Part shown: positions 1 through 58,052 of the stretch, in pieces
How positions within the stretch are numbered: the stretch's first letter is position 1
Layout: every line of letters begins with the position of its first letter
Origin: a virus
Taxonomy: Duplodnaviria; Caudoviricetes
Reading direction: 5' to 3' (one strand)
DNA: 58,052 nt
Virus record (IMG/VR): IMGVR_UViG_3300036770_003243
Span: 1-58,052 of that record
Notes under the pieces: generated by a model
The model's database searches: none
Told to the model about the DNA's origin: nothing
The model's input: only the letters and a program-made list of their open reading frames with translations
Program-made: the position numbers and the translations under genes

Positions 1-127
1 CTTGCGCCGATCATCGCACTGGACAAGGGCAAAGCGGCAAAGAGCCTCGAGAGCTTCCTTGCACGATTGCGAATCTGGCCGATCCTCAATCGCATCGGGT
101 TCTTGGCCCAGAACGAGCTGGATCCCC
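1..127. repeat. Terminal overlap identical to 57926-58052 (circular contig, unit length 57,925 bp)
   Basis: Exact 127-bp identity of the two ends; an ORF reads in frame across the junction. Confidence 0.97.
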
Positions 128-2409
128 AGCAGCTGGACGGCACAAGCCTCCTGCTCGTTGAAGTCGATGCTCTCGTCAAGAAGGCGAAGGCCATGCTCCC
201 GCCCGACGACGCCAAGACTGGAGACCAGTTTCAGGCTGCGCTGGACAAGCTGCCTTCCAAGGTCAAGGCCATCAAGGATGCGGAAGTCGCCCTGATGCGG
301 GCACAGCTTGGCAAGCAAGCCACATTCACGTTGGCCGAGAGCCACATCACGGGTCCGAATGCGAAGCGGATCACGTGGAAGGGTGCCGTCCCCGTGCAGA
401 ACCGCGTCGCGGTAGCGTCGCTGGACACGGGCACTGGCAAGGACACGTGGGAATATCCGATTCCCGACGTCTACCTCATGGACGGCCAGTACTTCCCGTT
501 CTCCCCTACGAGCAACTCCATCAAGAAGGTGGAGCCCTCTGACTGGCGGAACGTGACGTACGTTGCCGAGATCCCGGGGCTTGCCGACTACATCCCCCTC
601 AATTCCTACGACCAGTCTCACGGCAAGACGTCCTTCAACGGCCCCGGGCCAGATTCCAACGGCAAGACCGCAACAAAGCTCGAAGATCTGGGCAACTACA
701 CGTCCGAGAACGATAACGTGGTGTTCGAATCGGGGTCCATCTACGGATCCCCGCTTGCCCCCAAGAGGTCCAAGGTGGCCAACACGTTTCCTGCGGCGGA
801 TGGCGACTACGGCATCATCGAGCAGAACAAGGACATGGAGCCAGCGGCGCTTGAGCGCCTCAATGACCAGAGCATGCGGCTGCACGGCAAGCCCTACAAC
901 GGCATCGCCACCACGGGCGGACCAAACGGCACCCAGCGGTACACGCTGGGGTCAATGATTGCCTACGGACTGTGGCTGGATCCTGAGTGGGGAGGTGGAA
1001 ACCCATTTGATACCAAGTGGGCTTCCGTCGTGGCCGCATCCGTCGCACCGTCCTTGCGCAAGGCGCAGTCGACCTACCGCAAGGCGATCCAAGGCCCTGA
1101 CGGGGAGTGGACCAAGGCCAAGGATGCCAAAGCCCTCGTCATGGGGCTGCTCGACAACATCGCCCCCGTCCCCGTAGTCCCCGTCAAGTGGCAGGCTCTC
1201 GGGATCAAGGCCAAGGTGCTCCAGCCATCCTACGACTGGCAGGGCTGGACGAGCGTGATGATGGGCGATAGCCCTTGGCGCAAGAATCTCCTCGCCCTCC
1301 TCACGCAGCAGAACATGCAAGCGTGGAACCGCAAGTACAACGACCAGCAGCTGCTTGACCTCTACAAGGAGATCATCGACGCCCTCAAGGAGGCTTCGGA
1401 GGCCATGGACTCCAAGAAGTCGACCTACAGCAAGCTGTTCGCATGGACTCCGGGCAAGGGTGCGCCGCTGCCGTACCCGCTGGTCTACCCGATGGCCGAT
1501 GCGCTCGCTTCGGTTGCCAAGGTGGTGGCCGCAGACGCCACCTCCTCCGTGTCGGGGTTGAGCCCGCAGCAGATCACGCTTGTCGAGCTGCGGGCAAGGG
1601 CCAAGGCATCGACGCTGATCGCCATGAAGACGTCGGACATCGCAGCGTCGAGCCAGAGCACGACCGACGACATGATCAAGACGCTCAAGGAACTGGGGAA
1701 CACGCTGTACGGGTGCATGATCGGCCCAGCGCCTGAGGGTACCCCAGACCTCCTTGCCTACTACAAGGACGCCGTGCTGGCGTGCGCAAACAACCCCGCG
1801 CCTGACTCCATGGCGGGCCAGCTGGCGGCGCTTGTCGCGCAGTACGCTGAACTCAAGGCCAAGGCAGATGCGGGGGACGTCGAGGCGCAAGAGAAGCTGG
1901 CGCTACTTGCCGAGAAGATCAACTCCCGCAAGGAGGCGATGGGCGTGATGGTCGCCACCCGCGTATCCCGCCGCAAGCGGGCCACCGACAACACGACGGG
2001 CAAGGGTGGGACGAACGACATGCTCATCCGCAGCGAGAAGGCGATCAACGACTCCCGCCTCGATTCGATCCTCACCGTCACCGTCACTGGCAAGGACGGC
2101 AAGGGCGAGAGCATCGAGATTGTCATCCCCCCGACAAGCGAGGAGAAGGCTGCATCGGATGGTGCAAGCAGCGCCAACGATGCGACCGACGCCAGCATGC
2201 AGAACGGGGCAGCGTACGTCTACGGGGCTGGCGAGGGCCTCAAGATCCTGACGGAGAACTGGAAACTGCCGGTCGACCCGTTGATCTTGGATGACATCAA
2301 CAGCAACGCCAACGAGTCCAAGAAGGTGGTCACTCCAACCGAGAAGAAGGGTGGCGGCCTGCTGCTGCTCCTCTTGCTTGGGGCAGCCGCAGCTGCATCG
2401 CGAAAGTGA
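1..2409 (+). CDS. 3' part of a ~952-aa C-terminally membrane-anchored putative virion protein (starts at 57476, crosses the junction)
   Basis: Frame open from base 1; ends KKGGGLLLLLLLGAAAAASRK; helical/coiled-coil C-terminal half. Confidence 0.8.
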   Translation, partial: LAPIIALDKGKAAKSLESFLARLRIWPILNRIGFLAQNELDPQQLDGTSLLLVEVDALVKKAKAMLPPDDAKTGDQFQAALDKLPSKVKAIKDAEVALMRAQLGKQATFTLAESHITGPNAKRITWKGAVPVQNRVAVASLDTGTGKDTWEYPIPDVYLMDGQYFPFSPTSNSIKKVEPSDWRNVTYVAEIPGLADYIPLNSYDQSHGKTSFNGPGPDSNGKTATKLEDLGNYTSENDNVVFESGSIYGSPLAPKRSKVANTFPAADGDYGIIEQNKDMEPAALERLNDQSMRLHGKPYNGIATTGGPNGTQRYTLGSMIAYGLWLDPEWGGGNPFDTKWASVVAASVAPSLRKAQSTYRKAIQGPDGEWTKAKDAKALVMGLLDNIAPVPVVPVKWQALGIKAKVLQPSYDWQGWTSVMMGDSPWRKNLLALLTQQNMQAWNRKYNDQQLLDLYKEIIDALKEASEAMDSKKSTYSKLFAWTPGKGAPLPYPLVYPMADALASVAKVVAADATSSVSGLSPQQITLVELRARAKASTLIAMKTSDIAASSQSTTDDMIKTLKELGNTLYGCMIGPAPEGTPDLLAYYKDAVLACANNPAPDSMAGQLAALVAQYAELKAKADAGDVEAQEKLALLAEKINSRKEAMGVMVATRVSRRKRATDNTTGKGGTNDMLIRSEKAINDSRLDSILTVTVTGKDGKGESIEIVIPPTSEEKAASDGASSANDATDASMQNGAAYVYGAGEGLKILTENWKLPVDPLILDDINSNANESKKVVTPTEKKGGGLLLLLLLGAAAAASRK

Positions 2410-2413
2410 CGGA

Positions 2414-2512
2414 TTGATCAGGGGAGCCAGATAGGCAATAATCCGAGCAGGATGGCGGGCACATTGCCCACGCCTGCTCCTGTTGAGGCGGCAAGCCCGC
2501 AAAGAGGACGAC
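2414..2512 (+). promoter_or_regulatory. Candidate promoter plus structured leader
   Basis: TTGATC-17-AATAAT (2414-2442); hairpin GAGCAGG..CCTGCTC (2445-2479); GCGGCAAGCCCGCAAA (2488-2503); SD GAGGA. Confidence 0.45.
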
Positions 2513-2914
2513 ATGATGCACCATCGGTACCGGTACATGGCAGGCGTTGACGACTACGACTGGAGCAAGTGGCCTTCGGGGTCATTCCCGTTGACTGAGG
2601 ATCTCAAGGTCAAGGCTGCGGCGATTGCCGACAAGTTCACCAGCGCGGCGGATGCGGACAAGTACATGGCCGAATCCTCCGATCCACTCGCCCTCAAGGT
2701 GGCGGTCCAATACGCGGCCACGGCCAAGAAGGCACCCACCTTCAAGCCGACGTTCACGTCTTCGGCCAGCCAGAGCGCGGCTGTGACGACCATGTACGAC
2801 GTCCCTGCGTCCACGACCCCGCCCCCTCCTCCTGCTGAGAAGGAGAAGAGCGAGACCCCGTGGCTGCTCATCGCTGGTGGCGCTGCCCTGCTGTTCCTGC
2901 TGATGCGCAAGTAG
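2513..2914 (+). CDS. Small tail-anchored membrane protein, paralog of the N-terminal domain of the junction-spanning protein
   Basis: AGVDDYDWSKW..DADKYMAESSDPL matches the 57476 ORF; C-terminal TM WLLIAGGAALLFLLMRK. Confidence 0.8.
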   Translation: MMHHRYRYMAGVDDYDWSKWPSGSFPLTEDLKVKAAAIADKFTSAADADKYMAESSDPLALKVAVQYAATAKKAPTFKPTFTSSASQSAAVTTMYDVPASTTPPPPPAEKEKSETPWLLIAGGAALLFLLMRK

Positions 2915-2922
2915 GGGGGAAC

Positions 2923-4539
2923 GTGACTCCTGCGCAGGCCGAGCGCGCATTTGCCCGCCTGAGGGCCGCTGTTGCCGCACGCTACCCTGCGGCGCAGGAT
3001 GTCACGTTGCGCCTGCACAAGCGGCACTTCCTGCGCTCTCCCAAGGCACGGGATCTGGCTTGGTACGACCCCACCGACCGCACGGTGAACTTGCTGCACT
3101 CGGCCCTGCGTGGCCCTGCGGGGCGGGTGGAGGGCCTGATCGCCCATGAGCTTGGGCATGCTGCCGATCCCGTGCCAGAGGCCAACTACGCCGAGCGCAG
3201 GGCCGATGCGATGGCCAAGAAGGCGCTGGGAGTCCCCGTCCGGTATGACAAGGACGACGTCCAGAACCTGCGGCAAGGCAGGACACCACGGCCAGCACGG
3301 CTGCCTGAGAACCGCCCAAGAGGAGCTGCCATGAAGCGCAACCCGACCTCCCCCAAGACCGCCCGCAAGCCTGACCCGTGGCTGGTGCGAATCGCAACGG
3401 AAGTGCTCCAATTCCCAACGCTTGAGACTCGCGGGCGGGACTCCCTCGACTTCAAAGAAGTCGCCGTCTGGAATGTAAAACAGGCGCTCGACGGTGCCTA
3501 CCGTCGCGGGTTTGTCAAAGGTGGGGGGATGCTCTCAGGCCCATCTATCCACACCTTCACCGACCCCGTCGCCGTTGCCGCGATTGCGAAGAAGTTCTTC
3601 AACTTCCCCACGCTTGAGACTCACCGAGTGGGAGACCTCGACTTCAAAGAGGTTGCCGTGTGGAACGTCATGCCTGCGCTGGAGGATGCGCATCGTGCGG
3701 GATTCGCAGCCGCCAGAGGCAAGAAGCGCAACCCCACTGCTGCGTACCACCGCACACGCGGGGACGCCAAGCTGGTTCTGGCCGAAGACTCCCTGCGTAC
3801 GGCGAAGGTGCTGCGGCGCAAGGGGGACGCCAGTGGGAGCCACGATGCACTGATACATGCCCACCGCATGGCGGCGCTTGCCGAGTCCGACTTGCTGGAC
3901 GGATCAAGCCCGAAGGCTGCAAAAGCCAAGCAGCTCGCATGGTGGAAGGCATACAGCGCTCTGGCGGCGGACAAGAAGCGCAACCCCAGCAAGGCTGCCA
4001 AGCTCGCCTCGCTGGATCGGCGCATCAAGGCTGCGGAGGAGGCGGGCATCCCCCCGCACTACCTGATGGAGCAGCGCGACCTGCTGGCCAAGAAGGCCAA
4101 GCGAAACCCCGCAGGCAAGGCAAGCCCGCTCAAGGGCACCCGGCTTCCAGAGGCCCATGCGCGGCACGTTGCCGAGGGGCTGCTGGGGCGCATGCACGCA
4201 GACGGGGCCGACACCTTCGCCAAGAAGGTCAAGTGGGTCAAGAAGCACATGCCGCAGATCGATCGCCCCCGCACCTTTGTCGGCTGGGTGACCAAGGGCG
4301 AGCGTGGGCGCGTGGTGCGCAACCCCACCTCTGGCTACGAGGCCAAGCTCAAGGAGGCTGGCGACAACCGCGCCAAGCTGTACCGCTCGCTGGCTGGCAA
4401 GACCAAGGAGCAGCTACTGGCCATGCTGGGCACCTACTATCGATTGCACTCAATGTCGACCAAGAGCAGCAAGACGGATCTCAAGTACGCCATCACCAGC
4501 GCGGCCTACCCCGACCCGCGCCCACCCCGTTCTCGCTAG
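2923..4539 (+). CDS. Zincin-like metallopeptidase domain fused to a basic RNP-repeat modular protein
   Basis: HELGH..ERRADAMA motif; five RNP motifs; two copies of TLET..D.LDFKEVAVWNV..AL (resembles DUF6900); GTG start after GGGGGA; internal AGGAG-ATG at 3331. Confidence 0.7.
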   Translation: MTPAQAERAFARLRAAVAARYPAAQDVTLRLHKRHFLRSPKARDLAWYDPTDRTVNLLHSALRGPAGRVEGLIAHELGHAADPVPEANYAERRADAMAKKALGVPVRYDKDDVQNLRQGRTPRPARLPENRPRGAAMKRNPTSPKTARKPDPWLVRIATEVLQFPTLETRGRDSLDFKEVAVWNVKQALDGAYRRGFVKGGGMLSGPSIHTFTDPVAVAAIAKKFFNFPTLETHRVGDLDFKEVAVWNVMPALEDAHRAGFAAARGKKRNPTAAYHRTRGDAKLVLAEDSLRTAKVLRRKGDASGSHDALIHAHRMAALAESDLLDGSSPKAAKAKQLAWWKAYSALAADKKRNPSKAAKLASLDRRIKAAEEAGIPPHYLMEQRDLLAKKAKRNPAGKASPLKGTRLPEAHARHVAEGLLGRMHADGADTFAKKVKWVKKHMPQIDRPRTFVGWVTKGERGRVVRNPTSGYEAKLKEAGDNRAKLYRSLAGKTKEQLLAMLGTYYRLHSMSTKSSKTDLKYAITSAAYPDPRPPRSR

Positions 4540-4595
4540 ACGACAATCAGCATTTGCAATAAATTTAGGGAGGGGCGATCCCCTTGGAGATAACC

Positions 4596-5366
4596 ATGCA
4601 CCTGACTGAGCAAGACAAGAAGGCGGCCAAGGATGGCTTCAAGTACGTGGTCGTCCGTGGCGGCAAGCGCGTCGCCTACACCACCACCGTGGCCGAGGGC
4701 AAGCGTGAGTGCGGCAAGACCGGTCGGGTCGTATCGATCGCTGGCATGACCTACGCTGCGCAGAACCCCGCCGCCAAGGCCAAGCGCCGCAACCCAGCGA
4801 CCTTCGGTGACCTGTCGATCGGTCAGGAGTTCGACTTTGTGTCGGGCACTTCCTATGACTCGTTCTACGATCGCTGCGTCAAGACTGGTGCGCGAACCTA
4901 CAAGCCAATCGAGGGGAAGCTGAAGGGCCATTCTCTGAAGGTCGGCAGCATCAAGGCTAAAGTCTATCATGTCGGCGGCGTGCGCAACCCCACATCGCGG
5001 ACGGAGGTACTGGCCAAGCAGTGGTACTACCTGACGGACGGCAATGCGCTCGTCCCTGTGGCACGCACCACCCACTTGCAGGCACTCAAGAAGGCCAGAG
5101 ACCTCGTCGAGAAGGACGTTGAGCTTCGGGGGATGCGCCTTGTGTCCGCGACGCAAGTCGCCAAGGACAAGACCCGCAACCCCAGCAGAGGTGCTGCCGA
5201 GGGTTCGGTAGAGAAGTTCATCAACGCCTCTGGCCAGACTGGCTGGCTGGTCTACGACCGCCACGGTCGCCGCGTTGGCTTCTATGCGAACAAGGCGCTC
5301 GCGCTTGAGGTGCTTGCCTCTGCCAACAGCAAGCGCCGCAACCCCGCCAAGCGGAGGCGTGCATGA
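4596..5366 (+). CDS. Basic RNP-repeat modular protein (putative core/DNA-binding)
   Basis: K/R-rich; four RNP motifs; SD GGAG. Confidence 0.7.
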   Translation: MHLTEQDKKAAKDGFKYVVVRGGKRVAYTTTVAEGKRECGKTGRVVSIAGMTYAAQNPAAKAKRRNPATFGDLSIGQEFDFVSGTSYDSFYDRCVKTGARTYKPIEGKLKGHSLKVGSIKAKVYHVGGVRNPTSRTEVLAKQWYYLTDGNALVPVARTTHLQALKKARDLVEKDVELRGMRLVSATQVAKDKTRNPSRGAAEGSVEKFINASGQTGWLVYDRHGRRVGFYANKALALEVLASANSKRRNPAKRRRA

Positions 5367-5692
5367 TGACGCAGTACCCGTACGGAATCGGAGGACGCCA
5401 CTTCGCGGGGCCAGAAGGCCCGCCTGCGGCGTTGACCGACCCGCTGGCCCAGATGATCTCGGACAAGATCAACAATGCCCTGCAAGGTGGCCCCAAGGGC
5501 TCGGAGCAGAACAAGGCGCAGGTCGAGTTCTTCAGCGACGTCTTGAGCTTGACGGGCCAGAAGTTTGTCGCCAGCGACAAGGGCAAGAAGGCAATCGATG
5601 ATGCCACGACAAAGGCCGTCTATGGCATCCTCGTCCCCTTGTCGTTGGCTGCCTTTGTGGCAGGATACCTGCTGGGCAGCCGCAAGGGGTGA
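5363..5692 (+). CDS. Tail-anchored membrane protein
   Basis: ATGA overlap with the upstream stop; HFAG leader; C-terminal hydrophobic helix followed by RKG. Confidence 0.75.
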   Translation: MMTQYPYGIGGRHFAGPEGPPAALTDPLAQMISDKINNALQGGPKGSEQNKAQVEFFSDVLSLTGQKFVASDKGKKAIDDATTKAVYGILVPLSLAAFVAGYLLGSRKG

Positions 5693-5695
5693 TCC

Positions 5696-6265
5696 ATGAT
5701 GGTCGGGCACGGCACAATCAGCGCAAAGGCCCACGGCAGGGCCATGGGAGGCCCCAGCCTCGCGGGCGCTGACTTGGCCACGCTCCAGACCTTGCGCCAG
5801 AAGTACGGCGACGGGCCGCACAGCGGCATCAACGAGATCTCGGACATCATGTCCACGCTGGTCTACCCGCTGTTCACCGACAAGGACTGGCAGTACTGCA
5901 CGATCAACATGTGGCTCAACGGCGTCCCCAGCGAGGACGACCTGTCGTGGAAGGCCAAGTTCGGCTCCGAGATGCTCACGCTTGAGGAGCAATGTGGCGA
6001 CCACTCGTTCCTCAACCAGTACGATGCCGCCTTCGATGACTTCGCCGACAAGGGCGCGCCCAAGGAAGTCATCGATTGGCTGCGCCAGAAGGGCAAGACT
6101 ACCTACGAGAAGAAGATCAAGCTGACCGAGAAGGAAGGCGCAGAGGCCGTCAAGAAGGGCGTCGAGGCCGCAAAGAAGTCGGTCAACCCGTTCGAGAACC
6201 CGTGGGTGGTCGGCGGCATCGCCGCTGCCGTCGTCCTGCTGTTGCTGATCAAAACCAAGAAGTGA
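5696..6265 (+). CDS. Tail-anchored membrane protein
   Basis: SLAG leader; C-terminal WVVGGIAAAVVLLLLIKTKK. Confidence 0.75.
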   Translation: MMVGHGTISAKAHGRAMGGPSLAGADLATLQTLRQKYGDGPHSGINEISDIMSTLVYPLFTDKDWQYCTINMWLNGVPSEDDLSWKAKFGSEMLTLEEQCGDHSFLNQYDAAFDDFADKGAPKEVIDWLRQKGKTTYEKKIKLTEKEGAEAVKKGVEAAKKSVNPFENPWVVGGIAAAVVLLLLIKTKK

Positions 6266-6272
6266 GGCTCCC

Positions 6273-6998
6273 ATGATGACTTGCGAGACGTGCAGCGGAT
6301 CGATCCCCGCCTACAAGACCTACACCCAGAAGGGCTACTACGATCCGCCGTTCCGCATCTCGGGGATGAGCGGCGCGATCGAGCAGACGGGCAAGTACAT
6401 GTGGCCCATTGAGGATCTGGACTCCTTCCCGTACGTGCAGTGGGTCGGCCCCGTCAAGATCCGCAGCAAGCCAGAACTCAAGAGCGAGCACATCATCGGC
6501 GACATCGACCAGAAGCGCGTCTACAAGGTGCTCGACTCCGCCCGCGAGAACTTCCCAGACTGGAAGTCGATGAAGGTTGGCGACTTCGAGACCTTCTACC
6601 TCCTGATCGGCGATGCCGAGACCGACGAGCAGATCGGCTGGGCCATCCCGCAAGAGTCCTACAAGTACGCTGACGACGGCTTTGTAGCCATGCAGTTCGG
6701 CGTGCGAGTGAACGGCGTCGCAGGGCTCAGCGCCGATAATCGCAAGAAGTATGAGAAGCTGCTTGCCGATGCCAAAGCGGCCTACGAGAAGCTCAAGGCT
6801 TCTGGCGGCGGTGGAGGCGGCGGTAAAGGCGGTGGTGGCGGTGGAGGCGGCAGTGGCGGCGGTGGGGGGGACAAGCCCCCGACCACGGTCAGCGACACCA
6901 AGAAGGAAGCCGACAAGAAGACCAGCAAGGGTGCCGGGTCCGGCGTCCTGCTTGCCTTGGCGCTTGGCGTCGGCGCTTACTTCATGAGCAAGAACTGA
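6273..6998 (+). CDS. Tail-anchored protein with possible SH3b-like domain and poly-Gly linker (paralog A)
   Basis: VKIRSKP..S..IG....VYKVL..GW pattern; Gly run; C-terminal TM; near-identical 5' half to 7024-7698. Confidence 0.7.
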   Translation: MMTCETCSGSIPAYKTYTQKGYYDPPFRISGMSGAIEQTGKYMWPIEDLDSFPYVQWVGPVKIRSKPELKSEHIIGDIDQKRVYKVLDSARENFPDWKSMKVGDFETFYLLIGDAETDEQIGWAIPQESYKYADDGFVAMQFGVRVNGVAGLSADNRKKYEKLLADAKAAYEKLKASGGGGGGGKGGGGGGGGSGGGGGDKPPTTVSDTKKEADKKTSKGAGSGVLLALALGVGAYFMSKN

Positions 6999-7023
6999 TG
7001 TAGCGGACCAAGCGAGGTGGATC

Positions 7024-7698
7024 ATGATGACAAGCGAGACGTGCAGCGGTTCAATCCCTGCCTACAAGACCTACACCCAGAAGGGCTACTACGATCCGCC
7101 GTTCCGCATCTCGGGGCTGAGCGGCGCTATTGAGCAGACGGGCAAGTACCCGTGGGCCATTCCCGCCGACTACCCGTACGCGCAGTGGGTCGCCCCCGTC
7201 AAGATCCGCAGCAAGCCAGAGCTCAAGAGCGACCTCGTCATCGGCGACATCGACAAGAAGCGCGTCTACAAGATCCTCGCCACGGCCCGTGAGCACTTCC
7301 CAGACTGGAAGTCGATGAAAGGCGGCGACTTCGAGAGCTACTACGCCCTGATCGGCGATGCAGTGACTGGGGAGCAGGTCGGCTGGGCTATCTTGATGGA
7401 GGGCTACAAGACCTCCAGCACGGACGAGACAGGCGTCATCATGAATTTCGGAATCCGCCTCGCTTCCGATGTCCCCCTCAATGATGAGCAGTTCAAGACC
7501 TACGGAACCCAGCTCCTCGAGGCCAAGGGGGTCTACGACAAGCTCAAGGCCAAGCCTGCATCTAGCGACCAGAGCGCCACCAAGATCCCTGAGCCCCCGC
7601 CCGTCGCCAAGAAGAGCAGTGGGGGCATGGGAGTCGCACTGCTTGTCGCATTGGCAGCTGGCGTCGGAACCTATTTCTTGGCCAAGAAGGGAGCCTGA
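7024..7698 (+). CDS. Tail-anchored protein with possible SH3b-like domain (paralog B)
   Basis: Tandem duplicate of 6273-6998; C-terminal TM followed by KKGA. Confidence 0.7.
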   Translation: MMTSETCSGSIPAYKTYTQKGYYDPPFRISGLSGAIEQTGKYPWAIPADYPYAQWVAPVKIRSKPELKSDLVIGDIDKKRVYKILATAREHFPDWKSMKGGDFESYYALIGDAVTGEQVGWAILMEGYKTSSTDETGVIMNFGIRLASDVPLNDEQFKTYGTQLLEAKGVYDKLKAKPASSDQSATKIPEPPPVAKKSSGGMGVALLVALAAGVGTYFLAKKGA

Positions 7699-7699
7699 T

Positions 7700-7894
7700 A
7701 TGATGACCAACGAGACCTGCGGGGGATCCGTATCCCCCGTTCCGAACTACAACGGCTACATCACGCCAGTCCACTCGACCGCAGGCATTGTGGGCGGCAA
7801 GCCAGAGAGCGACGGCGCAATGGCAAAGCTGCTGCTGCTGGGCGTCGGCGTGCTGGCCCTGTACTATCTGTTCCACAAGCGCAAGCGCGCCTAG
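7700..7894 (+). CDS. Small tail-anchored protein
   Basis: Starts MMTNETCGGS like the two upstream paralogs; TM followed by HKRKRA; SD GGAG. Confidence 0.7.
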   Translation: MMTNETCGGSVSPVPNYNGYITPVHSTAGIVGGKPESDGAMAKLLLLGVGVLALYYLFHKRKRA

Positions 7895-7907
7895 TCAGGA
7901 GGAAGCC

Positions 7908-8027
7908 ATGGAAGGCCAGTTCAACGGGTACGTCCCAGCCAAGTACAAGGTGCCGCTCACCATCGGCGGCATCGTGATCTTGGGCGCGCTGGGCTACCTC
8001 GCCTACAAGTACATCAAGGTCAAATGA
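7908..8027 (+). CDS. 39-aa membrane protein
   Basis: SD AGGAGG; one TM plus basic tail. Confidence 0.7.
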   Translation: MEGQFNGYVPAKYKVPLTIGGIVILGALGYLAYKYIKVK

Positions 8028-8350
8028 CCCCCGTGGACAAGTCCCAGCAGGAGCGATTCCTGCGGGAGATTGTCCCCGCAGCGGCCTCCATTTGCCCTGA
8101 ATATGGGCTGGACCCCAAGCGGTGCATCATGGAGGGCGCGATGGCGTCTTCCTGCGGGCGATTCACCATAGGGTGGAACTGGTGGAACCTGCAAGGAGCG
8201 GGTGACGCTGGCTTCTACACGCTGGTCGTACCCGTCCGCAACGGCAACAGCAAGACGGGTGGGTGGGGCAGCATTGAGCAGAAAGTAGCCAAGTTCAGCA
8301 CTCCCTACGCGGCGGTCAAGGCTTGGTGCATGGCGCAGGGAGGACGGTGA
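8024..8350 (+). CDS. Divergent glucosaminidase/FlgJ (GH73)-like protein
   Basis: FLREIVPAA...YGL.P..I..GAMASSCG...NWWNLQG..KF.T pattern; the usual ES glutamate is not at its normal position. Confidence 0.45.
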   Translation: MTPVDKSQQERFLREIVPAAASICPEYGLDPKRCIMEGAMASSCGRFTIGWNWWNLQGAGDAGFYTLVVPVRNGNSKTGGWGSIEQKVAKFSTPYAAVKAWCMAQGGR

Positions 8351-8919
8351 TGCTGGCAATACGGGGTACGCAAAAGGTTCCGCTGACGTGGCAGTACGTC
8401 ACGCTCAAGAATCCGCTTGAGGTTACCGACCCGGGCAACGTCGCATCCAAGATGACGATCCCCGCTGGCACGGTGATCCGCCTCTACACGGGCGTCGTCG
8501 GCTATGCCAACGACGACAAGAGCAACCCGATCAAGACGCCCAACAGCAAGGGCTTCAGCCTGATCGAGACGTTGCCCGATAGCAAGTCGCTGTTCTGGAA
8601 CTACTACAAGGACGAGCCGCAGTACTACGGCCTGCTCCAGTCGCAAGACTACGCCAAGCTGGAGCCTGCGCGACTTGAGCACTTGTGGATGGTCCAGTTC
8701 CCGAAGTCGGATGGCAAATACAAGGACACCCTCGTCTCGCAGGCGATGGCGGACTACTACGACAAGCTCAACAGCGGCGTTGCGATCCCCAAGCCCGACG
8801 AGGCATCCAGCAAGGACGAGGAGAAGGATGGCGAGGGGGGCAGCTACATCCTCCCTGCGCTGGTCATCGGCGCGCTTGCGGGATTCGCCCTGTACCAAGC
8901 GGCCAAGGGCAAGCGATGA
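8350..8919 (+). CDS. Tail-anchored membrane protein
   Basis: Overlaps the upstream stop; C-terminal TM followed by KGKR. Confidence 0.7.
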   Translation: MLAIRGTQKVPLTWQYVTLKNPLEVTDPGNVASKMTIPAGTVIRLYTGVVGYANDDKSNPIKTPNSKGFSLIETLPDSKSLFWNYYKDEPQYYGLLQSQDYAKLEPARLEHLWMVQFPKSDGKYKDTLVSQAMADYYDKLNSGVAIPKPDEASSKDEEKDGEGGSYILPALVIGALAGFALYQAAKGKR

Positions 8920-9542
8920 AAGTCCTGATCTACGGCCACAGCCAAGCCCAGCCCACCGGCATGGGCGACGACATGGTCAAGGCTCTGGGCAAGCTCAAGG
9001 TCGGCGTCAAGCGTGTGGGCATACAAGGCAAGAACGACGGCCAGCTGCTCAAGCTCCTGCCCGACCGTGTGGGGGACATCAGCGGCTACGACAAGGTGCT
9101 GCTCTACGGGTACGGCAACGATTCGACCAAGGAGCAGACCCAGAAGCTGGTGCAGTACTTGGGGCCGCAGCGCACGATCCTGATCATCCCGCCGATCAAC
9201 CTTGACCGCGTTGTCGAGGGGACTACCCCAGAGGCGCGGCTTGAGCGGCAGAAGCAGCGCGTGGTTGAACTCAAGGCACTGCTGGGCATCCCGGTCTACG
9301 GCATCTGGGGCTACAAGAAGGACTTCAAGAGCGACATCATCCACATGCGCCCGGGATCGCAGGCTGGGGCGGCGCTTGTGCCCTACCTGCTGGCCGAGCT
9401 TGGCTTGCAGACGCCCCCTCCAGACGTGCAAGAGGGATCGGCCTTGGGATCCGTCCTGCTTGTAGCTGGCGCGGCGCTGGTGGGCTTCATGCTTGCCCGC
9501 CGCAACCGCGCCCGCCCTCCATTGGCAAGGATGCGCGACTAG
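8916..9542 (+). CDS. SGNH/GDSL-like hydrolase, tail-anchored
   Basis: VLIYGHSQ, GND and DIIH blocks; C-terminal TM plus Arg tail; ATGA overlap. Confidence 0.65.
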   Translation: MKVLIYGHSQAQPTGMGDDMVKALGKLKVGVKRVGIQGKNDGQLLKLLPDRVGDISGYDKVLLYGYGNDSTKEQTQKLVQYLGPQRTILIIPPINLDRVVEGTTPEARLERQKQRVVELKALLGIPVYGIWGYKKDFKSDIIHMRPGSQAGAALVPYLLAELGLQTPPPDVQEGSALGSVLLVAGAALVGFMLARRNRARPPLARMRD

Positions 9543-9546
9543 CCCG

Positions 9547-9583
9547 AAAGCAAAGCCCCCGCAAGGCGTACCCTGCGGGGGCT
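9547..9583 (-). terminator. Intrinsic terminator between convergent blocks
   Basis: AGCCCCCGCA..TGCGGGGGCT stem (9554-9583) followed on the - strand by TTGCTTT. Confidence 0.6.
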
Positions 9584-9603
9584 GGGGAGTCGATTCGCCC
9601 TGC

Positions 9604-10041
9604 TCAGCTGAAGCGGCATCGCCCCCGGATCACTTCGAGCAGTGTGTCGGTGTCGGCCTCTTCGATGATCTCCATGGCGACGTCGCTATTTCCCTCGATG
9701 TACGACCGCACCAGCTCGTCCTTGTACTCGTCGCCGATGTAGTCAAAGAGGGCCTCGCTATCGAACTCTCCGAGCACCGTGTCCCTGTCGTAGTAGTCGA
9801 GCGCATCGTTGAGGTCTACTTGGTCGAGCACCAAGGGGGTCGGCAGCTCGGCTATGAACTTCCCGATCACTGGGTTGGCGAGATCCAGCTTGTCCTCGCG
9901 GACCATCAAGGTCAGGTTCTCGATCGCCTTGATCGGATCGTCGCTCACCAGCCCGCGCCGGATGATCTCCGACTTGAGCTGCTCGTCGGTCAGGGTTGTC
10001 AGCACCGCGTTGGCAATCGCCGCCATCATGTTCGCGTCCAT
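9604..10041 (-). CDS. Acidic hypothetical early protein
   Basis: SD GGAGG; D/E-rich; has its own promoter. Confidence 0.75.
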   Translation of the reverse strand: MDANMMAAIANAVLTTLTDEQLKSEIIRRGLVSDDPIKAIENLTLMVREDKLDLANPVIGKFIAELPTPLVLDQVDLNDALDYYDRDTVLGEFDSEALFDYIGDEYKDELVRSYIEGNSDVAMEIIEEADTDTLLEVIRGRCRFS

Positions 10042-10093
10042 CTTGTCCTCCTTGTCCTTGTCCGTTGTAGGCCAGCACCGCGCTGGTGAGAAC

Positions 10094-10122
10094 ATCATAG
10101 CAGGTTCTTTATCGCTTGTCAA
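10094..10122 (-). promoter_or_regulatory. sigma70-type promoter P1
   Basis: TTGACA-17-TATGAT with extended -10 TG. Confidence 0.85.
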
Positions 10123-10336
10123 GTCTTAGCTTTGCTTGCAGATATTCGATCGTGCTGTACATCGTACCGCCGCAATTGCACCAGTCGTACCAAGTGGGGC
10201 AATCCTCAGGGGATCCGTGCTCGCCGTTGTAGCACTCGCGCCAGAAGTCGATCTCCTCTTCTGGGGGCATGCACTCTTGGCACCTCTCTTGGCGGTCTAG
10301 CCATGTGTCGCAGATCCTGCTCGGGTGAGGCGTCAC
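10109..10336 (-). CDS. Small Cys-rich protein
   Basis: GTGA overlap; CxxC and CNCG; its 3' end overlaps P1. Confidence 0.5.
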   Translation of the reverse strand: MTPHPSRICDTWLDRQERCQECMPPEEEIDFWRECYNGEHGSPEDCPTWYDWCNCGGTMYSTIEYLQAKLRLDKR

Positions 10337-10704
10337 GGCGCGGCCTCCTTGCCCTCGTAGGGCGTCCCGCAATGCAGGCACACCGATCGCCCGCTGTCAT
10401 ACGCGACAACCGTACGAGGGTCGGCGCGCTGGTATTCTTCGAACGCATGCCGGGCATCCAGCGCCAGCTCCTGCGCGGCTGGTCCCAGCCGGGCAATCCT
10501 TGCCAGCGCCTGCATGATTGCCGACGCAGCCACCTGCTTGTCCCCGCGCTTGGAGTAGCTCGCGCAGACCTTGTGCTGCTCCGCCCACGTCTGCACATGG
10601 ATGGAGAAGTCCTTGGCGCTCAGGGGCAGCTTGATTGGCTCGCGTTTGCCGCAGGCTTTGCACCACATATCGCTGCCCTGCACCACCACATGATCCGTGT
10701 TCAT
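10333..10704 (-). CDS. Cys-rich hypothetical protein
   Basis: CKAC, HKVC, CLHC; ATGA coupling. Confidence 0.65.
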   Translation of the reverse strand: MNTDHVVVQGSDMWCKACGKREPIKLPLSAKDFSIHVQTWAEQHKVCASYSKRGDKQVAASAIMQALARIARLGPAAQELALDARHAFEEYQRADPRTVVAYDSGRSVCLHCGTPYEGKEAAP

Positions 10705-10934
10705 GCCCCCACCTCCTCGATCAGGTACTTGAGCGTCGCACTGGCATCCAGCAGCGCACGCAGCTTGTCTTGCCCGTGTCCGATCAGCAATGCGCCGTGG
10801 CGCAAGCGTGTCGTGCCGTCGAGGTAGTGGATCTTCTCCCCCATCAGCACTACCCATCGCTCCGACGACCCGCAGCAGTCGCACTCGAACGGCTCCAAGT
10901 CGTCGCGGACGACCTCAATCGCAAGTCCTTTCAT
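10701..10934 (-). CDS. Small Cys-containing protein
   Basis: SD GGAGG; CDCCG; ATGA coupling. Confidence 0.6.
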   Translation of the reverse strand: MKGLAIEVVRDDLEPFECDCCGSSERWVVLMGEKIHYLDGTTRLRHGALLIGHGQDKLRALLDASATLKYLIEEVGA

Positions 10935-11176
10935 TTGGCCTCCTTGCGTCTTGCCTTGCAGGCTGGGCACCAGTCCAGCCTCACGCCGTCTTTGTGCCAT
11001 ACGCTCCACCCCGGCGCGGGCTTGCGGTCGAGGAACCACGCCGCAGGTGCGCCGATGCCTCGCTGGCTGTACACCGTCCGTCGCAAGCCGCAGCCGTCGC
11101 AGACGATGCACGGCTCGGTCGGTTCCACGCGCAGGATAGCAGCCATTCTTCCAGCGATACCTGCCCGATAACTCAT
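10931..11176 (-). CDS. Small zinc-finger-like protein
   Basis: CDGC..GW..DWCPAC. Confidence 0.65.
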   Translation of the reverse strand: MSYRAGIAGRMAAILRVEPTEPCIVCDGCGLRRTVYSQRGIGAPAAWFLDRKPAPGWSVWHKDGVRLDWCPACKARRKEAK

Positions 11177-11619
11177 GGCTCGGCCTCCAGCCCCGCCACG
11201 CGGCGGGCTTCCTTGCGTCTGGCATTGAGAGCTGCCGTCCCGCAGTCGCACGGGCCTCCGTCCCACATTGGCGCGCAGCCACTGTTGTGTGTGGCCTCCG
11301 GCCACGCAGCGATGGCGGCACTCAGCTCAGCGATCTTCTCGTCTCGCGGGTCTGGCTTGGGCACTTGGCCGTCATGGCAGTAGTCGCACCAGTGGTCGTA
11401 GACCTCCGCGCCCATGTGGTAGACGCGGCAACCGTAGTCCGTGTCGCGGCAGCACTTGCCCTTGCACTCAGGGCAGGCGTTCGCCCGGAATGCGCAGTCC
11501 TCGTTCCACTTGTCCATCCACCACTTCTGCACCACCAGCATCGGTGCCACCGCGAGCTTTTGCTCGATCGCCCACCGTTCGCAGTCGGGTGCCTTGCACT
11601 TGGGGCAGTGTTCGGTCAT
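11173..11619 (-). CDS. Cys-rich multi-zinc-finger-like protein
   Basis: Several CxxC; WP..H..C..PCDCG module. Confidence 0.7.
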   Translation of the reverse strand: MTEHCPKCKAPDCERWAIEQKLAVAPMLVVQKWWMDKWNEDCAFRANACPECKGKCCRDTDYGCRVYHMGAEVYDHWCDYCHDGQVPKPDPRDEKIAELSAAIAAWPEATHNSGCAPMWDGGPCDCGTAALNARRKEARRVAGLEAEP

Positions 11620-11861
11620 GGCTCCTCCTTGCCGCAGGGCGTCCCGCATACATGCTCGCTCTCGCACTTGTTGCACCAGTGCTCCCAGCCGCAGTCGCAG
11701 TCACCATCAGCCAGCCCGACAAGCCGCCGTGCGGCCTCTCGCGCCTCCTTGACCTCAGCGTGACCGCAGTCGCACGGGCAGTCGGCGCGGATATTGCACC
11801 ACTGGTCATGGATCGACGCGGGCCAAGTCTCAAGGGCTTTCCTCAGTTCTGGATCGGTCAT
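11616..11861 (-). CDS. Cys-rich protein sharing the PCDCG module
   Basis: WPASIHDQWC..PCDCG..ARRLVGL. Confidence 0.7.
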   Translation of the reverse strand: MTDPELRKALETWPASIHDQWCNIRADCPCDCGHAEVKEAREAARRLVGLADGDCDCGWEHWCNKCESEHVCGTPCGKEEP

Positions 11862-12064
11862 GGCTTCACCTCCCGCACCCAGTAGCCCAGATGCTCCAGC
11901 GCGGCGACCAGCGCCTCGCGGTCGTCCTCAAGCTGCTTCTGGCGATTAGGCAGGTTGAGTCGCTCGGCCTCTGCGATCAGCTTGTCCGACGCCTCAACGC
12001 CCGCGTACAAGTTCGACGCCACCCACTCTTGGCGAACCTTGGCGATCTCACTCCAGTGCTTCAT
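11858..12064 (-). CDS. Hypothetical protein
   Basis: SD GGAGGAG; ATGA coupling. Confidence 0.6.
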   Translation of the reverse strand: MKHWSEIAKVRQEWVASNLYAGVEASDKLIAEAERLNLPNRQKQLEDDREALVAALEHLGYWVREVKP

Positions 12065-12426
12065 GACTCCTCCGTGTTGTGATGGTAGCCTTGCCGCAGC
12101 CACTGCCCGAACGTCAGCCCGTGGGCGTCCCGCGTGTCCATCCACTTGCGGTATCGCCGTGCTGCCGCTGTTTTTGACGGCGCAGGCGGGGCCTGCTTGA
12201 TTGCCTGCCTCCGGCCTTCGTCAGTCACGCGGTACATCGTCCAGCCACCGCTGCACAGGTACGGCTCCACCAGCCCCGCATCGGCAAGCGACTGCACGTC
12301 AGGCATGGCATCTGGACCGGGGTCGTAGTGGTTGCGATACTCGGTCTTTCCGATCAGCCGTCCGTAGTCGTCCCGACCCAGCGCATGACATAGGATGTGG
12401 ATCTGTCCGCTGCTCAATGTGATCAC
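12061..12426 (-). CDS. Possible winged-helix-like protein
   Basis: HALG..YRNHY..L...GLV..YRVT.EG pattern. Confidence 0.55.
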   Translation of the reverse strand: MITLSSGQIHILCHALGRDDYGRLIGKTEYRNHYDPGPDAMPDVQSLADAGLVEPYLCSGGWTMYRVTDEGRRQAIKQAPPAPSKTAAARRYRKWMDTRDAHGLTFGQWLRQGYHHNTEES

Positions 12427-12647
12427 GGCACCCCCCTCGGCGGTACGCACCGCCAGTCGCCCCACTCGCGCCACTCGCGGCACTCCAGCTGCTGCTTGCA
12501 CTTGCCGTTGGGCAGGCAGGAGTGGTGCAGCGTTCCTGCCTGATCCCCCCCTTGCCAGATGGCCCAGAGCAGCACCAGCAGGATTGCGGCACACACGCCC
12601 AAGAACACGGCCAAGTCGCCGCCGTCCCAGCGCAGGCCCCCGGTCAT
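12423..12647 (-). CDS. Small membrane protein with a four-Cys domain
   Basis: N-terminal TM followed by C-x5-C-x5-C-x10-C. Confidence 0.6.
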   Translation of the reverse strand: MTGGLRWDGGDLAVFLGVCAAILLVLLWAIWQGGDQAGTLHHSCLPNGKCKQQLECREWREWGDWRCVPPRGVP

Positions 12648-12934
12648 GGCTCCTCCTTGCCGTAGTGCTCGTCGTCCATCAGATCCTCGACCCTCGAATG
12701 GATCCGATCCAGATCCCGCCGCAAGCGCAAGACGGCGTCCTTGACGCCCTCAAGGTCGCGGGGGATGTCCAACCCGTCCTCGCCCGCTTGCGGGGCTTGT
12801 GCGCGGGCCTGTGCGATGCGCCTGCCCACCTCCTTGGCGTACTCGGTGCGCCACTTGGCAGCCCCCAGCGTCCAGCCCACATACCCCGCTGCCGTGACAG
12901 ACAACGACATCCAGAACGCGACGTCCCAATACAT
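12644..12934 (-). CDS. Membrane-anchored coiled-coil protein
   Basis: N-terminal hydrophobic segment; heptad-like C terminus. Confidence 0.6.
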   Translation of the reverse strand: MYWDVAFWMSLSVTAAGYVGWTLGAAKWRTEYAKEVGRRIAQARAQAPQAGEDGLDIPRDLEGVKDAVLRLRRDLDRIHSRVEDLMDDEHYGKEEP

Positions 12935-12935
12935 C

Positions 12936-13805
12936 TCACACCCCCAATGCGGACTTGATCCGCTCCAGTTGCGACTTGAGCGCATCGCGCTCGGTTTCCA
13001 GCTCCCGCACCTTTGCCTCCAGCACCCCCGTCCGCGCCGCGACAAGGGCCTCGGCGGCGCGAATCAAGCCGTCCAGCGCGACATCCACAACGGCGGGTGC
13101 GGGGGGTTCAATGACCAGCGGGACAGTGACCGCTGGGTCAGTAACGATCTGGCTGTCCGTCTTGGCCTTGATCAGATTCCTGCTCTCGGCGATCCGTTCG
13201 ATCTCGGCGACCTCGTCCATCGTCCAGACCCGGACGTTGAGCTTGCGGTGGAACCGCTTGCCTGCCCGGTCGACGGGCACGAGGCGGTCGTCGCGCATCT
13301 CGGGGCGCTTGACCACCGCATCGGCCAGCTGGTTGAACGTCGCGCAGTTCATCGGCAGGAGCTGGCGGATCTGCGACCAGTCCAGCCACAAGGGGTGCTG
13401 CGCTACGCTCTCTACGCTCAAGTCGTCGTGGTTGACCTCCAGCACCGCTGGCGCGACCGCCGCTGGTGCGTGGGCTTGTGCCGTGTCCATGTCCTTGTCC
13501 TCCTTGGGCGTGTAGCCCATCCTCTCCAGCCAGAGCACCGTCCGGTTGAGGTGCTTGCTCACGACCTCGCACCGCACCCCAGCCCGCCACGCCAGCGACT
13601 TTGCCCGCTCGCTCACCATGTGGCTGCACGTGCCGCTGACCACCAGTACGACTTCGACTCCCTTGGGCAGCACGTCTGGCATGCCCTTGTAGCCATCGTC
13701 GGCGCAGCATGTGTAGGCGACGTCTATCCCCATGCGGTTGCGCAGGGCCTTGGCCCAGTTCCCGCGCATCTGGGCGTTGTAGCCGCCAAAGACCATCGCC
13801 CTCAT
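12936..13805 (-). CDS. DUF2325-like domain protein with coiled-coil C terminus
   Basis: VFGG..VVLVVSGTCSH..AK..A...G motif recalled from DUF2325. Confidence 0.55.
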   Translation of the reverse strand: MRAMVFGGYNAQMRGNWAKALRNRMGIDVAYTCCADDGYKGMPDVLPKGVEVVLVVSGTCSHMVSERAKSLAWRAGVRCEVVSKHLNRTVLWLERMGYTPKEDKDMDTAQAHAPAAVAPAVLEVNHDDLSVESVAQHPLWLDWSQIRQLLPMNCATFNQLADAVVKRPEMRDDRLVPVDRAGKRFHRKLNVRVWTMDEVAEIERIAESRNLIKAKTDSQIVTDPAVTVPLVIEPPAPAVVDVALDGLIRAAEALVAARTGVLEAKVRELETERDALKSQLERIKSALGV

Positions 13806-14143
13806 GGGGACTCCCCCACGGCCTTGGCCGTTGCTTCTATGACGGCGGCGCTCTTGGCGATGCTGTGGCGCGCCTCGTCTAGGTCCATCGCCACCTCCCA
13901 GAGCGCCTCCCGCATGGCGTCCTTGAGCGTCACCCCCATCCTGCACTCGCTGATGGACGTCAGCCCGTCCTCGTACATGACATCCACCGTCCACTTTGCG
14001 GGCAATGTGGCGTCGTAAGTGATGGAGACCCGCAAGTTGTCGTCCAGATCGAACTCGGCCACTGCCCCCGCTGCGTAGTAGAGGGCGCTCTTGTAGTGCT
14101 GGGGCAGGAGCGCCTTCAGCTCGTCCATTGGTGCGCCCATCAT
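13802..14143 (-). CDS. Hypothetical protein
   Basis: ATGA-coupled on both sides. Confidence 0.6.
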   Translation of the reverse strand: MMGAPMDELKALLPQHYKSALYYAAGAVAEFDLDDNLRVSITYDATLPAKWTVDVMYEDGLTSISECRMGVTLKDAMREALWEVAMDLDEARHSIAKSAAVIEATAKAVGESP

Positions 14144-14586
14144 GCCGCCCCCTTGAGGATCTCGGCCTTGGCGGCTTCGACCTTGAGGGTCTTGGGGCGG
14201 CGGTCTGGCCCCCGGTCGATGACGACGTCGACGGTGAGGGGCCTGCCCGGCTTGGAGCGGGACAGGGCGGTGACTGTGCCGTGAACGTACTTGCTGCCGT
14301 CCCAGCACCGGACGGCCATGCCGCGAGTGTGGATGTGCGGCGACGCCTTGGATGGCTCCGTTGCCGCCTTGGGCGCGCCCTCCTTCTTGGCCAGCATCGC
14401 CAGCACCGCAGCTTGGCTGTTCAGGCTGGGCGGGTTGCCCCTATCCGCCAGCGGGTTGATGGCGGTCGCCCACGGAGTGGGGTGCGCCACGGGCGCTTGC
14501 GCCTCTTCGGGCTTGTAGAGGGGGTCCAGTACCTTGAGCACTGTGCGGGCCACTTCAACCAGCAGGCTGCGTGTCATTGCGTCCAT
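14140..14586 (-). CDS. Hypothetical protein
   Basis: SD GGAGG. Confidence 0.65.
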   Translation of the reverse strand: MDAMTRSLLVEVARTVLKVLDPLYKPEEAQAPVAHPTPWATAINPLADRGNPPSLNSQAAVLAMLAKKEGAPKAATEPSKASPHIHTRGMAVRCWDGSKYVHGTVTALSRSKPGRPLTVDVVIDRGPDRRPKTLKVEAAKAEILKGAA

Positions 14587-14595
14587 CTTGTCCTC

Positions 14596-14865
14596 CTACA
14601 GGGTGTTCTCGGGAGCCAAGTCTGCCAGAGCCGCGACCATCGTCGGCCCGAAGCCACGGGGGCCGTACGGCTCTCCGTTGCCGTACCTGCGCTCGGCTAC
14701 GAACATGTCGCGGATGCCGAGATTCAACCCGTCCTGCCGCCACGCCTTGACGCCGATAACTGACGGGGATTCCCAGTCTGGCTCCTTCCATGCAAGCAGC
14801 TCGTCGCTTGTGGCTGTGTCGATGTCGTAGTAGCCGTTCTCCGTCACCCACCTGATCGCTTCCAT
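14596..14865 (-). CDS. Hypothetical early protein
   Basis: SD GGAGG; first gene after P2. Confidence 0.65.
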   Translation of the reverse strand: MEAIRWVTENGYYDIDTATSDELLAWKEPDWESPSVIGVKAWRQDGLNLGIRDMFVAERRYGNGEPYGPRGFGPTMVAALADLAPENTL

Positions 14866-14916
14866 CTTGTCCTCCTTGTCCGTGTCCGTGTCCGCCAGCA
14901 CCGCGCTGGCAGGACC

Positions 14917-14945
14917 ATCATAGCTGATCTGTTATTGCTTGTCAA
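14917..14945 (-). promoter_or_regulatory. sigma70-type promoter P2
   Basis: TTGACA-17-TATGAT. Confidence 0.85.
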
Positions 14946-15002
14946 GATACCCTGACGCCCGCCCCTCAAGGCCAAGACGGCCAAGAGGAGCGGGCGCTTG
15001 GG

Positions 15003-15224
15003 CTACTTGTTGGCGTCCTGCATGTCGTACCAAGCCAGCAGGCACAGGTCCGAGCAGAAGGCTTGCAGGCTGTCTTGGTGCACCCTCCCGCACATGTGGC
15101 AATCCCACACCGGGGCGCTTGTCACGGCCAGCCCCAAGGTGGGGGAGAGGTCCACGTGCGGGCGCTGGGGAGCCTCCTGCGCAGGGGATCCGTAGGTGAC
15201 GATCTTGTCATCGGCCATTTCCAT
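15003..15224 (-). CDS. Small zinc-binding protein (FCS-type motif)
   Basis: CHMCG..FCSDLC. Confidence 0.6.
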   Translation of the reverse strand: MEMADDKIVTYGSPAQEAPQRPHVDLSPTLGLAVTSAPVWDCHMCGRVHQDSLQAFCSDLCLLAWYDMQDANK

Positions 15225-15269
15225 CCTGTCCTCCTTGTCCGTGTAGGCCAGCACCAAGCTGGTATGAAC

Positions 15270-15298
15270 AGGATAGCAGGTCTGCTATCGCTTGTCAA
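15270..15298 (-). promoter_or_regulatory. sigma70-type promoter P3 with palindromic operator
   Basis: TTGACA-17-TATCCT; GATAGCAG-gt-CTGCTATC at 15272-15289. Confidence 0.8.
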
Positions 15299-15342
15299 GT
15301 TGCGGGAATGGCGCGGACATCGGGGCAGGTCGGGGCCTGTGG

Positions 15343-15933
15343 TCACGCCAACAGCGGGCGCGTCTCCAGCAGCTGCTCCATCGGGAAGTCCTCAGGGCAG
15401 GTGGTGTTGACGAAGTTCCTGTGGCGGAAGAGCGTGAAGTCGCGCTCCGCCCAGCCCTCGTCCCACCTGTTCCGCACGCCGTCTGGGGCCAGCTTGAGCG
15501 CGATGTTGTAACGCCCCGCCAGCCACTGCACCAGCTGCCTTGTGGCCTCGACCTGCGCGGCGGGCCAAGGCGCTCCCGACAGGTGCGTGACATCTATGGC
15601 CACCAGCCACCTGTTGGCGTTGCCGCCTGTGGCCTGCGCGAACCCGTTGTCGGGGGAGTTGTACTCGTAGATGTTGCCCTTCTGGTCGACCTCGTAGTTC
15701 GTGCTCAGCCCCCGCTTTTCGAGCACGTACTGCGTGGACTTGGCGCTCCCGGTCACCGTATGGTGGATCACGATCCCACGGATCTTGTTGCTGCGCTTGG
15801 GGAACTTCATCGAGTTCTTGCGGAAAGTCATCGGCGGGCGGGGGGCCTTTGAGGACGCAGCCGCGCTTGTGGCGAGGAAGAACACAAGCACCCCCGCCCC
15901 TACGGCCAGCGCAAACTTGAGACGGCGATCCAT
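15343..15933 (-). CDS. N-acetylmuramoyl-L-alanine amidase (Amidase_2-like) with N-terminal signal/anchor
   Basis: IVIHHT, STNYEVD..G.I, HRNF..TTCP motifs. Confidence 0.85.
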   Translation of the reverse strand: MDRRLKFALAVGAGVLVFFLATSAAASSKAPRPPMTFRKNSMKFPKRSNKIRGIVIHHTVTGSAKSTQYVLEKRGLSTNYEVDQKGNIYEYNSPDNGFAQATGGNANRWLVAIDVTHLSGAPWPAAQVEATRQLVQWLAGRYNIALKLAPDGVRNRWDEGWAERDFTLFRHRNFVNTTCPEDFPMEQLLETRPLLA

Positions 15934-15980
15934 GACACCTCCTCGCCCGATCTTGCCAGTTGAGGGCCAAGGCTGGAAGA

Positions 15981-16412
15981 TCAATCCTCTACACAGCACT
16001 CAGGGCAAGTACGGCAGTGGTCGGCCAAGTACTCCACCGACCAGTGCGCCTCCTTGGCGCGGCGCATCACCTTGACCGAGTAGGCCTTGCCGCACTTGCC
16101 ACTGAGCCCACCATACCCGCACTGGTAGGCCGCAAGGGCACGGGCCATGTCGCCCCTGCTCTTGCCCAGCCAGTAGTGCAGCAAGCGCCGCCCCTCGTTG
16201 CGGGCCACGGCGGGGATGTACAGCAGCGAGGGGTCGTTGCGCACGGGACGGCTTGCCCATCGCGGATCGACCTGCCACAGGCCCATGTACGGGCCGCTCT
16301 TTGCCGTGGGGACGCCCCCGCTCTCGGTGTACTCAAGAGCCCACTCGATGCGGGCGGGGAGCGGGGACTGCTGGTGCATGGCCAGCCAGATTGCAAGGTG
16401 AAGCACGTCCAT
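15981..16412 (-). CDS. Lytic transglycosylase (SLT-like)
   Basis: TESGG, GLWQV, ALAAYQCG motifs. Confidence 0.8.
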   Translation of the reverse strand: MDVLHLAIWLAMHQQSPLPARIEWALEYTESGGVPTAKSGPYMGLWQVDPRWASRPVRNDPSLLYIPAVARNEGRRLLHYWLGKSRGDMARALAAYQCGYGGLSGKCGKAYSVKVMRRAKEAHWSVEYLADHCRTCPECCVED

Positions 16413-16781
16413 TCATCCTCCGTAGCCGAGTGCAAGGCACAAGCCCGCCGCGCCACACCAGATGTGCCACACGGTGTGGTGCCGATGGTAGTCGCCCTCA
16501 TGGGCCTCGTAGTACCGTTCGATGGCCAAGAGGACGAACAGGACACCCGACAGGGTGTAGTGCCACTGCACCGACTTGGCCGCGAGCCAGCAGTTGGCAG
16601 CAATGCTCGCCCACGCCAGCGCGTGGTCGATGCGGTGGTACCGACGCTCGCCGTGCCAGTGGTAGGCGAACGCAGCCGCTGCGGAGGCTGCATAGAGCAG
16701 CCCCAGCAGCGACCCGCTCGACAGCAGCACCGCAGCCATCGGGAGCAGGCTCCACGATGACCAGATGCACGCCGCCTGCAT
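16413..16781 (-). CDS. Small multi-TM protein with CREST-like His motifs
   Basis: AYH..DH..HTVWH in hydrophobic helices. Confidence 0.55.
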   Translation of the reverse strand: MQAACIWSSWSLLPMAAVLLSSGSLLGLLYAASAAAAFAYHWHGERRYHRIDHALAWASIAANCWLAAKSVQWHYTLSGVLFVLLAIERYYEAHEGDYHRHHTVWHIWCGAAGLCLALGYGG

Positions 16782-16909
16782 CAGGGACTCACCAGCAGGC
16801 AGGAGACAACGATCACCAGCACGCTGCAAGCCGTGAACACGGCGACGGCCATGGTCTTGCAGGTGTTGGCGATCTTCTCAAGCGCGGGGTCGTGGAATTG
16901 GTACCGCAT
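16781..16909 (-). CDS. Small membrane protein
   Basis: SD GGAGG; one TM. Confidence 0.45.
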   Translation of the reverse strand: MRYQFHDPALEKIANTCKTMAVAVFTACSVLVIVVSCLLVSP

Positions 16910-17304
16910 CACGCCTCCCCGATGGCGCTGTCGCCGTGAAAGCGCCACGTCATGGGCTTGGGATCGCGGCTGTAGGCCGCATTGCCAACCGGGACCAGCG
17001 GGGGGACTTGCACTGGACGGCCTTGGGGATCGGCCATCTGCATCGTGGGGTCCATGATGACCCAGCCGTTGACCCGCCCGTCCTTGCTGCCGACAAGCGA
17101 CTGCGACACCAGAAGCCCCAGCGTGAGCTTGGGCGAGCCGATCATCGTGGGATCCGCCCAAGTGAACTCGACCGCCTCTCCCGGACGGGGCATGCGCACG
17201 GGGGCCTCCCCCTCGATGGCAAACTGCTGCGCGGTGACCCCCTCGGGCTTGCTTGCCGAGCGATCCTTGAGCGCCTTCTCCAGACTCTTGACCTTGCTGC
17301 TCAT
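16909..17304 (-). CDS. Hypothetical protein
   Basis: SD AGGAGAGAGGA; contiguous with neighbours. Confidence 0.6.
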   Translation of the reverse strand: MSSKVKSLEKALKDRSASKPEGVTAQQFAIEGEAPVRMPRPGEAVEFTWADPTMIGSPKLTLGLLVSQSLVGSKDGRVNGWVIMDPTMQMADPQGRPVQVPPLVPVGNAAYSRDPKPMTWRFHGDSAIGEA

Positions 17305-17314
17305 GTCCTCTCCT

Positions 17315-17545
17315 CTACTTGCTGGCCTTGTCCAGCAGTTGATTGACCGTCTGCTGCTTGCGGACGGTCGCATAGTTGTCAGCGGCCCATCCGCCTCCAG
17401 TGAAGTGCGTGGCTGGCAGCGCCGCCCCGCTGAAGTAGACGTCCTGCTGCCCCCCGCACTCGCACAGGGGCATGGGGTCCGACATCTTCTTGCTGATCTC
17501 GCAAACCGTGAAGCATTTGCGGCACTTGACGTCGTATCGCGGCAC
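17315..17545 (-). CDS. FmdB-family zinc ribbon protein
   Basis: MP.Y...CxxC..C.CG..F.G.GW...NY. Confidence 0.8.
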   Translation of the reverse strand: MPRYDVKCRKCFTVCEISKKMSDPMPLCECGGQQDVYFSGAALPATHFTGGGWAADNYATVRKQQTVNQLLDKASK

Positions 17546-17554
17546 TCTTCCCTC

Positions 17555-18529
17555 CTACACCAGCCCCGCTGCCGGGCTGTCCTTGAATAGCTCCTGCTCG
17601 CGGACGTAGCGGTACAGGACTTCGAGCGTCTTGTGGCCCGTCTGCGCTTGGATGCTCTTGATCTGCTTGCCAGCCCTGACGGCACTGGTGACCAGTCCTG
17701 CCCGCAGCGAGTGGCCCGCGAACCGCCCCTCAACGCCCGCCCTTGTCGCACACTTGGCGACGATGTTCGCCAGCTGGCGGTCGGTTATGGCCCACGGGCG
17801 GACGCCCATGCCATCGGGAGTCACGGTGCGGAATACCGGCCCCTCTGTGATTCCCGATGCGGCAATCCATGCGCGGAAGTTGCGGACGGGGCAGGTCTCC
17901 AGACGGGATCCGTAGGGGATGCCAATGGCCCGCCCGCGACCCTCTTGGTCCGTCTTGCTGCGGCGGATTGTCACGCGGAGGCCGTCTGGCACCTCGACTA
18001 CGTCGGCAACCTCAAGCGCAACAATCTCGCTGCGGCGCATGCCCCCGACCCAGCCAAGGGTGAGCAGGCTGCGGTTGCGCAGAGTGCGCAGGCGGTGCTT
18101 GTCCATCGGCTCGGGCAGGAAGTCGACCATCGCCCGCAGGTGGTGCGGCAAGACAGCCTCGACCTGCTCAGGAGCGATGCCGATCTTGCGGCGGATGCCC
18201 TGATAGACCAGCTTCACCGCCCGATCCTCGCGGGGGCTCGGCAAGTTGGCAGTCTCGTATGCCTTGCAGATCGCGCACAAGGCGATGTTCACCGTGCTCG
18301 ACTTGGCCCCGTTGTCGGCCAGCCACGCGAGGTAGATGGCAATCTGGCCTCTTGGGCCATAGGGGTCGAAGTCCCGATCGGCGCAGAACGCCGCCCACTT
18401 GCGCCATGCGCTGGCGTAGGTGACCTTCGTGTTCTTGGCCAGCGCCTCCTCGGCGTAGTTGGCTGCGGATTCAATCTCGGCCAGCGGGGCAAGGATGCCG
18501 TCACTGGTTGCGACAAGCTCAGTCGTCAT
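17555..18529 (-). CDS. Tyrosine recombinase (Cre-like)
   Basis: RRSEI, RSKTDQ, HSLRAG, TGHK..RY catalytic set; N-terminal core-binding domain. Confidence 0.92.
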   Translation of the reverse strand: MTTELVATSDGILAPLAEIESAANYAEEALAKNTKVTYASAWRKWAAFCADRDFDPYGPRGQIAIYLAWLADNGAKSSTVNIALCAICKAYETANLPSPREDRAVKLVYQGIRRKIGIAPEQVEAVLPHHLRAMVDFLPEPMDKHRLRTLRNRSLLTLGWVGGMRRSEIVALEVADVVEVPDGLRVTIRRSKTDQEGRGRAIGIPYGSRLETCPVRNFRAWIAASGITEGPVFRTVTPDGMGVRPWAITDRQLANIVAKCATRAGVEGRFAGHSLRAGLVTSAVRAGKQIKSIQAQTGHKTLEVLYRYVREQELFKDSPAAGLV

Positions 18530-18685
18530 TTGGCAGGCTCTCGGGTAAGGGGTTGTGGTCCTTGCCCTTGTCCTTGTTCACTTCCTCATCCATGTCACGG
18601 AGGGCATCAAGCCACTCATCAGGGCATCCCTCAGGCGGGCTGCAACGCCAGCACACTTGGAGGGGGAAACCGCACGGGCAGCGTC

Positions 18686-18928
18686 TCATGCCTCGACCTC
18701 GCTGCCGTCAGGGCGGCGGACCAGCACGTTCAGGAATCCATCGGGGTCGATAAATACGCGGATCTCGACGCCATTGGCATCAAAGCCCCCCAGCAGTCCG
18801 TACATGCACTCGCCAAGGGCAATCCCGACCGCGTCAGGCTGCTCGCCAGAGTTGAGAAGCTTGATCACCGTCACCATCAAGGCGTCGGTCAAGGCGTGGG
18901 GGTACTGGACGTCCTCTCTCTCGATCAT
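18686..18928 (-). CDS. Hypothetical protein
   Basis: SD GGAGGAGG. Confidence 0.55.
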   Translation of the reverse strand: MIEREDVQYPHALTDALMVTVIKLLNSGEQPDAVGIALGECMYGLLGGFDANGVEIRVFIDPDGFLNVLVRRPDGSEVEA

Positions 18929-19140
18929 CTTGACCTCCTCCTGATTGCGCCGCAGATGCGGCACTTGCCTGTCACCAGCCACTCATGGTGGCTCCTGCTG
19001 CCGATGCAAGGCACCCGCCTCTTGGCCCGCCACTGCTGCTTGTAGTGGGTGGCGCAGAGGTTGAGCGCCGCTACTTGGAGCCCCCCGCATACCTTGCAGT
19101 GGCCAAGCGGCTCCTCTTGCGGCTTGGGTCCGCGCTTCAT
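18925..19140 (-). CDS. Zinc-finger protein (paralog of 27123-27320)
   Basis: CKVC..LCATHY..RRVPC..H..CRICGA. Confidence 0.6.
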   Translation of the reverse strand: MKRGPKPQEEPLGHCKVCGGLQVAALNLCATHYKQQWRAKRRVPCIGSRSHHEWLVTGKCRICGAIRRRSR

Positions 19141-19439
19141 GCGAGCCCCACAAGGAGTGCCCTGTGGAATCTCCGGCATTCCTCATCCCCGCAACGGTAG
19201 CTCGTCGTCGTGATGTAACGGGACGCCTTCTGGCACTCAAGCGTCAGCACGTCCTTGGCAGCTTCGAGCTGCTCGCTCACGATGACGGCCTCGTCGCTCT
19301 CTTTGCCGTAGAGGAGGACCATCCTTCCCAGCTGGATCTCCAGAATCTGGATGCGCTGGACGAAATCGGGAACCGTCTCCAAGCAGACTTCTACGAGGAG
19401 GTGGTCGAATGCCTTGGCGGTCTCTTGCGTGATGTTCAT
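19137..19439 (-). CDS. Hypothetical protein
   Basis: Coupled to neighbours. Confidence 0.55.
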   Translation of the reverse strand: MNITQETAKAFDHLLVEVCLETVPDFVQRIQILEIQLGRMVLLYGKESDEAVIVSEQLEAAKDVLTLECQKASRYITTTSYRCGDEECRRFHRALLVGLA

Positions 19440-19442
19440 TGC

Positions 19443-20162
19443 CTACCCCAGCAGCGACAGCTGCTCTTTGGCGTCAGAAGGGCGGAACAGTGATGGCTGC
19501 CGCATGACCTTCTCGAGCCGCTCCTTGGCCTTGCCAAAAGTGTCGGGGTCACACTCCCCGCCGATGGCCTTGCGTCCCAGATCATAGGCTGCAACCAGCG
19601 TTGTGCCGTAGCCAGCGCACGGATCGCAGACGAGGTCTCCCTCGCGGCTGTAGTCGGTGACCAGCCGCCGCATCAGCTCCAGCGGCTTTCCGCCGATGTG
19701 GCCCTCGCGGTCGGTGCCGACCTTGTAGAAGCCCGGCAGAGCGCCCCAGCGCTGGTACTCTTGCGACTTGGGGCGGGCGACGATGACGTAGACGGCGCAG
19801 CTTGCGGGGCCATCGCCCGACAGGCGCACGCGGTCTTGGATCACAAGCACGGGGACGAAGGTGTGCCTGCCCGCCTTGCGGTAGGCGTCGATCCACGTCG
19901 CGCTCAGGTCGTAGTCGGTCATCGCCACCATCCAGCCCTTGCAACGGGGCGAGAAGTGCTCAACGAAGTCGTGGACGTCCTGCGGCGACCACGCGGCGTA
20001 GTTGAGCGCCCGCCTGTCGGACCCATCAGGCATCTGCCGCGCCATCGCTGCGGACTGCGTCTCGTGCAGCTTGGCGCTGTACGGTGGGTCGCAGATGACC
20101 GCGTCGACCATCGGCATCTCCGCAAAGACCTCCTGCCAGCGCCCCTGCCTAAGCTCGAACAT
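19443..20162 (-). CDS. DNA N6-adenine/N4-cytosine methyltransferase (beta order)
   Basis: DPPY; H...KP; DPCAGYGTT. Confidence 0.9.
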   Translation of the reverse strand: MFELRQGRWQEVFAEMPMVDAVICDPPYSAKLHETQSAAMARQMPDGSDRRALNYAAWSPQDVHDFVEHFSPRCKGWMVAMTDYDLSATWIDAYRKAGRHTFVPVLVIQDRVRLSGDGPASCAVYVIVARPKSQEYQRWGALPGFYKVGTDREGHIGGKPLELMRRLVTDYSREGDLVCDPCAGYGTTLVAAYDLGRKAIGGECDPDTFGKAKERLEKVMRQPSLFRPSDAKEQLSLLG

Positions 20163-20368
20163 CTTGCCCTCCGAAGTGCCCCCTGTAGGGGGTCTGAGCA
20201 GTTCCGATAATAGAGGCTATCGGAACTCCCCTGATGCGTCAAGGGGGTTTAGTTTGCAAGTTGAGATTGCGAACAAGCCAAGCCCCCACGTGCCCGCACA
20301 AGGCGCGTTCTCGCTTGCAGGCGGGGGTAGGGTGCCCCTAAGATTCCCCCCATAGGGGGGAGAACGGC

Positions 20369-20767
20369 ATGTCAACGATCCCTGAGCGGTACTTGGCGGG
20401 CTTTGAGGGGGCGGCGCGGCAGCGGCGGATTCGCGAGATACAACGCGAACGGCGGCTGGCAACCTACCAGCCCCTGCCCAGCGACAAGGGGGTCAAGACC
20501 CGGCGGAGCAAGTGGTCGGCCCGCTTCGAGCGCAAGTACGGCGAGCGCCCAAGGGGCATCTCGGACGTTGCAAGGCTGACAGGGGTTGACCGCCGCATCT
20601 TGAAGCAGGTCTACGATCGGGGACTGGCGGCTTGGTCGAGTGGAGGGCACCGCCCGGGGGCCTCGCAGCATGCGTGGGCCATGGCGCGAGTGCAATCGTT
20701 CGTCCTCAGGGGGCCTACGTCCCACGGCCCTGATAGGATTCTGGCCTTGCAGGCGGGGCTGGTGTGA
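20369..20767 (+). CDS. Basic protein resembling DUF5824
   Basis: IL.QVY.RG.AAW...HRPGASQ.AW..ARV.SFV motif, recalled from algal large DNA viruses. Confidence 0.6.
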   Translation: MSTIPERYLAGFEGAARQRRIREIQRERRLATYQPLPSDKGVKTRRSKWSARFERKYGERPRGISDVARLTGVDRRILKQVYDRGLAAWSSGGHRPGASQHAWAMARVQSFVLRGPTSHGPDRILALQAGLV

Positions 20768-20799
20768 CGCTACCCTGCGGATCAAGCTAGGAGGGGTCG

Positions 20800-21309
20800 A
20801 TGTTTGGCTTGAATGGCGTAGAGGAAGATCTGGAATCTCAAGGAAAGGCGGCTCTCAACGATGCCGCGAAGATCCAAGAGGAGCAGCTCAAGGAGTTGGA
20901 GAAGAGCAAGGACGTGCTCAAGACGGCGTTCGATGCGTTGACGATCGAGAACAAGGTCCAGATCGTGGCGGACTTCTTGGCCGAGCAGCGCAAAGACCCC
21001 CGAATCGCCAAACCGGACGACCCCAAGTGGGCAGCCACGACGTACGAAAAGCTGCTGGAGGACGCCAAGAAGAACCCCATGTGGTTCGGAGTCCTTGAAC
21101 TCGGTGCCTACCGGGACGAGCCTGCGGGGGCTGTTGGTCCCCGATTCGCTGCGTACGTGCAGAAGCGTTTGGATGGCAAGATCGGAAAGATGGTGCAGCC
21201 AACAGTCCGGCAACCCATCGAGAAGGAGCCCAAGTCTTCGGGGCCGTCTCCCCTCCTGATCATCGGCGGCGCGCTCCTGTTGCTGCTGCTCTTGCGCAAG
21301 AAGGACTGA
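20800..21309 (+). CDS. Tail-anchored membrane protein
   Basis: MFGLNG leader; C-terminal LLIIGGALLLLLLLRKKD. Confidence 0.75.
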   Translation: MFGLNGVEEDLESQGKAALNDAAKIQEEQLKELEKSKDVLKTAFDALTIENKVQIVADFLAEQRKDPRIAKPDDPKWAATTYEKLLEDAKKNPMWFGVLELGAYRDEPAGAVGPRFAAYVQKRLDGKIGKMVQPTVRQPIEKEPKSSGPSPLLIIGGALLLLLLLRKKD

Positions 21310-21310
21310 C

Positions 21311-21958
21311 ATGTCCACCGCCGCCGAGTACAACGCAGCGCAAGCAGCTGCTGGACGTCTCACCGATGCCATGCTCGCTGCCGCCAAGGCCAAGGGGGGC
21401 ATCGCAGCCGTCCAGAGCTGGGCGGGCCTCGTAGCAGACGGCAAAGCAGGCCCCAAGACGCAGGCGGTCTTGCAGGCACTGGTGGACGGACGCACGCCAA
21501 TCCCTACGGGGCGTGGCGGCGTCGAGCGGGTCTACGGCAAGTTCGACTACACAGAGGCCGAAGGCGGGCGCATCAAGATCGAAGCCAAGTGGGCAAGCGA
21601 GAACATCATCCAGTGCAGGCTCCACACTGGCAGGAGCGTCCAGCTCCACCGCGCAGTCGCTGCCGAGTTCGCCCGCTTGTTCGAGGCAGCATGCAAGGCG
21701 TCGGGGTACACGCCATCCAGCGTGCAGACCTTTGTCCCCCGGCACACCCTCTGGGACAAAGCCAAGCCATTGAGCCTGCATAGCTGGGGAATCGCCATCG
21801 ACTTTGACCCCGGTTCGAATCCGATGGGCGGCAAGAACAGCAAGCTCCGCACCCCTGAGGGGCAGGCTTTCGTCAAGGTGTTCACCGATGCGGGATGGAC
21901 ATGGGGCGGGAGCTGGGGGATGCGCGACGACATGCACTTCCAGAGGGCGCACACATAG
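21311..21958 (+). CDS. Endolysin: PG-binding domain plus M15 peptidase
   Basis: DGKAGPKT; SLHSWGIAID; D.MHFQ. Confidence 0.9.
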   Translation: MSTAAEYNAAQAAAGRLTDAMLAAAKAKGGIAAVQSWAGLVADGKAGPKTQAVLQALVDGRTPIPTGRGGVERVYGKFDYTEAEGGRIKIEAKWASENIIQCRLHTGRSVQLHRAVAAEFARLFEAACKASGYTPSSVQTFVPRHTLWDKAKPLSLHSWGIAIDFDPGSNPMGGKNSKLRTPEGQAFVKVFTDAGWTWGGSWGMRDDMHFQRAHT

Positions 21959-22328
21959 GAGAGCAATGTGGGAAAGTCATCTGTAAACATCGTGGTCTGG
22001 TACAGCGAGCGGTCGCGAAGCAAGCGTTCGGTCAAGGTGTACATGTCGAAGAACGACAGGTACTACTTCCCTGAGACTTTTGGTGACAATCTCAAACCTG
22101 AGACTGCACTGAACAAGGCCGTGGAACTTGCAGATAAATACGCAAAGTCTCGTGTGGTAAGTCGCGTCACTGTTGAATACCTGAACAAGAAGGTACTGTC
22201 CTTGCGTTGCAAGCCGCGCAGCACCCCCCGCTATGAAGTCACCTTGAACAAACTCGATCAAGTCGAGTTGTGAAATGAAACACCTGCCTGTGCATCGCTG
22301 ATGACGACATGCACTTCCAGAGGGCGCA
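21926..22328. repeat. 26-bp direct repeat (21926-21951 and 22303-22328) flanking an AT-richer insert
   Basis: GACGACATGCACTTCCAGAGGGCGCA occurs twice. Confidence 0.95.
21968..22273 (+). CDS. Basic hypothetical protein, moron-like insert
   Basis: SD AGGAG; many A/T-ending codons unlike neighbours. Confidence 0.65.
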   Translation: MGKSSVNIVVWYSERSRSKRSVKVYMSKNDRYYFPETFGDNLKPETALNKAVELADKYAKSRVVSRVTVEYLNKKVLSLRCKPRSTPRYEVTLNKLDQVEL

Positions 22329-22531
22329 TGAGGCGCAAGTTCACTCCACGGGCCATGGCCCTCTTCGTGATGGCCATGTCGACGGGATGCTCGGCCACGC
22401 GGTGCAAGACGCTGGCAATCGATATCCTGCCCACAGACAAGCCCAAGCCTGCGGGCAAGGTCGAGATCCGTTGCGACGGCAAGCCCATCGTGCAAGCCGT
22501 GGCTGACGAAGTGAAAGCGGGGGACAAGTGA
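22328..22531 (+). CDS. Small lipoprotein (possible spanin-like)
   Basis: MRRK, hydrophobic stretch, STGC lipobox-like; lysis context. Confidence 0.5.
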   Translation: MRRKFTPRAMALFVMAMSTGCSATRCKTLAIDILPTDKPKPAGKVEIRCDGKPIVQAVADEVKAGDK

Positions 22532-22758
22532 TCGAGCAGGCCCGCGCAAATTGGATCACTTGGGAGCAGCGAATCAACCTGCTGGCCGCCATCGATGCGG
22601 TCATCTCGGCCCGCGTTGCAACCTACTACGGGCACTCGATCAGCCCTGCCATCACCGCCGAACTGGCCAAGCTGGCGCTCGATCAGGTGGAGGCGTACCT
22701 CGCCAAGCCAGTCCAAGTGCAGGCCGACACTGTGACCATCACCGACCACAGGGGGTAG
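22528..22758 (+). CDS. Hypothetical protein
   Basis: GTGA coupling. Confidence 0.55.
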   Translation: MIEQARANWITWEQRINLLAAIDAVISARVATYYGHSISPAITAELAKLALDQVEAYLAKPVQVQADTVTITDHRG

Positions 22759-22759
22759 C

Positions 22760-22957
22760 ATGAATCTGCCAGCCAAGGCGCCCAAGCCAGCCCACCTCTC
22801 AGTCACAATCTGGGGGCTGGTGTCCGTTGCCGTGGGCATTGCCCTCAGGATTGCCGTCGCCAACGGGGTCAAGCTCGCTGGGGCGGAGGATGAGATCCCC
22901 GCACTGCTTGAGGGCATCGGCGTGCTGATCGCAGGGTACGGACGCATCCGCAAGTAG
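22760..22957 (+). CDS. Two-TM holin-like protein
   Basis: 65 aa; SVTIWG..YGRIRK; near the endolysin. Confidence 0.55.
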   Translation: MNLPAKAPKPAHLSVTIWGLVSVAVGIALRIAVANGVKLAGAEDEIPALLEGIGVLIAGYGRIRK

Positions 22958-22964
22958 GAGCCTC

Positions 22965-23618
22965 ATGCCAAGCGCGGTCATCATTGGCGACAGCCACGTG
23001 GACGACTGGTCGCCGTTCGGAACCCGTCTCGCCAAGAACCTCAAGGCCGCCGGGTACGATGTGACCAAGCTCGGAGTCGGTGCAACCAGCACGGGCTCAT
23101 GGGCATACGGCAAGGCATGCCGTCCGAACAAGTCCAAGTGCGTAGACGTCGAGACGGATGTCCCCAAGGGCGCGGACGTCCTGCTGATCAGCCTCGGGAC
23201 CAACGACGCAGCCAACGCCCAAGCAGCCAAGTCGGACAGAGCCGCAGCCGCTGCCAAGACGACGGCGCGGATAAAGGCCATGGCCGAGAAGTACGAGGCC
23301 AAGCGCACCATCTGGATCCTGCCCCCGTGGCAGCGGGGCAACGTCAAGCACTACACGCAGGAGGCGATGGACTTCCTCTACGAGGTGGCGCAAGACGCGG
23401 GGGTGGAGCTGTTCGACAGCCGCGCCGCCACAGAGGCGCTGGTCAAGGGTGGCAGTGGCGACGGCGTCCACCTGCTCGGCAAGGGCGCTTCCGCTTGGGC
23501 CGACGCAGTTGCGGCTCAGGTCAAGGGAGAGGCCAAGGTGGCGGATGCGGGGTTCCCCATCTGGCCGATCCTGATAGCCGTTGTCGCCGGTGTAGTGCTG
23601 GCACGCCGCAAGGGCTAG
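22965..23618 (+). CDS. SGNH/GDSL hydrolase, tail-anchored
   Basis: IIGDSH, SLGTND, DGVH; C-terminal TM followed by RRKG. Confidence 0.88.
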   Translation: MPSAVIIGDSHVDDWSPFGTRLAKNLKAAGYDVTKLGVGATSTGSWAYGKACRPNKSKCVDVETDVPKGADVLLISLGTNDAANAQAAKSDRAAAAAKTTARIKAMAEKYEAKRTIWILPPWQRGNVKHYTQEAMDFLYEVAQDAGVELFDSRAATEALVKGGSGDGVHLLGKGASAWADAVAAQVKGEAKVADAGFPIWPILIAVVAGVVLARRKG

Positions 23619-23899
23619 GACTGCCCGCTCCAACGCCTGCCGAGATAGTTGCCGATGGCAAACGCTGCAAAGTCGGCGGCTTTGTTGGACAGAGGCTCGA
23701 TCTCCCGCTTGCGCAACAGGCCCGACCGCTGCGAGAACAGCAGGCTGTAGATGATGTCGGTGGTGAGTGCGATGCCAAGGGCGCGGAGCATGGTCACCTC
23801 GGCCAGTCCCGTGGCAAGGCCTGAGCTGAAGTGGATCACGGTCCAAGGATCGAGGACGGCGTAGTCATCGGGGTGCTTGGCGTAGAGCTTGACGTTCAT
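23615..23899 (-). CDS. Small membrane protein
   Basis: DPWT..HF..G and E...N...D pattern; hydrophobic. Confidence 0.55.
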   Translation of the reverse strand: MNVKLYAKHPDDYAVLDPWTVIHFSSGLATGLAEVTMLRALGIALTTDIIYSLLFSQRSGLLRKREIEPLSNKAADFAAFAIGNYLGRRWSGQS

Positions 23900-24321
23900 G
23901 GTACCCCGTAAGTGCGGCAGCGGTGCGCCCACGCCAGCACAGTGAGTTCGACCACAGCGGCCCCCGCCAGTGCGTTGCGCCAGATGTGCTCCCGCTCTCC
24001 AGCCAAGTGCAGCGACCCCGCGATGACCGCTGATCTGGCCAAGTAGGTGGCGGCAATGGCCAGCGGGTTGGCGCTCACGGCTGCACGGGCGGACGGGACG
24101 TCACCCGTCAAGAGCACCGAGCCGATGACACCGGCCTCGACGCCGACCGATCCGACGATGGACTTCTTGAGCAGCGACTCGCGCTCTCCCGCCAGATACA
24201 TGCCAAGGGCAAGCAGGCCAGCACGGCTGGCGGTCCACGCCGCACTCCCCACGACGCCCTCGGCCTTGCCTTGCAGGAGCGCGGCGGCATGCCGGCCAGT
24301 CGGGAAGTCGCAGGGTCTCAT
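23896..24321 (-). CDS. Membrane protein with an internal tandem duplication
   Basis: R..L...G.YLAGERE and R..V...SLHLAGERE halves. Confidence 0.6.
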   Translation of the reverse strand: MRPCDFPTGRHAAALLQGKAEGVVGSAAWTASRAGLLALGMYLAGERESLLKKSIVGSVGVEAGVIGSVLLTGDVPSARAAVSANPLAIAATYLARSAVIAGSLHLAGEREHIWRNALAGAAVVELTVLAWAHRCRTYGVP

Positions 24322-24563
24322 ACGCCACCGAACGGGGGTGGGGGCGGAGGCTCGCGATGGAGACCCCAAGATGCCAACAAGGCATCCACCTCATCGGGCA
24401 AGCAGTATCCGTACTGGATCGCGTCCTCAGGCACCCACTCGCCCCACGATGCACCAATGTAGCCAGCGGGCTGGTCTGTTGCGTCCAGCACAGGTACGTC
24501 TGCCACATCGCATGGGGGGGCGTAAGCGTCGGTGGTCGAGCGGTGGAACACGGTCAAGTTCAT
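24318..24563 (-). CDS. Hypothetical protein
   Basis: ATGA coupling; Pro-rich end. Confidence 0.55.
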   Translation of the reverse strand: MNLTVFHRSTTDAYAPPCDVADVPVLDATDQPAGYIGASWGEWVPEDAIQYGYCLPDEVDALLASWGLHREPPPPPPFGGV

Positions 24564-25336
24564 GCAATCCCCGCACGTTGCGAGAGAAGGATCGACAAAT
24601 CGAACGCCTGCCTTGCTGCGGACGCCCCGCGCAGGACAAGGACAGACGACAGCCACCCATTGACGGCGAACGCCGCGCCGTTATTGCGGGAGCCAATGTA
24701 GTTCTGCAAGCTGCCAAACGTGCCGGTGTTGTTCGCTGTCGACCACGGGGTGAGGGTAACGCTCACCCCGTTCTGGTACGAGGCCAGCTCGGAGACTGCG
24801 GGGGCGGCTTTGTCGAAGATGGATGCGTTGCACAGCCAACGGTTCTGAGCGGAAGCCTGCGATGCGCCTGAGTACCCCGCATTTCCCTGCAACGCCAAGC
24901 CTGCCTCGGTGGATCGCCCGTACACCACGAATCCCTGCTGGGTGTAGTTGAAGTCGGTGGACCGCTCGAACAGATTCTTGTTTGTGGAATCAGTCAACCA
25001 CCTGACGGTGTAAACCGACACCGCTTGGTCGTTCCACGTCGTCGACGGAGTCACTAGGCAATCGTTGACCCCGTCAAACTGCATCGACGGGATGTTATCC
25101 TTGGATGCGTGCAGCGGCTGCTTGCTGGACAGGGCCTGTGTGGCGTTGGCTGATCCGATCAAGTCCGACCAAGCCCCCACTGCGGTTCCGTAGGGGACTG
25201 GGTTGGATGCGGCATCCAGCCACAGGAGGATCAAGGGGGAGAAGTACCAGCGGATCTGCCCCCCAGCAAACGTGGACCGCTGCTGGCGGGGGGCGAATCG
25301 GTTGGCCGTCCGTGCTTGTCTGGCCTGCAAGATCAT
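24560..25336 (-). CDS. LamG/concanavalin-like beta-sandwich protein (possible spike/receptor-binding)
   Basis: LWLDA..WSD...ATQ...QP..FDGVND..YQNG..IG motif chain. Confidence 0.7.
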   Translation of the reverse strand: MILQARQARTANRFAPRQQRSTFAGGQIRWYFSPLILLWLDAASNPVPYGTAVGAWSDLIGSANATQALSSKQPLHASKDNIPSMQFDGVNDCLVTPSTTWNDQAVSVYTVRWLTDSTNKNLFERSTDFNYTQQGFVVYGRSTEAGLALQGNAGYSGASQASAQNRWLCNASIFDKAAPAVSELASYQNGVSVTLTPWSTANNTGTFGSLQNYIGSRNNGAAFAVNGWLSSVLVLRGASAARQAFDLSILLSQRAGIA

Positions 25337-25343
25337 GACGGCC

Positions 25344-25709
25344 TCAGTAGGTGACGCCTTGGATCAGGATGCCCGCGCTCACGCCCGCACCAACGGGGCT
25401 CAGGACGCGGCAGAAGATGCGGCTGACACCGCGCATCTCAAGCTGGAAGAACCCACCGCCGTTGACGGTGAGCACGGTCGTCTGCGGGACGTCTGTGTAG
25501 AGGAACCACGTGTTGGGCACGGAATTGTAGACGTAGAACAACACGTCGAAACTGGTACCGCCAGACAGCCCCACCCACGCATTGATGAATCGCAGCTGCT
25601 GGGTATCGAAGCCGATCGTGCCGGGGTTGGCCGCGCCGATGGGCGATCCATTGTCCGCTACGAGCGGGCCTACGCTTCCGAGCGTCGTAACCTTGGGGCC
25701 AAATGACAT
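25344..25709 (-). CDS. Small beta-rich protein (possible virion vertex component)
   Basis: Alternating hydrophobic strands; SD GAGG; directly upstream of the LamG gene. Confidence 0.55.
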   Translation of the reverse strand: MSFGPKVTTLGSVGPLVADNGSPIGAANPGTIGFDTQQLRFINAWVGLSGGTSFDVLFYVYNSVPNTWFLYTDVPQTTVLTVNGGGFFQLEMRGVSRIFCRVLSPVGAGVSAGILIQGVTY

Positions 25710-25712
25710 CTG

Positions 25713-25907
25713 CTACCTCAGGGCGATTGCGTACAAGGCGCATCCACGATGGTAGGCCACCCACGTGGCCTCGTTCCAGTAGTATCGATCCCCAGCCTCA
25801 ATCTGGCAACGGCATTCACGGCAGATCATGGCAAAATGCGAGGATCGCTTCTCCCACTTGGTGCCGTCTTGCTCCAGAACCTCAAGAGTGCCGTCCGTCT
25901 TTACCAT
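25713..25907 (-). CDS. Small zinc-binding protein
   Basis: CREC...I..GD...HRGC. Confidence 0.55.
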   Translation of the reverse strand: MVKTDGTLEVLEQDGTKWEKRSSHFAMICRECRCQIEAGDRYYWNEATWVAYHRGCALYAIALR

Positions 25908-27109
25908 AGCGTCCCCTGTTTGGGCGAGATCTTGGCGTCCTTGACCTTGCCATCTTGGACAATGATGCGCCGCTTGCGGGCGGCTTCGATGCGGCTGCGG
26001 GCGATGTCGATGTGCAATGGCTCAAGCTCAAGGCCGACGAAGTGGAACCCCTCCAGCACCGCCGCGATGCCCGTGCTTCCCGATCCCATGAAGGGGTCGA
26101 GTACAGTCCCCCCTTGGGGGCACAAGAGGCGGCAAAGGTACCGCATCAGGTCCACGGGCTTGACGGTGGGGTGTACGTTGGCGCGGCCTTCCATCGGCTT
26201 GTTCTTGAAGTCCAGCAGGTTAGTGGCCGTGGCCTCCTTGCGCGGCATGTCCTCCAGACCCGCCTCGCGCTCCCAGACGGGGGCCTTGGCGGTGTAGAAG
26301 AACCGGGATGGTTGGTCCTCGCATGCCTCGTCCAGAGCGATAGCGGCTTCATCATCCAGCAGGACGTTGGCGGGCCAGCGGCCAGTCTTGAACCCCGTCT
26401 GCACTCGCCCCGTGTTTGGCGCGGCCATGGCCACGTTGACCGACTTGACCGTGCCGTCGCTACGGGTACAGAGCATCTCGTCGTCCCCGATGCGGCAGGC
26501 GTCGATGTTCATGGCCCCCGTCCCCCATCGCAGGACGTTCTTGGCGACATTGCCATCGATGGGCTTGCGGGCGAGCACCGCAGGCTCGACCGCTGGCTTG
26601 AGAGCCGTGCCCCAGCCGTCCCACTTGCGGGCGTCCTCCGTGGCGGGCTCAGTGACCGTGACGACCGTCTGCCCCGCGCCACCGACTGGGAACCCGCTTG
26701 GAGTGCCGTAGTTTGCCGCCCCGTTGTAGGTGCCGATCACCTTGCGCTCCGCGCCCGCCGCCTTGTCGATGGCCTTGCTGATGTCGAGGCTCTTCGGGAA
26801 CCCACTGCCGTACATCCACATGATGCAGTCGCGGATCTCAAACCCGGCGTCCTCGATGGCCACGGCCATGCGGTGGTAGCTGCGGGTCGCCCCGAATGCC
26901 GCCAAGTGCCCCCCGGGCTTGAGCACCCTGTACACTTGACGCCACAGATCCACGCTGTAGGCGATCCCCGTTGAGTCCCACTTGCGGCCCATGAACCCGA
27001 TCTCGTACGGGGGGTCGCAAACCACCGCGTCAATCGAGCAGTCAGCCATGTGCGGCAGGAGATCCAGATTGTTGCCGCAACGCAGATCGATCTTGAGTTC
27101 CGTGTCCAT
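25901..27109 (-). CDS. DNA N6/N4 methyltransferase (phage type)
   Basis: DPPY; W.YGSGFPKS; HPTVKP; DPFMGSGSTG. Confidence 0.95.
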   Translation of the reverse strand: MDTELKIDLRCGNNLDLLPHMADCSIDAVVCDPPYEIGFMGRKWDSTGIAYSVDLWRQVYRVLKPGGHLAAFGATRSYHRMAVAIEDAGFEIRDCIMWMYGSGFPKSLDISKAIDKAAGAERKVIGTYNGAANYGTPSGFPVGGAGQTVVTVTEPATEDARKWDGWGTALKPAVEPAVLARKPIDGNVAKNVLRWGTGAMNIDACRIGDDEMLCTRSDGTVKSVNVAMAAPNTGRVQTGFKTGRWPANVLLDDEAAIALDEACEDQPSRFFYTAKAPVWEREAGLEDMPRKEATATNLLDFKNKPMEGRANVHPTVKPVDLMRYLCRLLCPQGGTVLDPFMGSGSTGIAAVLEGFHFVGLELEPLHIDIARSRIEAARKRRIIVQDGKVKDAKISPKQGTLW

Positions 27110-27122
27110 GTCCCCCTCCTTG

Positions 27123-27320
27123 TCAGAAGATGCGGACGGCCCCGCAGTACTTGCACCTGTCGATCTCATCGTAGCTGTGGTAGCGCCGCCCATTGATGCA
27201 TTCAGGCACCCGCCGCTTGACCATGCGGGTGCGGCGGTCCTTCTGGTAGCACGGCCAGCACAGGCCCTTGGCGGCAATGTCGCTGTGCGGGTTCTTGCAG
27301 GACGGGTTGGTGCAAGTCAC
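27123..27320 (-). CDS. Zinc-finger protein (paralog of 18925-19140)
   Basis: AKGLCWPCY..RRVPEC..H..CKYCGA. Confidence 0.6.
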   Translation of the reverse strand: MTCTNPSCKNPHSDIAAKGLCWPCYQKDRRTRMVKRRVPECINGRRYHSYDEIDRCKYCGAVRIF

Positions 27321-27556
27321 TGTGCCCCCCCGTTCGGATCCTCTGGGATGAACATGCCCGGCCATCCAGAGGCGTTGCCCAGCATGATCTCGACCTTGTC
27401 GAGGGCCTCTTGGGCGTTGCGGTAGCCCGCCTTGGCGCGGAGAAAGTGCTGGATGTCCCCCTCCTGCCGCGAGTTCTCGGACTGCTCAAGCTCCCAGAGC
27501 CATCGATCCCTGCACTCGTCCAGCAGCTTCTGCAATGCGATCAAGTCCTCGACCAT
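27317..27556 (-). CDS. Hypothetical protein
   Basis: SD GGAGG. Confidence 0.6.
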   Translation of the reverse strand: MVEDLIALQKLLDECRDRWLWELEQSENSRQEGDIQHFLRAKAGYRNAQEALDKVEIMLGNASGWPGMFIPEDPNGGAQ

Positions 27557-27583
27557 TGGATCCTCCTTGCCCCTTACGCCGAA

Positions 27584-27609
27584 GCCTGCGGGGGTCTCCC
27601 CCCGCAGGC
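27584..27609. other. Intergenic GC hairpin
   Basis: GCCTGCGGGGG..CCCCCGCAGGC. Confidence 0.55.
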
Positions 27610-27637
27610 CCGGACTTTGCCTTGCGGCCCCGCGCCG

Positions 27638-28429
27638 CTAGTCAATCTCAAGCGTAGGGCGGTCGGCCAGCAGCCGCTCCCCCGCATCTGTCAGGCGCGG
27701 CACCCCGCCGCGAGCCCGCTCAAGCTCGGCCTCCATAAAGCCGTTCACGTCGGTCAGACGGTCGATCATCAGGTTGGCAGCGCCGCGCTTGCAGCCCTCG
27801 GTGAAGGCTTGGTACACGCCAAAGAGGCTGCGGCCAAAGCCGTGGAGATCCTCCTCCCACGCGTCCATGGCCAGCGTCACTTGCTGCGGCTTGATCACGT
27901 CGTGGCCCAAGGCGCGGCCCATGATCTCGTAGCCCCGATCGAGGTCTACCGGGTACTGCCGCATCTGCCGCCACATCTCGGACAGCGACTTGGAGGCAAC
28001 CACCCCGCCCTGCACCGCGCCGTCGCAAAGGTCGCGGATGTCGCGCAGCACGTTCTTTGTGTGCTTGCGCTGCACGTGCAGGGCGTCGCCGCGCAGGGCG
28101 AGGTTATCGCATACGAGCACCCTCGCGCCGCCGACGTAGGCAACCTTGAGGGTCTTGTCGTAGGAGTTGCGCCCCGCGATGGTGAAGCCCTGATCCTCCC
28201 CTGTGTCGTAGGTGAGGGCAAAGAAGAATTGGGCACCGTCCTTGTTGAGGCCGTATTGCTCGCTGCGCAGCTTGTACCCCAAGCGGTAGTCCACGATCTC
28301 CTTGGCCAAGTCAACCACGTCGCCGTGCGCGATCGGCTGGTAGCTGCTGGTCGCCTCTGGCTTCCAGACCAAGTCTACCTGCTCGCGGGTCACCATCTCG
28401 CCACCACAGTGCAGAATCATCCCTTGCAT
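27638..28429 (-). CDS. DUF932-like protein
   Basis: YQPI.H..RNSYDK...G.RV.VCDN..H..SLFGVYQAFTE..K. Confidence 0.8.
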   Translation of the reverse strand: MQGMILHCGGEMVTREQVDLVWKPEATSSYQPIAHGDVVDLAKEIVDYRLGYKLRSEQYGLNKDGAQFFFALTYDTGEDQGFTIAGRNSYDKTLKVAYVGGARVLVCDNLALRGDALHVQRKHTKNVLRDIRDLCDGAVQGGVVASKSLSEMWRQMRQYPVDLDRGYEIMGRALGHDVIKPQQVTLAMDAWEEDLHGFGRSLFGVYQAFTEGCKRGAANLMIDRLTDVNGFMEAELERARGGVPRLTDAGERLLADRPTLEID

Positions 28430-28506
28430 CGTATCCTCCTTGAGTCCTTGTCCGTGTCCTTGTCCGTCTACCCGCCGCCGGGGCACCGTGCCCCAGCGAC
28501 AGGTAG

Positions 28507-28535
28507 AGCATAGCAGTTCTGAAGTTTCTTGTCAA
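28507..28535 (-). promoter_or_regulatory. sigma70-type promoter P4
   Basis: TTGACA-17-TATGCT with extended -10 TG. Confidence 0.8.
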
Positions 28536-28717
28536 GCCCCCATGGCGACAACGCTGGCAAGGGCCAGCGCGCTCCCCAAGAGCAGCAGCGCCCACTCACA
28601 GGCCGTCTCGACGCGCTCGCGCACGATCCGATCGCGCTCGCAGGCTGGGCAGGCAAAGGGGGCGGGGGTGTTGCGGCGGTTCTGCTGGCAAAGGTGCTGC
28701 ATCGGTTCCTCTTGCAA
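28532..28717 (-). CDS. Small Cys-containing membrane protein
   Basis: CPAC plus C-terminal TM; TTGACA-16-TACGAT upstream (28746-28773). Confidence 0.4.
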   Translation of the reverse strand: MQEEPMQHLCQQNRRNTPAPFACPACERDRIVRERVETACEWALLLLGSALALASVVAMGA

Positions 28718-28831
28718 TCTCGCCGCTTCCTTGCGGCGTGAGGCAATCGTAGCACGATCGGAAGTGCTGTCAAGAATTCTGCACTGTTGCGAATTTCGCG
28801 GACGGCGTTAGGATCAGGGGCGGAGGTTCTC

Positions 28832-29014
28832 ATGCGTTGCTTCGCCGTTGCCTGTGTCCTGCTCATGTCCTGTTCCAAGGCCAGCGCGCCTGAGGCTTCC
28901 GCTGACGCGGGCAGCGTGGTTGAGGCGGGGGAAACAGCCACGCTGCCTGCGGACGCTACCGCAGCGGCACCCGCCGAAGATGTGACCCTCGCCCAAGACT
29001 CCACCGGGGTCTAG
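28832..29014 (+). CDS. Small lipoprotein
   Basis: SD GGAGG; LLMSC lipobox-like; A/D/E-rich tail. Confidence 0.6.
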   Translation: MRCFAVACVLLMSCSKASAPEASADAGSVVEAGETATLPADATAAAPAEDVTLAQDSTGV

Positions 29015-29386
29015 ATGGCCACGTCGCCCGCCCGCCGCCCCAAGGAATCACAGGCGGGGCCACCAGACGGTTGGCAATCTTGGGGCCAGCACGTCTTGAG
29101 CGAGCTTGAGCGCTTGTCGCATGCCGTCGAGTCCGTCCGCGAGCAGGTTGCCGAGATCCGCCAAGACGGACGCGTGGCCCAGCACACCAGCGAGATCGAG
29201 GATCTCAAGGTGTGGCGCAAGGCGCACGACGAGGTAGCCACCCCCAGCCAGCTGGGCAAAGCACTTGACAAGATTGACGACCTGCGCACCACCCAGATCA
29301 AAGCCTACACCCTGATGGCGGTCGGCCAAGTCCTCCTGACCGCGCTTGGGGGTATCGTCCTCTGGTGGCTCAAGAAGGCTGGCTAG
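29015..29386 (+). CDS. Coiled-coil protein with C-terminal TM
   Basis: Heptads; TM followed by KKAG. Confidence 0.65.
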   Translation: MATSPARRPKESQAGPPDGWQSWGQHVLSELERLSHAVESVREQVAEIRQDGRVAQHTSEIEDLKVWRKAHDEVATPSQLGKALDKIDDLRTTQIKAYTLMAVGQVLLTALGGIVLWWLKKAG

Positions 29387-31848
29387 TAGTAGTAGGTTGG
29401 ATCTTCCTGCACCCGCCCAAACATCCACGATGACAGCCGCTCCTTCTCCCACTTGCTTCGGCGCGTGCTGTCGGTGAGGTCGAACCACAGGAACCCGTTC
29501 CAGTTCCCGCCGCCGTGATGGGCCTTGACCGCCCCAGACAGCGACTCGAAGTAACTGCCCGGGACGGCGTTGCGGTTGCTTTCCAGAACATAGAACCTGC
29601 GGGGGGATGCCCCCTCCGTGCCCTTGCCGTTGGCCACCATGACCGTCAGCCCGTCGCGGCGCAGCACCGTGCCGATGGGTGGGATGCGCGGATCCACGCC
29701 CCCCTCCTTGGCCTGCCGTTGCGGAGCTGCGCGGAGCGTAGTGCGCCCCTCGCCGCCCTTGCCGCGAGTAGCGCGGGGGACAGGCTCGGACGCGCCCTTC
29801 TTGGCGGCGGCAAGTACCGATGGCAGCTTGTCGCCCAGCTGGGAGATCATGCACGTCAGCCCGGACGAGAAGTGCTCGTCGTGGCCGCTGATCCCGTAGA
29901 GGCCGTGGACGCACTCATGGACTGCCCGCGCCGTGATGATGGCCTGATGCCGTGGGATCGTCGCATCCAGCGGGATCACGTCGGGCGAGTCGGGGCGCAA
30001 GTTGACCATGCTCTTGGGGATCAACAGCTCCTCTTTTCGCAGCTCGCCTGAGTCCACGAACGGGTTGATGCAGTAGCTCCGGGCACCGCTGACCGTCTTG
30101 CTCCAGTCCGCGTAGGCAAGGGTTCCCTCGGAGAATACGAATCCCACGCAGAACTTCTCCTCGTACTGCCCAAGGATCGCGTAAATGCGGCGCAGTGCCT
30201 CCGTCCAAGCGCGGAGCAGACGGATCTGCTGCTCGCCCATGGTCTCGGGACGCCACTCAGGACCGGGCGACCAGTCCGAGAACTCGTTGGTCAAGCGCAG
30301 CGGTGGACGCCATAGCGCCAGATTCACCACGGAGGCCATGGCCGCTCCGCCCCCCTTGGCTGCCTCCTCGACCATCTCCCTGACCAGATCGGGCGGCGTA
30401 TCTTGGACGGCGGCGGGAGTGGCGATATCGGGGGCCTGCTGGGTGGCCCGCTCCTTCATGATGCTCTGGATCGCGGAGGAGACCTTGTCGGCCTTGTCCT
30501 GCTCCAGCTTGCGCTGCTCGGCCTTGGAGTCGGGCTGGCGGCGCTCGGCCATGCGCTCGTACTCGTACTGCGCATCCCACGCGGCGTTCATGGCGCGCCT
30601 CAAGCCGGCATCCATCTCCACACCAGCGGCCTCGCCTGAGCCCTCGAACTCCTCGTCGAACGCCTCCTCGCGGAATGTGCTGGAGACGTCCTTGGCCAGC
30701 CGCGTCTTGAACTTCTCCCACCACTCGCCGGGCGACCACGTGAAGCTGTCGCGGGTGTTGGTCAGCAGGCGCTTGGTGTCGCCTGTGATCTGCACAAAGA
30801 GCGTGCCCGGGACAATGCCCGCCTCGATCCACATCAGCTGCCCGCCTGCGCGGATCACGGTGCTCCCTGAGGAGTCGTTGGAGGCTGGCGGGGCCAAGTA
30901 CAGCTCGATGCCGGGGTAGCTTGCCTTCTCAGGGAACTTCTTGGCGGTGGGGGGGATCGATACGTTGGGGGCAAACTGCTCGCCGTTGACGATGATGAGC
31001 TTGCCCGGCAGCTCGCACTTGACGACGTAGCTGATGATGTCGGGAGGGCACGGCAGGCCCTTGTTGCCGCCCAGCTGGCGGGTGAGCCCAGCCTCCTGCA
31101 TGTATTCGTGCAGCTCGTTGGTCCCACGGATGTACAGGGACGTGCCGTGGCCCTGCTTTTCGATCTTGGCGATGAACGGCTTGGCGTCGGCGTAGGGCAG
31201 GAACTCGGATTCTGGCTTGGATGGCGAGATGTCCGTCCAGTGCGGGGGCACCCCACCCTTCTGGCGGGCGTACTTGACCTCGTGGCACTTGCCGTCGCGC
31301 CAGTAGTCCCACACCTCGCCGCTGCCGATCACGACCAGTGTCTTGCCGCCACGCTGCTTGGTGACGATGATGAAGTGGTCCCACGGAAAGGTGAGGAGCT
31401 TCTTGGCCTCGCCAAAGCCACCGACTGCCCAGATCGGCTTCTCGCTCATGCCGGGGACCATGAGCTTGTTGAGCAGGATGTCCTCGGTCATGCCCTTGCC
31501 GTCATCGACAGCACTGACGTCGTTATCGCCGCAAGTGAACTCGATCTTGGTGGCTCCAGCATCGAAGCTGTTCTGGATCGCCTCACGCGCCCAAGCCTGT
31601 GGAGGGTGCTTGTACCCGTCCGTCAGGGCGGGCTTCATGCGCTCCTTGCGGGATGGCGGCGCTTGCGATGCGTTGCGCTTGAGCGTGCCCGGCGCAGGCC
31701 GTCCGTGCGGCGGGCCATCGGCGGGGAGGCGCATAGGCAGGTGCAGGCTCTTGCCGTAGCGGGCCTCAAGCGCACGGGCCTCTTCCAGCGTCTCGGTCAA
31801 GTACTCGTCGCCGTTGGGGAGGCGGACGTGGAAGTTGTACCTTGGCAT
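29383..31848 (-). CDS. GHKL ATPase - zincin (HExxH) - RAMA/DUF2924-like fusion protein
   Basis: REAIQNSFDA, DDGKGM, GGFG; HECVH..GHDEHF; SLSGAV...NWNGFLWF. Confidence 0.8.
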   Translation of the reverse strand: MPRYNFHVRLPNGDEYLTETLEEARALEARYGKSLHLPMRLPADGPPHGRPAPGTLKRNASQAPPSRKERMKPALTDGYKHPPQAWAREAIQNSFDAGATKIEFTCGDNDVSAVDDGKGMTEDILLNKLMVPGMSEKPIWAVGGFGEAKKLLTFPWDHFIIVTKQRGGKTLVVIGSGEVWDYWRDGKCHEVKYARQKGGVPPHWTDISPSKPESEFLPYADAKPFIAKIEKQGHGTSLYIRGTNELHEYMQEAGLTRQLGGNKGLPCPPDIISYVVKCELPGKLIIVNGEQFAPNVSIPPTAKKFPEKASYPGIELYLAPPASNDSSGSTVIRAGGQLMWIEAGIVPGTLFVQITGDTKRLLTNTRDSFTWSPGEWWEKFKTRLAKDVSSTFREEAFDEEFEGSGEAAGVEMDAGLRRAMNAAWDAQYEYERMAERRQPDSKAEQRKLEQDKADKVSSAIQSIMKERATQQAPDIATPAAVQDTPPDLVREMVEEAAKGGGAAMASVVNLALWRPPLRLTNEFSDWSPGPEWRPETMGEQQIRLLRAWTEALRRIYAILGQYEEKFCVGFVFSEGTLAYADWSKTVSGARSYCINPFVDSGELRKEELLIPKSMVNLRPDSPDVIPLDATIPRHQAIITARAVHECVHGLYGISGHDEHFSSGLTCMISQLGDKLPSVLAAAKKGASEPVPRATRGKGGEGRTTLRAAPQRQAKEGGVDPRIPPIGTVLRRDGLTVMVANGKGTEGASPRRFYVLESNRNAVPGSYFESLSGAVKAHHGGGNWNGFLWFDLTDSTRRSKWEKERLSSWMFGRVQEDPTYYY

Positions 31849-31854
31849 CTTGCC

Positions 31855-32631
31855 TCACGATGAGAACGACTGGAGCACGGTCCCCGTCTCAAGATACAAC
31901 GGCTCGATTCCTTGGACAAGATACTGCTTTCGAAGCACGCTTGTCGTGTGCCCCAATTTGGCGGCGACGATGCCCAGCGCTGCCATGAACTCGGCCTTGA
32001 GCGTGCGCTGCACGTCGCGGGGCTTGAGCGTGTCGAGGCGGGGGCCTGCGCGGCGGATGGAGGCAAGCTCACGCTGCATCTCGGTGTTTGCGCCAAATGT
32101 GCGCAGATCCTTGGCACTCACCTCAAAGGCATCAAGGTACCGATTCACCGCGCTGGCTGACACTGGCAGGAGGCGGGTGTGCTGGCCACGGCAGGTCCGC
32201 TTGCGCTCGGCCAATGCACGCACCAGCGTGGGGTTGGTGATTGTCTTGGTCTGGTGGACGCCGCTCTTGCCGATGTAGTCGATCACTGCGCGGCTGGCCT
32301 TGAGGTCGATGTGGCGGCATTCCCACCCAGTCACGCCAAAGTGGCCGAGCTTCGCAGATGAGCTGTTGCCCGGGCGCTCGTAGGTATCGAGGATCAGGCC
32401 AACAGCAAGGGCAGTCACATCGCCATTCTTGACGTCACGCATGACTGCGGCGCGGAGCGCTCGCTCCTTGGCTTTGAGAGCCTCAATGCGCTGCGCCTTC
32501 TTGGCGTGCCGCTTGGCGACGTCCTCAGGACTGTACCGGTACTGCCAGTTCCCGCTTGGGAACAGCACCTTCTCGGTGTAGGGGTTGCGGACGAGGCGTC
32601 TTCGAAGCCTCCGAAGTGGTCTGCCCGCCAT
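31855..32631 (-). CDS. DNA topoisomerase IB (compact catalytic domain)
   Basis: RPGN, GKSG, KDLRT..AN, LGHT..V...QY give the R-K-R-H-Y pentad. Confidence 0.9.
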   Translation of the reverse strand: MAGRPLRRLRRRLVRNPYTEKVLFPSGNWQYRYSPEDVAKRHAKKAQRIEALKAKERALRAAVMRDVKNGDVTALAVGLILDTYERPGNSSSAKLGHFGVTGWECRHIDLKASRAVIDYIGKSGVHQTKTITNPTLVRALAERKRTCRGQHTRLLPVSASAVNRYLDAFEVSAKDLRTFGANTEMQRELASIRRAGPRLDTLKPRDVQRTLKAEFMAALGIVAAKLGHTTSVLRKQYLVQGIEPLYLETGTVLQSFSS

Positions 32632-32632
32632 G

Positions 32633-33343
32633 TCACACTCCCTGCACCAGCAGCTCAAGCTCGGCCACTGGCACTGTGCCACTGTCGGTTGGCGTGGCCT
32701 GATACTCGGAGTCCTTGCCAGCGTCCAGCGTCCTCACGACCTGACTGCCGTACAAGCGCACCTTCCACACGTCGCGGACGCCCCCCAGATCCTCGGCCAG
32801 ACCGATCGCCCGATCCAGTGATCGGGTGAGGAACACGCCCGCAGGCAGCTCCATCTTGCGCAGCAGGCGCTTGCGGTCGCGCACAGGGCGGGCCGTGTAG
32901 AGGGTCAGCAGCTTGCTTGCCTGCCGCGCCGTCGAATTGGGCGACTGCAATTCCTGCACCAGCGTGAAGTAGTCCGAATCGGCATCGGCATCTTGGCCAA
33001 AGAATCCCCGCTCTCCGTACTCCAGCAGGTCTTCGGGGTGCCTGATGTCGGAGGCGAACACTGTGAAGTCCAGATTGCCGTGTCCCACCTTGACAGTGAC
33101 GCTGTTGAGGAACGTCTCCGAATACGGGGAGTCGCTAAACTCGGGGACCAGCGTCACCTTGGACCCACGCCATGCTGGGCCAGCGCGGTCAACTGCCTGC
33201 TCGACTGCATCCGCTACAAGCAGCACTCCGGGCTGTGCCCTCTCGGCCACAAGGTCGAGCGAGTCCCGCGAGAATCTACGGCCTGCGTCCCGCGCAAACC
33301 TGTCCCACTGCGTCGTCGTGATGCCGTTGCGGCGCTTGCGCAT
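32633..33343 (-). CDS. Hypothetical protein, possible C-terminal ART-like fold
   Basis: MRKRRNG start; TLY..R, GVFLT, EYQ spacing. Confidence 0.5.
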   Translation of the reverse strand: MRKRRNGITTTQWDRFARDAGRRFSRDSLDLVAERAQPGVLLVADAVEQAVDRAGPAWRGSKVTLVPEFSDSPYSETFLNSVTVKVGHGNLDFTVFASDIRHPEDLLEYGERGFFGQDADADSDYFTLVQELQSPNSTARQASKLLTLYTARPVRDRKRLLRKMELPAGVFLTRSLDRAIGLAEDLGGVRDVWKVRLYGSQVVRTLDAGKDSEYQATPTDSGTVPVAELELLVQGV

Positions 33344-33661
33344 CTACTCCCCCAAGCCGCGCAGGATGCGCTCGCACCAGTCACGTCCGGGATCCCCACC
33401 CCATGCGAGCCACGCCTGCCACCCCTTGCTGTCGGTACCCCAGCGGGGGCTCCGCCCGTCTACCGCGTGTCGCTGGAAGTACGAGCGCATGCGCTTGAGC
33501 GTATTTACGCTCACTGGCTGGCGGTTGGCCAGCTGTGCAGCGCGGCGCAAGCCCACGGGCGTGCAGCAGCGGTTGCTTGGCGGTTGCTTCGCACGCAGCT
33601 CCAGCCCCTTGCGGGCGGCAGCGGCGACAGCGGGGGGCGGGGTGAATGTCAGAGACATCAC
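33344..33661 (-). CDS. Conserved phage domain protein
   Basis: T.VG..RA.QLA..KRM.SYF.RH..AW.AWGGD.G..W motif. Confidence 0.65.
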   Translation of the reverse strand: MMSLTFTPPPAVAAAARKGLELRAKQPPSNRCCTPVGLRRAAQLANRQPVSVNTLKRMRSYFQRHAVDGRSPRWGTDSKGWQAWLAWGGDPGRDWCERILRGLGE

Positions 33662-34044
33662 AGGCCAATGGAGGACAGATTGAACGCCTTGATGGCCTTG
33701 TCGAGCTTGGCCAGTGCAGCGTTGGCCTCTGCCTTGGTGCCGTCCATGGTCTCCAGCTTGACGTAGGCGAAAGTCGCGTACGCGGAGAGGCCCACGCTTG
33801 GCGCGGGGAACGGATGGGGCTTCTTGCCCAGTTCGATTGCCGCAGCAGCCTTCTTGGCCTCGTCGGCAAGTACAAGGGCTGCAAGCGCGTGCGCCACGGC
33901 CTCCATGATCCGCTCGTCCTCAGCGGGGATGCCTTTGCCCTTGCGGGACTTCTCGGTAGTGACGTGGGCGTACGCCTCCCAAATCCCGTCGTAGTCCGAG
34001 TGCTCTTCTACCTTGCTGGCGATCTGGATTCCCAATGTGGTCAT
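33658..34044 (-). CDS. Hypothetical protein
   Basis: SD AAGGAG. Confidence 0.6.
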   Translation of the reverse strand: MTTLGIQIASKVEEHSDYDGIWEAYAHVTTEKSRKGKGIPAEDERIMEAVAHALAALVLADEAKKAAAAIELGKKPHPFPAPSVGLSAYATFAYVKLETMDGTKAEANAALAKLDKAIKAFNLSSIGL

Positions 34045-34108
34045 GGCTGTCTCCTTGCGAAAAGCACGCTCGCAAACGTCTAGCACACTTCCGCTCTGGA
34101 TTCTAGGC

Positions 34109-35920
34109 TCAACCTTCCCACACGACCAGCCTGCCGCTCTGGTCGCGCAGGGTCTTGGCCTTCTTGCTCCAGCGGCTCATGAGCGTGGGGTCAGCACCAA
34201 GGCGCAAGTCGGGCATCCACGGCTCGGATGCCTCCCTCATCACGGTAGCAAGCCTGTCCGCAGCTTCGGGGGCGACGTCCCGCCGCGACTCAAGCAGGAT
34301 CTCGTCGTGGACGAAGGCTGCAACCCGCGAGCCGCGCAGTGCCGTGTTGCTACCCAGCGCCCCGTAGCACTCGACCGACACCCGCCAGAGCGCCTCCTTG
34401 GCAACCTTGGCCAAGAGCGACTGGAAGTAGTGGTTCGCGCCGCTGGTGTACTCGCACCCACCCCGGACGAATCCCGTCAGTGGATGCGTGATCTTGAACA
34501 CGCCGCCGCGTGTCGCGGCCTTGAGGGTCACGAAGTACCTGTCCATCTCGGGGTACAGCGACAGCCACATGTTGCGGCATTCAGTGGCCCTCTCCAAGCT
34601 CGTCTCGATGCCGAAGCCTCGCAGGTACGCTTGCAGCGTCTTGGGGGCGAGGCCCCCCGGGATGCCGAAATTCAGCGCCTTTGCGAGCTGGCGTGCCTCC
34701 GTAGCGGCGGTGTCGCCTGCCTTGTAAGCTGCGACCGTGTCGGCATACGACCACCCCAGCAGCATCGCAGCGGTGTTGAGGTGCAAATCCTGCCCGGCCA
34801 TGATGGCGTCCGCCATCGCCGAACGTCCAAACAGACGCAGCAGAATTTGGGCAAGGCACACAAGTTCGGCTCCCGCGTAGTCCGCACTGCAAAACACGTT
34901 TCCCGTGTACGGCACGAAGCACTCCCGCACCCCGCCCTTGCGCGGCAGCTGCTGGATGTTCGGCTCGCTGCACGACACCCGATCCGACTTGAGGATCGCC
35001 GTATACCGGGGGTGGATCACGCTCCCAGCGCCACGCTTGAGCACGGGGATGAACGCGGATTGCAATTTGCTCGCGGTCGCGCTCTCTGCCAATGCAACCA
35101 GCGCGGGGTGGCGGCACTTGGCAAGCGTGTCGGCGTCCGTCTTGGGCTTGCCCGTGGCAGTCTTCGGGCTGTCAGGGCCAAGCTCTGCCTCGACCAAGGA
35201 CGCCACCAGCGCCATGTTCTTCGATCCATCGCCCCGCAAGATGCGGTGTTCCCGCAGGATCATGTCCTGCTGGGCGACATCATCCCGCAACGATCGCTCA
35301 AGAGCGGCAACGGCAACAGGGTCGCATCGCATGCCCCACGCGCTCGATAGGTGGAGTGCCCACGCTGCGCGGGACTCGAACTCGTCCGTTGGCTGCCTTC
35401 CGACCTTGTGCCAGAGGAGCGCCGTGTAGGTGACGTCCAGCTCGGCGTACCGTGAAGCAGCCGCTGGCCACTTGTCTACGGGGACACTGGTCAGCTCGCG
35501 GTACCGCAAGCGCCACGCATCGGCACCGTGCTTGCCCTCCACGTCCACTCCCAGCAGGCGCTTGCAGCAATCCGCCAGCGAGTACCCGTCCGCCACGCTG
35601 TCGTTGGCGACGTCCGCAAGACGGCAAGCGAGCATCGTATCGAGGATCCTGCCCTCGCTGTACGCCTGCCAGATCAGCTCACGCAGGGACGGGTACCACT
35701 GCGCAAGAACCGCCATGTCGAAGGCCACATTATGGCCGACAACGCCACCCGTCAGAACCCCAGCCATCTCACCTACAAGGCGGGGATCCGACCACAAGCG
35801 CAAGGTCACGGCATCGGGAGTACGCACATCCGCCCACGCCACGCTCACGGGATGAGGGGCGAGCTGGCTTGGCGCGATGAGCCAAGTTTCAAGATCAATG
35901 GCACGCCAGACCAACGGCAT
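34109..35920 (-). CDS. Family A DNA polymerase with 3'-5' exonuclease
   Basis: DLET, HNVAFD, YAELD; DYAGAEL, RQLAKALNFG, VHDE. Confidence 0.95.
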   Translation of the reverse strand: MPLVWRAIDLETWLIAPSQLAPHPVSVAWADVRTPDAVTLRLWSDPRLVGEMAGVLTGGVVGHNVAFDMAVLAQWYPSLRELIWQAYSEGRILDTMLACRLADVANDSVADGYSLADCCKRLLGVDVEGKHGADAWRLRYRELTSVPVDKWPAAASRYAELDVTYTALLWHKVGRQPTDEFESRAAWALHLSSAWGMRCDPVAVAALERSLRDDVAQQDMILREHRILRGDGSKNMALVASLVEAELGPDSPKTATGKPKTDADTLAKCRHPALVALAESATASKLQSAFIPVLKRGAGSVIHPRYTAILKSDRVSCSEPNIQQLPRKGGVRECFVPYTGNVFCSADYAGAELVCLAQILLRLFGRSAMADAIMAGQDLHLNTAAMLLGWSYADTVAAYKAGDTAATEARQLAKALNFGIPGGLAPKTLQAYLRGFGIETSLERATECRNMWLSLYPEMDRYFVTLKAATRGGVFKITHPLTGFVRGGCEYTSGANHYFQSLLAKVAKEALWRVSVECYGALGSNTALRGSRVAAFVHDEILLESRRDVAPEAADRLATVMREASEPWMPDLRLGADPTLMSRWSKKAKTLRDQSGRLVVWEG

Positions 35921-35944
35921 GACCACTCCATGTGGGGGGAAGTA

Positions 35945-35992
35945 CCCCGCCACCGCATAGGGTGCTTGGAAAACCTAGAGGCGGTGGCGGGG
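35945..35992. other. Intergenic stem-loop upstream of the polymerase
   Basis: CCCCGCCACCGC..GCGGTGGCGGGG, 12-bp arms. Confidence 0.55.
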
Positions 35993-36023
35993 TTCCTGTG
36001 CCGGCACCCTGCCGTCACGCGGA

Positions 36024-36464
36024 TCAGGCTGCGGCAGCAGTGGTGGTCACGCTGTCCCAGCGGATCTTGGTGAAGTCGTTGCCGCCCTTGGTCTTGATCG
36101 TGAAGGCGTTTGCCTTGATCTTCACGCCAGCTGCGGGCTGCTCGGGGCCGACGAGCTTGAGCATCGTGGCCTCATCGATCTGCTCCTCGTCGCAGTCCAG
36201 CACGGCGCTCGCGAACGCCTTGCAGTTGCTAAGCGACGTCTCGCCGTGGTCCATGTCGACCAGCCACGACACCAGATCCCCAGCCTTGAACTCGGGGGCG
36301 GTGGTGCTCATCACGTCAAACTCGGCCACGAAGAACTGCTGGCCGCGCTTCTTCTTGCTGTCCACCAGCGACATCGAGCGGATGACCAGCTCGTACTGTC
36401 CCGGCGTCAGGTAGGGGGCGTTCTGGTAGACCCGGGTCTTCTCGATACCTGCAAAAGCGCTCAT
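36024..36464 (-). CDS. Putative ssDNA-binding protein
   Basis: PG.Y...I beta-rich pattern; lies between helicase and polymerase (inferred from context). Confidence 0.5.
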   Translation of the reverse strand: MSAFAGIEKTRVYQNAPYLTPGQYELVIRSMSLVDSKKKRGQQFFVAEFDVMSTTAPEFKAGDLVSWLVDMDHGETSLSNCKAFASAVLDCDEEQIDEATMLKLVGPEQPAAGVKIKANAFTIKTKGGNDFTKIRWDSVTTTAAAA

Positions 36465-36481
36465 GATTCCTCCTTGTCCTC

Positions 36482-38224
36482 TTACTTGTCGATGTGGCAG
36501 GCCAGAAGCAGCTTCTGGGCTTGCCCGGTGGTGTGCTGCAAGTATTCCGCATCCCGCTGGGCACTGGTCAGCGCCTCACGGAACGCGGGGGTGTGGGCCA
36601 GCACGCTTACCCACACCTCATCCTCCTGCTGCCCCGGACGGTGCGTCCGCCCGATCAGCTGCTCCCACTCCAGCCCACTCGGGCTTGGCGAGAGCACAAG
36701 GTTCTGCGACCAAGCCTGCAAGTTCAGGCCCGTACCGTGGCTCCTCCAAGACAGGCAGACCGTCTTGGCGTCCTTGGGAACGGGCTTGCTCGGCCTGATG
36801 ACGTCCATCCCGCGCCGCGCAAGCGCATCGGCCACTGCGTCGTCCGAGTACCAGACCAGCCATGGCGAGGGCGATGATAGCACAGGTGCCAATGCTGCGT
36901 CAAGCACGCGCTCAGTGAGCCAGACCGCTTCCACGGGTGGCGTCGGTCGATCCTTGACCTTGCGCCACTCCTCCCATGCCCTGTGGATCGATGCCCTCTG
37001 CCCCGCCGCATGCTCCCGCGAGATGCGGTTGTAGACGAGCAGCGGGCTGTCGTAGCCCTCGACGGCGTGATGATCCAGCTGGGAGCGGACATGCCTTGCC
37101 CACGCCGCCCTTGCCTCCAGCCACTCGCGGTCTGGGACGCCGTTGGGCCAGACCCAGCGGTACCAGAACCCCATCGAGATCTGCCGCAAGATCCGCCACT
37201 CGTCGACGGGTGACTCAAGAGGTTCACCGTCAGGGCGGCACTTGGTCCGCTCCACCTGCGCTACCGTCTGCGCGATCACGTCGGGCACCGCTACCCGAAT
37301 CCGCTCGACGTAGAGCGACGCACCAAAGCTCGACTGCGCGGTGGTGACCACCCCCTTGGCGCTGGAGATGCGCGCATGGAAGGCATCCCTGAGGCCCTCC
37401 TTGCGCTCGGCTGTCGTAGCGGCAAGGATCGTGGCAGGCTGCTTGCCTGCCCACTTCCACAGCGGCTCGCACCAGACCAGATCCGCAGCGCCTCCCCTGC
37501 CGTCAGAATCGATGCAAGCCGACCAGTGGTCGAGCGCTGCATTGCCTTGCGGGTATCCCGGGCGGGGGACGGGTGAGCCATCCCGCAGCGCCCACTCGGA
37601 CAGGTGTGCGAAGTCCTTGATCGACTTGGCGGTCAGGGTGCCGCTCATGGCGACAAACTTGATATCAGGGTTCTCGGACAGGAATCGCGCCACCCGCTTC
37701 GTCCGTGCTGCCGTGTGGCGCTTGAGGCAGTGCGCCTCATCGGCCACCAGCACCACCTTGGCGGGGTCGCATCCGTCGATGAGCCTGCGCAGCAGGTCCG
37801 TGGCGTCGGGGCGGCTCAGCATCGAGTACGGCACGATCTCCGTCCGTGGGATGCGGAAGTGCGAGTCGACCTTGGCCAGCGACTGGTAGACCTGATCGAC
37901 CGTGCGTGGGGGCGTGAGCACGATGGCCCGCTGCGCGCCAAGCGCAGCGCCCGCCAGCAGGGCGATGAAGGTCTTGCCGTGGCCTACGCCGATCGGAAAC
38001 AGCCCCCCACCCGCCGCTGCAATCGCCCCAAGGGCCTCGAGCTGGATGGGCCGAAGGTCCAGCCCAGCCCGCTTGAAGACCTGCTGGCAATCCCAAGGAC
38101 GGACCTGCGCCCGGGGGAGTTCGATGATGCGCTCGATCTCCGAGCGCTGCGCCGCCTTGGGCTTGGCCTCTTGCGGCTGGCGCATGTCCACCCGCCGTGC
38201 GGCGAGGCGATCCCACATGTTCAT
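36482..38224 (-). CDS. SF2 (SNF2-like) helicase
   Basis: G.GHGKT, DEAH, SGT, GLNLQ, QLIGRTHR.GQ. Confidence 0.88.
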   Translation of the reverse strand: MNMWDRLAARRVDMRQPQEAKPKAAQRSEIERIIELPRAQVRPWDCQQVFKRAGLDLRPIQLEALGAIAAAGGGLFPIGVGHGKTFIALLAGAALGAQRAIVLTPPRTVDQVYQSLAKVDSHFRIPRTEIVPYSMLSRPDATDLLRRLIDGCDPAKVVLVADEAHCLKRHTAARTKRVARFLSENPDIKFVAMSGTLTAKSIKDFAHLSEWALRDGSPVPRPGYPQGNAALDHWSACIDSDGRGGAADLVWCEPLWKWAGKQPATILAATTAERKEGLRDAFHARISSAKGVVTTAQSSFGASLYVERIRVAVPDVIAQTVAQVERTKCRPDGEPLESPVDEWRILRQISMGFWYRWVWPNGVPDREWLEARAAWARHVRSQLDHHAVEGYDSPLLVYNRISREHAAGQRASIHRAWEEWRKVKDRPTPPVEAVWLTERVLDAALAPVLSSPSPWLVWYSDDAVADALARRGMDVIRPSKPVPKDAKTVCLSWRSHGTGLNLQAWSQNLVLSPSPSGLEWEQLIGRTHRPGQQEDEVWVSVLAHTPAFREALTSAQRDAEYLQHTTGQAQKLLLACHIDK

Positions 38225-38236
38225 CGCACCACCTCC

Positions 38237-39529
38237 CTACCCGATCCGCATCACGATCCGATCGTAAAGGGGGCGCAGGATCTCCAGCGCCACGTCACTG
38301 GCGGGCAGGCGGGGGTCGACCACCAGCACTGGGGGCACTCCAGCCTTGGCCTTGTGGCTGATGAGAGCACCGAGCGCAGTCTTGCCCTTGCCGTACTCGG
38401 CCTGAGCGTAGTAGTCCACGCCCATGGCTTGAGCGGCCTCGGTGACCAGCGGGGCAATCCACTGGTCAAGGAGCACGAAGTTCTCGTTTACCGGCAAGCA
38501 GCCGACGTACAGGGTCGGCATCGCGAACGGGTCGTTGATCTTGCTGCTGTCCTTGGTCGGGGGCTGCGGCAGCACGTCCGCGAACGTGTCGACTGGGGGG
38601 AACGATGTATCAGGCTTGCTCCCAAACAGATCCTGCTGCGGCTCCGCTTGAGGCGCGGGCTCTGCTACAGGCACGGGGGCGTGGCTTGCAACCTGCGGGG
38701 GGTTGATCGCGCCCGCATCTGTCACGCCTTGCGTCTGCTTCTTCTTGGCCAGAATCTCCATCACGTCCACGGCTTCCTCCTTCTTGTCCGCTTCCATTGC
38801 GCTCCAGACGCTCCTGCCCAGCAGCGCCTTGCAACGCGCCACGTGCGGGCACCCGCCGTACGCCTTGCACGGCGACGGGTCTGGGCCTTCCATCGCGCCC
38901 CGCACCCTTGCGGGGTCGCGCTCTTGGGCATTGATGGCAATCTTGGCCACCTTGCCCTTGATCTTGTCATACGCTGCCGTCAGCTCGACGGGCATGAACT
39001 TCGCTTGGACCGTGCGGGCATCTGGGCTGCCCTTGGTCTGGTAGACGATGTGGCGGAATGCGAGGCTGTTGACGCGCAGCATCCCCTGCTTGAACGCCCA
39101 CGTGCAGTAGACGACGGCCTGTGGATCGGCTGCAAGCTCGGCAGGCGTCTTGACCCAGCGCAGGCTGCTCATGAACTTGTGGTCGATCACTACTGACTGC
39201 TCAGGCGCAATCAAGTCGATCCTGCCGATGATGGGCAGGTCGGCACCCTCCAGCCGCATGTCAGTCTCGACCTTGAGGGGGGTGTCCTGCGGCACAAACC
39301 GCCAGCCAGCCATCGCCACCTTGACCGCTTCGGGATCGTCTGGCCAAGCGCCCGTCAGGATGCGGTGCTCGACCGCCGCATGACCACGCGTGCCGAACGC
39401 CGCCCCAGCGTTGGTGGGCACCTCGATACCGCCCACCTTCTCCAGCCAGTGCTTGCGCTCGCACATGTCGAACGTCTTGAGCTGGCTGGGGCTGACGTGA
39501 GCCAGCGGCAGGTACTTGTAGCCGTCCAT
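38237..39529 (-). CDS. PD-(D/E)XK exonuclease (RecB/Cas4-like)
   Basis: SPSQL...C; GT..H; GRIDL; DHK; Q...Y; C..YGGCP....C. Confidence 0.85.
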   Translation of the reverse strand: MDGYKYLPLAHVSPSQLKTFDMCERKHWLEKVGGIEVPTNAGAAFGTRGHAAVEHRILTGAWPDDPEAVKVAMAGWRFVPQDTPLKVETDMRLEGADLPIIGRIDLIAPEQSVVIDHKFMSSLRWVKTPAELAADPQAVVYCTWAFKQGMLRVNSLAFRHIVYQTKGSPDARTVQAKFMPVELTAAYDKIKGKVAKIAINAQERDPARVRGAMEGPDPSPCKAYGGCPHVARCKALLGRSVWSAMEADKKEEAVDVMEILAKKKQTQGVTDAGAINPPQVASHAPVPVAEPAPQAEPQQDLFGSKPDTSFPPVDTFADVLPQPPTKDSSKINDPFAMPTLYVGCLPVNENFVLLDQWIAPLVTEAAQAMGVDYYAQAEYGKGKTALGALISHKAKAGVPPVLVVDPRLPASDVALEILRPLYDRIVMRIG

Positions 39530-39551
39530 GTCCTTCTCCTCGTCCGCGCAG

Positions 39552-39616
39552 ATCCTAGCACCCGGCGCACGACTTGTCTAGTGCTAGTTGACAGCCTTCG
39601 CGGCTTGGGCTAGGTT
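39552..39616. promoter_or_regulatory. Back-to-back promoters of the replication region
   Basis: - strand TAGACA-17-TAGGAT (39580-39552); + strand TTGACA-17-TAGGTT (39588-39616). Confidence 0.7.
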
Positions 39617-39633
39617 GCCCGCAGGAGGACACG

Positions 39634-39870
39634 ATGGACCATCAAGTGCGCACGTTCGCGGTCTGGCTCAAGGGGTCGGGGCTATCTGCTCAAGACCTTG
39701 CTGAAGCTCTAGGTGTGTCAAGGGCCGCGATTTACAAGTGGATCGGCGGCGAGTGCCTACCGAGCGCTGCCACCCTGATCAAGCTGGAGGCGATCTCCCA
39801 AGGCAAGATCACGGCGCGGTCTTTCGCACGGCAGTCCGTGCAAGGGGGCGAGAATGGCGGTGAAGATTAG
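39634..39870 (+). CDS. Cro/XRE-like HTH protein
   Basis: LAEALGVSRAAIYKW..G...PS. Confidence 0.88.
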   Translation: MDHQVRTFAVWLKGSGLSAQDLAEALGVSRAAIYKWIGGECLPSAATLIKLEAISQGKITARSFARQSVQGGENGGED

Positions 39871-42115
39871 CGTCTGGGTTGACAAGTTCGTCGTCGGCTG
39901 GAGCGGCGATGGGGGAGCGCCCCCTCAAGTCCACCCCGTGATGCCGATTGCAGAAGCGATGGCGGCAGAGTACGGCAGCGACGCACACTTCGTGCCGTAC
40001 CGACTGCGGCATGACAGCGGAGTCGACCTGCCCGATTGCCCGCGCCTCAAGGTAGACAGCCTTGGGCACTTGCGGGACTACGGGGTGGGGCTGGTGTTTG
40101 ACTGCGCAGTCGCCGACATCGACCACGCCGACACCCATGCGGGCAGGACGCCTGAGCCCCCGCAGGAGTGGCGTGACAAAGTCTGGAAGATGGCCTTGGA
40201 GGCGTGCCCGGGTTGCCTCGCCTACGAGACGCGGAGCGGCATGCGCGTCGTGGTGGCATTGCCTGAGAGCATGCAAGTCGGACCATGGCAGGCTTGGTGC
40301 AAGAGGTTCCGCCAGTACCTGCGGGATCAAGGCCTGCCTGTAGACGAGATCCAAGCGTGGGCGCAGCCCTACCGCCTGCCGTTCGTCGATCGGGACGGCC
40401 AGCCGCAACGACGGCGGGCCGAGATCCGTGAGCCAGCTGTGTTTGAGATTCCACGGCAGCAGCAAGACCAGCCGCAGGCCATGGGCGACGGCATCGATCC
40501 ACGACAGCCTTTCAGGCTACCGCGCAGGATCCCCGAAGGGCAGCGGCATCATACCCTCGTCCGCTACGCGGCGCAGTTGCGGTGGCAAGGCCTCGACCAC
40601 GACGCCATCTTGGGCCAGATCCACGAGGTCAACCGCAACAGGTGCCGCCCCGCAGCGCCCGATACCGAGATCGCCGAGATCGCACGGTGGGCCTCTGTGC
40701 AAGAGGACGGCCAGCAAGCGCGGCAGGCCGCTGCTGGCCGCGAACGTCCAGCCGACGCCGACCCTGAGGACGGGGACGAAGAGCCGTTCCTGCTGGGGGA
40801 TCACACCGAGATCGCCAAGCGGGTGGCCGAGCACTTCACCAAGGGATCTCCCGTGCAGATGGTCGCGGATCTGGGCAAGATCTGGAGGTACGACCCTCAA
40901 ATGGGCTACTGGCGGGAAGTGGCCGAGCATGAGCTGAGCAAGCTGATCCACAGCTACAGCGGGATCGATGTCCGCAATATCGGCCCGCAAGGCAACGTGC
41001 TCTGGCGGCCCATGCGGATCAACGACTCGACGGTGGTAGGGGCCATCAAGAGCCTGCACCGCCTGCTTGCAGTGCCCGGGTTCTTTGCCAGCGCACCCGC
41101 AGGCATCGCATTCAAGGACTGCTGGGTGCAAGTGACGGCGGATGGCGTCGCCAAGCTGCCCCACGACCCGTCGCAGAAGGCCATGAGCGGCTACGACTTC
41201 GGATGGACCGACGAGACCCCCGACGTCTGGCTGACCATGCTTGCCGACTACTGGGGCCACAAGGAAAACCACCTCGAGAACGTCACCCTGCTCAACGAAT
41301 TCCTCGGCGCTTCGCTATGCGGCATCGCCCCCAAGTTCCAGCAGGCGCTGGGCCTTGTCGGCAAGGGCAGCAACGGCAAGAGCCAGATCCTGCGCGTGGC
41401 GACGGGGCTGTTCCCAGATGGCACGGTGACCAGCGTGTCGCCCCAGATGTTCGGGGTGGAGACGTACCGCGCCATGTTGGCTGCCAGCCGCTTGAATGTA
41501 GTGGGTGAATTGCCCGAAAAGCGCATCAAGCAAGAGGCGGCGGCATCGATCAAGGCTTTGATCAGCGGCGACGAGATTGTGGCCCGTCATCTCCGCGAAA
41601 ACCCGTTCAAATTTAGACCCCTCGCGGGGCACGTGGTGGCATGCAATGCCCTGCCAGACGTCGAGGACGACAGCGACGGCTTCTACAGGCGGTTCATCCT
41701 GCTGATGTTCGACCGCATGTTCAGCCCGCATGGTGGCACTTCGGAGCTTGGCGACGAGGTGCTGGCCATCGACAAGGCGAGGATCGTCTGCTACGCCCTG
41801 CGATGCGTCCCCACCCTGATCAAGAGGGGCAAGTACAAGGTTCCCAAGGAGTCGGTCGACGAGGTCACCGCGTGGCGCAACGGCCAAGACGAGGTCGCGT
41901 TGTTCCTAAGTGATCGCACCGAGCCTTGCGAGCCCGTCCGTGGGAACGGGACAGACGGCGAGTCGCTCTACATGGCCTACGCCGTGTGGGCTCCCCAGAA
42001 CGGCTACGAGCAGATGAACAAGAACAGGTTCCTCAACGCCGTTGACAAGCGTGCGAAGCGGTTCTACGATAACGGCGTGCAGCGGCGCATGTATCCTGTC
42101 ACGCTGACCCGCTGA
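39854..42115 (+). CDS. Primase (AEP-like + PriCT) - D5/SF3 helicase
   Basis: DID, T.SG.R, RLP; EGQRH..L; GKGSNGKS; N.LP...D..GF.RR. Confidence 0.9.
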   Translation: MAVKISVWVDKFVVGWSGDGGAPPQVHPVMPIAEAMAAEYGSDAHFVPYRLRHDSGVDLPDCPRLKVDSLGHLRDYGVGLVFDCAVADIDHADTHAGRTPEPPQEWRDKVWKMALEACPGCLAYETRSGMRVVVALPESMQVGPWQAWCKRFRQYLRDQGLPVDEIQAWAQPYRLPFVDRDGQPQRRRAEIREPAVFEIPRQQQDQPQAMGDGIDPRQPFRLPRRIPEGQRHHTLVRYAAQLRWQGLDHDAILGQIHEVNRNRCRPAAPDTEIAEIARWASVQEDGQQARQAAAGRERPADADPEDGDEEPFLLGDHTEIAKRVAEHFTKGSPVQMVADLGKIWRYDPQMGYWREVAEHELSKLIHSYSGIDVRNIGPQGNVLWRPMRINDSTVVGAIKSLHRLLAVPGFFASAPAGIAFKDCWVQVTADGVAKLPHDPSQKAMSGYDFGWTDETPDVWLTMLADYWGHKENHLENVTLLNEFLGASLCGIAPKFQQALGLVGKGSNGKSQILRVATGLFPDGTVTSVSPQMFGVETYRAMLAASRLNVVGELPEKRIKQEAAASIKALISGDEIVARHLRENPFKFRPLAGHVVACNALPDVEDDSDGFYRRFILLMFDRMFSPHGGTSELGDEVLAIDKARIVCYALRCVPTLIKRGKYKVPKESVDEVTAWRNGQDEVALFLSDRTEPCEPVRGNGTDGESLYMAYAVWAPQNGYEQMNKNRFLNAVDKRAKRFYDNGVQRRMYPVTLTR

Positions 42116-42453
42116 CCCCCGAATCAAGCCCAGTCAACCGAATCGGCACCCAGAACCCCGCTTGGACCCGCGAGGCCAAGACGGGTACGCTGGCTCTAAC
42201 GTCGGGCACTAAGATTCCCCAAGACGTTGAAACTGCAAAGCAACGTCGACTATGACGGGAATTTCACCCAGTATGTATATGAATCAGTGGAACTCGTTAC
42301 ATGTCAAACACAGGTCAAGCATGACTTTCCTTATTCATACACGGCTGACCTGAAATTCCCATCTTAGCATCTTACCTCAAAGGGTGCCGGTACTTGCCTT
42401 GATTTACCCCCCATCATAGGATCCGTCGTACCCGTCATAGCTGGAGGCATGAA
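42116..42453. other. Long AT-richer non-coding region, candidate replication origin
   Basis: Nested inverted repeats; directly after the primase-helicase. Confidence 0.45.
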
Positions 42454-42969
42454 ATGCGCAACGAGGAGCACGATATTCAAGCAAGGACGGTAGGTTACCT
42501 GCGTTCTGCGGGGGTGCGGTTCTTTGCCGTGCCCAACGGGGGCCTGCGCGACAAACGCACGGCGTGCCGCTTGTGGCAGCAGGGCGTCGAGGCTGGCGTG
42601 CCCGACTTGGTCATCATCGACCCACCGCCCGCGCTCAAGGGCTTCGTCGGCACGGTCATCGAGGTCAAGGCCCGCAAGGGAAGGCTGGACGCCGTGCAGG
42701 CCAGATGGCTGGAGGACTTCGCCATGCGCGGCTGGCTTGCGAGGTGCGTCCACGGCAAGGAGGCGCTCTTGGCGCTGCTGTGCGAGCTTGGCTATCTGGA
42801 CAAGGACAAGGTCACGCAGCGCGAGGGCGGAGCATCCTGCGCATCAGGCGGCGGCAGTAGCGCTCCGTCTCGTCTAGCGGAAGCCCCTGAGCGTGCCGCT
42901 GCCGCTCGTAGTCGTGCCACTGGCGCTCGACGGGCGCAGCCCAAGATGGCGCGGGGCGGGGCGGCGTAG
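42454..42969 (+). CDS. VRR-NUC nuclease
   Basis: E..IQ; VPNGG; GVPDL; IEVK...G.L...Q..W. Confidence 0.88.
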   Translation: MRNEEHDIQARTVGYLRSAGVRFFAVPNGGLRDKRTACRLWQQGVEAGVPDLVIIDPPPALKGFVGTVIEVKARKGRLDAVQARWLEDFAMRGWLARCVHGKEALLALLCELGYLDKDKVTQREGGASCASGGGSSAPSRLAEAPERAAAARSRATGARRAQPKMARGGAA

Positions 42970-44182
42970 CCTTGCTGCTGGCCCGCTCCACGCGGGCGTT
43001 GCGCGCTGGGTTGGCCGTTGCCTTGGGCACGGGTGCTCGGAAGCATGCGGGGCACAGGTTGCGGTCCTGCTCGATGACCGTGCCGCACGCCATGCAGGTC
43101 TTGTGCCCGCGCTCAAGCGATACCCCTCCGCTGTACCAGTCCCTGTCGGCGTCCACCCGGTCGTGCCGCTGGGTGTTGGCACCGTGGTCGAGCAGGATCA
43201 GGTCGCGCTTGCCCTTGGCTGGGCGCAAGCCGCGCCCCACTTGCTGGAGGAATCGCGACAGGCTGGCCGTGGCCGTGAGCAGCTGGACGCACGACACCTC
43301 GATGCAATCCAGACCCTCGACAAAGAGCGAGCAGTTGAAGAGCACGTCGATCTGCCCCCTGCGCAAGCGATCGAGTGCCGCCTCGCGCTGGGACTTGGGC
43401 GTGTTGCCGTCGACGTGCTCGGCCTTGATGCCACGGGCGCGGTATGCCGCGACGAGCTTCTGGCTGGACTCGATGCCGGGCGTGAAGGCGATGGTCTTGC
43501 GGCCCTTGGCGTACTGGATCCACCACTCTGGGGCCTCACTCACTACCGCATCGGCGCTGTATGCCCGATCGAGCTGCTCTTGGTCGAAGTCCCCCCGCCG
43601 CTGGCGGATGGCACGCAGGTCGGGCATGTGGGCATTCACCGTCCGGCATGGCACCAAGAATCCCTGCCGCTGGAGGCTCTTGATGCTGGGTCCGCACAGC
43701 AGCGCGGGCCACAGGCTGGCGAGCGACTTGCCGTCAAGGCGCACGGGCGTGGCGGTCAGGCCGATCACAGGGCACTGCCAGACCTCCAAGACCCTGCGGT
43801 GCTGCTCGATCAGCTTGTGCGCCTCGTCAACGAAGATCAGGTCGGGCTTCCAGTTGCCGAACATGTGCCCAGTCAGCCGCCTCGACAGGGTCTGGCTCAT
43901 GGCAAGCAGGCAGTCGACGTTGTCGAGGGGGAACTTCTGCCCCGCAGCCAGCACCCTGTGCGGCACCTTGGCGCGGTTGAGGGCAGAGCTGGTCTGGTGC
44001 AGGATCTCGTCGCTGGGCACCACGTAGAGGATGCGCTTGGCGTTGGACCTTGCCACAAGCTCGCTGGCGATTTGCGTCTTGCCGCCACCCGTTGGCAGCT
44101 GGACGATCAGCCGCCGATGCCCGCCTGCGAACATCTTGGTTATCTCGTAGACGAGGGCGGTCTGGTAGGGGCGCGCTGGCAT
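42812..44182 (-). CDS. SF2 DEAD/DEAH helicase (RadD/YejH-like) with zinc finger
   Basis: PTGGGKT, DEAH, LTATP, EGLD, QQVGRGLR, CMAC..CPAC. Confidence 0.92.
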   Translation of the reverse strand: MPARPYQTALVYEITKMFAGGHRRLIVQLPTGGGKTQIASELVARSNAKRILYVVPSDEILHQTSSALNRAKVPHRVLAAGQKFPLDNVDCLLAMSQTLSRRLTGHMFGNWKPDLIFVDEAHKLIEQHRRVLEVWQCPVIGLTATPVRLDGKSLASLWPALLCGPSIKSLQRQGFLVPCRTVNAHMPDLRAIRQRRGDFDQEQLDRAYSADAVVSEAPEWWIQYAKGRKTIAFTPGIESSQKLVAAYRARGIKAEHVDGNTPKSQREAALDRLRRGQIDVLFNCSLFVEGLDCIEVSCVQLLTATASLSRFLQQVGRGLRPAKGKRDLILLDHGANTQRHDRVDADRDWYSGGVSLERGHKTCMACGTVIEQDRNLCPACFRAPVPKATANPARNARVERASSKATPPRPAPSWAAPVERQWHDYERQRHAQGLPLDETERYCRRLMRRMLRPRAA

Positions 44183-44193
44183 GGGTTCCTCCG

Positions 44194-44222
44194 TTGACAC
44201 CGATTGCCTGTTTTGCCATTCT
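44194..44222 (+). promoter_or_regulatory. Promoter at the start of the morphogenesis block
   Basis: TTGACA-17-CATTCT with extended TG. Confidence 0.6.
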
Positions 44223-44261
44223 AGCCCGCGACATGGCAGATTCAAACCCAAGGAGCAGGAC

Positions 44262-45416
44262 ATGGCCACGAAGAAGGTAAACCCCGCGAACCCTTTGCCC
44301 ATTGACCCTCAAGCCCTGCCTGACGATGGCACCCCCGTCACGTTCAGCCAGACCTTCGCCAAGCACGTCGGCTCGGGCAAGGTGGACGACGAGCGCCTCC
44401 CCACAGCGGACGACTTCGAAGACGCGGAGTGGGAGATCCGCCGCCAGACCCCTGACGGCTGGGAGTTTGTCGAGCGAGTCGAGAACGGCATGCCCCTCGA
44501 CAACGAGCTTCGTGAAGACTACGGCCCGGGCAAGTACGAGCTGACCCCGATCGATCCCCGCACGGGCAGGCTTGTCAAGCAGGTGCGCAAGGTCCGCCTG
44601 ATCTCGGCCACCATCACGCCGACTGCATCCGTCCTGCCGTTCCCCGGCGGACGGGAAGAGCCGTACTACCCTCCGATGCCCGCCGCAACCGAAGAGGTCC
44701 CCGCGTGGATGCGATGGCAGATGCAGCAGGCAGCGGAGGAGCGCGCCGAGCAGCGCCGCCGCGCCGAAGAGGCGCTTGCAAGGCAGAAGGAGTTCGAGGA
44801 GAAGCTCGCCCTCCGCGAGTTCGAGCGGCAGGAGCGCGAGGAGCGCGAGCGCAAGCGGCGCGACGACATGGCTGCCGAAGAGGCGCGCCGCCGCGACGAG
44901 CGGTTCGGCCAGCTGCTATCGGCAGGACTTGGCTTGGCACAAGCGTTCTTCACTGGCCAGAACCGCAACCAGCAGCCGCAGAAGGACGTCAACGAAGTCC
45001 TGCTGCGCGAGCTGATGGAGGAGCGCCGATCGCGCACCCCTCAAGCCAACGGCATGCGCGACAGCCTCGAGTTGCTGATGGTGCTGGACAAGCTGGCCGA
45101 GAGCCGCGCTGCGCGGGACAGCCGCCCCTCGCGTGACGATGACGACGACGACGACGACTCGATGAAGCAGTTGCTCGTAGGAATGCTGCCTGCCATGCTG
45201 GGGCGTGGGGGTGGAGGCGGCGGAGCGCCGCAGCTTCCAGATGCCATGGTCGACCAGATGATCGAGCAGGCGTTCCAGAACCCCGCAGTGATCGAGAAGG
45301 TCGCCATGCGCAACCCCAACGGCATCGCAGGCGCGTTCATGCGAGCCATCAAGGCCAACCCCGCTCTGGAGAAGGCCGTGCTGGAAGCTGTAGAGGGCTC
45401 CAGCGAAGAAGATTGA
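44262..45416 (+). CDS. Coiled-coil protein with acidic tract
   Basis: SD AAGGAG; long E/R helix; poly-Asp. Confidence 0.75.
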   Translation: MATKKVNPANPLPIDPQALPDDGTPVTFSQTFAKHVGSGKVDDERLPTADDFEDAEWEIRRQTPDGWEFVERVENGMPLDNELREDYGPGKYELTPIDPRTGRLVKQVRKVRLISATITPTASVLPFPGGREEPYYPPMPAATEEVPAWMRWQMQQAAEERAEQRRRAEEALARQKEFEEKLALREFERQEREERERKRRDDMAAEEARRRDERFGQLLSAGLGLAQAFFTGQNRNQQPQKDVNEVLLRELMEERRSRTPQANGMRDSLELLMVLDKLAESRAARDSRPSRDDDDDDDDSMKQLLVGMLPAMLGRGGGGGGAPQLPDAMVDQMIEQAFQNPAVIEKVAMRNPNGIAGAFMRAIKANPALEKAVLEAVEGSSEED

Positions 45417-45423
45417 GGCAGCC

Positions 45424-46068
45424 ATGGCTGAGTACGCAGAAGTCGCAACACGCACCAAGCACGAAGGGGCGCTCGATAAGGCGATCCTGATGAGCGAGAT
45501 CGCGGACTCGATGGTCACAGACCGCGAGTTCAGCGAGTTCGTGATGCGCAAGGTGGCGGGTGCGGGCAACGCGGCTGATGCGCAGGTCATGGAGTGGGCC
45601 AAGTTCGTCGAGTCCCTGCCCTACCGCCGCGAGAGCGGCGAGGTCTACCGCAGCTGGCAGTCCTGCGTAGGGTATCCCAATGGGCAGCCTGCGGGCGGTG
45701 ACTGCGACGATCTCACGATCCTGCTCGTCGCGGGATGCCGTAGCCTTGGCCTGCAATCGATGGTCGAGATCCTCAAGGACTCGGATGGGTGGGGCTTCCA
45801 CGTGAGGGCACGCGTCGGCCTCCCCCCGCATCGGCCCACCTATTGGGCCGTCGTGGATCCCGTATGGCGAAGCGAGCGCGAGTGGGCAATGGACGGAAAG
45901 CCGCTAGAGCAGAGCCCGTTGTACCAGAATTCACAGATGCAGCCCCAAGTACAGGGGCAATCGTACTTCATCACCCCCAGCAGCCCGTTCTCGAAGCCGA
46001 GCTTCTTGACCCACCTGTTGACGTTGTCGGCAGGAGTGGGGATCGGGATGTGGTTGAGGCGGAAGTAG
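45424..46068 (+). CDS. Transglutaminase-like (papain-fold) Cys protease, tail-anchored
   Basis: GDCDD (Cys), FHV (His), VDP (Asp); C-terminal TM followed by RRK. Confidence 0.8.
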   Translation: MAEYAEVATRTKHEGALDKAILMSEIADSMVTDREFSEFVMRKVAGAGNAADAQVMEWAKFVESLPYRRESGEVYRSWQSCVGYPNGQPAGGDCDDLTILLVAGCRSLGLQSMVEILKDSDGWGFHVRARVGLPPHRPTYWAVVDPVWRSEREWAMDGKPLEQSPLYQNSQMQPQVQGQSYFITPSSPFSKPSFLTHLLTLSAGVGIGMWLRRK

Positions 46069-46147
46069 TCGGGTTCTTTGAGGACGTGTTTCAAGACATC
46101 GCACGCTTTGCCGTGCGGCAGACCCTGAAAGGGGTGCGGAGGATACG

Positions 46148-46906
46148 GTGAGCGACTTCCAGCGGCTTGCAGATGCGCTTCGGGCCAAGGCCCGCAACGA
46201 GATCACCACGCAGATCAACGGCCTCCTGCCGTCCCAGCTGCGCGTCAACCCCACCGACTTGGACGAGGACGACGGTGACGATGGTGAAGATGGGGACGAT
46301 GACGACGATGACGATGACGACGAGGGGACATCCCTGTGCTTTGAGTACCCCGACGCCGATCGCAACCTCGCCTCCGCCGCCGCTGCTTGGCGTGCCCTTG
46401 GCAGCGAGGGCGACGTGGTGGCGACCTACAAGGACGGGCGGGCGTACTTCGGAAGCGTAGAGGATCTGGAGGACTACAACGACGGCAACGATCTGGACCC
46501 CGACGAGTGGGAGGTCTACGAGGACGCCGACGAGATCATGGGTCTGGACTACGATCGGAGCGCCCTGTCCCGTGTCCTGCGCCTCGCAGAGGAGCATGAG
46601 GGCGCGTACGAGGAGGCGAAGCGCCAGTACGAGCAATTCCACTGGGGCGACCGCAGCACTACGACCACGATCAAGGAAATTCCCGGCATCGACGGCCCAG
46701 TGGTGGCCCTTGGCGTAGCTCGGAGGATCGAGTACGGCAGCAAGAAGGACGGAAAGTGGGAGGAGTACTACCACCTGTTCGGTGAGGAGTCCGACACGTT
46801 CCCGACCATCTACGCGGCTGGAACCCCCGATCAGAACGGGCATTATCGGACGCTGGTCATCCACGGCGGTGGCATGCACGTCGAAGATCGCGGCGTCGTG
46901 GATTGA
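46148..46906 (+). CDS. Very acidic protein with a compact C-terminal domain
   Basis: SD GGAGG plus GTG; D/E run of about 20 residues. Confidence 0.75.
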   Translation: MSDFQRLADALRAKARNEITTQINGLLPSQLRVNPTDLDEDDGDDGEDGDDDDDDDDDEGTSLCFEYPDADRNLASAAAAWRALGSEGDVVATYKDGRAYFGSVEDLEDYNDGNDLDPDEWEVYEDADEIMGLDYDRSALSRVLRLAEEHEGAYEEAKRQYEQFHWGDRSTTTTIKEIPGIDGPVVALGVARRIEYGSKKDGKWEEYYHLFGEESDTFPTIYAAGTPDQNGHYRTLVIHGGGMHVEDRGVVD

Positions 46907-47027
46907 TCGATCGGCAGCGAGAGAAGGCACATTTGACACTTGATTCGCTTTTGACTTGCCCCCTAGCCTTCAGCGAGCGGGGGCGGATGTCGTCACCCCG
47001 ACAATTCTACCTTCTCAGAGGTCTACG

Positions 47028-47678
47028 ATGATCAAGCGTCTGAAGCACCGCCGTACCAGCGGCACCCTCGTCGCCAACCCGCGTCGCAAGAAGCGCAGTG
47101 GGGCCAAGCGTGGAAAGCGCCGCAGCCTGCGCGCCCTGTTCGCCAACCCCCGCCGTCGCAAGAAGCGCAAAAACCCCTACCATGGGATCAAGAGCAGCGC
47201 CAAGCGTCACCGCAACCCCAGCCGCCGTCGCAAGCACCGCAACCCGGGTCTGGAGATCGGCGGCGTGGATCTGGTGAGCGTTGGCGTCGGCTCGGTCGCC
47301 GCCATCGCGCTGGGTTCGGTCGGTCAGGGCATCTTCGACAAGTACCTCGCCAAGAGCTTCTCGGACAGCCCGATCGCCAAGGCCATGCCGAGCCTGATCG
47401 TTGCTGGCGCGGCCTTCGCGGCGCACAAGTACATCGCCAACCCCAAGGTCAAGAGCATCGCCAAGGTCACTCTGGTGCTCTCGATCTTCAAGGCCATCGA
47501 TGACTCGGCGGGCGACAAGATCCGCGACACCGTCAAGGACGTCCTGCCGGGTTCGACCAGCGGCTCGTACCTGCCCGCTCTGCGTGGCTACACCAGCGGG
47601 GCCTACATGGACTCGACTGGCGGCGCGTTCATGTCGACCAACGGCATCCTCCCGGGTGCGGGCCTGTACGGCCTGTAG
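47028..47678 (+). CDS. Protamine-like NP-repeat membrane protein upstream of the capsid candidates
   Basis: R/K-rich N terminus with five NP motifs; hydrophobic helices; C-terminal TSGSY/TSGAY/TGGAF repeats. Confidence 0.75.
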   Translation: MIKRLKHRRTSGTLVANPRRKKRSGAKRGKRRSLRALFANPRRRKKRKNPYHGIKSSAKRHRNPSRRRKHRNPGLEIGGVDLVSVGVGSVAAIALGSVGQGIFDKYLAKSFSDSPIAKAMPSLIVAGAAFAAHKYIANPKVKSIAKVTLVLSIFKAIDDSAGDKIRDTVKDVLPGSTSGSYLPALRGYTSGAYMDSTGGAFMSTNGILPGAGLYGL

Positions 47679-47691
47679 GCAAACAAGGGAA

Positions 47692-47754
47692 AGGGGGGGT
47701 GGCGAACTGACGCTGCCCCCCCTACCTTGACAAACAACGCGGCAAGCCCGCAAA
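47692..47754 (+). promoter_or_regulatory. G7/C7 stem-loop plus 16-nt leader motif before capsid gene 1
   Basis: AGGGGGGGTGGCG..CGCTGCCCCCCCT; GCGGCAAGCCCGCAAA at 47739-47754. Confidence 0.6.
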
Positions 47755-47764
47755 AGGAACGACA

Positions 47765-48457
47765 ATGGCACAGACGATCTTTGAACAGCTCGCTCCGTAT
47801 GCGGGCATGACCGTGGTCCCCGGTGTGACCGTGGGGCGGCTGAATTACGCGAACCAACAGGACAGCTTCTCGGATGCGGCGTTCTCGACCACCCTGCAAG
47901 TGGTCAACGCCAACACCGAACTCCAGTTCTTCACCTCGGCCATCGCCGAGACTGGTCAGGGATGGTCGACTGGCCTCTCGCTGACCCAGACGAACTCGAA
48001 GTTCTCGAAAGGACAGCCCCCGGCCAACCAGTGCCTCGTATCGACCCACCTCGGCGTTGCGCTGTACGTCACCAACGATCTCAGCCCCGCTGGATCGCAG
48101 GACATCACGCTCCTCTCGGTGCGTGACACCTTCTCGATCCTGCAAAACTTCAGCTGGGATTTGCAGATCGGTCGCGGCATCACCCGTACGATCGGCTCGC
48201 TGCTGGAGTACCCGGCGGTGGGTGGTGCGTGGTCGACCACCAGCACGACGGGCGGCAACGGATCGGCCCAGAACGGCGTCCCCGCTTGCCACACGGTCAA
48301 GCTGCCGATCCCGATCATCTTCCCGCCCTTGGTCAACGTGGGCCTGACGGCGAAGTGTGGCAACGCCTTCAGCTTGCAGGATGTCTCCGCGCAGGCGAAC
48401 ACCAACATCGTCGTCCGGTTGACTCTGGGCGGCTTCCTCATGACCATGCCGGTCTAA
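47765..48457 (+). CDS. Putative major capsid protein 1 (single jelly-roll inferred)
   Basis: Beta-rich, no TM, SD AAGGA; paralog of the next gene (MTVVPGVTVG, GQG..QTN, TMPV end). Confidence 0.6.
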   Translation: MAQTIFEQLAPYAGMTVVPGVTVGRLNYANQQDSFSDAAFSTTLQVVNANTELQFFTSAIAETGQGWSTGLSLTQTNSKFSKGQPPANQCLVSTHLGVALYVTNDLSPAGSQDITLLSVRDTFSILQNFSWDLQIGRGITRTIGSLLEYPAVGGAWSTTSTTGGNGSAQNGVPACHTVKLPIPIIFPPLVNVGLTAKCGNAFSLQDVSAQANTNIVVRLTLGGFLMTMPV

Positions 48458-48485
48458 GCGGCTGCAACGCCAAAAGGAGAGCAAA

Positions 48486-49271
48486 ATGGCTATCAAGAAC
48501 GAGCAGTTCCTCAAGGAATTGCAGCCCTACAGCAAGATGACGGTGGTCCCCGGTGTGACAGTCGGCGACCTGAACTTCGCCTCTGCTCAGAGCGCGTACA
48601 GCACCACGTACATCGCTCCGCAAGCCAACGACCAGTTCGCTGCCAACCGCGAGGCGGATCTCTTCCAAGCCGCGATCGGCGACAACGGTCAGGGTCTGGC
48701 CTCGGGTCAGGTCATGAGCCGCGCCCAGACCAACTGGCTGGACACCGCTGGTCGTCTGCCGGCCAACGAAGTGTTCTTGGGAATCCGCTGCCTCGTGAGC
48801 GTCTACAAGCACACGAACGCCCCGTTTGCGACCCTCGCCAACGGCGCTTCGTTTGCCAACGTGACGACCACGTTCAGCAAGCAGATGCCGATCACGAACG
48901 TCGCGGCTGTGTTTGCGATCATCAACGGCTTCAGCTGGGAGTACCAAGTCGGTGACGGCATCATCCGTAACGTCGGCGCTCTTGCGGGTTATCCGCAGGG
49001 CGGCGGCGTGTGGTCGTCCCCCGTCGCTGCCTTTACCACCGCAGAGGCTGCGCAGAACGGCTACCCCTGCCCGACCGTCGCCAAGGAGCTGCCGATCCCG
49101 TTTATGTTCCTCCCGAACATCAACACCCGGGTCAAGGTCAAGAGCGGCTCGCAGATCAACGTGCCCGCTGGCACGTTCAACCTCGGCGCTGGTGGCGCGG
49201 AGCCCGTTGTGGCGGACTTCCTCGCGATTCGGATGACCTTCCAAGGCTACAAGCTGACCATGCCGGTCTAA
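48486..49271 (+). CDS. Putative major capsid protein 2 (single jelly-roll inferred)
   Basis: Paralog of 47765-48457; SD AAGGAG. Confidence 0.6.
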   Translation: MAIKNEQFLKELQPYSKMTVVPGVTVGDLNFASAQSAYSTTYIAPQANDQFAANREADLFQAAIGDNGQGLASGQVMSRAQTNWLDTAGRLPANEVFLGIRCLVSVYKHTNAPFATLANGASFANVTTTFSKQMPITNVAAVFAIINGFSWEYQVGDGIIRNVGALAGYPQGGGVWSSPVAAFTTAEAAQNGYPCPTVAKELPIPFMFLPNINTRVKVKSGSQINVPAGTFNLGAGGAEPVVADFLAIRMTFQGYKLTMPV

Positions 49272-49307
49272 TCGGTCTGGTCACCCGCCCCGAAGGCGTG
49301 TAGAGTT

Positions 49308-49350
49308 CAAGGGGGGGTGCGGCGGACAAGTGTCCCTGCGCCCCCCCTTG
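49308..49350 (+). promoter_or_regulatory. G7/C7 stem-loop after capsid gene 2
   Basis: CAAGGGGGGGTGCGG..CTGCGCCCCCCCTTG; no U tract. Confidence 0.6.
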
Positions 49351-49369
49351 GCACAAGAGGAGCGATCTC

Positions 49370-49900
49370 ATGGCAGGCTACATCGATCCAGTGTTCTCGT
49401 CTTGGGCGACTCCTCTTGGCGAGGCGTACACCCGATGGATCTTCGCAGACAAGCAGAGCAATCCCTACTACGACCAGCCCGACAAGTGGCCGCAAGCGGG
49501 GCAGGTGGTCTTTGCCGACCGCTCGCTCAACTTCTTGGCCGTGGCCAACGGCGCACAATCGACCCTGCCGCTCAACCTCGGCGGCGGCAAGAATGTCATC
49601 GTGTTCAGCCGCGTCTGCATCGTGTTCCCCACGACGCCTGCTGCTCCGAACACTGTCGTCCTGCCAAACCAGATCAGCGCCTACACCACGGTCCAGCAGG
49701 AGCGTCAGGACGGCTTGATCGAGATCGAGAGCACCCCGATCGTCAACACCTTCGGGTTTGGCTGGTCGCAGCACTCGTTCCCTTGCCCCGAAAAGTGGCA
49801 AGGCAACCAGCAGCGCTCGCTCACGATCACGAACAACACCGGCAGCGTCGTGGACATCAAGTTCAGCTGGAAGATCGCATACCTCAACACGGGTCGCTAA
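49370..49900 (+). CDS. Putative minor capsid/penton protein A
   Basis: Beta-rich; paralog of the next gene (YYDQPDKWP, GGKN, FGFGW, WK.AYLNTG). Confidence 0.55.
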   Translation: MAGYIDPVFSSWATPLGEAYTRWIFADKQSNPYYDQPDKWPQAGQVVFADRSLNFLAVANGAQSTLPLNLGGGKNVIVFSRVCIVFPTTPAAPNTVVLPNQISAYTTVQQERQDGLIEIESTPIVNTFGFGWSQHSFPCPEKWQGNQQRSLTITNNTGSVVDIKFSWKIAYLNTGR

Positions 49901-49922
49901 CCCGACCCTCACGGAGGCGATC

Positions 49923-50453
49923 ATGCGTTGGGTTGACCCCGCATTCGCGCAGTACCCTCTAGCTGAGCGGTACACTGGCTGGATCTACGGCGATCCGCAG
50001 AGCAATCGCGTCTACTACGACCAGCCAGACAAGTGGCCAGATTCGGGGTACGTCGCATTTCAGGATCGTGAGATCACAACCGTCCTCACGAACTCGAAGC
50101 TGACCGATACGGTCGCCTTCAACCTGACTGGCGGCAAGAACTGCGTGGTCTTCGCCCGGTATGCGATCGCTTCCTTTGTGGGTGACTCCATCACCCAGAA
50201 GCTGCCTACGCAGCTCGGGGCATACGTCTCGTTCCAGCAGCGGCTGGTCGAGGGGTACCTTGAAGTGCAGGACACATCCCTGATCAATGTGTTCGGATTT
50301 GGCTGGAAGCCCCACATCTTCCCCGCTCCGATCACGTGGAACGACAAGCTGCGTCGCACCTTCACGGTCACTATCCCATCAGTCCTCGTCCAGCGTGACA
50401 ATCTCCAGATCACGCTTGGGTGGAAGGTTGCCTACCTCAACACGGGTGCATGA
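49923..50453 (+). CDS. Putative minor capsid/penton protein B
   Basis: Paralog of 49370-49900; SD GGAGG. Confidence 0.55.
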   Translation: MRWVDPAFAQYPLAERYTGWIYGDPQSNRVYYDQPDKWPDSGYVAFQDREITTVLTNSKLTDTVAFNLTGGKNCVVFARYAIASFVGDSITQKLPTQLGAYVSFQQRLVEGYLEVQDTSLINVFGFGWKPHIFPAPITWNDKLRRTFTVTIPSVLVQRDNLQITLGWKVAYLNTGA

Positions 50454-50983
50454 CGGAGGCCAAGATGCGGGCGCTTGTCCAAGAGACGACGCAAAACTAC
50501 AGCCTGCCGATCGGAGCGGATAATTCGGTCTATGTCGGCATCAAGGACGTCCGCCCGCGCTTGGAGGGGTTTGAATCGGCCTTGCGCGGTGCGGCGCTGT
50601 CCGCCCAGCTGGCCGATCGGGCGCAGTTCGTGTTCCTCATCCGCCCTCTTGCCGCCGATCAAGCGACTGCCCTGCTGGCACTCACCCAGATCGAGGCATA
50701 CCTCACGATCCAGACGTTGCCACTCTTGGGGGGTGACGAGTGGAGCGCGGCGGGTAACGTCGGCACGTCCTACCCGTACATCGAGACCGACGTGACTGGG
50801 CAGCTGGTGCTGTTCCGTGGGCGTCTGGTCTACGACGTGCAGGCATTTGGCGTCTGCCGCGCCACCTTGCGGCTGGTCAACAGGGCTGCTGCTGCCCAGA
50901 GCGTGCTGATCACGACGCAGATCTTTGCGGACGTGCGGCTCCCGCAATGGGAGCGCGAGCGTCTTGGGCTTGAGGAGGCGTGA
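50450..50983 (+). CDS. Putative virion protein
   Basis: ATGA coupling; beta-rich. Confidence 0.55.
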   Translation: MTEAKMRALVQETTQNYSLPIGADNSVYVGIKDVRPRLEGFESALRGAALSAQLADRAQFVFLIRPLAADQATALLALTQIEAYLTIQTLPLLGGDEWSAAGNVGTSYPYIETDVTGQLVLFRGRLVYDVQAFGVCRATLRLVNRAAAAQSVLITTQIFADVRLPQWERERLGLEEA

Positions 50984-51360
50984 TGAACGTATTCGGCCAA
51001 GAAGTGCGCACTCCGTTGGTCATCGAGGCAAGCGGGACAGCGGTGGCCCTGCCGGGCTTGGGTGCTACTACCGCCGTCATCACCAACATCGCATCGATCC
51101 ACGCCAAAGTGATCGACGTGATCTTGGTCGCAACGGTGGACATCGAGCACATCTACCTGCACCACTTCGCCGCTGCACGGCAGCTGACGTACCAAGTGCA
51201 GATCCACGGCAACCTGACTGCGGGAACGACGCTCGGGATCCGCTACGGTGACAACTCGGGCGTCGCCGATCCAGTGGGCCAAGAGTACGCCATCGTCATC
51301 ACCACCAAGAACAGCGCGGGCAACGGCACCTGCACGGTCTGGACGGCAGCGAGGTCTTGA
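50980..51360 (+). CDS. Putative virion protein
   Basis: SD GAGGAGG; beta-rich. Confidence 0.55.
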   Translation: MMNVFGQEVRTPLVIEASGTAVALPGLGATTAVITNIASIHAKVIDVILVATVDIEHIYLHHFAAARQLTYQVQIHGNLTAGTTLGIRYGDNSGVADPVGQEYAIVITTKNSAGNGTCTVWTAARS

Positions 51361-51716
51361 TGAAGCTGGGCACGATTCTGGTCATCGGTGCCGTAGCTTA
51401 TGCCGTCCTCAAGGCAAGCAATCCGCGCTGGTACGAGGATCTGATGCTCCGTGGCTACGCCAAGGATCAAGTCCCGCCGAGCCAGCTGACACCGGATCAG
51501 CAACGGAATCTCCAGATTGCAAGTGCGGCATCGGCTGCGGTAGGATTGCCGATAGGCTGGATCTTGGAGATTGCAGTCAAGGTCGACCCCAAGGATCTAC
51601 CCGTGATCGCAAAGCGCATCGCCGAGAAGGTCAAGCAGATGGGTCCGCCTGATGGTACGTCGGAGGATGCGCTGGCGGCATACAAGGCCAAGGCGCTCGC
51701 TGCGTCGGGGGTGTAG
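51357..51716 (+). CDS. Membrane protein with N-terminal anchor
   Basis: MKLGTILVIGAVAYAVLK. Confidence 0.65.
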   Translation: MMKLGTILVIGAVAYAVLKASNPRWYEDLMLRGYAKDQVPPSQLTPDQQRNLQIASAASAAVGLPIGWILEIAVKVDPKDLPVIAKRIAEKVKQMGPPDGTSEDALAAYKAKALAASGV

Positions 51717-51717
51717 C

Positions 51718-52695
51718 ATGATGGTCAACAAGAACTCGGCGGTCCACTTCTACGGTCGCCGCCCCCATCTCGCTGGAGAGCTGGGAGCGCACTACGCGGG
51801 GTACGAACCCCCGCCGCGCTCCCCGCACCATCTGGCTGGCCCCCTCAAGTCCGCAGGGCAGCTGTACATGCCGGGGTCGCAAGGGACCGCTGCGGTCGGC
51901 GGGATTCTTGACCAGTTTGTCACCAAGGGCATGACCGTCCTCAAGACGGCGTTCCCCGTGCTCGGCAATGCGCTGTCCTTTGTCGGAGACATTGCGAAAT
52001 TCGTCTTGGAGCCGATGGGCAACTTGATGGAGTCGATGGTCTTCGGCGCGGCAACCTATCTGGAGCTGCCGCAAGCAGAAGCCGTGATCAAGGACATGCA
52101 AGACAACTGGTCATCCTATGCCAAGGACGCCTTCATGGACTTCCTCTACGCCTTCTACAGGCGAGTGGGGTCAACGGGCAAGACGGTGGTGGACCTCAAG
52201 GAAGGCCGCGATCCCATCTTGCAGGGCGCGATGGGTGGTGCCCTTGACATGATGGGCATCGGACGCAACTCCAACCGCGTGGCAAACCGCATCTATACCA
52301 AGGCAATCGCTGCGGGGGCAAAGGACTGGCAGGCAGCTGCCGCCGTCTGCTACGGCCTGCTCAAGGGCCTCCAGATCAAGGGATTCCCGTCTGGATTCAA
52401 GCTCAACGTCAAGGGTGTCGACGTCCTGACCGTGACTGGCTCCGATACGAGCAAGGCCATGTGGGTACTGGGCAACGACTTCGACCTCCTGTACTTCGCC
52501 AAGCTGGGACCGAAGTCCTCAGAATGGCACTCACTGGCGTGGGTCGAGAAGCAGTACAAGAGCAAGAGCGGCGGTGTGATGGGTGGGGGAGCTGATACCG
52601 TCAGGACGCCCCCAGCCGCCAAGACAAGTGGCGGTGGGTTGTTCCCCCTGCTGGCGGTCGCTGGCGCTGCGATTCTTGCAATGAGGGGGAAGTGA
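51718..52695 (+). CDS. Tail-anchored membrane protein with repeated HLAG/HYAG leader
   Basis: Three H-[LY]-AG motifs; C-terminal TM followed by RGK. Confidence 0.75.
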   Translation: MMVNKNSAVHFYGRRPHLAGELGAHYAGYEPPPRSPHHLAGPLKSAGQLYMPGSQGTAAVGGILDQFVTKGMTVLKTAFPVLGNALSFVGDIAKFVLEPMGNLMESMVFGAATYLELPQAEAVIKDMQDNWSSYAKDAFMDFLYAFYRRVGSTGKTVVDLKEGRDPILQGAMGGALDMMGIGRNSNRVANRIYTKAIAAGAKDWQAAAAVCYGLLKGLQIKGFPSGFKLNVKGVDVLTVTGSDTSKAMWVLGNDFDLLYFAKLGPKSSEWHSLAWVEKQYKSKSGGVMGGGADTVRTPPAAKTSGGGLFPLLAVAGAAILAMRGK

Positions 52696-53735
52696 TGGCC
52701 AAGAAGCGCAATGGATCAGGATGTGGATGCGGCGGCATGTGCAAGAACCCGGGGTGTGCCACCAAGCGGCGGCGCAACCCGACTGCCTCTGAGCACGCCA
52801 AGAGGGGTGCGTACCAGTACGGAAGAGCCGAGAAGTCGCTCAAGAAGGGCGATACCTATGGTGCAGCTGCGCTCGCCCACATCGCCGAGTCGAACTTCTT
52901 GGACGGAAACGACTTCGAGGGGGTCCAGTTTGCCCATGATCTGGCCAAGCAGGCCGAGCGTGCATCAAGGGCAGTCCGCAACCCCGTCAAGAACTACGGC
53001 AGCAAGAAGCGCAACCCCACCGTCCACGCCGCCAGCGAGGACTACAAGCTGGGGCTGTTCCAAGGCGCTGCCGAGCGCGGGATGCAACCCCCGCCCAAGG
53101 GCACCAGCTACGACCTGCGGCGCGGCTACGCTGACGGGGCCAAGGTCGCCAAGGCACTGCCGTCCGCACGCTCGGAGGCATTGGGTGTCTACAAGGCCAC
53201 AGGCAACCAGCTGCGGGCCGCTGACGTGCTCTACGACAACGCCAAGGGCGGCGCATCGACGGTGCGCAACCCCCGTGCAGCCAAGTCGCCCGCTACGGCG
53301 AGGGCGTATGTGACCAAGATCCGATCGATTGCGCATCAGGCAGGGATCTCGGATCGGGACGCCCATTGGGCACTTCACTACCCCGAAGCGGCGCAGAGCA
53401 AGCACCCCGCGCAGGCAAGGATCGGCAAGCTGTTCCTTCAAGCCAAGGAGAAGGGGCTGGGCAACGCCGTCATGGCCAAGTTCGAAAAGCGGATCGGGTT
53501 GCTGGCCAACCCCCGCAATCGCAAGAACCCCATGACCGCCGCCGAGCGCAAGCATTGCGCTCACGAGCGTAGCGAGGAGCGGGCGTTTGCATCACTGCTG
53601 GCCAAGATGCCCATCGGGCAGACGGCAACCCTTAGCGGCCACCGCGTCCGCAAGCTGTCCAAGGGCTATGTGGTCATCGATGGCATCCGCCTGAGCGACA
53701 AGCAGGCAGCTGCCAAGATCCACCGGGGGAAGTGA
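52692..53735 (+). CDS. Basic RNP-repeat modular protein
   Basis: Four RNP plus KNP/ANP motifs; modules shared with the 2923 and 54335 ORFs. Confidence 0.75.
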   Translation: MMAKKRNGSGCGCGGMCKNPGCATKRRRNPTASEHAKRGAYQYGRAEKSLKKGDTYGAAALAHIAESNFLDGNDFEGVQFAHDLAKQAERASRAVRNPVKNYGSKKRNPTVHAASEDYKLGLFQGAAERGMQPPPKGTSYDLRRGYADGAKVAKALPSARSEALGVYKATGNQLRAADVLYDNAKGGASTVRNPRAAKSPATARAYVTKIRSIAHQAGISDRDAHWALHYPEAAQSKHPAQARIGKLFLQAKEKGLGNAVMAKFEKRIGLLANPRNRKNPMTAAERKHCAHERSEERAFASLLAKMPIGQTATLSGHRVRKLSKGYVVIDGIRLSDKQAAAKIHRGK

Positions 53736-54325
53736 TGCCCCGCCGCAACCCACCCAGCCCGTTGACCATAGGCATCGCGGTGGGTGCGGGCATCCTTGCC
53801 TACTTCCTTGTGCGATCCAAGACGGCATCGGCCCAAGATGCGGATGGCGCTCCGTACCAGCCCGTCCAGTACCCACCCAACTCGCCTGAGCTGATTGCGC
53901 TGCTGCAAGAGGCCGCAAAGGCTGCCAACTTGCCCGTCGAGTGGGCATCGATGCCCGCTACCCACACCCTGATCAACAGGGAGAGTGGTGGATGGATCGG
54001 CATCCCCAACTACACGATTCCCGGGGCCAAGGACAAGGCCACGTGGCCCGACACGGTCGCCAAGCTGCGAGCGGGCAAGTCCCCCCCCGGCAAATCGGAT
54101 GCAGCGGGCTTGGGGCAAATGCAGCCCAGCAACATGCGCGCATTCGCGCCCAGCGGGATCAAGGGATACGGAGTGCCGATCGAGGAGGCCATTGGCTTCC
54201 TCAAGTACGTCCACAGCCGATACGGCGATCCGCAGACTGCGCTGAGCATGCACGGCAAGCTGGGGGTCTACGTCAACACCCGCACAGGCAAGAATCAGGA
54301 AAAGAAGTTCAAGGAAGGCTACTAG
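53732..54325 (+). CDS. Membrane-anchored lytic transglycosylase-like protein
   Basis: MPRRNP plus TM; RESGG, S.A.GLGQ, Y...RYG motifs. Confidence 0.75.
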   Translation: MMPRRNPPSPLTIGIAVGAGILAYFLVRSKTASAQDADGAPYQPVQYPPNSPELIALLQEAAKAANLPVEWASMPATHTLINRESGGWIGIPNYTIPGAKDKATWPDTVAKLRAGKSPPGKSDAAGLGQMQPSNMRAFAPSGIKGYGVPIEEAIGFLKYVHSRYGDPQTALSMHGKLGVYVNTRTGKNQEKKFKEGY

Positions 54326-54334
54326 GAGGGCATC

Positions 54335-55000
54335 ATGGCCAAGCTGGTCGGGAAGACGGCCACTGTGAGGTTGGGTGACGGAAGCTACCTCATGGAGACG
54401 GGAGGGGTGCTCTTCAAAATACGGCAAGATGCCGATGTACTGCGCGATGACGAGGATCGCTGGTTCGTTGAAGCGTACAGCCGACGAATGCTCGATGCAG
54501 TGGGGGCCAACCGTGCAGTTCCGTTCAGCGTGTCATTTCCCACCTCTTGGGCAACCAAGCAAGAGGCAATCGAGGCTGCACGATACGCGATCCACCACCG
54601 CAAGAAGTACGGTCTTTCCAAGGAAAGAGCGGCAGCGGTAGATCGGCGGTACTTGACCGATGACGGCTGGGAAATAAGCGAAAACATGAATCGCTATCAC
54701 AGCGAGATGGGAGACCTCGAGTACTACCGCATGGTGGGGCGAATGGATGTTCGCAGATCGCCAGCGAGGGCTTATGTGGACGAGATCCTATCGATCGCGC
54801 AAAAGGCGGGGCTCTCGGATGACCAAGCCCGTCGGGCAATGCAATTCCCCTATGTGGCGCAGGGCAAGTCCGCCGCGCAGGCAAAGATCGGCAAGCTGTT
54901 CATTCAAGCCGAAAATGAGTTCCTGCACAATGACGTCTTGACCGAGTTTGAGAAGCGGGTCAGGTTGCTGGCCAAACCCCGCAAGCGCAAGATCCACTGA
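54335..55000 (+). CDS. Mosaic hypothetical protein
   Basis: SD AGGAGG; C-terminal ~75 aa paralogous to a module of 52692-53735. Confidence 0.7.
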   Translation: MAKLVGKTATVRLGDGSYLMETGGVLFKIRQDADVLRDDEDRWFVEAYSRRMLDAVGANRAVPFSVSFPTSWATKQEAIEAARYAIHHRKKYGLSKERAAAVDRRYLTDDGWEISENMNRYHSEMGDLEYYRMVGRMDVRRSPARAYVDEILSIAQKAGLSDDQARRAMQFPYVAQGKSAAQAKIGKLFIQAENEFLHNDVLTEFEKRVRLLAKPRKRKIH

Positions 55001-55040
55001 GGCGGCATAGGCCATAAAGGCCAAAGAGCAGAGGTACCAG

Positions 55041-57467
55041 ATGGCCAAGAAGGCAAAACCCCCGATCCGCAAGAGGCTGACCGGCACCGCTACGGGCATT
55101 CTTGAAGGTCCGTACACGACCAAGGGCGCGCTGGGCGACAAGCTGCCACGGATCCATGAGCAGATCTGGTTCGACCCACAGACGAAGTCGGTCGTCCTTG
55201 GCGACAAGCGCACCCTCTTCGACGTCAAGCCTTCCCCCACCAAGAAGCTGGAGGAGTCCGCAACGGCCAAGCGCCGTCGCGAATTGACCGCCCGCGCCGC
55301 CGAGATCCAGCTCAAGATCAACAAGAACGAGCAGCTGGCCGATGTCGCCCGCACCCAGCAAGAGGCGCGGACACTCAAGCGGGAAGCATCCGAGATGAAG
55401 GCCAAGCTGGCCGAAGTCGTTGCGGAACTGGATAGGGTCAAGACCTCCACCGACAAGGTGGACTCGCTTGCGCAGGAGCAGGCTGCCGTAGTCCGCCAGC
55501 CGTCTTCTGGAGCGTTGCAGGTCCAGATGGAGTACGACCGCAAGAGCGACAAGGTGCGGCTCTACTTCATCGGATCCAAGGTCGACCCGAATACCAAGCA
55601 GCCGATCGATTGCCCACCCAAAAGCCGCCTGTGCTACGCGGTGGCCCCGTCCGTCCGCGCAGCGCTCGACCCCTACGTGGAGCCCGGCACCAAGAACAGC
55701 GGTGAGATGGGGTATTGGGCCGTCTCGTCGTGGGACTACCCTGAGGTGGTCAAGAAGCTGGCCATGCTCCCCAACGTCGTCCTGCGCGGCGCTCCTGAGC
55801 TGGATCTGGACAAGCGATTCAAGACTCTGGACAAGCGGGCAAAGGACGTCTCCAAGGGAAGCATCAACTTTGGCGAGAAGCCCCCGCGAGTGGGCAGCTA
55901 CAAGGATGGCACGCCCGCTCCGTTCCAAGAGGAGGGCGTCCGCTTCTTGATGAGCCGTGATCAGGCCATCTTGGCCGACGACATGGGTCTCGGCAAGACC
56001 TACCAAGCGATCATCGCCGCGCACAACGCAGTCCCCAAGAGCCAGCAGATCCTGATCATCTGCCCCGCAGCGATGGTGGGATCTTGGGCGCGGGACATCA
56101 GCGTGTTCATGCCCAGCGCTGCCGTGTCCATCCTCAACACGGCATCGTTCAACAAGGGCGATGCGCCATCGGAGCGCCCAGAGAAGGCGCGCTTCCTGAT
56201 CACGTCCTACCAAGGCGCGACCAGCCTCACCGGCAAGGCCAAGGTGGCCAACCTGCTGCTCGACCGCCGCTGGGGGCTTGTCATCTTGGACGAGGCCCAC
56301 CGCCTCAAGCACTTCAACACCCTGCTGCACCGCTTCATCGACAAGATCAAGGCCGATCGGTTCTGGTTCCTCACTGGCACACCGATGGCCAACCACGTGG
56401 TCGACTACTACGGCCTGCTCAAGCTGGCCAAGCACCCTGCGGGAAGGCGGCTGGACGAGTTCCGCAAGAAGTACCTGCCCCGCGAGATCAAGTCGGGCAA
56501 GGCCACCGTCTCCGTCGACCGCAAGCCCCTGCTGGCCCTTGGGCAAGCCCTGACGGGCTTCGTCCTGCGCCGTACCAAGGAGGAGGTGCTGAGCCGCGAC
56601 CTGCCCAAGAAGGTGGGCGGCATTGCCCAAGCCCCCGCTGGTTTCATCGAGGCCACGCTGCCTCGTGAGGTACTGGCGGACATCGCGGAGACCGTCGAGG
56701 AGGGCGGCAACCGCGAGAAGGTGCGCCACGCCCTTGCGGTCGCCAAGGCACCCACCACGTGGGAGATCGCCGAGAACATGATCGATGCGGGCGACAAGGT
56801 GGTGCTGTTCACTACCTACACCGACGTCCTGCATGGGTTCGCCGAGCTTTGCCAGCACAAGAAGGTACTCTACATCGTGATCAGCGGCGAGGTCAGCACG
56901 GTGGGCAAGAGCGCCCAAGTCAACCTGTTCCAAGGTGAGCCGCTAAGTGACCAAGAGGAGAAGTGGGCCAAGAATAACCTTGGCCAGTGGTGGCTCAACC
57001 TCGTCCGCTACGTCCCCACCGATGAGTGGAACAAGGCGGATCTGGCCGAGGCGCGCAAGCGGTTCGGCAAGGACGAGGCCGAGTGGCCGCACAAGATCCA
57101 AGTGGTGCTCGCGCAGATGGTCGCCGCCTCCGAGGGCGTGACGCTCACGCAGGCCGACACCCTGCTCTTCAACGATCTGGACTACATGCCCAGCCGTCAC
57201 CAGCAGGCCGAGGACCGTATCTACCGCTTGAGCAAGGGCGGCAAGCTGCCTCACAATTCGGTCTACATCGGCTACGTCTACGCAAACGACCCGATGGGTA
57301 TCGACCAGAACATCCTCCTCAACCTGAAGTCCAAGATGGCCGACATCAATGACGTCTATCGCGGAACCGGCAAGGACACTGAGGGTGCGGCGGAAAAGAC
57401 CCGCTCGACGTACTTGAAGGATGTTGCCAGTATCACGCCTGCACGCCGCAAGGCCCGTCGCCGCTAG
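55041..57467 (+). CDS. SNF2-family helicase/translocase within the structural block
   Basis: LADDMGLGKT, DEAH, LTGTP, EGVTL, QAEDRIYR. Confidence 0.92.
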   Translation: MAKKAKPPIRKRLTGTATGILEGPYTTKGALGDKLPRIHEQIWFDPQTKSVVLGDKRTLFDVKPSPTKKLEESATAKRRRELTARAAEIQLKINKNEQLADVARTQQEARTLKREASEMKAKLAEVVAELDRVKTSTDKVDSLAQEQAAVVRQPSSGALQVQMEYDRKSDKVRLYFIGSKVDPNTKQPIDCPPKSRLCYAVAPSVRAALDPYVEPGTKNSGEMGYWAVSSWDYPEVVKKLAMLPNVVLRGAPELDLDKRFKTLDKRAKDVSKGSINFGEKPPRVGSYKDGTPAPFQEEGVRFLMSRDQAILADDMGLGKTYQAIIAAHNAVPKSQQILIICPAAMVGSWARDISVFMPSAAVSILNTASFNKGDAPSERPEKARFLITSYQGATSLTGKAKVANLLLDRRWGLVILDEAHRLKHFNTLLHRFIDKIKADRFWFLTGTPMANHVVDYYGLLKLAKHPAGRRLDEFRKKYLPREIKSGKATVSVDRKPLLALGQALTGFVLRRTKEEVLSRDLPKKVGGIAQAPAGFIEATLPREVLADIAETVEEGGNREKVRHALAVAKAPTTWEIAENMIDAGDKVVLFTTYTDVLHGFAELCQHKKVLYIVISGEVSTVGKSAQVNLFQGEPLSDQEEKWAKNNLGQWWLNLVRYVPTDEWNKADLAEARKRFGKDEAEWPHKIQVVLAQMVAASEGVTLTQADTLLFNDLDYMPSRHQQAEDRIYRLSKGGKLPHNSVYIGYVYANDPMGIDQNILLNLKSKMADINDVYRGTGKDTEGAAEKTRSTYLKDVASITPARRKARRR

Positions 57468-57475
57468 GGGGAAAC

Positions 57476-58052
57476 ATGCTGATCTACAATCCGGGAGAGC
57501 GCCTGCAATCTTCGGGGTTCATCGCCGGTGTCGCGGACTACGACTGGGACAAGTGGGAGGGCGCGCCCATCACGGATGCGGACAAGGCCAAGGCCGCCGG
57601 CATCGCTGACGGGTTCAAGTCGCAGGCTGACGCTGACAAGTACATGGCCGAGTCCAGCGACCCCTTGAAGATCAAATTCTTGGTCCAGTACGCAGTGACG
57701 GCCAAGAAGAAGCCCGCATTCCAGACCACCTTCACGTCGTCCGCGCAGCTCGATGCATCGGCGGTCAACGTCCTCCTGCCCAAGGGCGGCATGACGGTGC
57801 TGAACGCTCCTGAGACCCTGCCCCAGCAGAAGAGCAAGGCTGCCAACGACATCCTCGCGTCCTTGATGACGGATAGCGTCAAGAAGGCGATCCCACTCAA
57901 CGCCCTCAACACCTACATCGGCGAGCTTGCGCCGATCATCGCACTGGACAAGGGCAAAGCGGCAAAGAGCCTCGAGAGCTTCCTTGCACGATTGCGAATC
58001 TGGCCGATCCTCAATCGCATCGGGTTCTTGGCCCAGAACGAGCTGGATCCCC
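57476..58052 (+). CDS. 5' part of the ~952-aa junction-spanning membrane protein (continues at 128-2409)
   Basis: ATG after GGGGGA; my translation MLIYNPGERLQSSGFIAGVADYDWDKW... stays open and in frame with base 1. Confidence 0.8.
   Translation, partial: MLIYNPGERLQSSGFIAGVADYDWDKWEGAPITDADKAKAAGIADGFKSQADADKYMAESSDPLKIKFLVQYAVTAKKKPAFQTTFTSSAQLDASAVNVLLPKGGMTVLNAPETLPQQKSKAANDILASLMTDSVKKAIPLNALNTYIGELAPIIALDKGKAAKSLESFLARLRIWPILNRIGFLAQNELDP

What the first reader, a model, noticed from the sequence alone, without database searches (positions are those of the whole stretch)
3331..5366. RNP-delimited modular core polyproteins, and the same motif as an N-terminal tag on enzymes
Seen: at least 17 RNP tripeptides, usually after K/R/V and before T/S/A. 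There are 5 in 2923-4539, 4 in 4596-5366, 4 in 52692-53735, 2 (plus ANP/KNP variants) in 47028-47678, and one near the N terminus of both the transglycosylase (MPRRNP) and topo IB (RRRLVRNP). Degenerate forms start the 32633 ORF (MRKRRNG) and precede the GHKL domain (LKRNA). The motif separates small modules, some reused between genes (TA..H..RG..AE.SL..KGD..AES..LDG follows RNP in both 2923 and 52692). I do not see it in PolA or the primase. Inference: RNP is a protease site or encapsidation/DNA-binding tag that lets unrelated small domains be strung together and carried in the virion, analogous in logic to adenovirus core-protein or T4 internal-protein processing.
Basis: partly seen in the sequence, partly recalled or inferred. 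Interest (0 to 1): 0.9.

Follow-up and report, generated by a model that had tools for sequence, protein, structure and literature searches.

The report
Arg-Asn-Pro delimited viral polyproteins
In this uncultivated bacterial virus and its relatives, several proteins are strings of small unrelated modules separated by the same three residues (Arg-Asn-Pro), and this marker travels with a tiny zinc protease that probably cuts the strings apart.

Summary
RNP is the most over-represented tripeptide in the window's proteome (17 seen, 1.9 expected). The same holds in the one related complete genome (22 vs 1.9).

The signal is at protein level. All 17 CGCAACCC sites are sense and in frame. Their codon choice matches other Arg-Asn and Asn-Pro contexts.

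In 20 homologues of the 2923-4539 protein, cutting at xNP gives discrete modules of fixed length in different orders. BLAST similarity breaks fall on N|P (219 of 634 ends within 3 residues, 40 expected).

The N-terminal 128 residues of that protein are a minimal HExxH...ExxxD zinc peptidase with a minigluzincin-like fold. Its wider family has 933 clusters and is mostly stand-alone. Distant fusions again carry RRxNP at the junction with the peptidase (12 of 27, 1.9 expected).

Polyproteins end in Arg in 28 of 43 cases, so the unit is NP...R.

Best reading (0.55): a cleavage or recognition site of this peptidase, releasing shuffled accessory modules.

No cleavage, virion carriage or DNA binding was tested.

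The parts
2923..3306 (+). Domain B: minimal zinc metallopeptidase (residues 1-128 of the 538-aa protein). HELGH at 3145-3159, ExxxD (ERRAD) at 3193-3207.
   Evidence: HExxH and E..D are invariant in alignments A1 and A3. AF2 pLDDT is 80-97 over residues 1-120. VIA-align matches abylysin 4jiu_A (Z 8.6, rmsd 2.6, 94 of 105 aligned) and jannalysin 4jix_B (Z 8.2). Foldseek top hits are PprI/IrrE, selecase and abylysin, with weak E 0.13-0.5. Pfam for the window copy gives only Zn_peptidase_2, E 0.007, below cut-off. The G001 copy reaches Peptidase_M48 at 24.2 bits against a cut-off of 20.3.
3307..3345 (+). Tail of B and first junction ENRPRGAAMKRNP. It holds an internal Shine-Dalgarno-like AGAGGAG (3320-3326) 4 nt before ATG 3331.
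   Evidence: Sequence read. The SD-like word is spelled with AGA, a codon used for 2% of Arg. E129, N130 and the NP are invariant in 15 homologues. In G001 and in 5 metagenome loci the peptidase ends here as a separate ORF.
3337..3345 (+). RNP site 1 (AMKRNPTSP)
3343..3732 (+). Module with two DUF6900 repeats
   Evidence: Pfam PF21841, E 3.5e-29, two stretches. The model has low confidence here.
3727..3735 (+). RNP site 2 (GKKRNPTAA)
3733..3984 (+). Module C, a three-helix bundle. It is shared with 52692-53735 and, in relatives, fused to topo IB.
   Evidence: 13 members of 84-86 aa. VIA-align hits span model residues 271-355, from one RNP to the next, with MIT-like bundles at Z 9-11 (a common fold). 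Pairwise E 1e-6 to the 52779-52982 module.
3979..3987 (+). RNP site 3 (DKKRNPSKA)
   Evidence: It sits in a 3-residue break between helices 330-353 and 357-373.
3985..4107 (+). Module D (41 aa helical hairpin)
   Evidence: 6 members of 40-50 aa, at different positions in homologues.
4102..4110 (+). RNP site 4 (KAKRNPAGK; the only CGA codon)
   Evidence: It lies in the pLDDT<50 stretch 392-411.
4108..4323 (+). Module A (the FVGWVTKGERGRVV module)
   Evidence: 18 members of 53-75 aa, present in nearly all homologues.
4318..4326 (+). RNP site 5 (RVVRNPTSG)
   Evidence: It lies in the pLDDT<50 stretch 460-472.
4324..4539 (+). Module F, ending ...PRSR before the stop
   Evidence: 4 members. In P0006 the same module is followed by NP (PRSR|NP).
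4596..5366 (+). Second polyprotein (256 aa). RNP at 4788, 4983, 5175 and 5337.
   Evidence: 12 homologues share its first module and then differ in module set.
52692..53735 (+). Third polyprotein (347 aa). RNP at 52773, 52977, 53010 and 53265, plus KNP, ANP and KNP variants.
   Evidence: Its N-terminal Cys-rich leader and last module are conserved in G001 h82 and P0038.
47028..47678 (+). Very basic N-terminal region with five xNP sites (47073, 47142, 47169, 47211, 47238), followed by hydrophobic segments.
   Evidence: All five xNP positions are kept in the G001 orthologue h3, which is 57.5% identical.
53732..54325 (+). Putative cell-wall enzyme with N-terminal MMPRRNP followed by a membrane helix
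   Evidence: No Pfam hit. The gene at the same position in G001 is a PF11860 muramidase (E 7e-41) that begins MKRNP plus a membrane helix.
31855..32631 (-). Topoisomerase IB with a 17-residue basic leader ending RNP (32581-32589), just before the catalytic domain
   Evidence: Pfam PF01028, E 7.7e-17. Leader read. In G001 (h23), P0023 and P0024 the same domain is the last module of RNP-delimited polyproteins, always joined by (R/A)NPY.
45424..46068 (+). Membrane-anchored transglutaminase-like protein, the other candidate protease
   Evidence: Pfam Transglut_core, E 0.0058, below cut-off. It has a C-terminal hydrophobic anchor. No link to the motif was found.

Best explanation
RNP (more generally [R/K/A/Q]-N-P) is a protein-level delimiter. 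The polyproteins are chains of independently folding units of the form NP-[module]-R.

The delimiter is the recognition site, and most likely the cleavage site, of the small gluzincin-type zinc peptidase (domain B). Domain B is fused to the front of the 2923-4539 polyprotein. In most relatives it is encoded as a separate ~130-aa protein just upstream.

B would first free itself at its own C-terminal tail. It would then cut the other junctions in cis or in trans, probably between Arg and Asn, which would release the modules.

Because each unit works alone, recombination within the junctions is tolerated. This explains why related viruses carry the same modules in different orders and sets.

Shown here: enrichment, the protein-level nature of the signal, the coincidence of the motif with module boundaries, intact catalytic residues and fold of B, and the co-occurrence of B with NP junctions.

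Inferred: that cleavage happens, that B does it, and the exact scissile bond. Where the products act (virion or host cytoplasm) is unknown.
For: 1. Enrichment. RNP 17 vs 1.88 in the window and 22 vs 1.92 in G001.

2. Protein level. All 17 CGCAACCC are sense and in frame. CGC at RNP is 16/17 and 20/22, but CGC at other Arg-Asn pairs is 28/34 and 29/36 (Fisher p 0.40 and 0.46). CCC at RNP is 25/39 against 45/90 at other NP (p 0.18).

3. Boundaries.
- Cutting 23 proteins at xNP gives 143 segments, with 20 recurring families of narrow length range in different orders.
- 219 of 634 internal BLAST HSP ends lie within 3 residues of N|P, against a mean of 39.7 and a maximum of 66 in 1000 randomisations.
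- Arg precedes NP in 112 of 147 sites.
- RNP sites 3-5 fall in breaks between confident helices, and module C hits span exactly 271-355.

4. The peptidase.
- HExxH in 154/154 and HExxH...ExxxD in 150/154 family members examined.
- Minigluzincin-like fold.
- Peptidase_M48 above cut-off for the G001 copy.

5. Coupling of B and the motif.
- B is N-terminal in 15 of the 19 homologues and joined by (M)KRNP.
- It is a separate ORF directly upstream of RNP proteins in G001 and L012, and upstream of an ORF beginning MAKRNP in the distant L016.
- In fusions outside the close clade, NP lies within 40 residues upstream of B in 12 of 27 (1.9 expected, binomial 9e-8, 0 of 5000 random window sets reach 12). 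It lies within 25 residues downstream in 4 of 4.
- NP elsewhere in those proteins is at background, 15 in 9061 residues.

6. Unit ends.
- 28 of 43 polyproteins end in Arg, against 11 of 166 other genes (6e-23).
- 119 of 132 B proteins end exactly 2 residues after the profile, with last residue R in 55, Q in 36 and K in 9.
- P0062 and P0071 read WLHR|NP at that point.
- N-terminal tags keep the Arg: MKRNP, MRLRNP, MAGRRNP, MMPRRNP.
Against: - No cleavage product has been observed, so everything is comparative.
- The window's own B copy does not reach any Pfam cut-off.
- Foldseek E-values are weak (0.13-0.5), and Z 8.2-8.6 is only moderate.
- The structure model is poor overall (mean pLDDT 62). 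It is uninformative around RNP sites 1 and 2, because residues 132-280 are below 50.
- Copies a few residues from a protein's N or C terminus (MKRNP..., ...RNPR) would give trivial products if cut. A docking role would fit those better.
- 108 of 154 family members are stand-alone and their substrates are unknown.
- 15 of 27 distant fusions have no NP near B.
- One RNP (44262-45416, kept in G001 h6) lies inside a conserved region, not at a junction. NP without Arg also occurs inside the topo IB domain.
- From recall, not from a call: gluzincins usually prefer a hydrophobic residue after the cut, not Asn.
Confidence: 0.55

Rival explanations
1. RNP is not cut. It is a short docking motif in basic linkers and at termini. 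It would bind a partner (the B domain as an adaptor, a packaging receptor, the membrane or DNA), so that modules and tagged enzymes are recruited together, for example into the particle.
For: - Terminal copies make sense as handles: MKRNP at N termini, RNPR and RNPAKRRRA at C termini.
- Flanks are basic, with K at -2 in 44 and at -3 in 39 of 147 sites.
- The 47028 protein has five sites in a highly basic region next to hydrophobic segments.
- All 17 RNP of my gene set lie in the + strand block that also holds the capsid-like and membrane proteins.
- Non-homologous cell-wall enzymes at the same position in two genomes both carry the tag.
Against: - B keeps a complete catalytic motif in 150 of 154 members, which an adaptor would not need.
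- Natural C termini fall exactly after the Arg. This is the pattern of a product end.
- In G001 ten RNP lie in the replication block.
- No DNA-binding or packaging partner was identified.
Confidence: 0.2
2. The junctions are cut, but not by B. The agent would be the membrane-anchored transglutaminase-like protein at 45424, a host protease, or spontaneous Asn-Pro self-cleavage (asparagine lyase chemistry). B would be just one more cargo module.
For: - 45424-46068 has a weak papain-like (Transglut_core) match and is conserved in G001 at 63.5% identity.
- Asn-Pro self-cleavage exists in nature. The RsgI paper appears in the listing. FlhB/YscU NPTH and reovirus mu1 are recalled, not from a call.
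- NPT is itself enriched: 8 vs 1.5 and 9 vs 1.7.
Against: - In distant B fusions the NP sits next to B and is not enriched elsewhere in the same proteins. That points to B itself.
- Known self-cleaving Asn-Pro sites, from recall, sit in a conserved folded context. Here both flanks vary freely and the sites lie in low-confidence loops.
- The Transglut_core hit is below cut-off, at 17.3 against 23 bits.
Confidence: 0.12
3. The conserved feature is DNA. CGCAACCC and its flanks would be an in-frame recombination linker that lets cassettes be exchanged, and the tripeptide would be a by-product.
For: - The exact 8-mer occurs 17 times in the window and 23 times in G001, against 3 for the reversed control.
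- Tandem NPSLNVR heptads at junctions look like unequal crossing-over; SLNVR lies between two NPs 19 times.
- The window's topo IB looks like a deletion between the first and last junction of the G001 form.
Against: - Codon choice at R and P of RNP is no more uniform than at other Arg-Asn and Asn-Pro pairs. CGA and CGG variants occur.
- All sites are in one frame and on the sense strand.
- The Arg is kept at N-terminal tags where no cassette is joined.
- Distant relatives keep N-P with a different neighbour (RRxNP) next to B.
- Recombination in the linkers probably happens, but as a consequence rather than the cause of conservation.
- DNA of the heptad-bearing contigs could not be fetched.
Confidence: 0.08

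Closest known systems
Polyvalent proteins of phages and conjugative elements (Iyer et al. 2017, PMC5512222; passages read)
   Same: These are multi-domain proteins of mobile elements that combine many unrelated small domains. Domain sets evolve quickly. The authors predict processing by zincin-like metallopeptidase domains in the same polypeptide.
   Different: No delimiter motif is described in the passages I read; 'linker' occurs 0 times in the text. The typical polyvalent domains (SNF2, methylase, ART, ArdC-N, MuF) are not in these polyproteins, and only DUF6900 is named. Whether B belongs to their MPTase family was not tested. Supplements were not seen.
Minigluzincins (selecase, abylysin/projannalysin-type minimal M48/M56-like scaffolds) and IrrE/PprI
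   Same: They share a ~110-130 residue zincin fold and HExxH plus a Glu in ExxxD. The solved abylysin and jannalysin entries are titled zymogens. This fits a tail-in-cleft self-processing idea, which is inference.
   Different: Sequence similarity is at noise level, at 8-20% identity in the structural alignments. No hit came from a profile search of PDB sequences at E<=10. Viral context, fusion to cargo and an NP-type site are not known for them (recalled).
Virion maturation by a viral protease at a short consensus: adenovirus protease with pVII and Mu, T4 gp21 with internal-protein targeting leaders, ASFV polyproteins (all recalled, no call)
   Same: A short conserved motif recurs at every junction or leader. 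Basic peptides would be produced from the 47028 protein. N-terminal leaders sit on enzymes.
   Different: Those proteases are cysteine or serine enzymes with other motifs. Virion location and cleavage are proven there and untested here. Free shuffling of modules between relatives is not a feature of those systems.
Asn-Pro self-cleaving proteins (FlhB/YscU NPTH and reovirus mu1, recalled; RsgI, PMC10328401, seen only as listing and abstract start)
   Same: An Asn-Pro pair, often followed by Thr, at a functional cut.
   Different: Those sites sit inside one conserved fold (recalled). Here the flanks are interchangeable modules and the preceding Arg is the other conserved residue.

Membership tests
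Gluzincin / minigluzincin zinc metallopeptidase (domain B) | HExxH zinc-binding and catalytic motif | tested here: met
   HELGH is invariant in A1 and A3. It is present in 154 of 154 family members examined.
Gluzincin / minigluzincin zinc metallopeptidase (domain B) | Third zinc ligand Glu in a downstream ExxxD helix | tested here: met
   E91 and D95 (ERRAD) are invariant. HExxH...ExxxD is present in 150 of 154. Assigning this Glu as the ligand is by analogy (recalled).
Gluzincin / minigluzincin zinc metallopeptidase (domain B) | Zincin fold similar to solved members | tested here: met
   Abylysin 4jiu_A: Z 8.6, rmsd 2.6, 94 of 105 residues. Jannalysin 4jix_B: Z 8.2. Foldseek probability 0.98-1.00 but E 0.13-0.5. 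Domain pLDDT is 80-97.
Gluzincin / minigluzincin zinc metallopeptidase (domain B) | Curated family model reached (Pfam) | tested here: inconclusive
   Window copy: Zn_peptidase_2 at 16.3 bits against a cut-off of 27. G001 copy: Peptidase_M48 at 24.2 bits against a cut-off of 20.3, covering only the HExxH region.
Gluzincin / minigluzincin zinc metallopeptidase (domain B) | Proteolytic activity | not testable with these tools
   Needs expression and an assay.
Polyvalent proteins (Iyer et al. 2017) | Many unrelated domains in one polypeptide of a virus or plasmid | tested here: met
   5-8 modules per protein, with 20 recurring module families.
Polyvalent proteins (Iyer et al. 2017) | Zincin-like metallopeptidase in the same protein | tested here: met
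   Domain B is N-terminal in 15 of the 19 homologues. Identity with their MPTase family was not tested.
Polyvalent proteins (Iyer et al. 2017) | Characteristic effector domains (SNF2, methylase, ART, ArdC-N, MuF and others) | tested here: not met
   Pfam scans of 2923-4539 and of 10 homologues found only DUF6900, a weak KOW and weak peptidase hits. SNF2 and methylases are separate genes here.
Polyvalent proteins (Iyer et al. 2017) | Delivered into the host with the DNA | not testable with these tools
   No virion proteome is available, and the virus is known only from metagenomes.
Viral polyprotein with cognate protease | Same short motif at each junction | tested here: met
Viral polyprotein with cognate protease | Cleavage at the motif | not testable with these tools
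   Indirect only: natural C termini end in Arg in 28 of 43.
Asparagine-lyase type Asn-Pro self-cleavage | Scissile Asn-Pro held in a conserved folded context | tested here: not met
   Both flanks vary between homologues. Sites lie in helix breaks or low-pLDDT stretches. That a folded context is required is recalled.
AT-hook DNA-binding motif | Core Arg-Gly-Arg-Pro (recalled) | tested here: not met
   The core here is Arg-Asn-Pro. Gly precedes NP in only 4 of 147 sites.

The most novel reading that the evidence does not exclude
A previously undescribed processing system of double-stranded DNA bacterial viruses. A family of ~130-residue gluzincins (933 clusters at 50% identity) would cut at Arg|Asn-Pro. 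Around it, a lineage of probably tail-less, membrane-containing viruses has built freely shuffling 'NP...R' cassettes. These include enzymes such as topoisomerase IB, a Zeta-like kinase and muramidases, and they form self-processing polyproteins. That would make RNP a portable, genetically encoded cut-here signal with its own minimal protease.
Probability: 0.4. Interest if true: 0.85.

Novelty: new variant of a known kind. Interest (0 to 1): 0.72.

Why it matters
If the reading holds, it gives the first explicit site-and-protease pair for the predicted but unproven processing of multi-domain proteins of bacterial mobile elements.

It would also define the specificity of a large unannotated family of minimal zinc peptidases.

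It would explain how a virus lineage swaps small accessory modules in frame.

A 130-residue protease with a three-residue site could be a useful tool.

The test is simple: express one gene with and without the catalytic Glu.

The polyproteins also mark out about 20 unknown small domains that turn over quickly between relatives. This is the pattern expected of host-takeover or anti-defence factors.

Tried and rejected
Chance or composition: rejected.

DNA-level constraint beyond coding: not found.

Close relatives:
- Phage GenBank records match only the DUF6900 part.
- IMG/VR holds one true relative (G001) and one provirus with only a B-like domain.
- Bacterial genomes gave nothing for the capsid-like protein.
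- The metagenome scan gave 6 short loci.
- Two further attempts found nothing: protein P0034 and a degenerate linker pattern. The heptad linkers could therefore not be examined as DNA.

A profile of A1 against PDB sequences gave no hit at E<=10.

Complex prediction of B (1-128) with residues 335-412 of the polyprotein gave no verdict: score 0.00, controls not run. It counts neither for nor against binding.

Capsid identity:
- 42 of 87 window proteins were scanned against Pfam and/or PHROGs. None hit a capsid, portal, terminase or packaging ATPase family.
- The model of 47765-48457 is poor (pLDDT 52.7). Its Foldseek list is only weakly enriched in jelly-roll capsids, with best E 6e-3.
- The protein atlas gave only unnamed viral clusters.

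Literature: searches for DUF6900 (0 papers), KRNP with cleavage site and phage (no paper with KRNP among those listed) and phage polyprotein/metalloprotease found no description of this motif. That is the basis for 'not in print'. Subscription journals and supplements were not seen.

Full report
**What the window is.** The window is a whole IMG/VR virus record of 58,052 bp with a 127-bp terminal repeat and 63% G+C. I called 87 genes with a codon-usage score.
- Named functions: family A DNA polymerase, a primase-helicase, three helicases including an SNF2 type, a PD-(D/E)XK nuclease, two DNA methylases, a tyrosine integrase, topoisomerase IB, a GHKL-type ATPase and endolysin-like proteins.
- Host: the endolysins and a muramidase in the relative point to a bacterial host.
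- Structural genes: none of the 42 proteins scanned matched a capsid, portal or terminase family.

- Six-frame translation gives 26 RNP, of which 18 are in the frame of credible genes.
- RNP is the most over-represented of all tripeptides in the proteome, 17 against 1.88 expected, Poisson 2e-11.
- In the three richest genes no shuffle out of 20,000 reached the observed count.
- The underlying word CGCAACCC occurs 17 times against 3.8 expected. Every copy is on the sense strand and in the R-N-P frame.

**Protein or DNA?** Sixteen of 17 sites use CGC for Arg, although CGC is only 49% of Arg codons. That looked like a DNA constraint. However, Arg followed by Asn but not Pro uses CGC just as often (28/34 in the window, 29/36 in G001; Fisher p 0.40 and 0.46). 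The Pro codon at RNP does not differ from other Asn-Pro pairs either (25/39 against 45/90, p 0.18). The uniform 8-mer is therefore a codon-pair habit of the genome. I found no constraint beyond the amino acids.

**Relatives.**
- GenBank phages match only the DUF6900 part.
- A search of 5.8 billion proteins found 19 homologues of the 2923-4539 protein, all from metagenomes. It found 12 further homologues of 4596-5366.
- IMG/VR holds one complete relative, G001 (58,644 bp, terminal repeat).
- G001 is syntenic, with 42 of 87 window genes matching. RNP is again its top tripeptide, 22 against 1.92.

**RNP marks module boundaries.**
- I cut 23 proteins at every xNP. The 143 pieces fell into 20 recurring families with narrow length ranges, for example 84-86, 72 and 58 residues. 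These occur in different orders and combinations in different proteins.
- As a test that does not presuppose the motif, I took the ends of all BLASTP alignments among 29 such proteins. Of 634 distinct internal ends, 219 lie within 3 residues of an N|P bond, against 39.7 on average and at most 66 in 1000 randomisations.
- Arg precedes NP in 112 of 147 sites. K, V or R is common at -2, and A, S, T or R follows the Pro.
- The AlphaFold model of 2923-4539 is poor overall (mean pLDDT 62) and says nothing about sites 1 and 2. Sites 3, 4 and 5 fall in short breaks or dips between confident helices.
- Structural matches to the third module span residues 271-355, exactly from one RNP to the next.
- No predicted domain spans a site.

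**The protease.**
- Residues 1-128 of 2923-4539 (domain B) carry HELGH and, 12 residues later, ERRAD. Both are invariant in close and distant relatives.
- The domain is modelled with pLDDT 80-97.
- It aligns with the minimal gluzincins abylysin (Z 8.6, rmsd 2.6, 94 of 105 residues) and jannalysin (Z 8.2).
- It tops Foldseek with PprI/IrrE, selecase and abylysin, though at weak E-values of 0.13-0.5.
- The G001 copy passes the Pfam Peptidase_M48 cut-off. The window copy passes none.

**The wider B family.**
- A profile of nine B domains found 933 clusters at E<=0.001 among 1.84 billion representatives.
- Of the 154 members I examined, 108 are stand-alone proteins of about 130 residues, 25 have B at the C terminus, 19 at the N terminus (17 of these in the close clade) and 2 in the middle.
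- All 154 keep HExxH, and 150 keep HExxH...ExxxD.

**B and the motif travel together.**
- In the close clade B is always first and is joined to the modules by (M)KRNP.
- In G001, L011, L012, L013, L014, L015 and L016 B is a separate ORF.
- In G001 and L012 the next gene is an RNP polyprotein. In the distant L016 (35% identity) the next ORF begins MAKRNP.
- In fusions outside the close clade an NP, mostly as RRxNP, lies within 40 residues upstream of B in 12 of 27. That compares with 1.9 expected (binomial 9e-8; none of 5000 random window sets reached 12).
- An NP lies within 25 residues downstream of B in 4 of 4.
- Elsewhere in those same proteins NP is at background, 15 in 9061 residues. This argues that B is the partner of the motif rather than one more cargo.

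**Where the unit ends.**
- The natural C terminus of 28 of 43 polyproteins is Arg, against 11 of 166 for the other genes of the two genomes (6e-23).
- The same modules end in ...R before a stop in one protein and in ...R-NP in another, for example PRSR and AIAR.
- B proteins end with striking uniformity: 119 of 132 stop 2 residues after the profile, as LHQ, LHR or LPR. In P0062 and P0071 that point reads WLHR|NP.
- N-terminal tags keep the Arg: MKRNP, MRLRNP, MAGRRNP, MSKYKRNP, MMPRRNP.
- The unit therefore looks like NP-[module]-R. If there is a cut it most likely lies between Arg and Asn. This last step is inference.

**Tags on enzymes.**
- The window's topo IB starts MAGRPLRRLRRRLVRNPY.
- In G001, P0023 and P0024 the same catalytic domain is the last module of a polyprotein and is always entered through (R/A)NPY. 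G001's form starts MAGRRNP, so the window's gene looks like a deletion between the first and last junctions.
- G001 also has MRLRNP ahead of a Zeta-toxin-like kinase, a GNAT-like module after an RNP, and MKRNP plus a membrane helix ahead of a PF11860 muramidase.
- The window gene at that position (53732) is not homologous and has no Pfam hit, yet it also begins MMPRRNP plus a membrane helix.

**An internal start.** This looks like a retained ribosome-binding site. A B-less polyprotein may therefore also be made. This is inference.

**Interpretation.**
- Best reading (0.55): RNP is the recognition and probably the cleavage site of B. B frees itself and then the modules. Shuffling is tolerated because each unit works alone.
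- Docking motif without cleavage (0.20): it fits the terminal copies better, but not the intact active site or the Arg ends.
- Cleavage by another agent (0.12): the transglutaminase-like 45424 protein, a host enzyme or Asn-Pro self-cleavage. The B-specific placement of NP in distant fusions and the variable flanks argue against this.
- A DNA recombination linker as the primary cause (0.08): it lacks codon support. Still, the tandem NPSLNVR heptads (SLNVR between NPs 19 times) suggest that recombination in the linkers does happen.
- Virion carriage is open. All 17 RNP of my gene set lie in the + strand block 44262..9542, which holds the membrane and capsid-like genes. In G001, however, ten lie in the replication block.

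**Comparison with what is known.**
- The nearest concept is the polyvalent protein of Iyer et al. 2017. From the passages I read, it predicts processing by zincin-like peptidases but describes no delimiter. Their supplements were not seen.
- The typical polyvalent effector domains are absent here. I therefore file this as working like that class, not as a tested member.
- Adenovirus and T4 maturation are functional analogies from recall.
- I found no paper on the motif.

**Limits.**
- No experiment was done.
- There is only one related complete genome.
- The module functions are unknown.
- The structure model is weak outside B and three modules.
- The complex prediction gave no verdict.

Noticed in passing
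window 44262-58052 and 1-9542 (+ strand): At least 12 proteins of this block end in a hydrophobic helix followed by a few basic residues, a tail-anchor pattern. They are the 952-aa protein, 2483, 5363, 5696, 6273, 7024, 7700, 8347, 8916, 45424 and 51718, plus 47028 with internal segments. No tail, portal, terminase or HK97-type capsid family was hit in the 42 proteins scanned. This suggests a tail-less virus with a membrane.
   Followed up: partly
window 47765-48457 / 48486-49271 and 49370-49900 / 49923-50453: These are two pairs of beta-rich paralogues conserved in G001. The model of the first has low confidence (pLDDT 52.7). Its weak Foldseek list is dominated by jelly-roll capsid proteins, including SPV1 and P23-77 VP17. 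They are possible single jelly-roll capsid proteins of a new lineage.
   Followed up: partly
window 57476-58052 joined to 1-2409: The open frame at the right end continues in frame through the 127-bp terminal repeat into 1-2409. This gives one gene of about 950 residues that matches the 975-aa protein of G001. No family was matched.
   Followed up: partly
window 3320-3333: An AGAGGAG word built from rare Arg and Gly codons lies 4 nt before the in-frame ATG 3331, inside the 2923-4539 gene. It may be an internal ribosome-binding site retained from a time when the peptidase was a separate gene.
   Followed up: no
window 6273-6998, 7024-7698, 7700-7894: Three adjacent paralogues begin MMT(C/S/N)ETC(S/G)GS... 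and end in a membrane anchor. The first carries a run of about 25 Gly.
   Followed up: no
window 44262-45416 and 46148-46906: Both proteins contain long acidic runs (DDDDDDDD; DDGDDGEDGDDDDDDDDDEG). The first also has a long Glu/Arg-rich helical stretch. They may be scaffold-like or DNA-mimic proteins.
   Followed up: no
window 53265-53540 and 54335-55000: A module of the 52692 polyprotein (ARAYV..I.SIA..AG.SD...KIGKLF.QA) recurs as the C-terminal half of the separate 54335 protein. Where the polyprotein reads LLANPRNRKNP, that protein reads LLAKPRKRKIH and stops. The same module is in P0035 and P0037.
   Followed up: no
proteins P0027-P0034, P0038 (metagenome homologues): Junctions are often tandem heptads, NPSLNVR-NPSLNVR-NP, and several proteins end ...NPSLNVR. 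G001 h77 has the analogous NPSASMVGFQR-NP three times. Their DNA could not be obtained.
   Followed up: partly
window and G001, genome-wide: There is a strong codon-pair preference. Arg before Asn is CGC in about 82% of cases, against about 49% overall.
   Followed up: yes
window 29383-31848 (-), 31855-32631 (-), 55041-57467 (+): A bacterial virus that encodes a eukaryote-type topoisomerase IB, an 821-aa GHKL-type ATPase and an SNF2 helicase is an unusual replication and DNA-handling set.
   Followed up: no

Follow-up and report, generated by a model that had tools for sequence, protein, structure and literature searches.

The interval 29383-33661, with four ORFs that all lie on the minus strand and include a GHKL-type ATPase and a type IB topoisomerase (topo IB), raises the question of how a virus without a recognizable packaging motor could enclose its DNA. 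The first-pass annotation of the window (the whole 58,052-bp stretch analyzed here) had proposed that a circular genome is condensed and enclosed rather than pumped, with topo IB, an SNF2 enzyme and the GHKL ATPase acting in condensation or uncoating. In this study, we show that a packaging ATPase of the FtsK/HerA/A32 type or of the terminase type is not detectable at the profile level, either in the window or in G001, the only complete relative compared (L004 and L005 represent that same virus). The best explanation, to which we assign a probability of about 0.5 as a whole, is that the window spans the entire genome of a temperate virus of bacteria that lacks a tail, belongs to an undescribed lineage and probably has an internal membrane; the virus probably assembles without a motor around a nucleoprotein in an SPV1-like manner.

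Gene content, host and capsid candidates

The direct terminal repeat of 127 bp indicates that the genome is complete, and it fits the circular molecule that had been assumed or a terminally redundant one. Among the 75 ORFs, called by a GC3 heuristic of our own, Pfam recognized PolA, a tyrosine integrase, Amidase_2, Peptidase_M15_4 and SLT; DUF932 and methylases are also encoded. The combination of PolA, integrase and peptidoglycan hydrolases indicates a bacterial virus and no relative of giant viruses, so that the eukaryotic large DNA virus implied by the A32/D5 framing of the first-pass annotation gives way to a temperate bacterial virus. Moreover, Amidase_2, Peptidase_M15_4, SLT and PG_binding_1 suggest that the host is a bacterium with a peptidoglycan wall and not an archaeon, the host type of the Portogloboviridae; the genome contigs searched for a host yielded no prophage match. 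No capsid, portal, terminase or tail family was found in a PHROG search of 57 ORFs, nor did Pfam find a large terminase, a portal or an HK97-fold capsid protein among the 75 ORFs, and the hallmarks of tailed phages (Duplodnaviria) are thus missing from these scans.

Four tandem genes of the plus-strand structural block (Table 1) are candidates for a shell built from single jelly-roll proteins in two paralogous pairs, and the capsid proteins of SPV1, P23-77, HCIV-1 and HHIV-2 are among their top fold matches. The two small proteins share 42% identity with each other; for this pair, an AF2 model has a pLDDT of 91 and a pTM of 0.83, with VIA fold matches to a GOLD domain (7.0), the EhV-201 MCP (7.0), HHIV-2 (6.9), SPV1 (6.5) and HCIV-1 (6.0); 65 representatives are present in a library of 1.84 billion proteins. 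A candidate capsid protein of the single jelly-roll type whose nearest fold is that of SPV1 is a Portogloboviridae-like feature of the genome. The conserved morphogenesis proteins encoded at 44181..47678 belong to no other PHROG, Pfam or NCBIfam family, and the transglutaminase-like candidate keeps its GDCDD, GFHV and VDP motifs in G001. The ORF of the 952-aa protein, joined over the 127-bp repeat, has no family and is 26% identical over 970 aa to its G001 counterpart. At least 10 of the 75 ORFs carry a C-terminal hydrophobic anchor. SLT and GDSL/SGNH were assigned by Pfam to the genome rather than to particular ORFs within 5363..9542. The replication module is wholly conserved in G001 (46-68% identity).

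Table 1. Coordinates of the features discussed, with the basis of each assignment
Feature	Position	Strand	Basis or remark
Two very basic modular RNP-box proteins, 559 and 256 aa	2860..5366	+	5 and 4 RNP motifs
Small tail-anchored membrane proteins and lysis-type enzymes	5363..9542	+	C-terminal hydrophobic segments
GHKL-type (Bergerat-fold) ATPase, 821 aa	29383-31848	-	Pfam, motifs, Atlas neighbors
Type IB topoisomerase, 258 aa	31855-32631	-	Pfam Topoisom_I
ORF, 236 aa	32633-33343	-	No Pfam or PADLOC family
Basic protein, 104 aa, pI 11.3	33344-33658	-	No family; conserved
Replication module: PolA with 3'-5' exonuclease, DEAD, PD-(D/E)XK nuclease, D5-like primase-helicase, VRR-NUC, ResIII/Helicase_C	34109..44302		Pfam
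DEAD helicase	36482-38224		Pfam
D5-like primase-helicase, PriCT_1+DUF5906	39854-42115		Pfam
ResIII/Helicase_C helicase with zinc ribbon	42812-44302		Pfam
Conserved morphogenesis genes	44181..47678	+	63-67% identity in G001
Coiled-coil/acidic protein, 411 aa	in 44181..47678	+	
Transglutaminase-like Cys-His-Asp peptidase candidate, 214 aa, C-terminal anchor	in 44181..47678	+	Transglut_core E 0.0058
Protein with poly-Asp/Glu tract, 252 aa	in 44181..47678	+	
Protamine-like protein with hydrophobic segment, 216 aa	in 44181..47678	+	
Large single jelly-roll capsid protein candidates, paralogous pair, 230 and 261 aa	47765..49271	+	
Small jelly-roll proteins, paralogous pair, 176 aa each	49370..50453	+	
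Conserved small structural proteins and basic RNP-box proteins (51652, 52695, 53735, 54335)	50450..55000	+	G001 conservation, charge, RNP counts, anchors
SNF2-family ATPase, 808 aa	55041-57467	+	Pfam SNF2-rel_dom 129.9 bits, Helicase_C 26.5 bits
Protein with C-terminal hydrophobic anchor, 952 aa	57476..58052, on across the terminal repeat to 2409	+	

Search for a packaging ATPase

In the Pfam scan of the 75 ORFs (E ≤ 0.01), the only P-loop families were DEAD, ResIII/Helicase_C, SNF2 and the D5-like PriCT_1+DUF5906, which bears out the earlier observation that P-loops are confined to three SF2 helicases and the D5 helicase. The Walker A expression [GA]xxxxGK[ST] matched eight times in six frames, with a canonical P-loop context only in the D5 helicase. 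The annotation had also seen no FtsK/HerA/A32-like ORF and had called for a six-frame profile search, and its impression held at the profile level: Pox_A32, FtsK_SpoIIIE, DUF87/HerA, AAA_10 and TerL_ATPase gave no match at E ≤ 10 in the window or in G001, and neither did Terminase_6N in the window, while in a scan of the same kind the positive control, the packaging ATPase of P23-77, matched 19 Pfam P-loop families. A profile built from four packaging ATPases (P23-77, PRD1 P9, PM2 P9 and SH1 ORF17) found nothing in six frames above the ResIII helicase, whose E values of 0.26 and 0.35 in the window and G001 are insignificant. Comparison of the two genomes showed no conserved GK[ST] besides those in the helicases, topo IB, a nuclease and one small basic module. 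A Terminase_5 match in G001 was rejected, the model being an HTH of 58 positions and the ORF 85 aa long. The absence of a motor is thus judged by profiles and motifs, with two proteins folded, and a non-canonical or very divergent motor could escape. The Walker A/B ATPase of the FtsK-HerA superfamily that characterizes Helvetiavirae, Tectiviridae and Corticoviridae was not found, and the lack of a packaging ATPase is a Portogloboviridae-like trait, SPV1 lacking one as well (PMC8812541).

Basic proteins, putative shared tags and the three enzymes

The several protamine-like or basic proteins noticed previously are real, and the structural block encodes several strongly basic ones, with net charges of +49 (2860-4539), +28 (4596-5366), +34 at a pI of 11.5 (47028-47678) and +37 (52695-53735). 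The 559-aa protein combines an N-terminal HELGH zincin-like module, which is kept in a stand-alone 128-aa protein of G001, with two copies of DUF6900 (96 bits); Pfam gave no match to MPTase-PolyVal. The sequence RNP occurs 18 times in the genome, where shuffles give 1.6 ± 1.3, and G001 has 21 copies; in its fuller form, (K/R)(K/R/V)RNP(S/T/A/R), the motif is lineage-specific and sits at module boundaries and termini of the basic proteins. The same motif marks the N-terminal junction in topo IB and is found in the C-terminal tail of most SNF2 homologs. Moreover, jackhmmer detected an N-terminal module of about 35 residues that the GHKL ATPase shares with two basic structural proteins and with some topo IB homologs. 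Since the motif and the module join basic structural proteins and enzymes, the enzymes may travel with the nucleoprotein core, and both elements could be common tags that serve as a protease site, as a hook for binding DNA or the core, or as both.

Topo IB and SNF2 are present as the first-pass annotation stated, SNF2 lying within the structural block, and so is a probable GHKL ATPase whose Pfam score falls just under the cut-off; co-occurrence of the three in relatives is uneven. Judged by sequence conservation, topo IB is the only conserved one of the three. It scores 62 bits against Topoisom_I (cut-off 23.7), and its R, K, R, H, Y pentad is intact and aligns with the catalytic residues of the poxvirus (2h7f) and D. 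radiodurans (2f4q) enzymes, which belong to the same family. The G001 enzyme (68% identity) is a 594-aa protein with a 370-aa N-terminal extension, and a further 18 clusters of close homologs lie at 58-78% identity; RNP occurs in 15 of 19 close homologs and in none of 76 distant ones. In contrast to distant cellular homologs, which have the N-terminal domain PF21338, topo IB of the window lacks it, and the lineage attaches N-terminal modules of its own through RNPRRLVxNPY. The neighboring 104-aa protein matches the C-terminal part of a 278-aa protein of G001 at 72% identity, and in the relative P0058 this domain is fused to the N-terminus of topo IB through the linker RNPRRLVHNPY.

The GHKL ATPase, in contrast, looks accessory and sporadic. 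Its translation shows an N-box (EAIQNSFDA), G1 (DDGKGM) and G2 (GGFGEA), it scores 23.8 bits against HATPase_c_3 (cut-off 25), and the ESM Atlas places it closest to clusters of phage HATPase_c_3 proteins (score 0.97); no PDB sequence matched it, and tblastn found neither it nor the 236-aa ORF in G001. SNF2 has both the SNF2-related N-lobe and the Helicase_C lobe that define the family and an N-terminal region of about 290 aa that is lineage-specific; its gene lies between the basic proteins and the 952-aa membrane-anchored protein. There are 20 close full-length SNF2 clusters at 49-93% identity, after which identity falls to 31%. RNP is found in 12 of 21 close proteins, with KNP in the same tail of 5 more, and in 1 of 99 distant ones, and 17 of the 20 close homologs end in (K/R)(R/K)NPxxxLG(L/M). 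SNF2 is common in relatives, yet G001 has no SNF2 domain in any of its six frames, and we infer that it is a frequent but dispensable accessory cargo. Because SNF2 and GHKL are both missing from the complete relative, condensation or packaging in the lineage cannot depend on either, a result that goes part of the way toward the refutation named by the first-pass annotation itself. The proposal of a condensed and enclosed genome therefore draws support from the undetected ATPase, the basic proteins and the conserved topo IB, whereas the part given to SNF2 and GHKL is weakened.

Proposed assembly around a nucleoprotein and alternative readings

The jelly-roll capsid proteins, the many basic proteins and the unrecognizable motor, taken together, suggest that the DNA is probably wrapped in protein and the shell built around it. 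The covalently closed genome would first be condensed by proteins of the structural block that are abundant, modular and very basic, and the membrane and capsid would then be assembled around the nucleoprotein with no pumping of DNA into a preformed shell. The tags may bring enzymes as well as structural proteins to the core; topo IB would probably relax the supercoils that the wrapping or unwrapping of a closed circle creates, and SNF2, frequent and dispensable, would be accessory cargo along with the sporadic GHKL. To our knowledge, there is no precedent for motor-less enclosure of as much as 58 kb of DNA.

It is quite plausible, if somewhat short of an even chance, that topo IB, SNF2 and GHKL are instead "polyvalent protein" early effectors, delivered by the virion for anti-restriction, host takeover or establishment with no role in condensation, the RNP motif being a processing site or capsid-targeting tag; for the three enzymes, co-packaging as early effectors is an equally good reading as a role in condensation or uncoating. 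In G001 the syntenic slot between PolA and DUF932 holds GP88-like, CHAP-like, Zeta_toxin (113 bits), GNAT and extended topo IB genes instead, and the topo IB homolog P0057 is fused to ART-PolyVal (PF18760). The fusion of the HELGH zincin module to DUF6900 modules, the strong matches of SNF2 to the defense-type SNF2 proteins DpdE and ZorD, and the nearest GHKL relatives, which belong to tailed phages that pump their DNA, point the same way. The work of Iyer et al. (2017; PMC5512222) describes phage-head-packaged proteins with SNF2, metallopeptidase and ART domains and, for the P1 DarB/DdrB type, SNF2, zincin-like peptidase, ART and unrelated enzymes variably joined as in our lineage, with genes likewise in or beside the structural genes and with DdrB proteolytically processed before packaging. 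However, the proteins treated there come mostly from portal-terminase phages and conjugative elements. In our lineage, the modules frequently occupy genes of their own, linked by a specific RNP motif, and the paper, whose text has the word topoisomerase once, does not include topo IB in its domains. The effector account also leaves unexplained why topo IB is conserved while other cargo varies and why the same motif marks abundant basic structural proteins; it could hold alongside motor-less assembly and says nothing about the missing ATPase.

Less likely, though not negligible, is a motor that is present and unrecognizable, either a moonlighting SF2 helicase (ResIII) or a non-canonical ATPase (44181, 46148, 51652 or the 952-aa protein). 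Among viruses with two jelly-roll capsid proteins, helvetiaviruses rely on an ATPase (PMC8812541). The ResIII helicase was the top match, albeit insignificant, of the four-ATPase profile in both genomes, is 68% conserved and abuts, from the other strand, the first of the structural genes, and several conserved ORFs of the structural block have no family; yet those ORFs show no Walker A conserved in G001, and the helicase belongs, like VRR-NUC, D5 and PolA, to an unremarkable module for replication and recombination. We know of no SF2 helicase that acts as a capsid packaging motor. That SNF2 itself packs or ejects the genome as a DNA translocase is very improbable: its place in the structural block, its lineage-specific N-terminal region, its 20 close homologs and four cases in which SNF2 and capsid homologs have longest contigs of equal length would suit such a role, but G001 keeps the whole capsid module without it, which largely refutes the idea even though SNF2 enzymes move along duplex DNA (PMC5512222). 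We give as little credence to a non-autonomous, satellite- or plasmid-like element that borrows the packaging machinery of a helper. The integrase, DUF932, the methylases and the missing motor would agree with it; against it are a replication module of its own, four jelly-roll genes of the capsid type, enzymes for lysis and some 20 conserved genes in the structural block, all within 58 kb, and the lack of tailed-phage parts that could interact with a terminase.

Motor-less assembly around a nucleoprotein is best compared with SPV1, an archaeal virus with a genome of about 20 kb. SPV1 is known to hold a nucleoprotein core without a packaging ATPase, whereas the virus of the window has lysis genes that point to a bacterial host and has a genome about three times as long with duplicated (2+2) capsid genes. 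By description, the small five-helix nucleoprotein VP1 of SPV1 also stands apart from the long modular RNP-box proteins that are the candidates for coating DNA here. Helvetiavirae (P23-77, SH1, HCIV-1 and HHIV-2), unlike the window, have genomes of 17-31 kb and an FtsK-HerA-type ATPase beside the capsid genes, and neither PHROGs nor Pfam detected sequence similarity to them.

More tentatively, and in our estimate on the unlikely side, the lineage could be a bacterial counterpart of the portoglobovirus strategy at 58 kb, in which the RNP box and the adaptor of about 35 aa would load histone-like proteins and an exchangeable set of enzymes, among them topo IB, SNF2, GHKL, a zeta-toxin kinase, GNAT and ART. 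The indispensable partner would be topo IB, which would make it topologically possible to wrap a closed circle, and a minichromosome with its cargo would be enclosed whole and later delivered, the motor having been lost or never acquired.

Gene content and the search for a packaging motor

The genome of 58,052 bp carries an identical 127 bases at both ends, is rated by IMG/VR as 100% complete with direct terminal repeats, and has a GC content of 61-66% along its full length. Because the DNA is GC-rich, 75 ORFs were called by third-position GC, and these calls are heuristic; no tRNA genes were found in the window. The genes matched by Pfam are those of a temperate bacterial virus and include a family A DNA polymerase that carries a proofreading domain, a PD-(D/E)XK nuclease, VRR-NUC, a tyrosine integrase, two N6/N4 DNA methylases, DUF932, Amidase_2, Peptidase_M15_4, SLT, and GDSL/SGNH enzymes. 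A eukaryotic large DNA virus was rejected on gene content. Among the 57 ORFs scanned against PHROGs there was no match to capsid, portal, terminase, or tail families. The host was not found, since no prophage copy is present in 185,579 species genomes. Two beta-rich ORFs at 24560-25709 (258 and 121 aa), which have neither a family nor a counterpart in the complete relative G001, may encode host-recognition proteins, and one of 47 small ORFs aligned as a batch (A1) gave a strong match to DUF5824 (E 3e-32).

In this analysis, we find no recognisable packaging motor in two complete genomes, the window and G001, down to the sensitivity of the profiles and motifs by which this was judged. A Pfam scan of all 75 window ORFs at E<=0.01 matched P-loop families in exactly four proteins outside the region of the GHKL ATPase and topoisomerase (see table), and a Walker A pattern run over six frames gave a single canonical site, in the D5-like helicase. 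These are the same three SF2 helicases and D5 helicase to which the first-pass annotation had limited the P-loops. Its reading that no FtsK-, HerA-, or A32-like ORF stands out was likewise upheld in six-frame profile searches at E<=10, in which Pox_A32, FtsK_SpoIIIE, TerL_ATPase, AAA_10, and DUF87/HerA gave no match in the window or in G001, and Terminase_6N none in the window; the control, a packaging ATPase from Thermus phage P23-77, matched 19 P-loop families, Pox_A32 and Zot among them. Moreover, a custom profile built from four packaging ATPases (P23-77, PRD1 P9, PM2 P9, and SH1 ORF17) re-found its four members, each at E<1e-79, and had the ResIII helicase as its best match over six frames of the window and G001 (E 0.26 and 0.35). 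Among the best 25 of 37 Pfam families matched by 73 G001 ORFs, P-loops occur only in helicases, DUF5906, and a Zeta_toxin/AAA_33 kinase. A Terminase_5 match in G001 (25.8 bits) was rejected: the model covers 58 positions of a helix-turn-helix, and the 85-aa ORF that it hits, in the replication module (9397-9654), is by its sequence a small DNA-binding protein and not an ATPase. Sigma70_r4 and HTH_23 matches also occur in the G001 proteome scan.

Features of the window and of the relative G001 (positions in nucleotides unless stated otherwise)
Feature	Position	Strand	Details
Minus-strand block	~9.6-20.2 kb	-	
Mixed block	~20-44 kb		lysis, methylase, and replication genes
Long plus-strand block	44,181 across repeat to ~9,542	+	
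Basic protein	2860-4539		net +49, pI 10.5
Basic protein	4596-5366		net +28, pI 10.3
Basic protein, protamine-like	47028-47678		net +34, pI 11.5
Basic protein	52695-53735		net +37, pI 10.3
RNP sites, window	2860-5366, 47028-47678, 52695-54325		
RNP sites, G001 (stretches L006-L008)	47040-49623, 53457-54969, 19293-23656		
~35-residue module, window	GHKL residues 1-48 (ORF end 31848); 4596-5366 residues 14-47		
~35-residue module, G001	N-termini of 48013-49623, 54115-54969		
GHKL ATPase	29383-31848	-	821 aa; Pfam HATPase_c_3 weak, 23.8 bits vs cut-off 25
Type IB topoisomerase	31855-32631	-	258 aa; Pfam clear, 62 bits
ORF	32633-33343	-	236 aa; no Pfam family
ORF	33344-33658	-	104 aa; no Pfam family
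DEAD helicase	36482-38224		Pfam P-loop family
PriCT_1+DUF5906 primase-helicase (D5-like)	39854-42115		Pfam P-loop family
ResIII/Helicase_C helicase with zinc ribbon	42812-44302		Pfam P-loop family
SNF2 ATPase	55041-57467		Pfam, 130 bits
Candidate jelly-roll pair 1	47765/48486	+	230 + 261 aa, 34% identical
Candidate jelly-roll pair 2	49370/49923	+	176 aa each, 42% identical

Tags shared by basic proteins and enzymes

We show, at the level of sequence, that the basic proteins and the enzymes of this virus share tags. The several protamine-like or basic proteins reported earlier could be traced to four ORFs of the structural block, with net charges of +28 to +49 and pI values of 10.3-11.5. They are abundant and are made of short modules that recur across different proteins, and the module limits are marked by R-N-P, mostly as (K/R)(K/R/V)RNP(S/T/A/R), here termed the RNP box. 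The window proteome contains RNP 18 times, ~11-fold more than the 1.6 +/- 1.3 obtained when residues are shuffled within each protein, and the G001 count is 21. Basic proteins and enzymes both carry the motif, which is lineage-specific, at N-termini (MPRRNP, MKQRNP, MRNP) and at C-termini. Among homologs of the type IB topoisomerase, 15 of 19 close ones have it, as RNPRRLVxNPY, where the catalytic core meets a variable N-terminal module, and none of 76 distant ones has it; examples of such modules are a GNAT-like domain, ART-PolyVal (homolog cluster P0057), and a homolog of the 104-aa window protein (P0058). The C-terminal end of 17 of 20 close SNF2 homologs is (K/R)(R/K)NPxxxLG(L/M), RNP occurs in 1 of 99 distant homologs, and the window SNF2 itself ends in a plain arginine-rich tail. 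A ~35-residue module with the pattern F-x-F-x-V-x-L-P-x-G-x-x-Y-x-T-x-T-L-x-E-A opens the GHKL protein and, by iterative search, also two topoisomerase homologs (P0052, P0056), the window protein at 4596, and two basic structural proteins of G001. No description of the RNP motif was found in the literature, main texts considered.

The motif could, by analogy, be a maturation cleavage site, or it could be an AT-hook-like element that binds DNA or the core. Maturation cleavage occurs in core proteins of adenoviruses, poxviruses, and asfarviruses. A candidate maturation protease is a 214-aa transglutaminase-like protein of the morphogenesis cluster (45424-46068; Pfam E 0.0058), which has a C-terminal anchor and whose Cys/His/Asp motifs are kept in G001. 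A second candidate processing enzyme is a conserved HELGH zincin-like module (2860-3300), fused to RNP/DUF6900 modules in the 559-aa window protein, of which the GTG start at 2860 is uncertain, and encoded in G001 by a separate 128-aa gene (49680-50066). Just upstream of the protamine-like protein lies a conserved 252-aa protein (46148-46906) with a run of ~25 Asp/Glu, for which no family and no ESM Atlas neighbour was found, and which could be a chaperone or scaffold for the basic proteins. NCBIfam gave no match for nine conserved ORFs of no known family.

Of the enzymes named by the first-pass annotation, the topoisomerase stands and the GHKL ATPase is a probable assignment. The former, a Topoisom_I match, has R, K, R, H, and Y at the five catalytic positions when aligned to D. 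radiodurans TopIB (2f4q) and the poxvirus topoisomerase (2h7f). The Pfam match of the latter is just below the cut-off, and its assignment is backed by the N-box, G1, and G2 motifs visible in the translation, by its nearest ESM Atlas entries, which are phage HATPase_c_3 clusters (score 0.97), and by weak NCBIfam MutL and restriction-enzyme matches that cover the same residues as the Pfam match. PADLOC gave no match for the GHKL protein or its neighbours, and a PDB sequence search none for the GHKL protein.

Relatives and capsid candidates

G001 (58,644 bp, 123-bp terminal repeat, 64% GC) is the sole other complete genome compared and the only other record found by capsid alignments against IMG/VR. 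A metagenome scan gave three loci: L004 and L005 belong to the G001 virus itself, and L003 is a fragment of 2 kb. A tblastn search of 50,697 GenBank phage records with the 952-aa and 411-aa proteins gave no match, and peptide patterns from the 411-aa and 347-aa proteins retrieved no relative from IMG/VR. Kept in G001 are the replication module at 46-68% identity, the integrase (77%), DUF932 (76%), the topoisomerase (68%), the 104-aa protein (72%), the 952-aa protein, and nearly the entire structural block between 44181 and 52695. Within the window, a 133-aa protein (2513-2914) is 60% identical to the start of the 952-aa protein (57476-57800). G001 has neither the GHKL nor the SNF2 ATPase (no match to the SNF2 profile over six frames), nor the ORFs of 236 and 128 aa, nor the large methylase. 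In its slot syntenic to the GHKL-topoisomerase region (16502-23656) lie a GP88-like and a CHAP-like protein, a Zeta_toxin (113 bits), a GNAT, and a 594-aa topoisomerase fusion; several of the proteins between PolA and the topoisomerase carry RNP motifs, and the slot between PolA and DUF932 is a variable cargo island.

The topoisomerase has 18 more close clusters at 58-78% identity, followed by bacterial homologs at <=46%, and SNF2 has 20 close full-length clusters at 49-93% identity, followed by 31% over 59% of the length. Capsid, topoisomerase, and SNF2 clusters share the longest-contig values 44,942 and 43,276, and capsid and SNF2 clusters the values 51,614 and 12,750; this equality points to co-occurrence of capsid genes and enzymes in at least four further relatives. 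Co-occurrence in relatives, raised as a check at the outset, is thus borne out for the topoisomerase, which behaves as a core gene, and fails in G001 for GHKL and for SNF2, which is frequent but dispensable.

The capsid candidates are two tandem paralog pairs in the plus-strand block. The 261-aa protein has 38 homolog clusters at 58-88% identity, every one of them of unnamed metagenomic proteins and the longest contig measuring 51.6 kb, and its AlphaFold model from 40 sequences is a beta-sandwich (pLDDT 75, pTM 0.78) for which Foldseek gave no match at E<=1e-3 and VP17 as top by probability (0.92). The 176-aa protein is modelled from 62 sequences as an eight-stranded jelly roll (pLDDT 91); its best matches are mixed, namely a GOLD domain (7.0) and capsid proteins of EhV-201 (7.0), HHIV-2 (6.9), SPV1 (6.5), and HCIV-1 (6.0), and Foldseek places generic beta-sandwiches at the top, namely a haemagglutinin head, GOLD, and coats of plant viruses. 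The models thus predict a jelly-roll fold with SPV1 among the nearest folds, and a capsid role agrees with their context: they are tandem paralogs, are conserved to the degree seen in capsid proteins, and have small membrane proteins on their flanks. A single C-terminal hydrophobic anchor is present in at least 10 ORFs, as is to be expected if the virion has an internal membrane. Two paralogous tail-anchored proteins (6273-6998 and 7024-7698) are 56% identical. The capsid protein forms ~40 clusters at 90% identity and the small jelly-roll protein 65 at 50% identity, which shows that the group is real and diverse, yet unstudied.

Enclosure of the genome with or without a motor

We give a probability of about 0.5 to enclosure of a nucleoprotein without a motor. 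The RNP-box proteins would coat and compact the closed genome, the enzymes with the same tags would ride on the nucleoprotein core, and membrane and shell would form around it. Type IB topoisomerases relax positive and negative supercoils without ATP, and the need for relaxation in wrapping and unwrapping a closed circle would explain why this enzyme alone is conserved. A hidden packaging motor is unlikely; helvetiaviruses, the closest known in capsid gene layout, do carry a packaging ATPase. That SNF2 is itself the motor is nearly excluded, because the complete relative G001 has no SNF2.

It is also possible, if somewhat doubtful, that SNF2, GHKL, and topoisomerase IB are not condensation factors but delivered effectors of the polyvalent-protein kind (described in PMC5512222), a reading weighed independently of whether a motor exists. 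Phage polyvalent proteins are the closest known in enzyme cargo, and SNF2 and GHKL are missing from G001; the topoisomerase is kept there.

In mode of action, motor-less enclosure has its closest known counterpart in the archaeal virus SPV1, for which such enclosure of a protein-condensed dsDNA genome has so far been documented (PMC8812541). Helvetiaviruses have been proposed to descend from an SPV1-like ancestor by capsid gene duplication and then ATPase capture (PMC8812541). Helvetiavirae as currently defined carry a packaging ATPase, whereas none is recognisable in the window virus, which therefore falls outside them; it falls outside Portogloboviridae because host, genome size, and gene content differ. 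No description of the lineage was found in the literature, main texts considered. Its jelly-roll genes are duplicated, it has no recognisable ATPase, and its host is probably bacterial, so that it would represent, in a living lineage, the stage between that ancestor and the helvetiaviruses. If true, the motor-less strategy would extend to bacteria and to a genome three-fold larger than that of SPV1, and the RNP-box tag, if real, would offer a testable handle on protein sorting into the virion core and a route to predicting virion cargo by sequence.

Follow-up and report, generated by a model that had tools for sequence, protein, structure and literature searches.

The Enzyme Gene and Its Virus

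The window, by which we mean the whole 58,052-bp stretch of DNA analysed here, is a complete virus genome of 58 kb (64% GC) with a 127-bp terminal repeat, and no tailed-phage hallmark genes were found in it. The second gene of its late block (45424..46068, on the plus strand, as are all features described below) encodes a 214-amino-acid protein that is a candidate leader peptidase, being a tail-anchored enzyme of predicted transglutaminase fold with the triad Cys94-His126-Asp145. The triad is carried by the motifs GGDCDD (Cys94), GFHVRA (His126), and VVDPVW (Asp145), which do not vary among all 32 homologues aligned; Cys, His, and Asp follow one another in the order and at the spacing usual for the transglutaminase-like superfamily. 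The C-terminal hydrophobic stretch was judged by eye to be kept in 30 of the 32, P0037 and P0042 stopping short of it. The original prediction, that this protein combines a Cys-His-Asp triad with a tail anchor, is borne out by these alignments and by the modelled fold.

The AF2 model of the enzyme (pLDDT 89) has a helix at residues 194–213. Its best fold match in VIA is 3kd4 (Z 12.2, rmsd 2.7, 126 residues aligned), which, like 3isr (Z 10.8), is a putative protease; further VIA matches are factor XIII and transglutaminases 2 and 3 (Z 8–10 over about 135 residues) and the pseudomurein endoisopeptidases PeiP and PeiW (Z 8.0 and 7.6). PeiP and PeiW are the top matches in Foldseek (8z4f, E 4e-4; 8jx4, E 5e-3), N-acetyltransferases are also among the close structural matches, and those in BFVD include Q77WJ4, a match of the pseudomurein endoisopeptidase type. 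A Pfam scan at E values up to 10 listed PF01841 (Transglut_core) alone, at E 0.0058 and 17.3 bits, below the gathering cut-off of 23; a precomputed match to this family is present for six of 120 homologues among the matches listed, and a sequence search of solved structures returned no match. As modelled, the enzyme combines a fold of the transglutaminase/papain type with the Cys-His-Asp triad. Its chemistry is not fixed by the fold, since true transglutaminases, endoisopeptidases, and N-acetyltransferases are all among the close matches.

The gene is present on three related contigs (G001, G002:C30, and G003:C48), where it is the sole protease-like gene common to them and adjoins the capsid genes wherever the contig includes these; we count it among the conserved core genes of the late block. 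At least 134 homologous proteins were found in metagenomes. A search of 2.9 million IMG/VR contigs yielded one relative only, and a genome scan yielded two genuine ones; their bins carry the labels Myxococcales and Acidimicrobiaceae, which we do not take to name the hosts. A metagenome scan with the alignment of the protein family encoded at 5363 (see below) found two loci only, each with 44% identity to the query, the same as the G001 copy; one lies on a contig of 58,649 bp, G001 itself being 58,644 bp, and both loci probably represent the same virus as G001. Queries of a phage collection with 18 kb of window DNA and with the enzyme gave no match, the tblastn search with the enzyme extending to E values of 1. 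In PHROGs, nine of ten late proteins had no family and the other had one weak match of unknown function, and nothing useful was found for the enzyme. The SNF2 helicase gene (55041–57467), tried as an anchor for finding relatives, is absent from G001. Two bacterial murein enzymes are encoded in the window: an M15 peptidase, which also has a peptidoglycan-binding domain, and an SLT transglycosylase. We regard the group as an undescribed family of bacterial viruses with circular or terminally redundant genomes of about 52–59 kb, whose members probably have jelly-roll capsid proteins and an internal membrane.

Two adjacent paralogous genes, which share 37% identity and a C-terminal MTMPV, are candidates for the capsid proteins: candidate 1 (47765..48457) encodes 230 amino acids, and candidate 2 (48486..49271) encodes 261 amino acids that probably form a jelly roll. 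The model of candidate 2 is of low confidence (pLDDT 53), and at that confidence its best VIA matches are jelly-roll capsid proteins (Z 5–7), among them 6oj0_T of SPV1 (Z 7.0, rmsd 4.0, 145 residues aligned); the nearest named Atlas clusters, PM2 P2 and PRD1 P3 at 0.76–0.77, serve as a lead only. Profile comparison of the candidates with gp45, gp46, and gp47 of SSIP-1, a membrane-containing Salisaeta phage, revealed no similarity. The arrangement recalls the Sphaerolipoviridae-like viruses, which have two single-jelly-roll capsid proteins, but a regular-expression scan of the late block found no convincing Walker A motif of a packaging ATPase beside the capsid genes, the sole clear one belonging to the primase-helicase at 39854.

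The nearest characterised relative of the enzyme is gp34 of SSIP-1, which is annotated as a structural protein in the SSIP-1 record. The two align in hhalign at E 0.0012, with a probability of 19% only and with the triad residues paired (GGDCDD/MADCDG, FHVRA/DHVYV, and VDPV/LDPT in enzyme and gp34, respectively). Both end in a hydrophobic helix followed by Lys, both genes lie upstream of structural genes in a circular double-stranded DNA genome, and both genomes encode many tail-anchored proteins; gp34 is the longer, at 304 versus 214 amino acids, and the viruses share neither BLAST-level similarity in the enzyme nor any other gene match. The best BFVD match of the enzyme is I1ZBG7 (E 5.5e-6), also of 304 amino acids, which, to guess from this size and the style of the accession, may be gp34. 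A membrane in the particle is plausible, because gp34 belongs to a virus with an internal membrane and because the capsid candidates look, weakly, like jelly rolls.

Tail-Anchored Proteins and Their Leaders

The window encodes 14 proteins that end in one hydrophobic helix with one to four Lys or Arg among the last eight residues, a number fixed by hydrophobicity windows and basic-residue counts and in agreement with the earlier estimate of about 14 such proteins without signal peptides. The mean Kyte-Doolittle value of the C-terminal hydrophobic window is 2.0–3.0 across the set and 1.46 in the enzyme itself. No N-terminal hydrophobic segment was found in the 14 (maximum at most 1.27), the exception being the protein encoded at 7908, which has 39 amino acids, so that its only helix falls within the N-terminal window examined. 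Ten of the proteins were compared with NCBIfam at E values up to 1 without a match; on this ground, and because no hydrophobic segment was found at the N-terminus, C-terminal sorting signals of known kinds, such as LPXTG, PEP-CTERM, and GlyGly-CTERM, were rejected.

The largest member has 952 amino acids and is encoded across the terminal repeat: its 5′ part (57476..58052), preceded by the Shine-Dalgarno site TAGGGGG, encodes the leader MLIYNPGERLQSSGFIAG and then a V.DYDW domain, and the gene, read through the 127-bp repeat, continues in a 3′ part (128..2409) that ends GGGLLLLLLLGAAAAASRK. The N-terminal part of this protein has 19 homologues. A 133-amino-acid paralogue of its N-terminal domain (2513..2914), with an ATGATG start and a Shine-Dalgarno site, has the leader MMHHRYRYMAG. 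There follow genes for proteins of 109 amino acids (5363..5692; leader MMTQYPYGIGGRHFAG, 25 homologues), 189 amino acids (5696..6265; leader ending PSLAG at residue 24), 241 amino acids (6273..6998; a 34-residue leader, MMTCETCSGS...RISGMSG), 224 amino acids (7024..7698; a paralogue of the preceding protein with a leader ending RISGLSG), 64 amino acids (7700..7894; leader MMTNETCGGSVSPVPNYNG), and 39 amino acids (7908..8027; leader MEGQFNG, the G001 counterpart beginning MMHSTNG-Y). The next gene (8350..8919) encodes 189 amino acids with the short leader MLAIRG; the original prediction had placed its start at 8323, and we move it to 8350, where the Shine-Dalgarno site CAGGGAGGA lies upstream. 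A protein of 169 amino acids that begins MFGLNG (20800..21309) is encoded next to the M15 peptidase gene, and a 325-amino-acid protein of the conserved late block (51718..52695; 18 homologues) has the leader MMVNKNSAVHFYG with an invariant Gly13. Apart from the enzyme itself, the set is completed by an SGNH/GDSL hydrolase (22965..23618; Pfam PF13472, E 4e-9) and a protein of 123 amino acids (29015..29386), both of which lack the leader.

On sequence grounds, about ten non-homologous tail-anchored late proteins share a two-part N-terminal leader, which consists of Met-Met or Met-Leu and a short conserved stretch and closes, after 6–34 residues, with a hydrophobic-x-Gly motif. The leader is translated, as indicated by the GGAGG-like sites 5–10 nucleotides upstream of the leader starts and by a GC3 of 0.72–0.91 in the leader frame; seven of the leader genes have an ATG-ATG start. 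The source's own gene call for the gene at 51718 (P0144) begins at Met51, without the leader, and counts against it, while no Shine-Dalgarno site was found before Met51. Leaders of otherwise unrelated proteins can be much alike, as MMLHDDPYALSG of G001 and MLLHDDNPSFLAG of P0173 illustrate.

A Gibbs motif search of 24 N-termini of 40 amino acids each recovered x-x-[LIFT]-[ANS]-G with a score of 157.2, which was reached by none of 40 shuffles (140.3 ± 3.0, maximum 149.3); at width 4 the result was weaker, with 131.2 against 125.1 ± 3.1 (maximum 129.9), and again none of 40 shuffles reached it. An M-[ML] start was found in 11 of 26 tail-anchored proteins versus seven of 184 others from the window, G001, and G002:C30, an 18-fold enrichment (Fisher p 2e-7) with starts picked by Shine-Dalgarno score. 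Both counts include orthologues, so that the sequences are not independent. The shared leader that had been foreseen, with a hydrophobic-[ASN]-G end, is therefore recovered de novo and is conserved in relatives, but the motif is looser than proposed: its constant element is the Gly at P1, and P2 may be A, S, N, H, Y, L, or R. Plain hydrophobic-A-G occurs in 34 of 177 (19%) N-termini of proteins without tail anchors, versus 16 of 29 with them, and [LMIFVY]xG occurs in the first 45 residues of 34 of the 57 SSIP-1 proteins. The end motif carries little information, and this counts against reading it as a cleavage site. A lipoprotein lipobox was rejected as an explanation of the motif; Cys follows the Gly in one leader only (YALSG-C in G001), and there is no hydrophobic core.

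Conservation at the Leader Boundary

Alignments of individual families locate the conserved position precisely. Among 25 sequences of the 5363 family, conservation reaches 90% or more at Ala15 and Gly16, the leader before them is variable, and indels occur just after. In the 57476 family, a single alignment column holds Gly in 14 of the 15 large proteins, and 12 of these 15 begin ML[IL][YFH][NSD]; a hypervariable stretch of Pro, Ala, and Gly follows the Gly and precedes the next conserved block, and in all ten proteins that have the [VA]xDY[DNE]W domain it stands directly after the Gly. The proteins encoded at 57476 and 2513 align in BLASTP from FIAG/YMAG onward (E 1e-31), the preceding 14 and 7 residues being unaligned, just as had been claimed for this pair: similarity begins at the AG motif and the leaders are unlike. 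The Gly is thus kept in the 5363 and 57476/2513 families while its flanks vary, and its position exactly at the boundary of leader and body, with indels right after it, looks like a cleavage site.

The 51718 family behaves differently from what was expected. Three sites, HLAG, HYAG, and HLAG, had been singled out in this protein, but they are not conserved in the 18 homologues, in which A19 and G20 vary and the corresponding residues read LAG, LAS, LYY, LTH, or LPH; the third LAG of the window protein is LEG in its G001 orthologue. Invariant instead are Gly13, within a Phe-Tyr-Gly at residues 11–13, and L18, and M1, M2, N4, A8, Y12, R15, and P16 are at least 90% conserved. The paralogues encoded at 6273 and 7024 differ at two of their first 40 residues, compared with 56% identity overall. 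Leaders so long and so strongly conserved are as compatible with a functional tag that stays on the protein as with one that is removed. As a whole, the observation on which the original prediction was built is confirmed and its interpretation partly supported.

A Possible Maturation System

The leader-bearing tail-anchored proteins are presumably particle proteins, given their place in the late block. We propose that the leader may work like the capsid-targeting sequence of phage T4 and be cleaved after Gly by the membrane-anchored enzyme, a reading by analogy whose chances we put somewhat below even. The leader would bring the tail-anchored proteins into the forming viral membrane patch and would then be cut off after the Gly by the tail-anchored transglutaminase-fold enzyme, which would sit on the same face of the same membrane as its substrates. 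By the positive-inside rule, the basic residues after the helix would favour the opposite topology, which weighs against the sidedness proposed here for enzyme and substrates. A predicted complex of enzyme residues 1–178 and residues 1–60 of the 5363 family scored 0.00, below the mark, and is uninformative either way.

In T4 the prohead protease gp21 is a serine protease; it cuts after Glu and is unrelated to the transglutaminase fold, and the T4 cargo enters the head interior rather than a membrane. As described in PMC9026906, the T4 targeting sequence is a 10-residue propeptide, common to unrelated internal proteins, whose N-terminal part targets the protein and whose last residues direct processing; the short two-part leader on unrelated, here presumed, particle proteins is the point of likeness with the present virus. 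A precedent for the enzyme is LapG, a proven protease that, according to PMC3032545, removes an N-terminal piece of the membrane-associated LapA and requires its Cys. LapG and the enzyme have the same core fold (Z 7.8, rmsd 4.0, 115 residues aligned) and a Cys-His-Asp triad, but LapG is a soluble protein of the periplasm that lacks a tail anchor, whereas the enzyme has a C-terminal anchor and no N-terminal hydrophobic segment, and its Pfam scan at E values up to 10 gave no match to the BTLCP/LapG (DUF920) model. The cut site of LapG is a di-alanine. The adenovirus protease, vaccinia I7, and pS273R of African swine fever virus, all cysteine proteases encoded by membrane-containing or jelly-roll viruses, trim many particle proteins at short Gly motifs with an upstream hydrophobic residue. 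These proteases belong to clan CE, with a triad in the order His-Asp-Cys and a Ulp1-like fold, whereas here a transglutaminase core carries the triad in the order Cys-His-Asp, so that the comparison with I7 and the adenovirus protease drawn in the original prediction holds by analogy only and any likeness is convergent.

A somewhat unlikely alternative is that the leader stays on the protein as a tag for assembly or targeting and that the enzyme is a particle-associated cell-wall peptidase or isopeptidase for entry or exit, anchored in the viral membrane like the lytic enzymes of membrane-containing phages. Conservation over the whole leader length in the 51718 and 6273/7024 families, the Foldseek ranking of PeiP and PeiW, the Q77WJ4 match, and the annotation of gp34 as structural all speak for it, PeiP and PeiW being, like the enzyme, virus-encoded (from methanogen viruses) with a transglutaminase core. 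They cut archaeal pseudomurein, share 16–18% identity with the enzyme, and lack a tail anchor. Against this alternative stand the murein-directed M15 peptidase and SLT transglycosylase that the window virus already has, the cleavage-site-like boundary Gly, and the higher VIA scores of the putative proteases (12.2 and 10.8, against 8.0 for PeiP). It is rather improbable that the enzyme is a transglutaminase proper, or a deamidase, whose substrates for cross-linking or modification are the proteins with leaders; a leader Gln might, for instance, be joined to a capsid Lys and so fasten membrane to shell. The matches to factor XIII and transglutaminases 2 and 3 would suit such an activity, as would the Gln or Asn at positions 3–6 of many leaders (MMTQYP, MMINQN, MMVQES, MEGQFNG), but no leader family has an invariant Gln, the constant residue being Gly, and position 4 of the 5363 family may also be M or H, as position 5 of the 51718 family may be Q, K, N, or R.

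Processing of the leaders by a host protease or another viral enzyme, with the transglutaminase-fold protein taking no part in it, is also unlikely. Host enzymes reportedly process phage proteins elsewhere, as the host protease Prp does for Staphylococcus phage 80alpha, and the product of the gene at 2860 carries a zinc-protease-like HELGH motif. This HExxH motif was rejected as that of the shared peptidase; it is missing from G001, where leaders do occur, and every relative found retains the transglutaminase-fold gene. Least probable of all, and by a reading we hold very doubtful, the motif would have no function and would stem from composition, the choice of gene starts, and common descent: at 64% GC, Gly and Ala are frequent residues, the plain motif has a high background, and several of the proteins counted are orthologues. 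Against this stand the Gibbs score that no shuffle reached, the enriched M-[ML] start, and the Gly kept while its neighbours change in three families whose genes come from independent gene finders.

Cleavage by the membrane-anchored enzyme therefore stays our preferred reading of the leaders, and with more reserve we entertain the possibility that prokaryotic membrane-containing tailless viruses have a widespread, hitherto unrecognised maturation system in which a tail-anchored leader peptidase of transglutaminase fold, seated in the viral membrane, trims a T4-like, Gly-ending leader from many unrelated tail-anchored particle proteins. The proteases of adenoviruses, poxviruses, and asfarviruses would then have a convergent equivalent that is built on an unrelated enzyme. 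The literature searched describes neither a maturation protease nor a targeting propeptide for membrane-containing bacterial viruses, and the words protease, proteolysis, cleavage, and processing are absent from the main text of a 2019 review of membrane-containing phages (PMC6356626). A published model has the jelly-roll viruses of eukaryotes acquire their protease only once they had left bacteria (PMC6260650). If the proposal is correct, the system would be new to bacterial membrane-containing viruses, and particle maturation by a membrane-bound cysteine peptidase would have arisen independently in bacterial jelly-roll viruses. It would also give a function to many unannotated small membrane proteins of such viruses, and tail anchor, leader, and transglutaminase-fold gene together would form a signature for a virus group missed by hallmark-gene methods. 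The leader could find use as a tag that directs cargo into viral membranes, and SSIP-1, which is cultured, would offer an experimental handle on the leader-peptidase system. At the N-termini of SSIP-1 proteins, G-[LM]-G is found in four of 57, three of them tail-anchored, compared with hydrophobic-x-G after a Met-Met start in the window.

Gly-ended leaders on tail-anchored proteins

Fourteen ORFs of the window, named here by start coordinate (57476, 2513, 5363, 5696, 6273, 7024, 7700, 7908, 8350, 20800, 22965, 29015, 45424, and 51718), fit the original description of tail-anchored proteins, which end in a hydrophobic helix followed by one to four Lys or Arg residues and have no signal peptide. 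Eleven lie in the late block, which runs from approximately 44.2 kb over the record end to approximately 8.9 kb, and three lie elsewhere (20800, 22965, and 29015). Two contigs of related viruses, G001 and G002:C30, have similar tail-anchored genes at the same place. Ten of the tail-anchored proteins were compared with NCBIfam (E up to 1), and none matches a known C-terminal sorting signal.

Many of these proteins were predicted to begin with a short leader ending in a hydrophobic residue, a small residue, and Gly. Our own motif sampler, applied to 24 N-termini, returned x-x-[LIFT]-[ANS]-G at the predicted sites in most proteins, with a score reached by none of 40 shuffles. A plain count of hydrophobic-A-G is less impressive (16 of 29 tail-anchored N-termini versus 34 of 177 others), and alignments of homologues provide a stronger test than motif counts. 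In the 5363 family (25 sequences), conservation of [LMF]-A-G reaches at least 90%, with three leader forms ahead of it and indels immediately behind; in the G002:C30 sequence, the most distant of the family, the motif reads HTAG and lies a few residues later, right ahead of the conserved helix. The N-terminal part of 57476 has 19 representatives, and there are 15 large proteins when those of the window and G001 are counted. Twelve of the 15 start ML[IL][YFH][NSD], and in 14 a Gly falls in the same alignment column, at position 10–18 (LAG, TAG, LHG, LNG, SLG, or TLG), followed by a hypervariable Pro/Ala/Gly stretch and then a conserved block, LLPxGGxxVL. Among the exceptions, P0176 and P0179 begin with (M/V)F.P and retain a stretch that ends in Gly; P0178 has no leader feature. 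Gly directly precedes the V.DYDW domain in all ten proteins that have this domain.

Conservation in the 51718 family (18 sequences) extends over the first 18 residues, among which Gly13 of F-Y-G never varies. It does not extend to the predicted site at A19-G20 (LAG in five sequences, LAS in five, and others in eight), and the third AG site proposed for this protein is variable, reading L-[AGHE]-[GAN]. The alignments of these three families thus make Gly at P1 the constant element, with P3 usually hydrophobic and P2 free rather than limited to small residues as had been proposed. The original observation as a whole was borne out, except for the AG sites of 51718; its interpretation is supported in part, as regards a shared Gly-ended leader on unrelated tail-anchored proteins.

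Judged from ribosome sites and GC3, the leaders are translated. A GGAGG-like site lies 5–10 nt upstream of each proposed leader start, and the leader codons have an in-frame GC3 of 0.72–0.91; Met51 of 51718, the start chosen by the source gene caller (P0144), has no ribosome site. Seven tail-anchored genes start ATG-ATG (2513, 5363, 5696, 6273, 7024, 7700, and 51718), in each case with the ribosome site preceding the first ATG, and 57476 and 8350 start ATG-CTG. The 51718 family shows at least 90% conservation of Met-Met. Across three genomes, 11 of 26 tail-anchored proteins start M-[ML] versus 7 of 184 others (Fisher p = 2e-7), a count in which starts were picked automatically by ribosome-site score, orthologues were included, the window's 57476 gene was missing (removed by de-duplication), and the seven others included the large tail-anchored protein of G001.

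Leaders on unrelated proteins are alike, as in MMLHDDPYALSG and MLLHDDNPSFLAG, and 6273, 7024, and 7700 all open with MMT-x-ETC-x-GS, a start that holds one or two Cys. Only two of the first 40 residues differ between the paralogues 6273 and 7024, versus 56% identity overall. The 6273 protein also contains a 21-residue run that is all Gly except for one Lys and one Ser.

A transglutaminase-fold enzyme as candidate leader peptidase

The candidate peptidase is the tail-anchored 214-amino-acid product of 45424–46068 (plus strand), with a predicted triad of Cys94, His126, and Asp145. Its match to Transglut_core falls under the Pfam cut-off (17.3 versus 23 bits). At an E threshold of 0.01, the protein collection contained 134 homologues, whose contigs measure up to approximately 115 kb, many 40–60 kb; two bear the source name "transglutaminase-like putative cysteine protease," and 6 of the 120 homologues listed have a PF01841 hit. 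In 32 aligned sequences, G91 G92 D93 C94 D95 D96, H126, R128, and D145 P146 V147 are invariant, and 30 retain the C-terminal hydrophobic stretch. AlphaFold gives a confident model (pLDDT 89), with three N-terminal helices, Cys at the start of helix 94–107, His and Asp on three strands, and a terminal helix, 194–213. In Foldseek, the top matches are PeiP (E = 4e-4) and PeiW (E = 5e-3), both pseudomurein endoisopeptidases of viruses, and the VIA structure comparison gives Z 12.2 to 3kd4 and 10.8 to 3isr (both putative proteases), 8–10 to factor XIII and transglutaminases 2 and 3, 8.0 to PeiP, about 7.8 to N-acetyltransferases, and 7.8 to LapG. Given the invariant residues, the confident model, and these matches, we regard the predicted fold and triad as settled, but not the chemistry. 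A loop joining helices 34–44 and 51–64 reads V-A-G-A-G-N (45550–45567, residues 43–48), and by eye most of the 32 homologues retain Gly ahead of [NS]-x-A-D there; it could be a self-processing site, yet it is modelled with high confidence.

Each leader combines a conserved front with a Gly-ended back, on proteins that are unrelated but belong to one assembly. In the mechanism we propose, enzyme and leader-bearing substrates would be held on one face of one membrane, where the enzyme would cut the leader off after Gly. The bulk of the tail-anchored proteins should stay cytoplasmic, as they have no signal peptide, and in PRD1-type assembly the cytoplasmic side is that between membrane and capsid; by the positive-inside rule, their basic C-terminal ends would speak for the opposite sidedness.

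That the leader is a functional signal is very probable, and the chances that it is cut are about even. Cutting after Gly by this particular enzyme, proposed by analogy, is a tentative reading, somewhat short of an even chance. It is favoured by the membrane face that enzyme and substrates would share, by the enzyme being the only protease-like gene common to all relatives, and by two precedents. The capsid-targeting sequence of T4 has the same layout, a front and a processed back on unrelated proteins; the propeptide has 10 residues, of which the front ones serve for targeting and the final ones guide the prohead protease to its cut (PMC9026906). LapG, a proven enzyme of the transglutaminase fold, takes an N-terminal piece off a membrane-associated protein (PMC3032545). 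The sequence evidence partly supports reading the leaders as a system for maturation or targeting in a virus family not described before. Full-text literature searches, covering main texts other than the original description of the Salisaeta phage SSIP-1, returned no maturation protease or targeting leader of membrane-containing phages, and neither did a term search of a 2019 review of such phages (PMC6356626). A 2018 review presents a model that derives the protease of eukaryotic jelly-roll viruses from a eukaryotic transposon (PMC6260650).

Comparison with SSIP-1

The best match of the enzyme among predicted viral structures is I1ZBG7 (304 amino acids; E = 5.5e-6), which, from its length and accession style, we guess to be SSIP-1 gp34, a 304-amino-acid protein annotated "structural protein." This protein contains MADCDG, DHVYV, and LDPT and ends LLGGGILLGGGYLIAQSSK, and in a profile comparison its three catalytic residues align with those of the enzyme (E = 0.0012, probability 19%). 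Two reviews (PMC6356626, PMC6260650) describe the cultured phage SSIP-1 as icosahedral, with a membrane inside the particle and two types of capsid protein. Beyond the enzyme and gp34, window and SSIP-1 proteins have no similarity. SSIP-1 likewise has many tail-anchored ORFs, six convincing among seven over the hydropathy threshold, with gp34, gp53, and ORF 50 added by eye. Only 4 of 57 SSIP-1 proteins contain G-[LM]-G within their first 45 residues, all of them in the structural block and three tail-anchored: ORF 36 (22845–23201), gp37 (23394–23783), ORF 52 (38636–39223), and gp53 (39223–39777). This suggests that the Gly motif differs from lineage to lineage.

Virus type, late block, and capsid candidates

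The window (58,052 bp, the whole virus record; GC 0.636) has a 127-bp exact direct terminal repeat (1–127 and 57926–58052), and its genome is therefore circular or terminally redundant; the repeat of G001 is 123 bp. Pfam scans of 31 window proteins identified a family A DNA polymerase, a D5-type primase-helicase, a PD-(D/E)XK nuclease, helicases, a tyrosine integrase, two DNA methylases, an SGNH hydrolase, an M15 peptidase with a peptidoglycan-binding domain, and an SLT transglycosylase, and no terminase, portal, or HK97-type capsid protein. PHROGs offered no family match for nine of ten late proteins. The murein enzymes and GGAGG-type ribosome sites point to a bacterial host, and the virus is a member of an undescribed family.

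The window and three related contigs (G001, G002:C30, and G003:C48) share a conserved late-block core comprising a helicase (42812–44302, minus strand), 44181–45416, the enzyme gene (45424–46068), 46148–46906, 46956–47678, two adjacent paralogues of 230 and 261 amino acids, and 49370. The paralogues are 37% identical and both end MTMPV. The fold model of the 261-amino-acid protein is poor (pLDDT 53); structural comparison matched it best, in every case, to capsid or cement proteins with a jelly roll (Z 7.0 for SPV1, rmsd 4.0, 145 residues aligned; Z 5–6.8 for the remainder), and its nearest named protein Atlas clusters are PM2 and PRD1 capsid proteins (scores 0.76–0.77, only a lead). With moderate confidence, we take both paralogues to be probable capsid proteins of the single-jelly-roll type. 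The products of 44181–45416, which also has a Glu/Arg-rich coiled-coil-like stretch, and 46148–46906 carry acidic runs of eight and nine consecutive Asp and are possible scaffold proteins.

A pattern scan of the late block (44181–8919) found no convincing Walker-A packaging ATPase; SSIP-1 gp40, by contrast, has GEKGSGKST. A SNF2-family helicase gene (55041–57467; Pfam E = 1e-37) lies inside the block and has no G001 counterpart. The product of 2860–4539 has two DUF6900 domains (E = 2e-27) and a zinc-protease-like HELGH motif at residue 96 of the longest ORF, and no G001 protein has H[ED]xxH. A basic motif, [KR]-N-P, mostly (K/R)(K/R)RNP(T/S), occurs 22 times in the proteome versus 3.4 ± 1.8 in shuffles, with 18 copies in four late proteins (2860–4539, 4584–5366, 46956–47678, and 52692–53735); its role may be to bind DNA or form linkers in core proteins, or it may mark a further site of processing.
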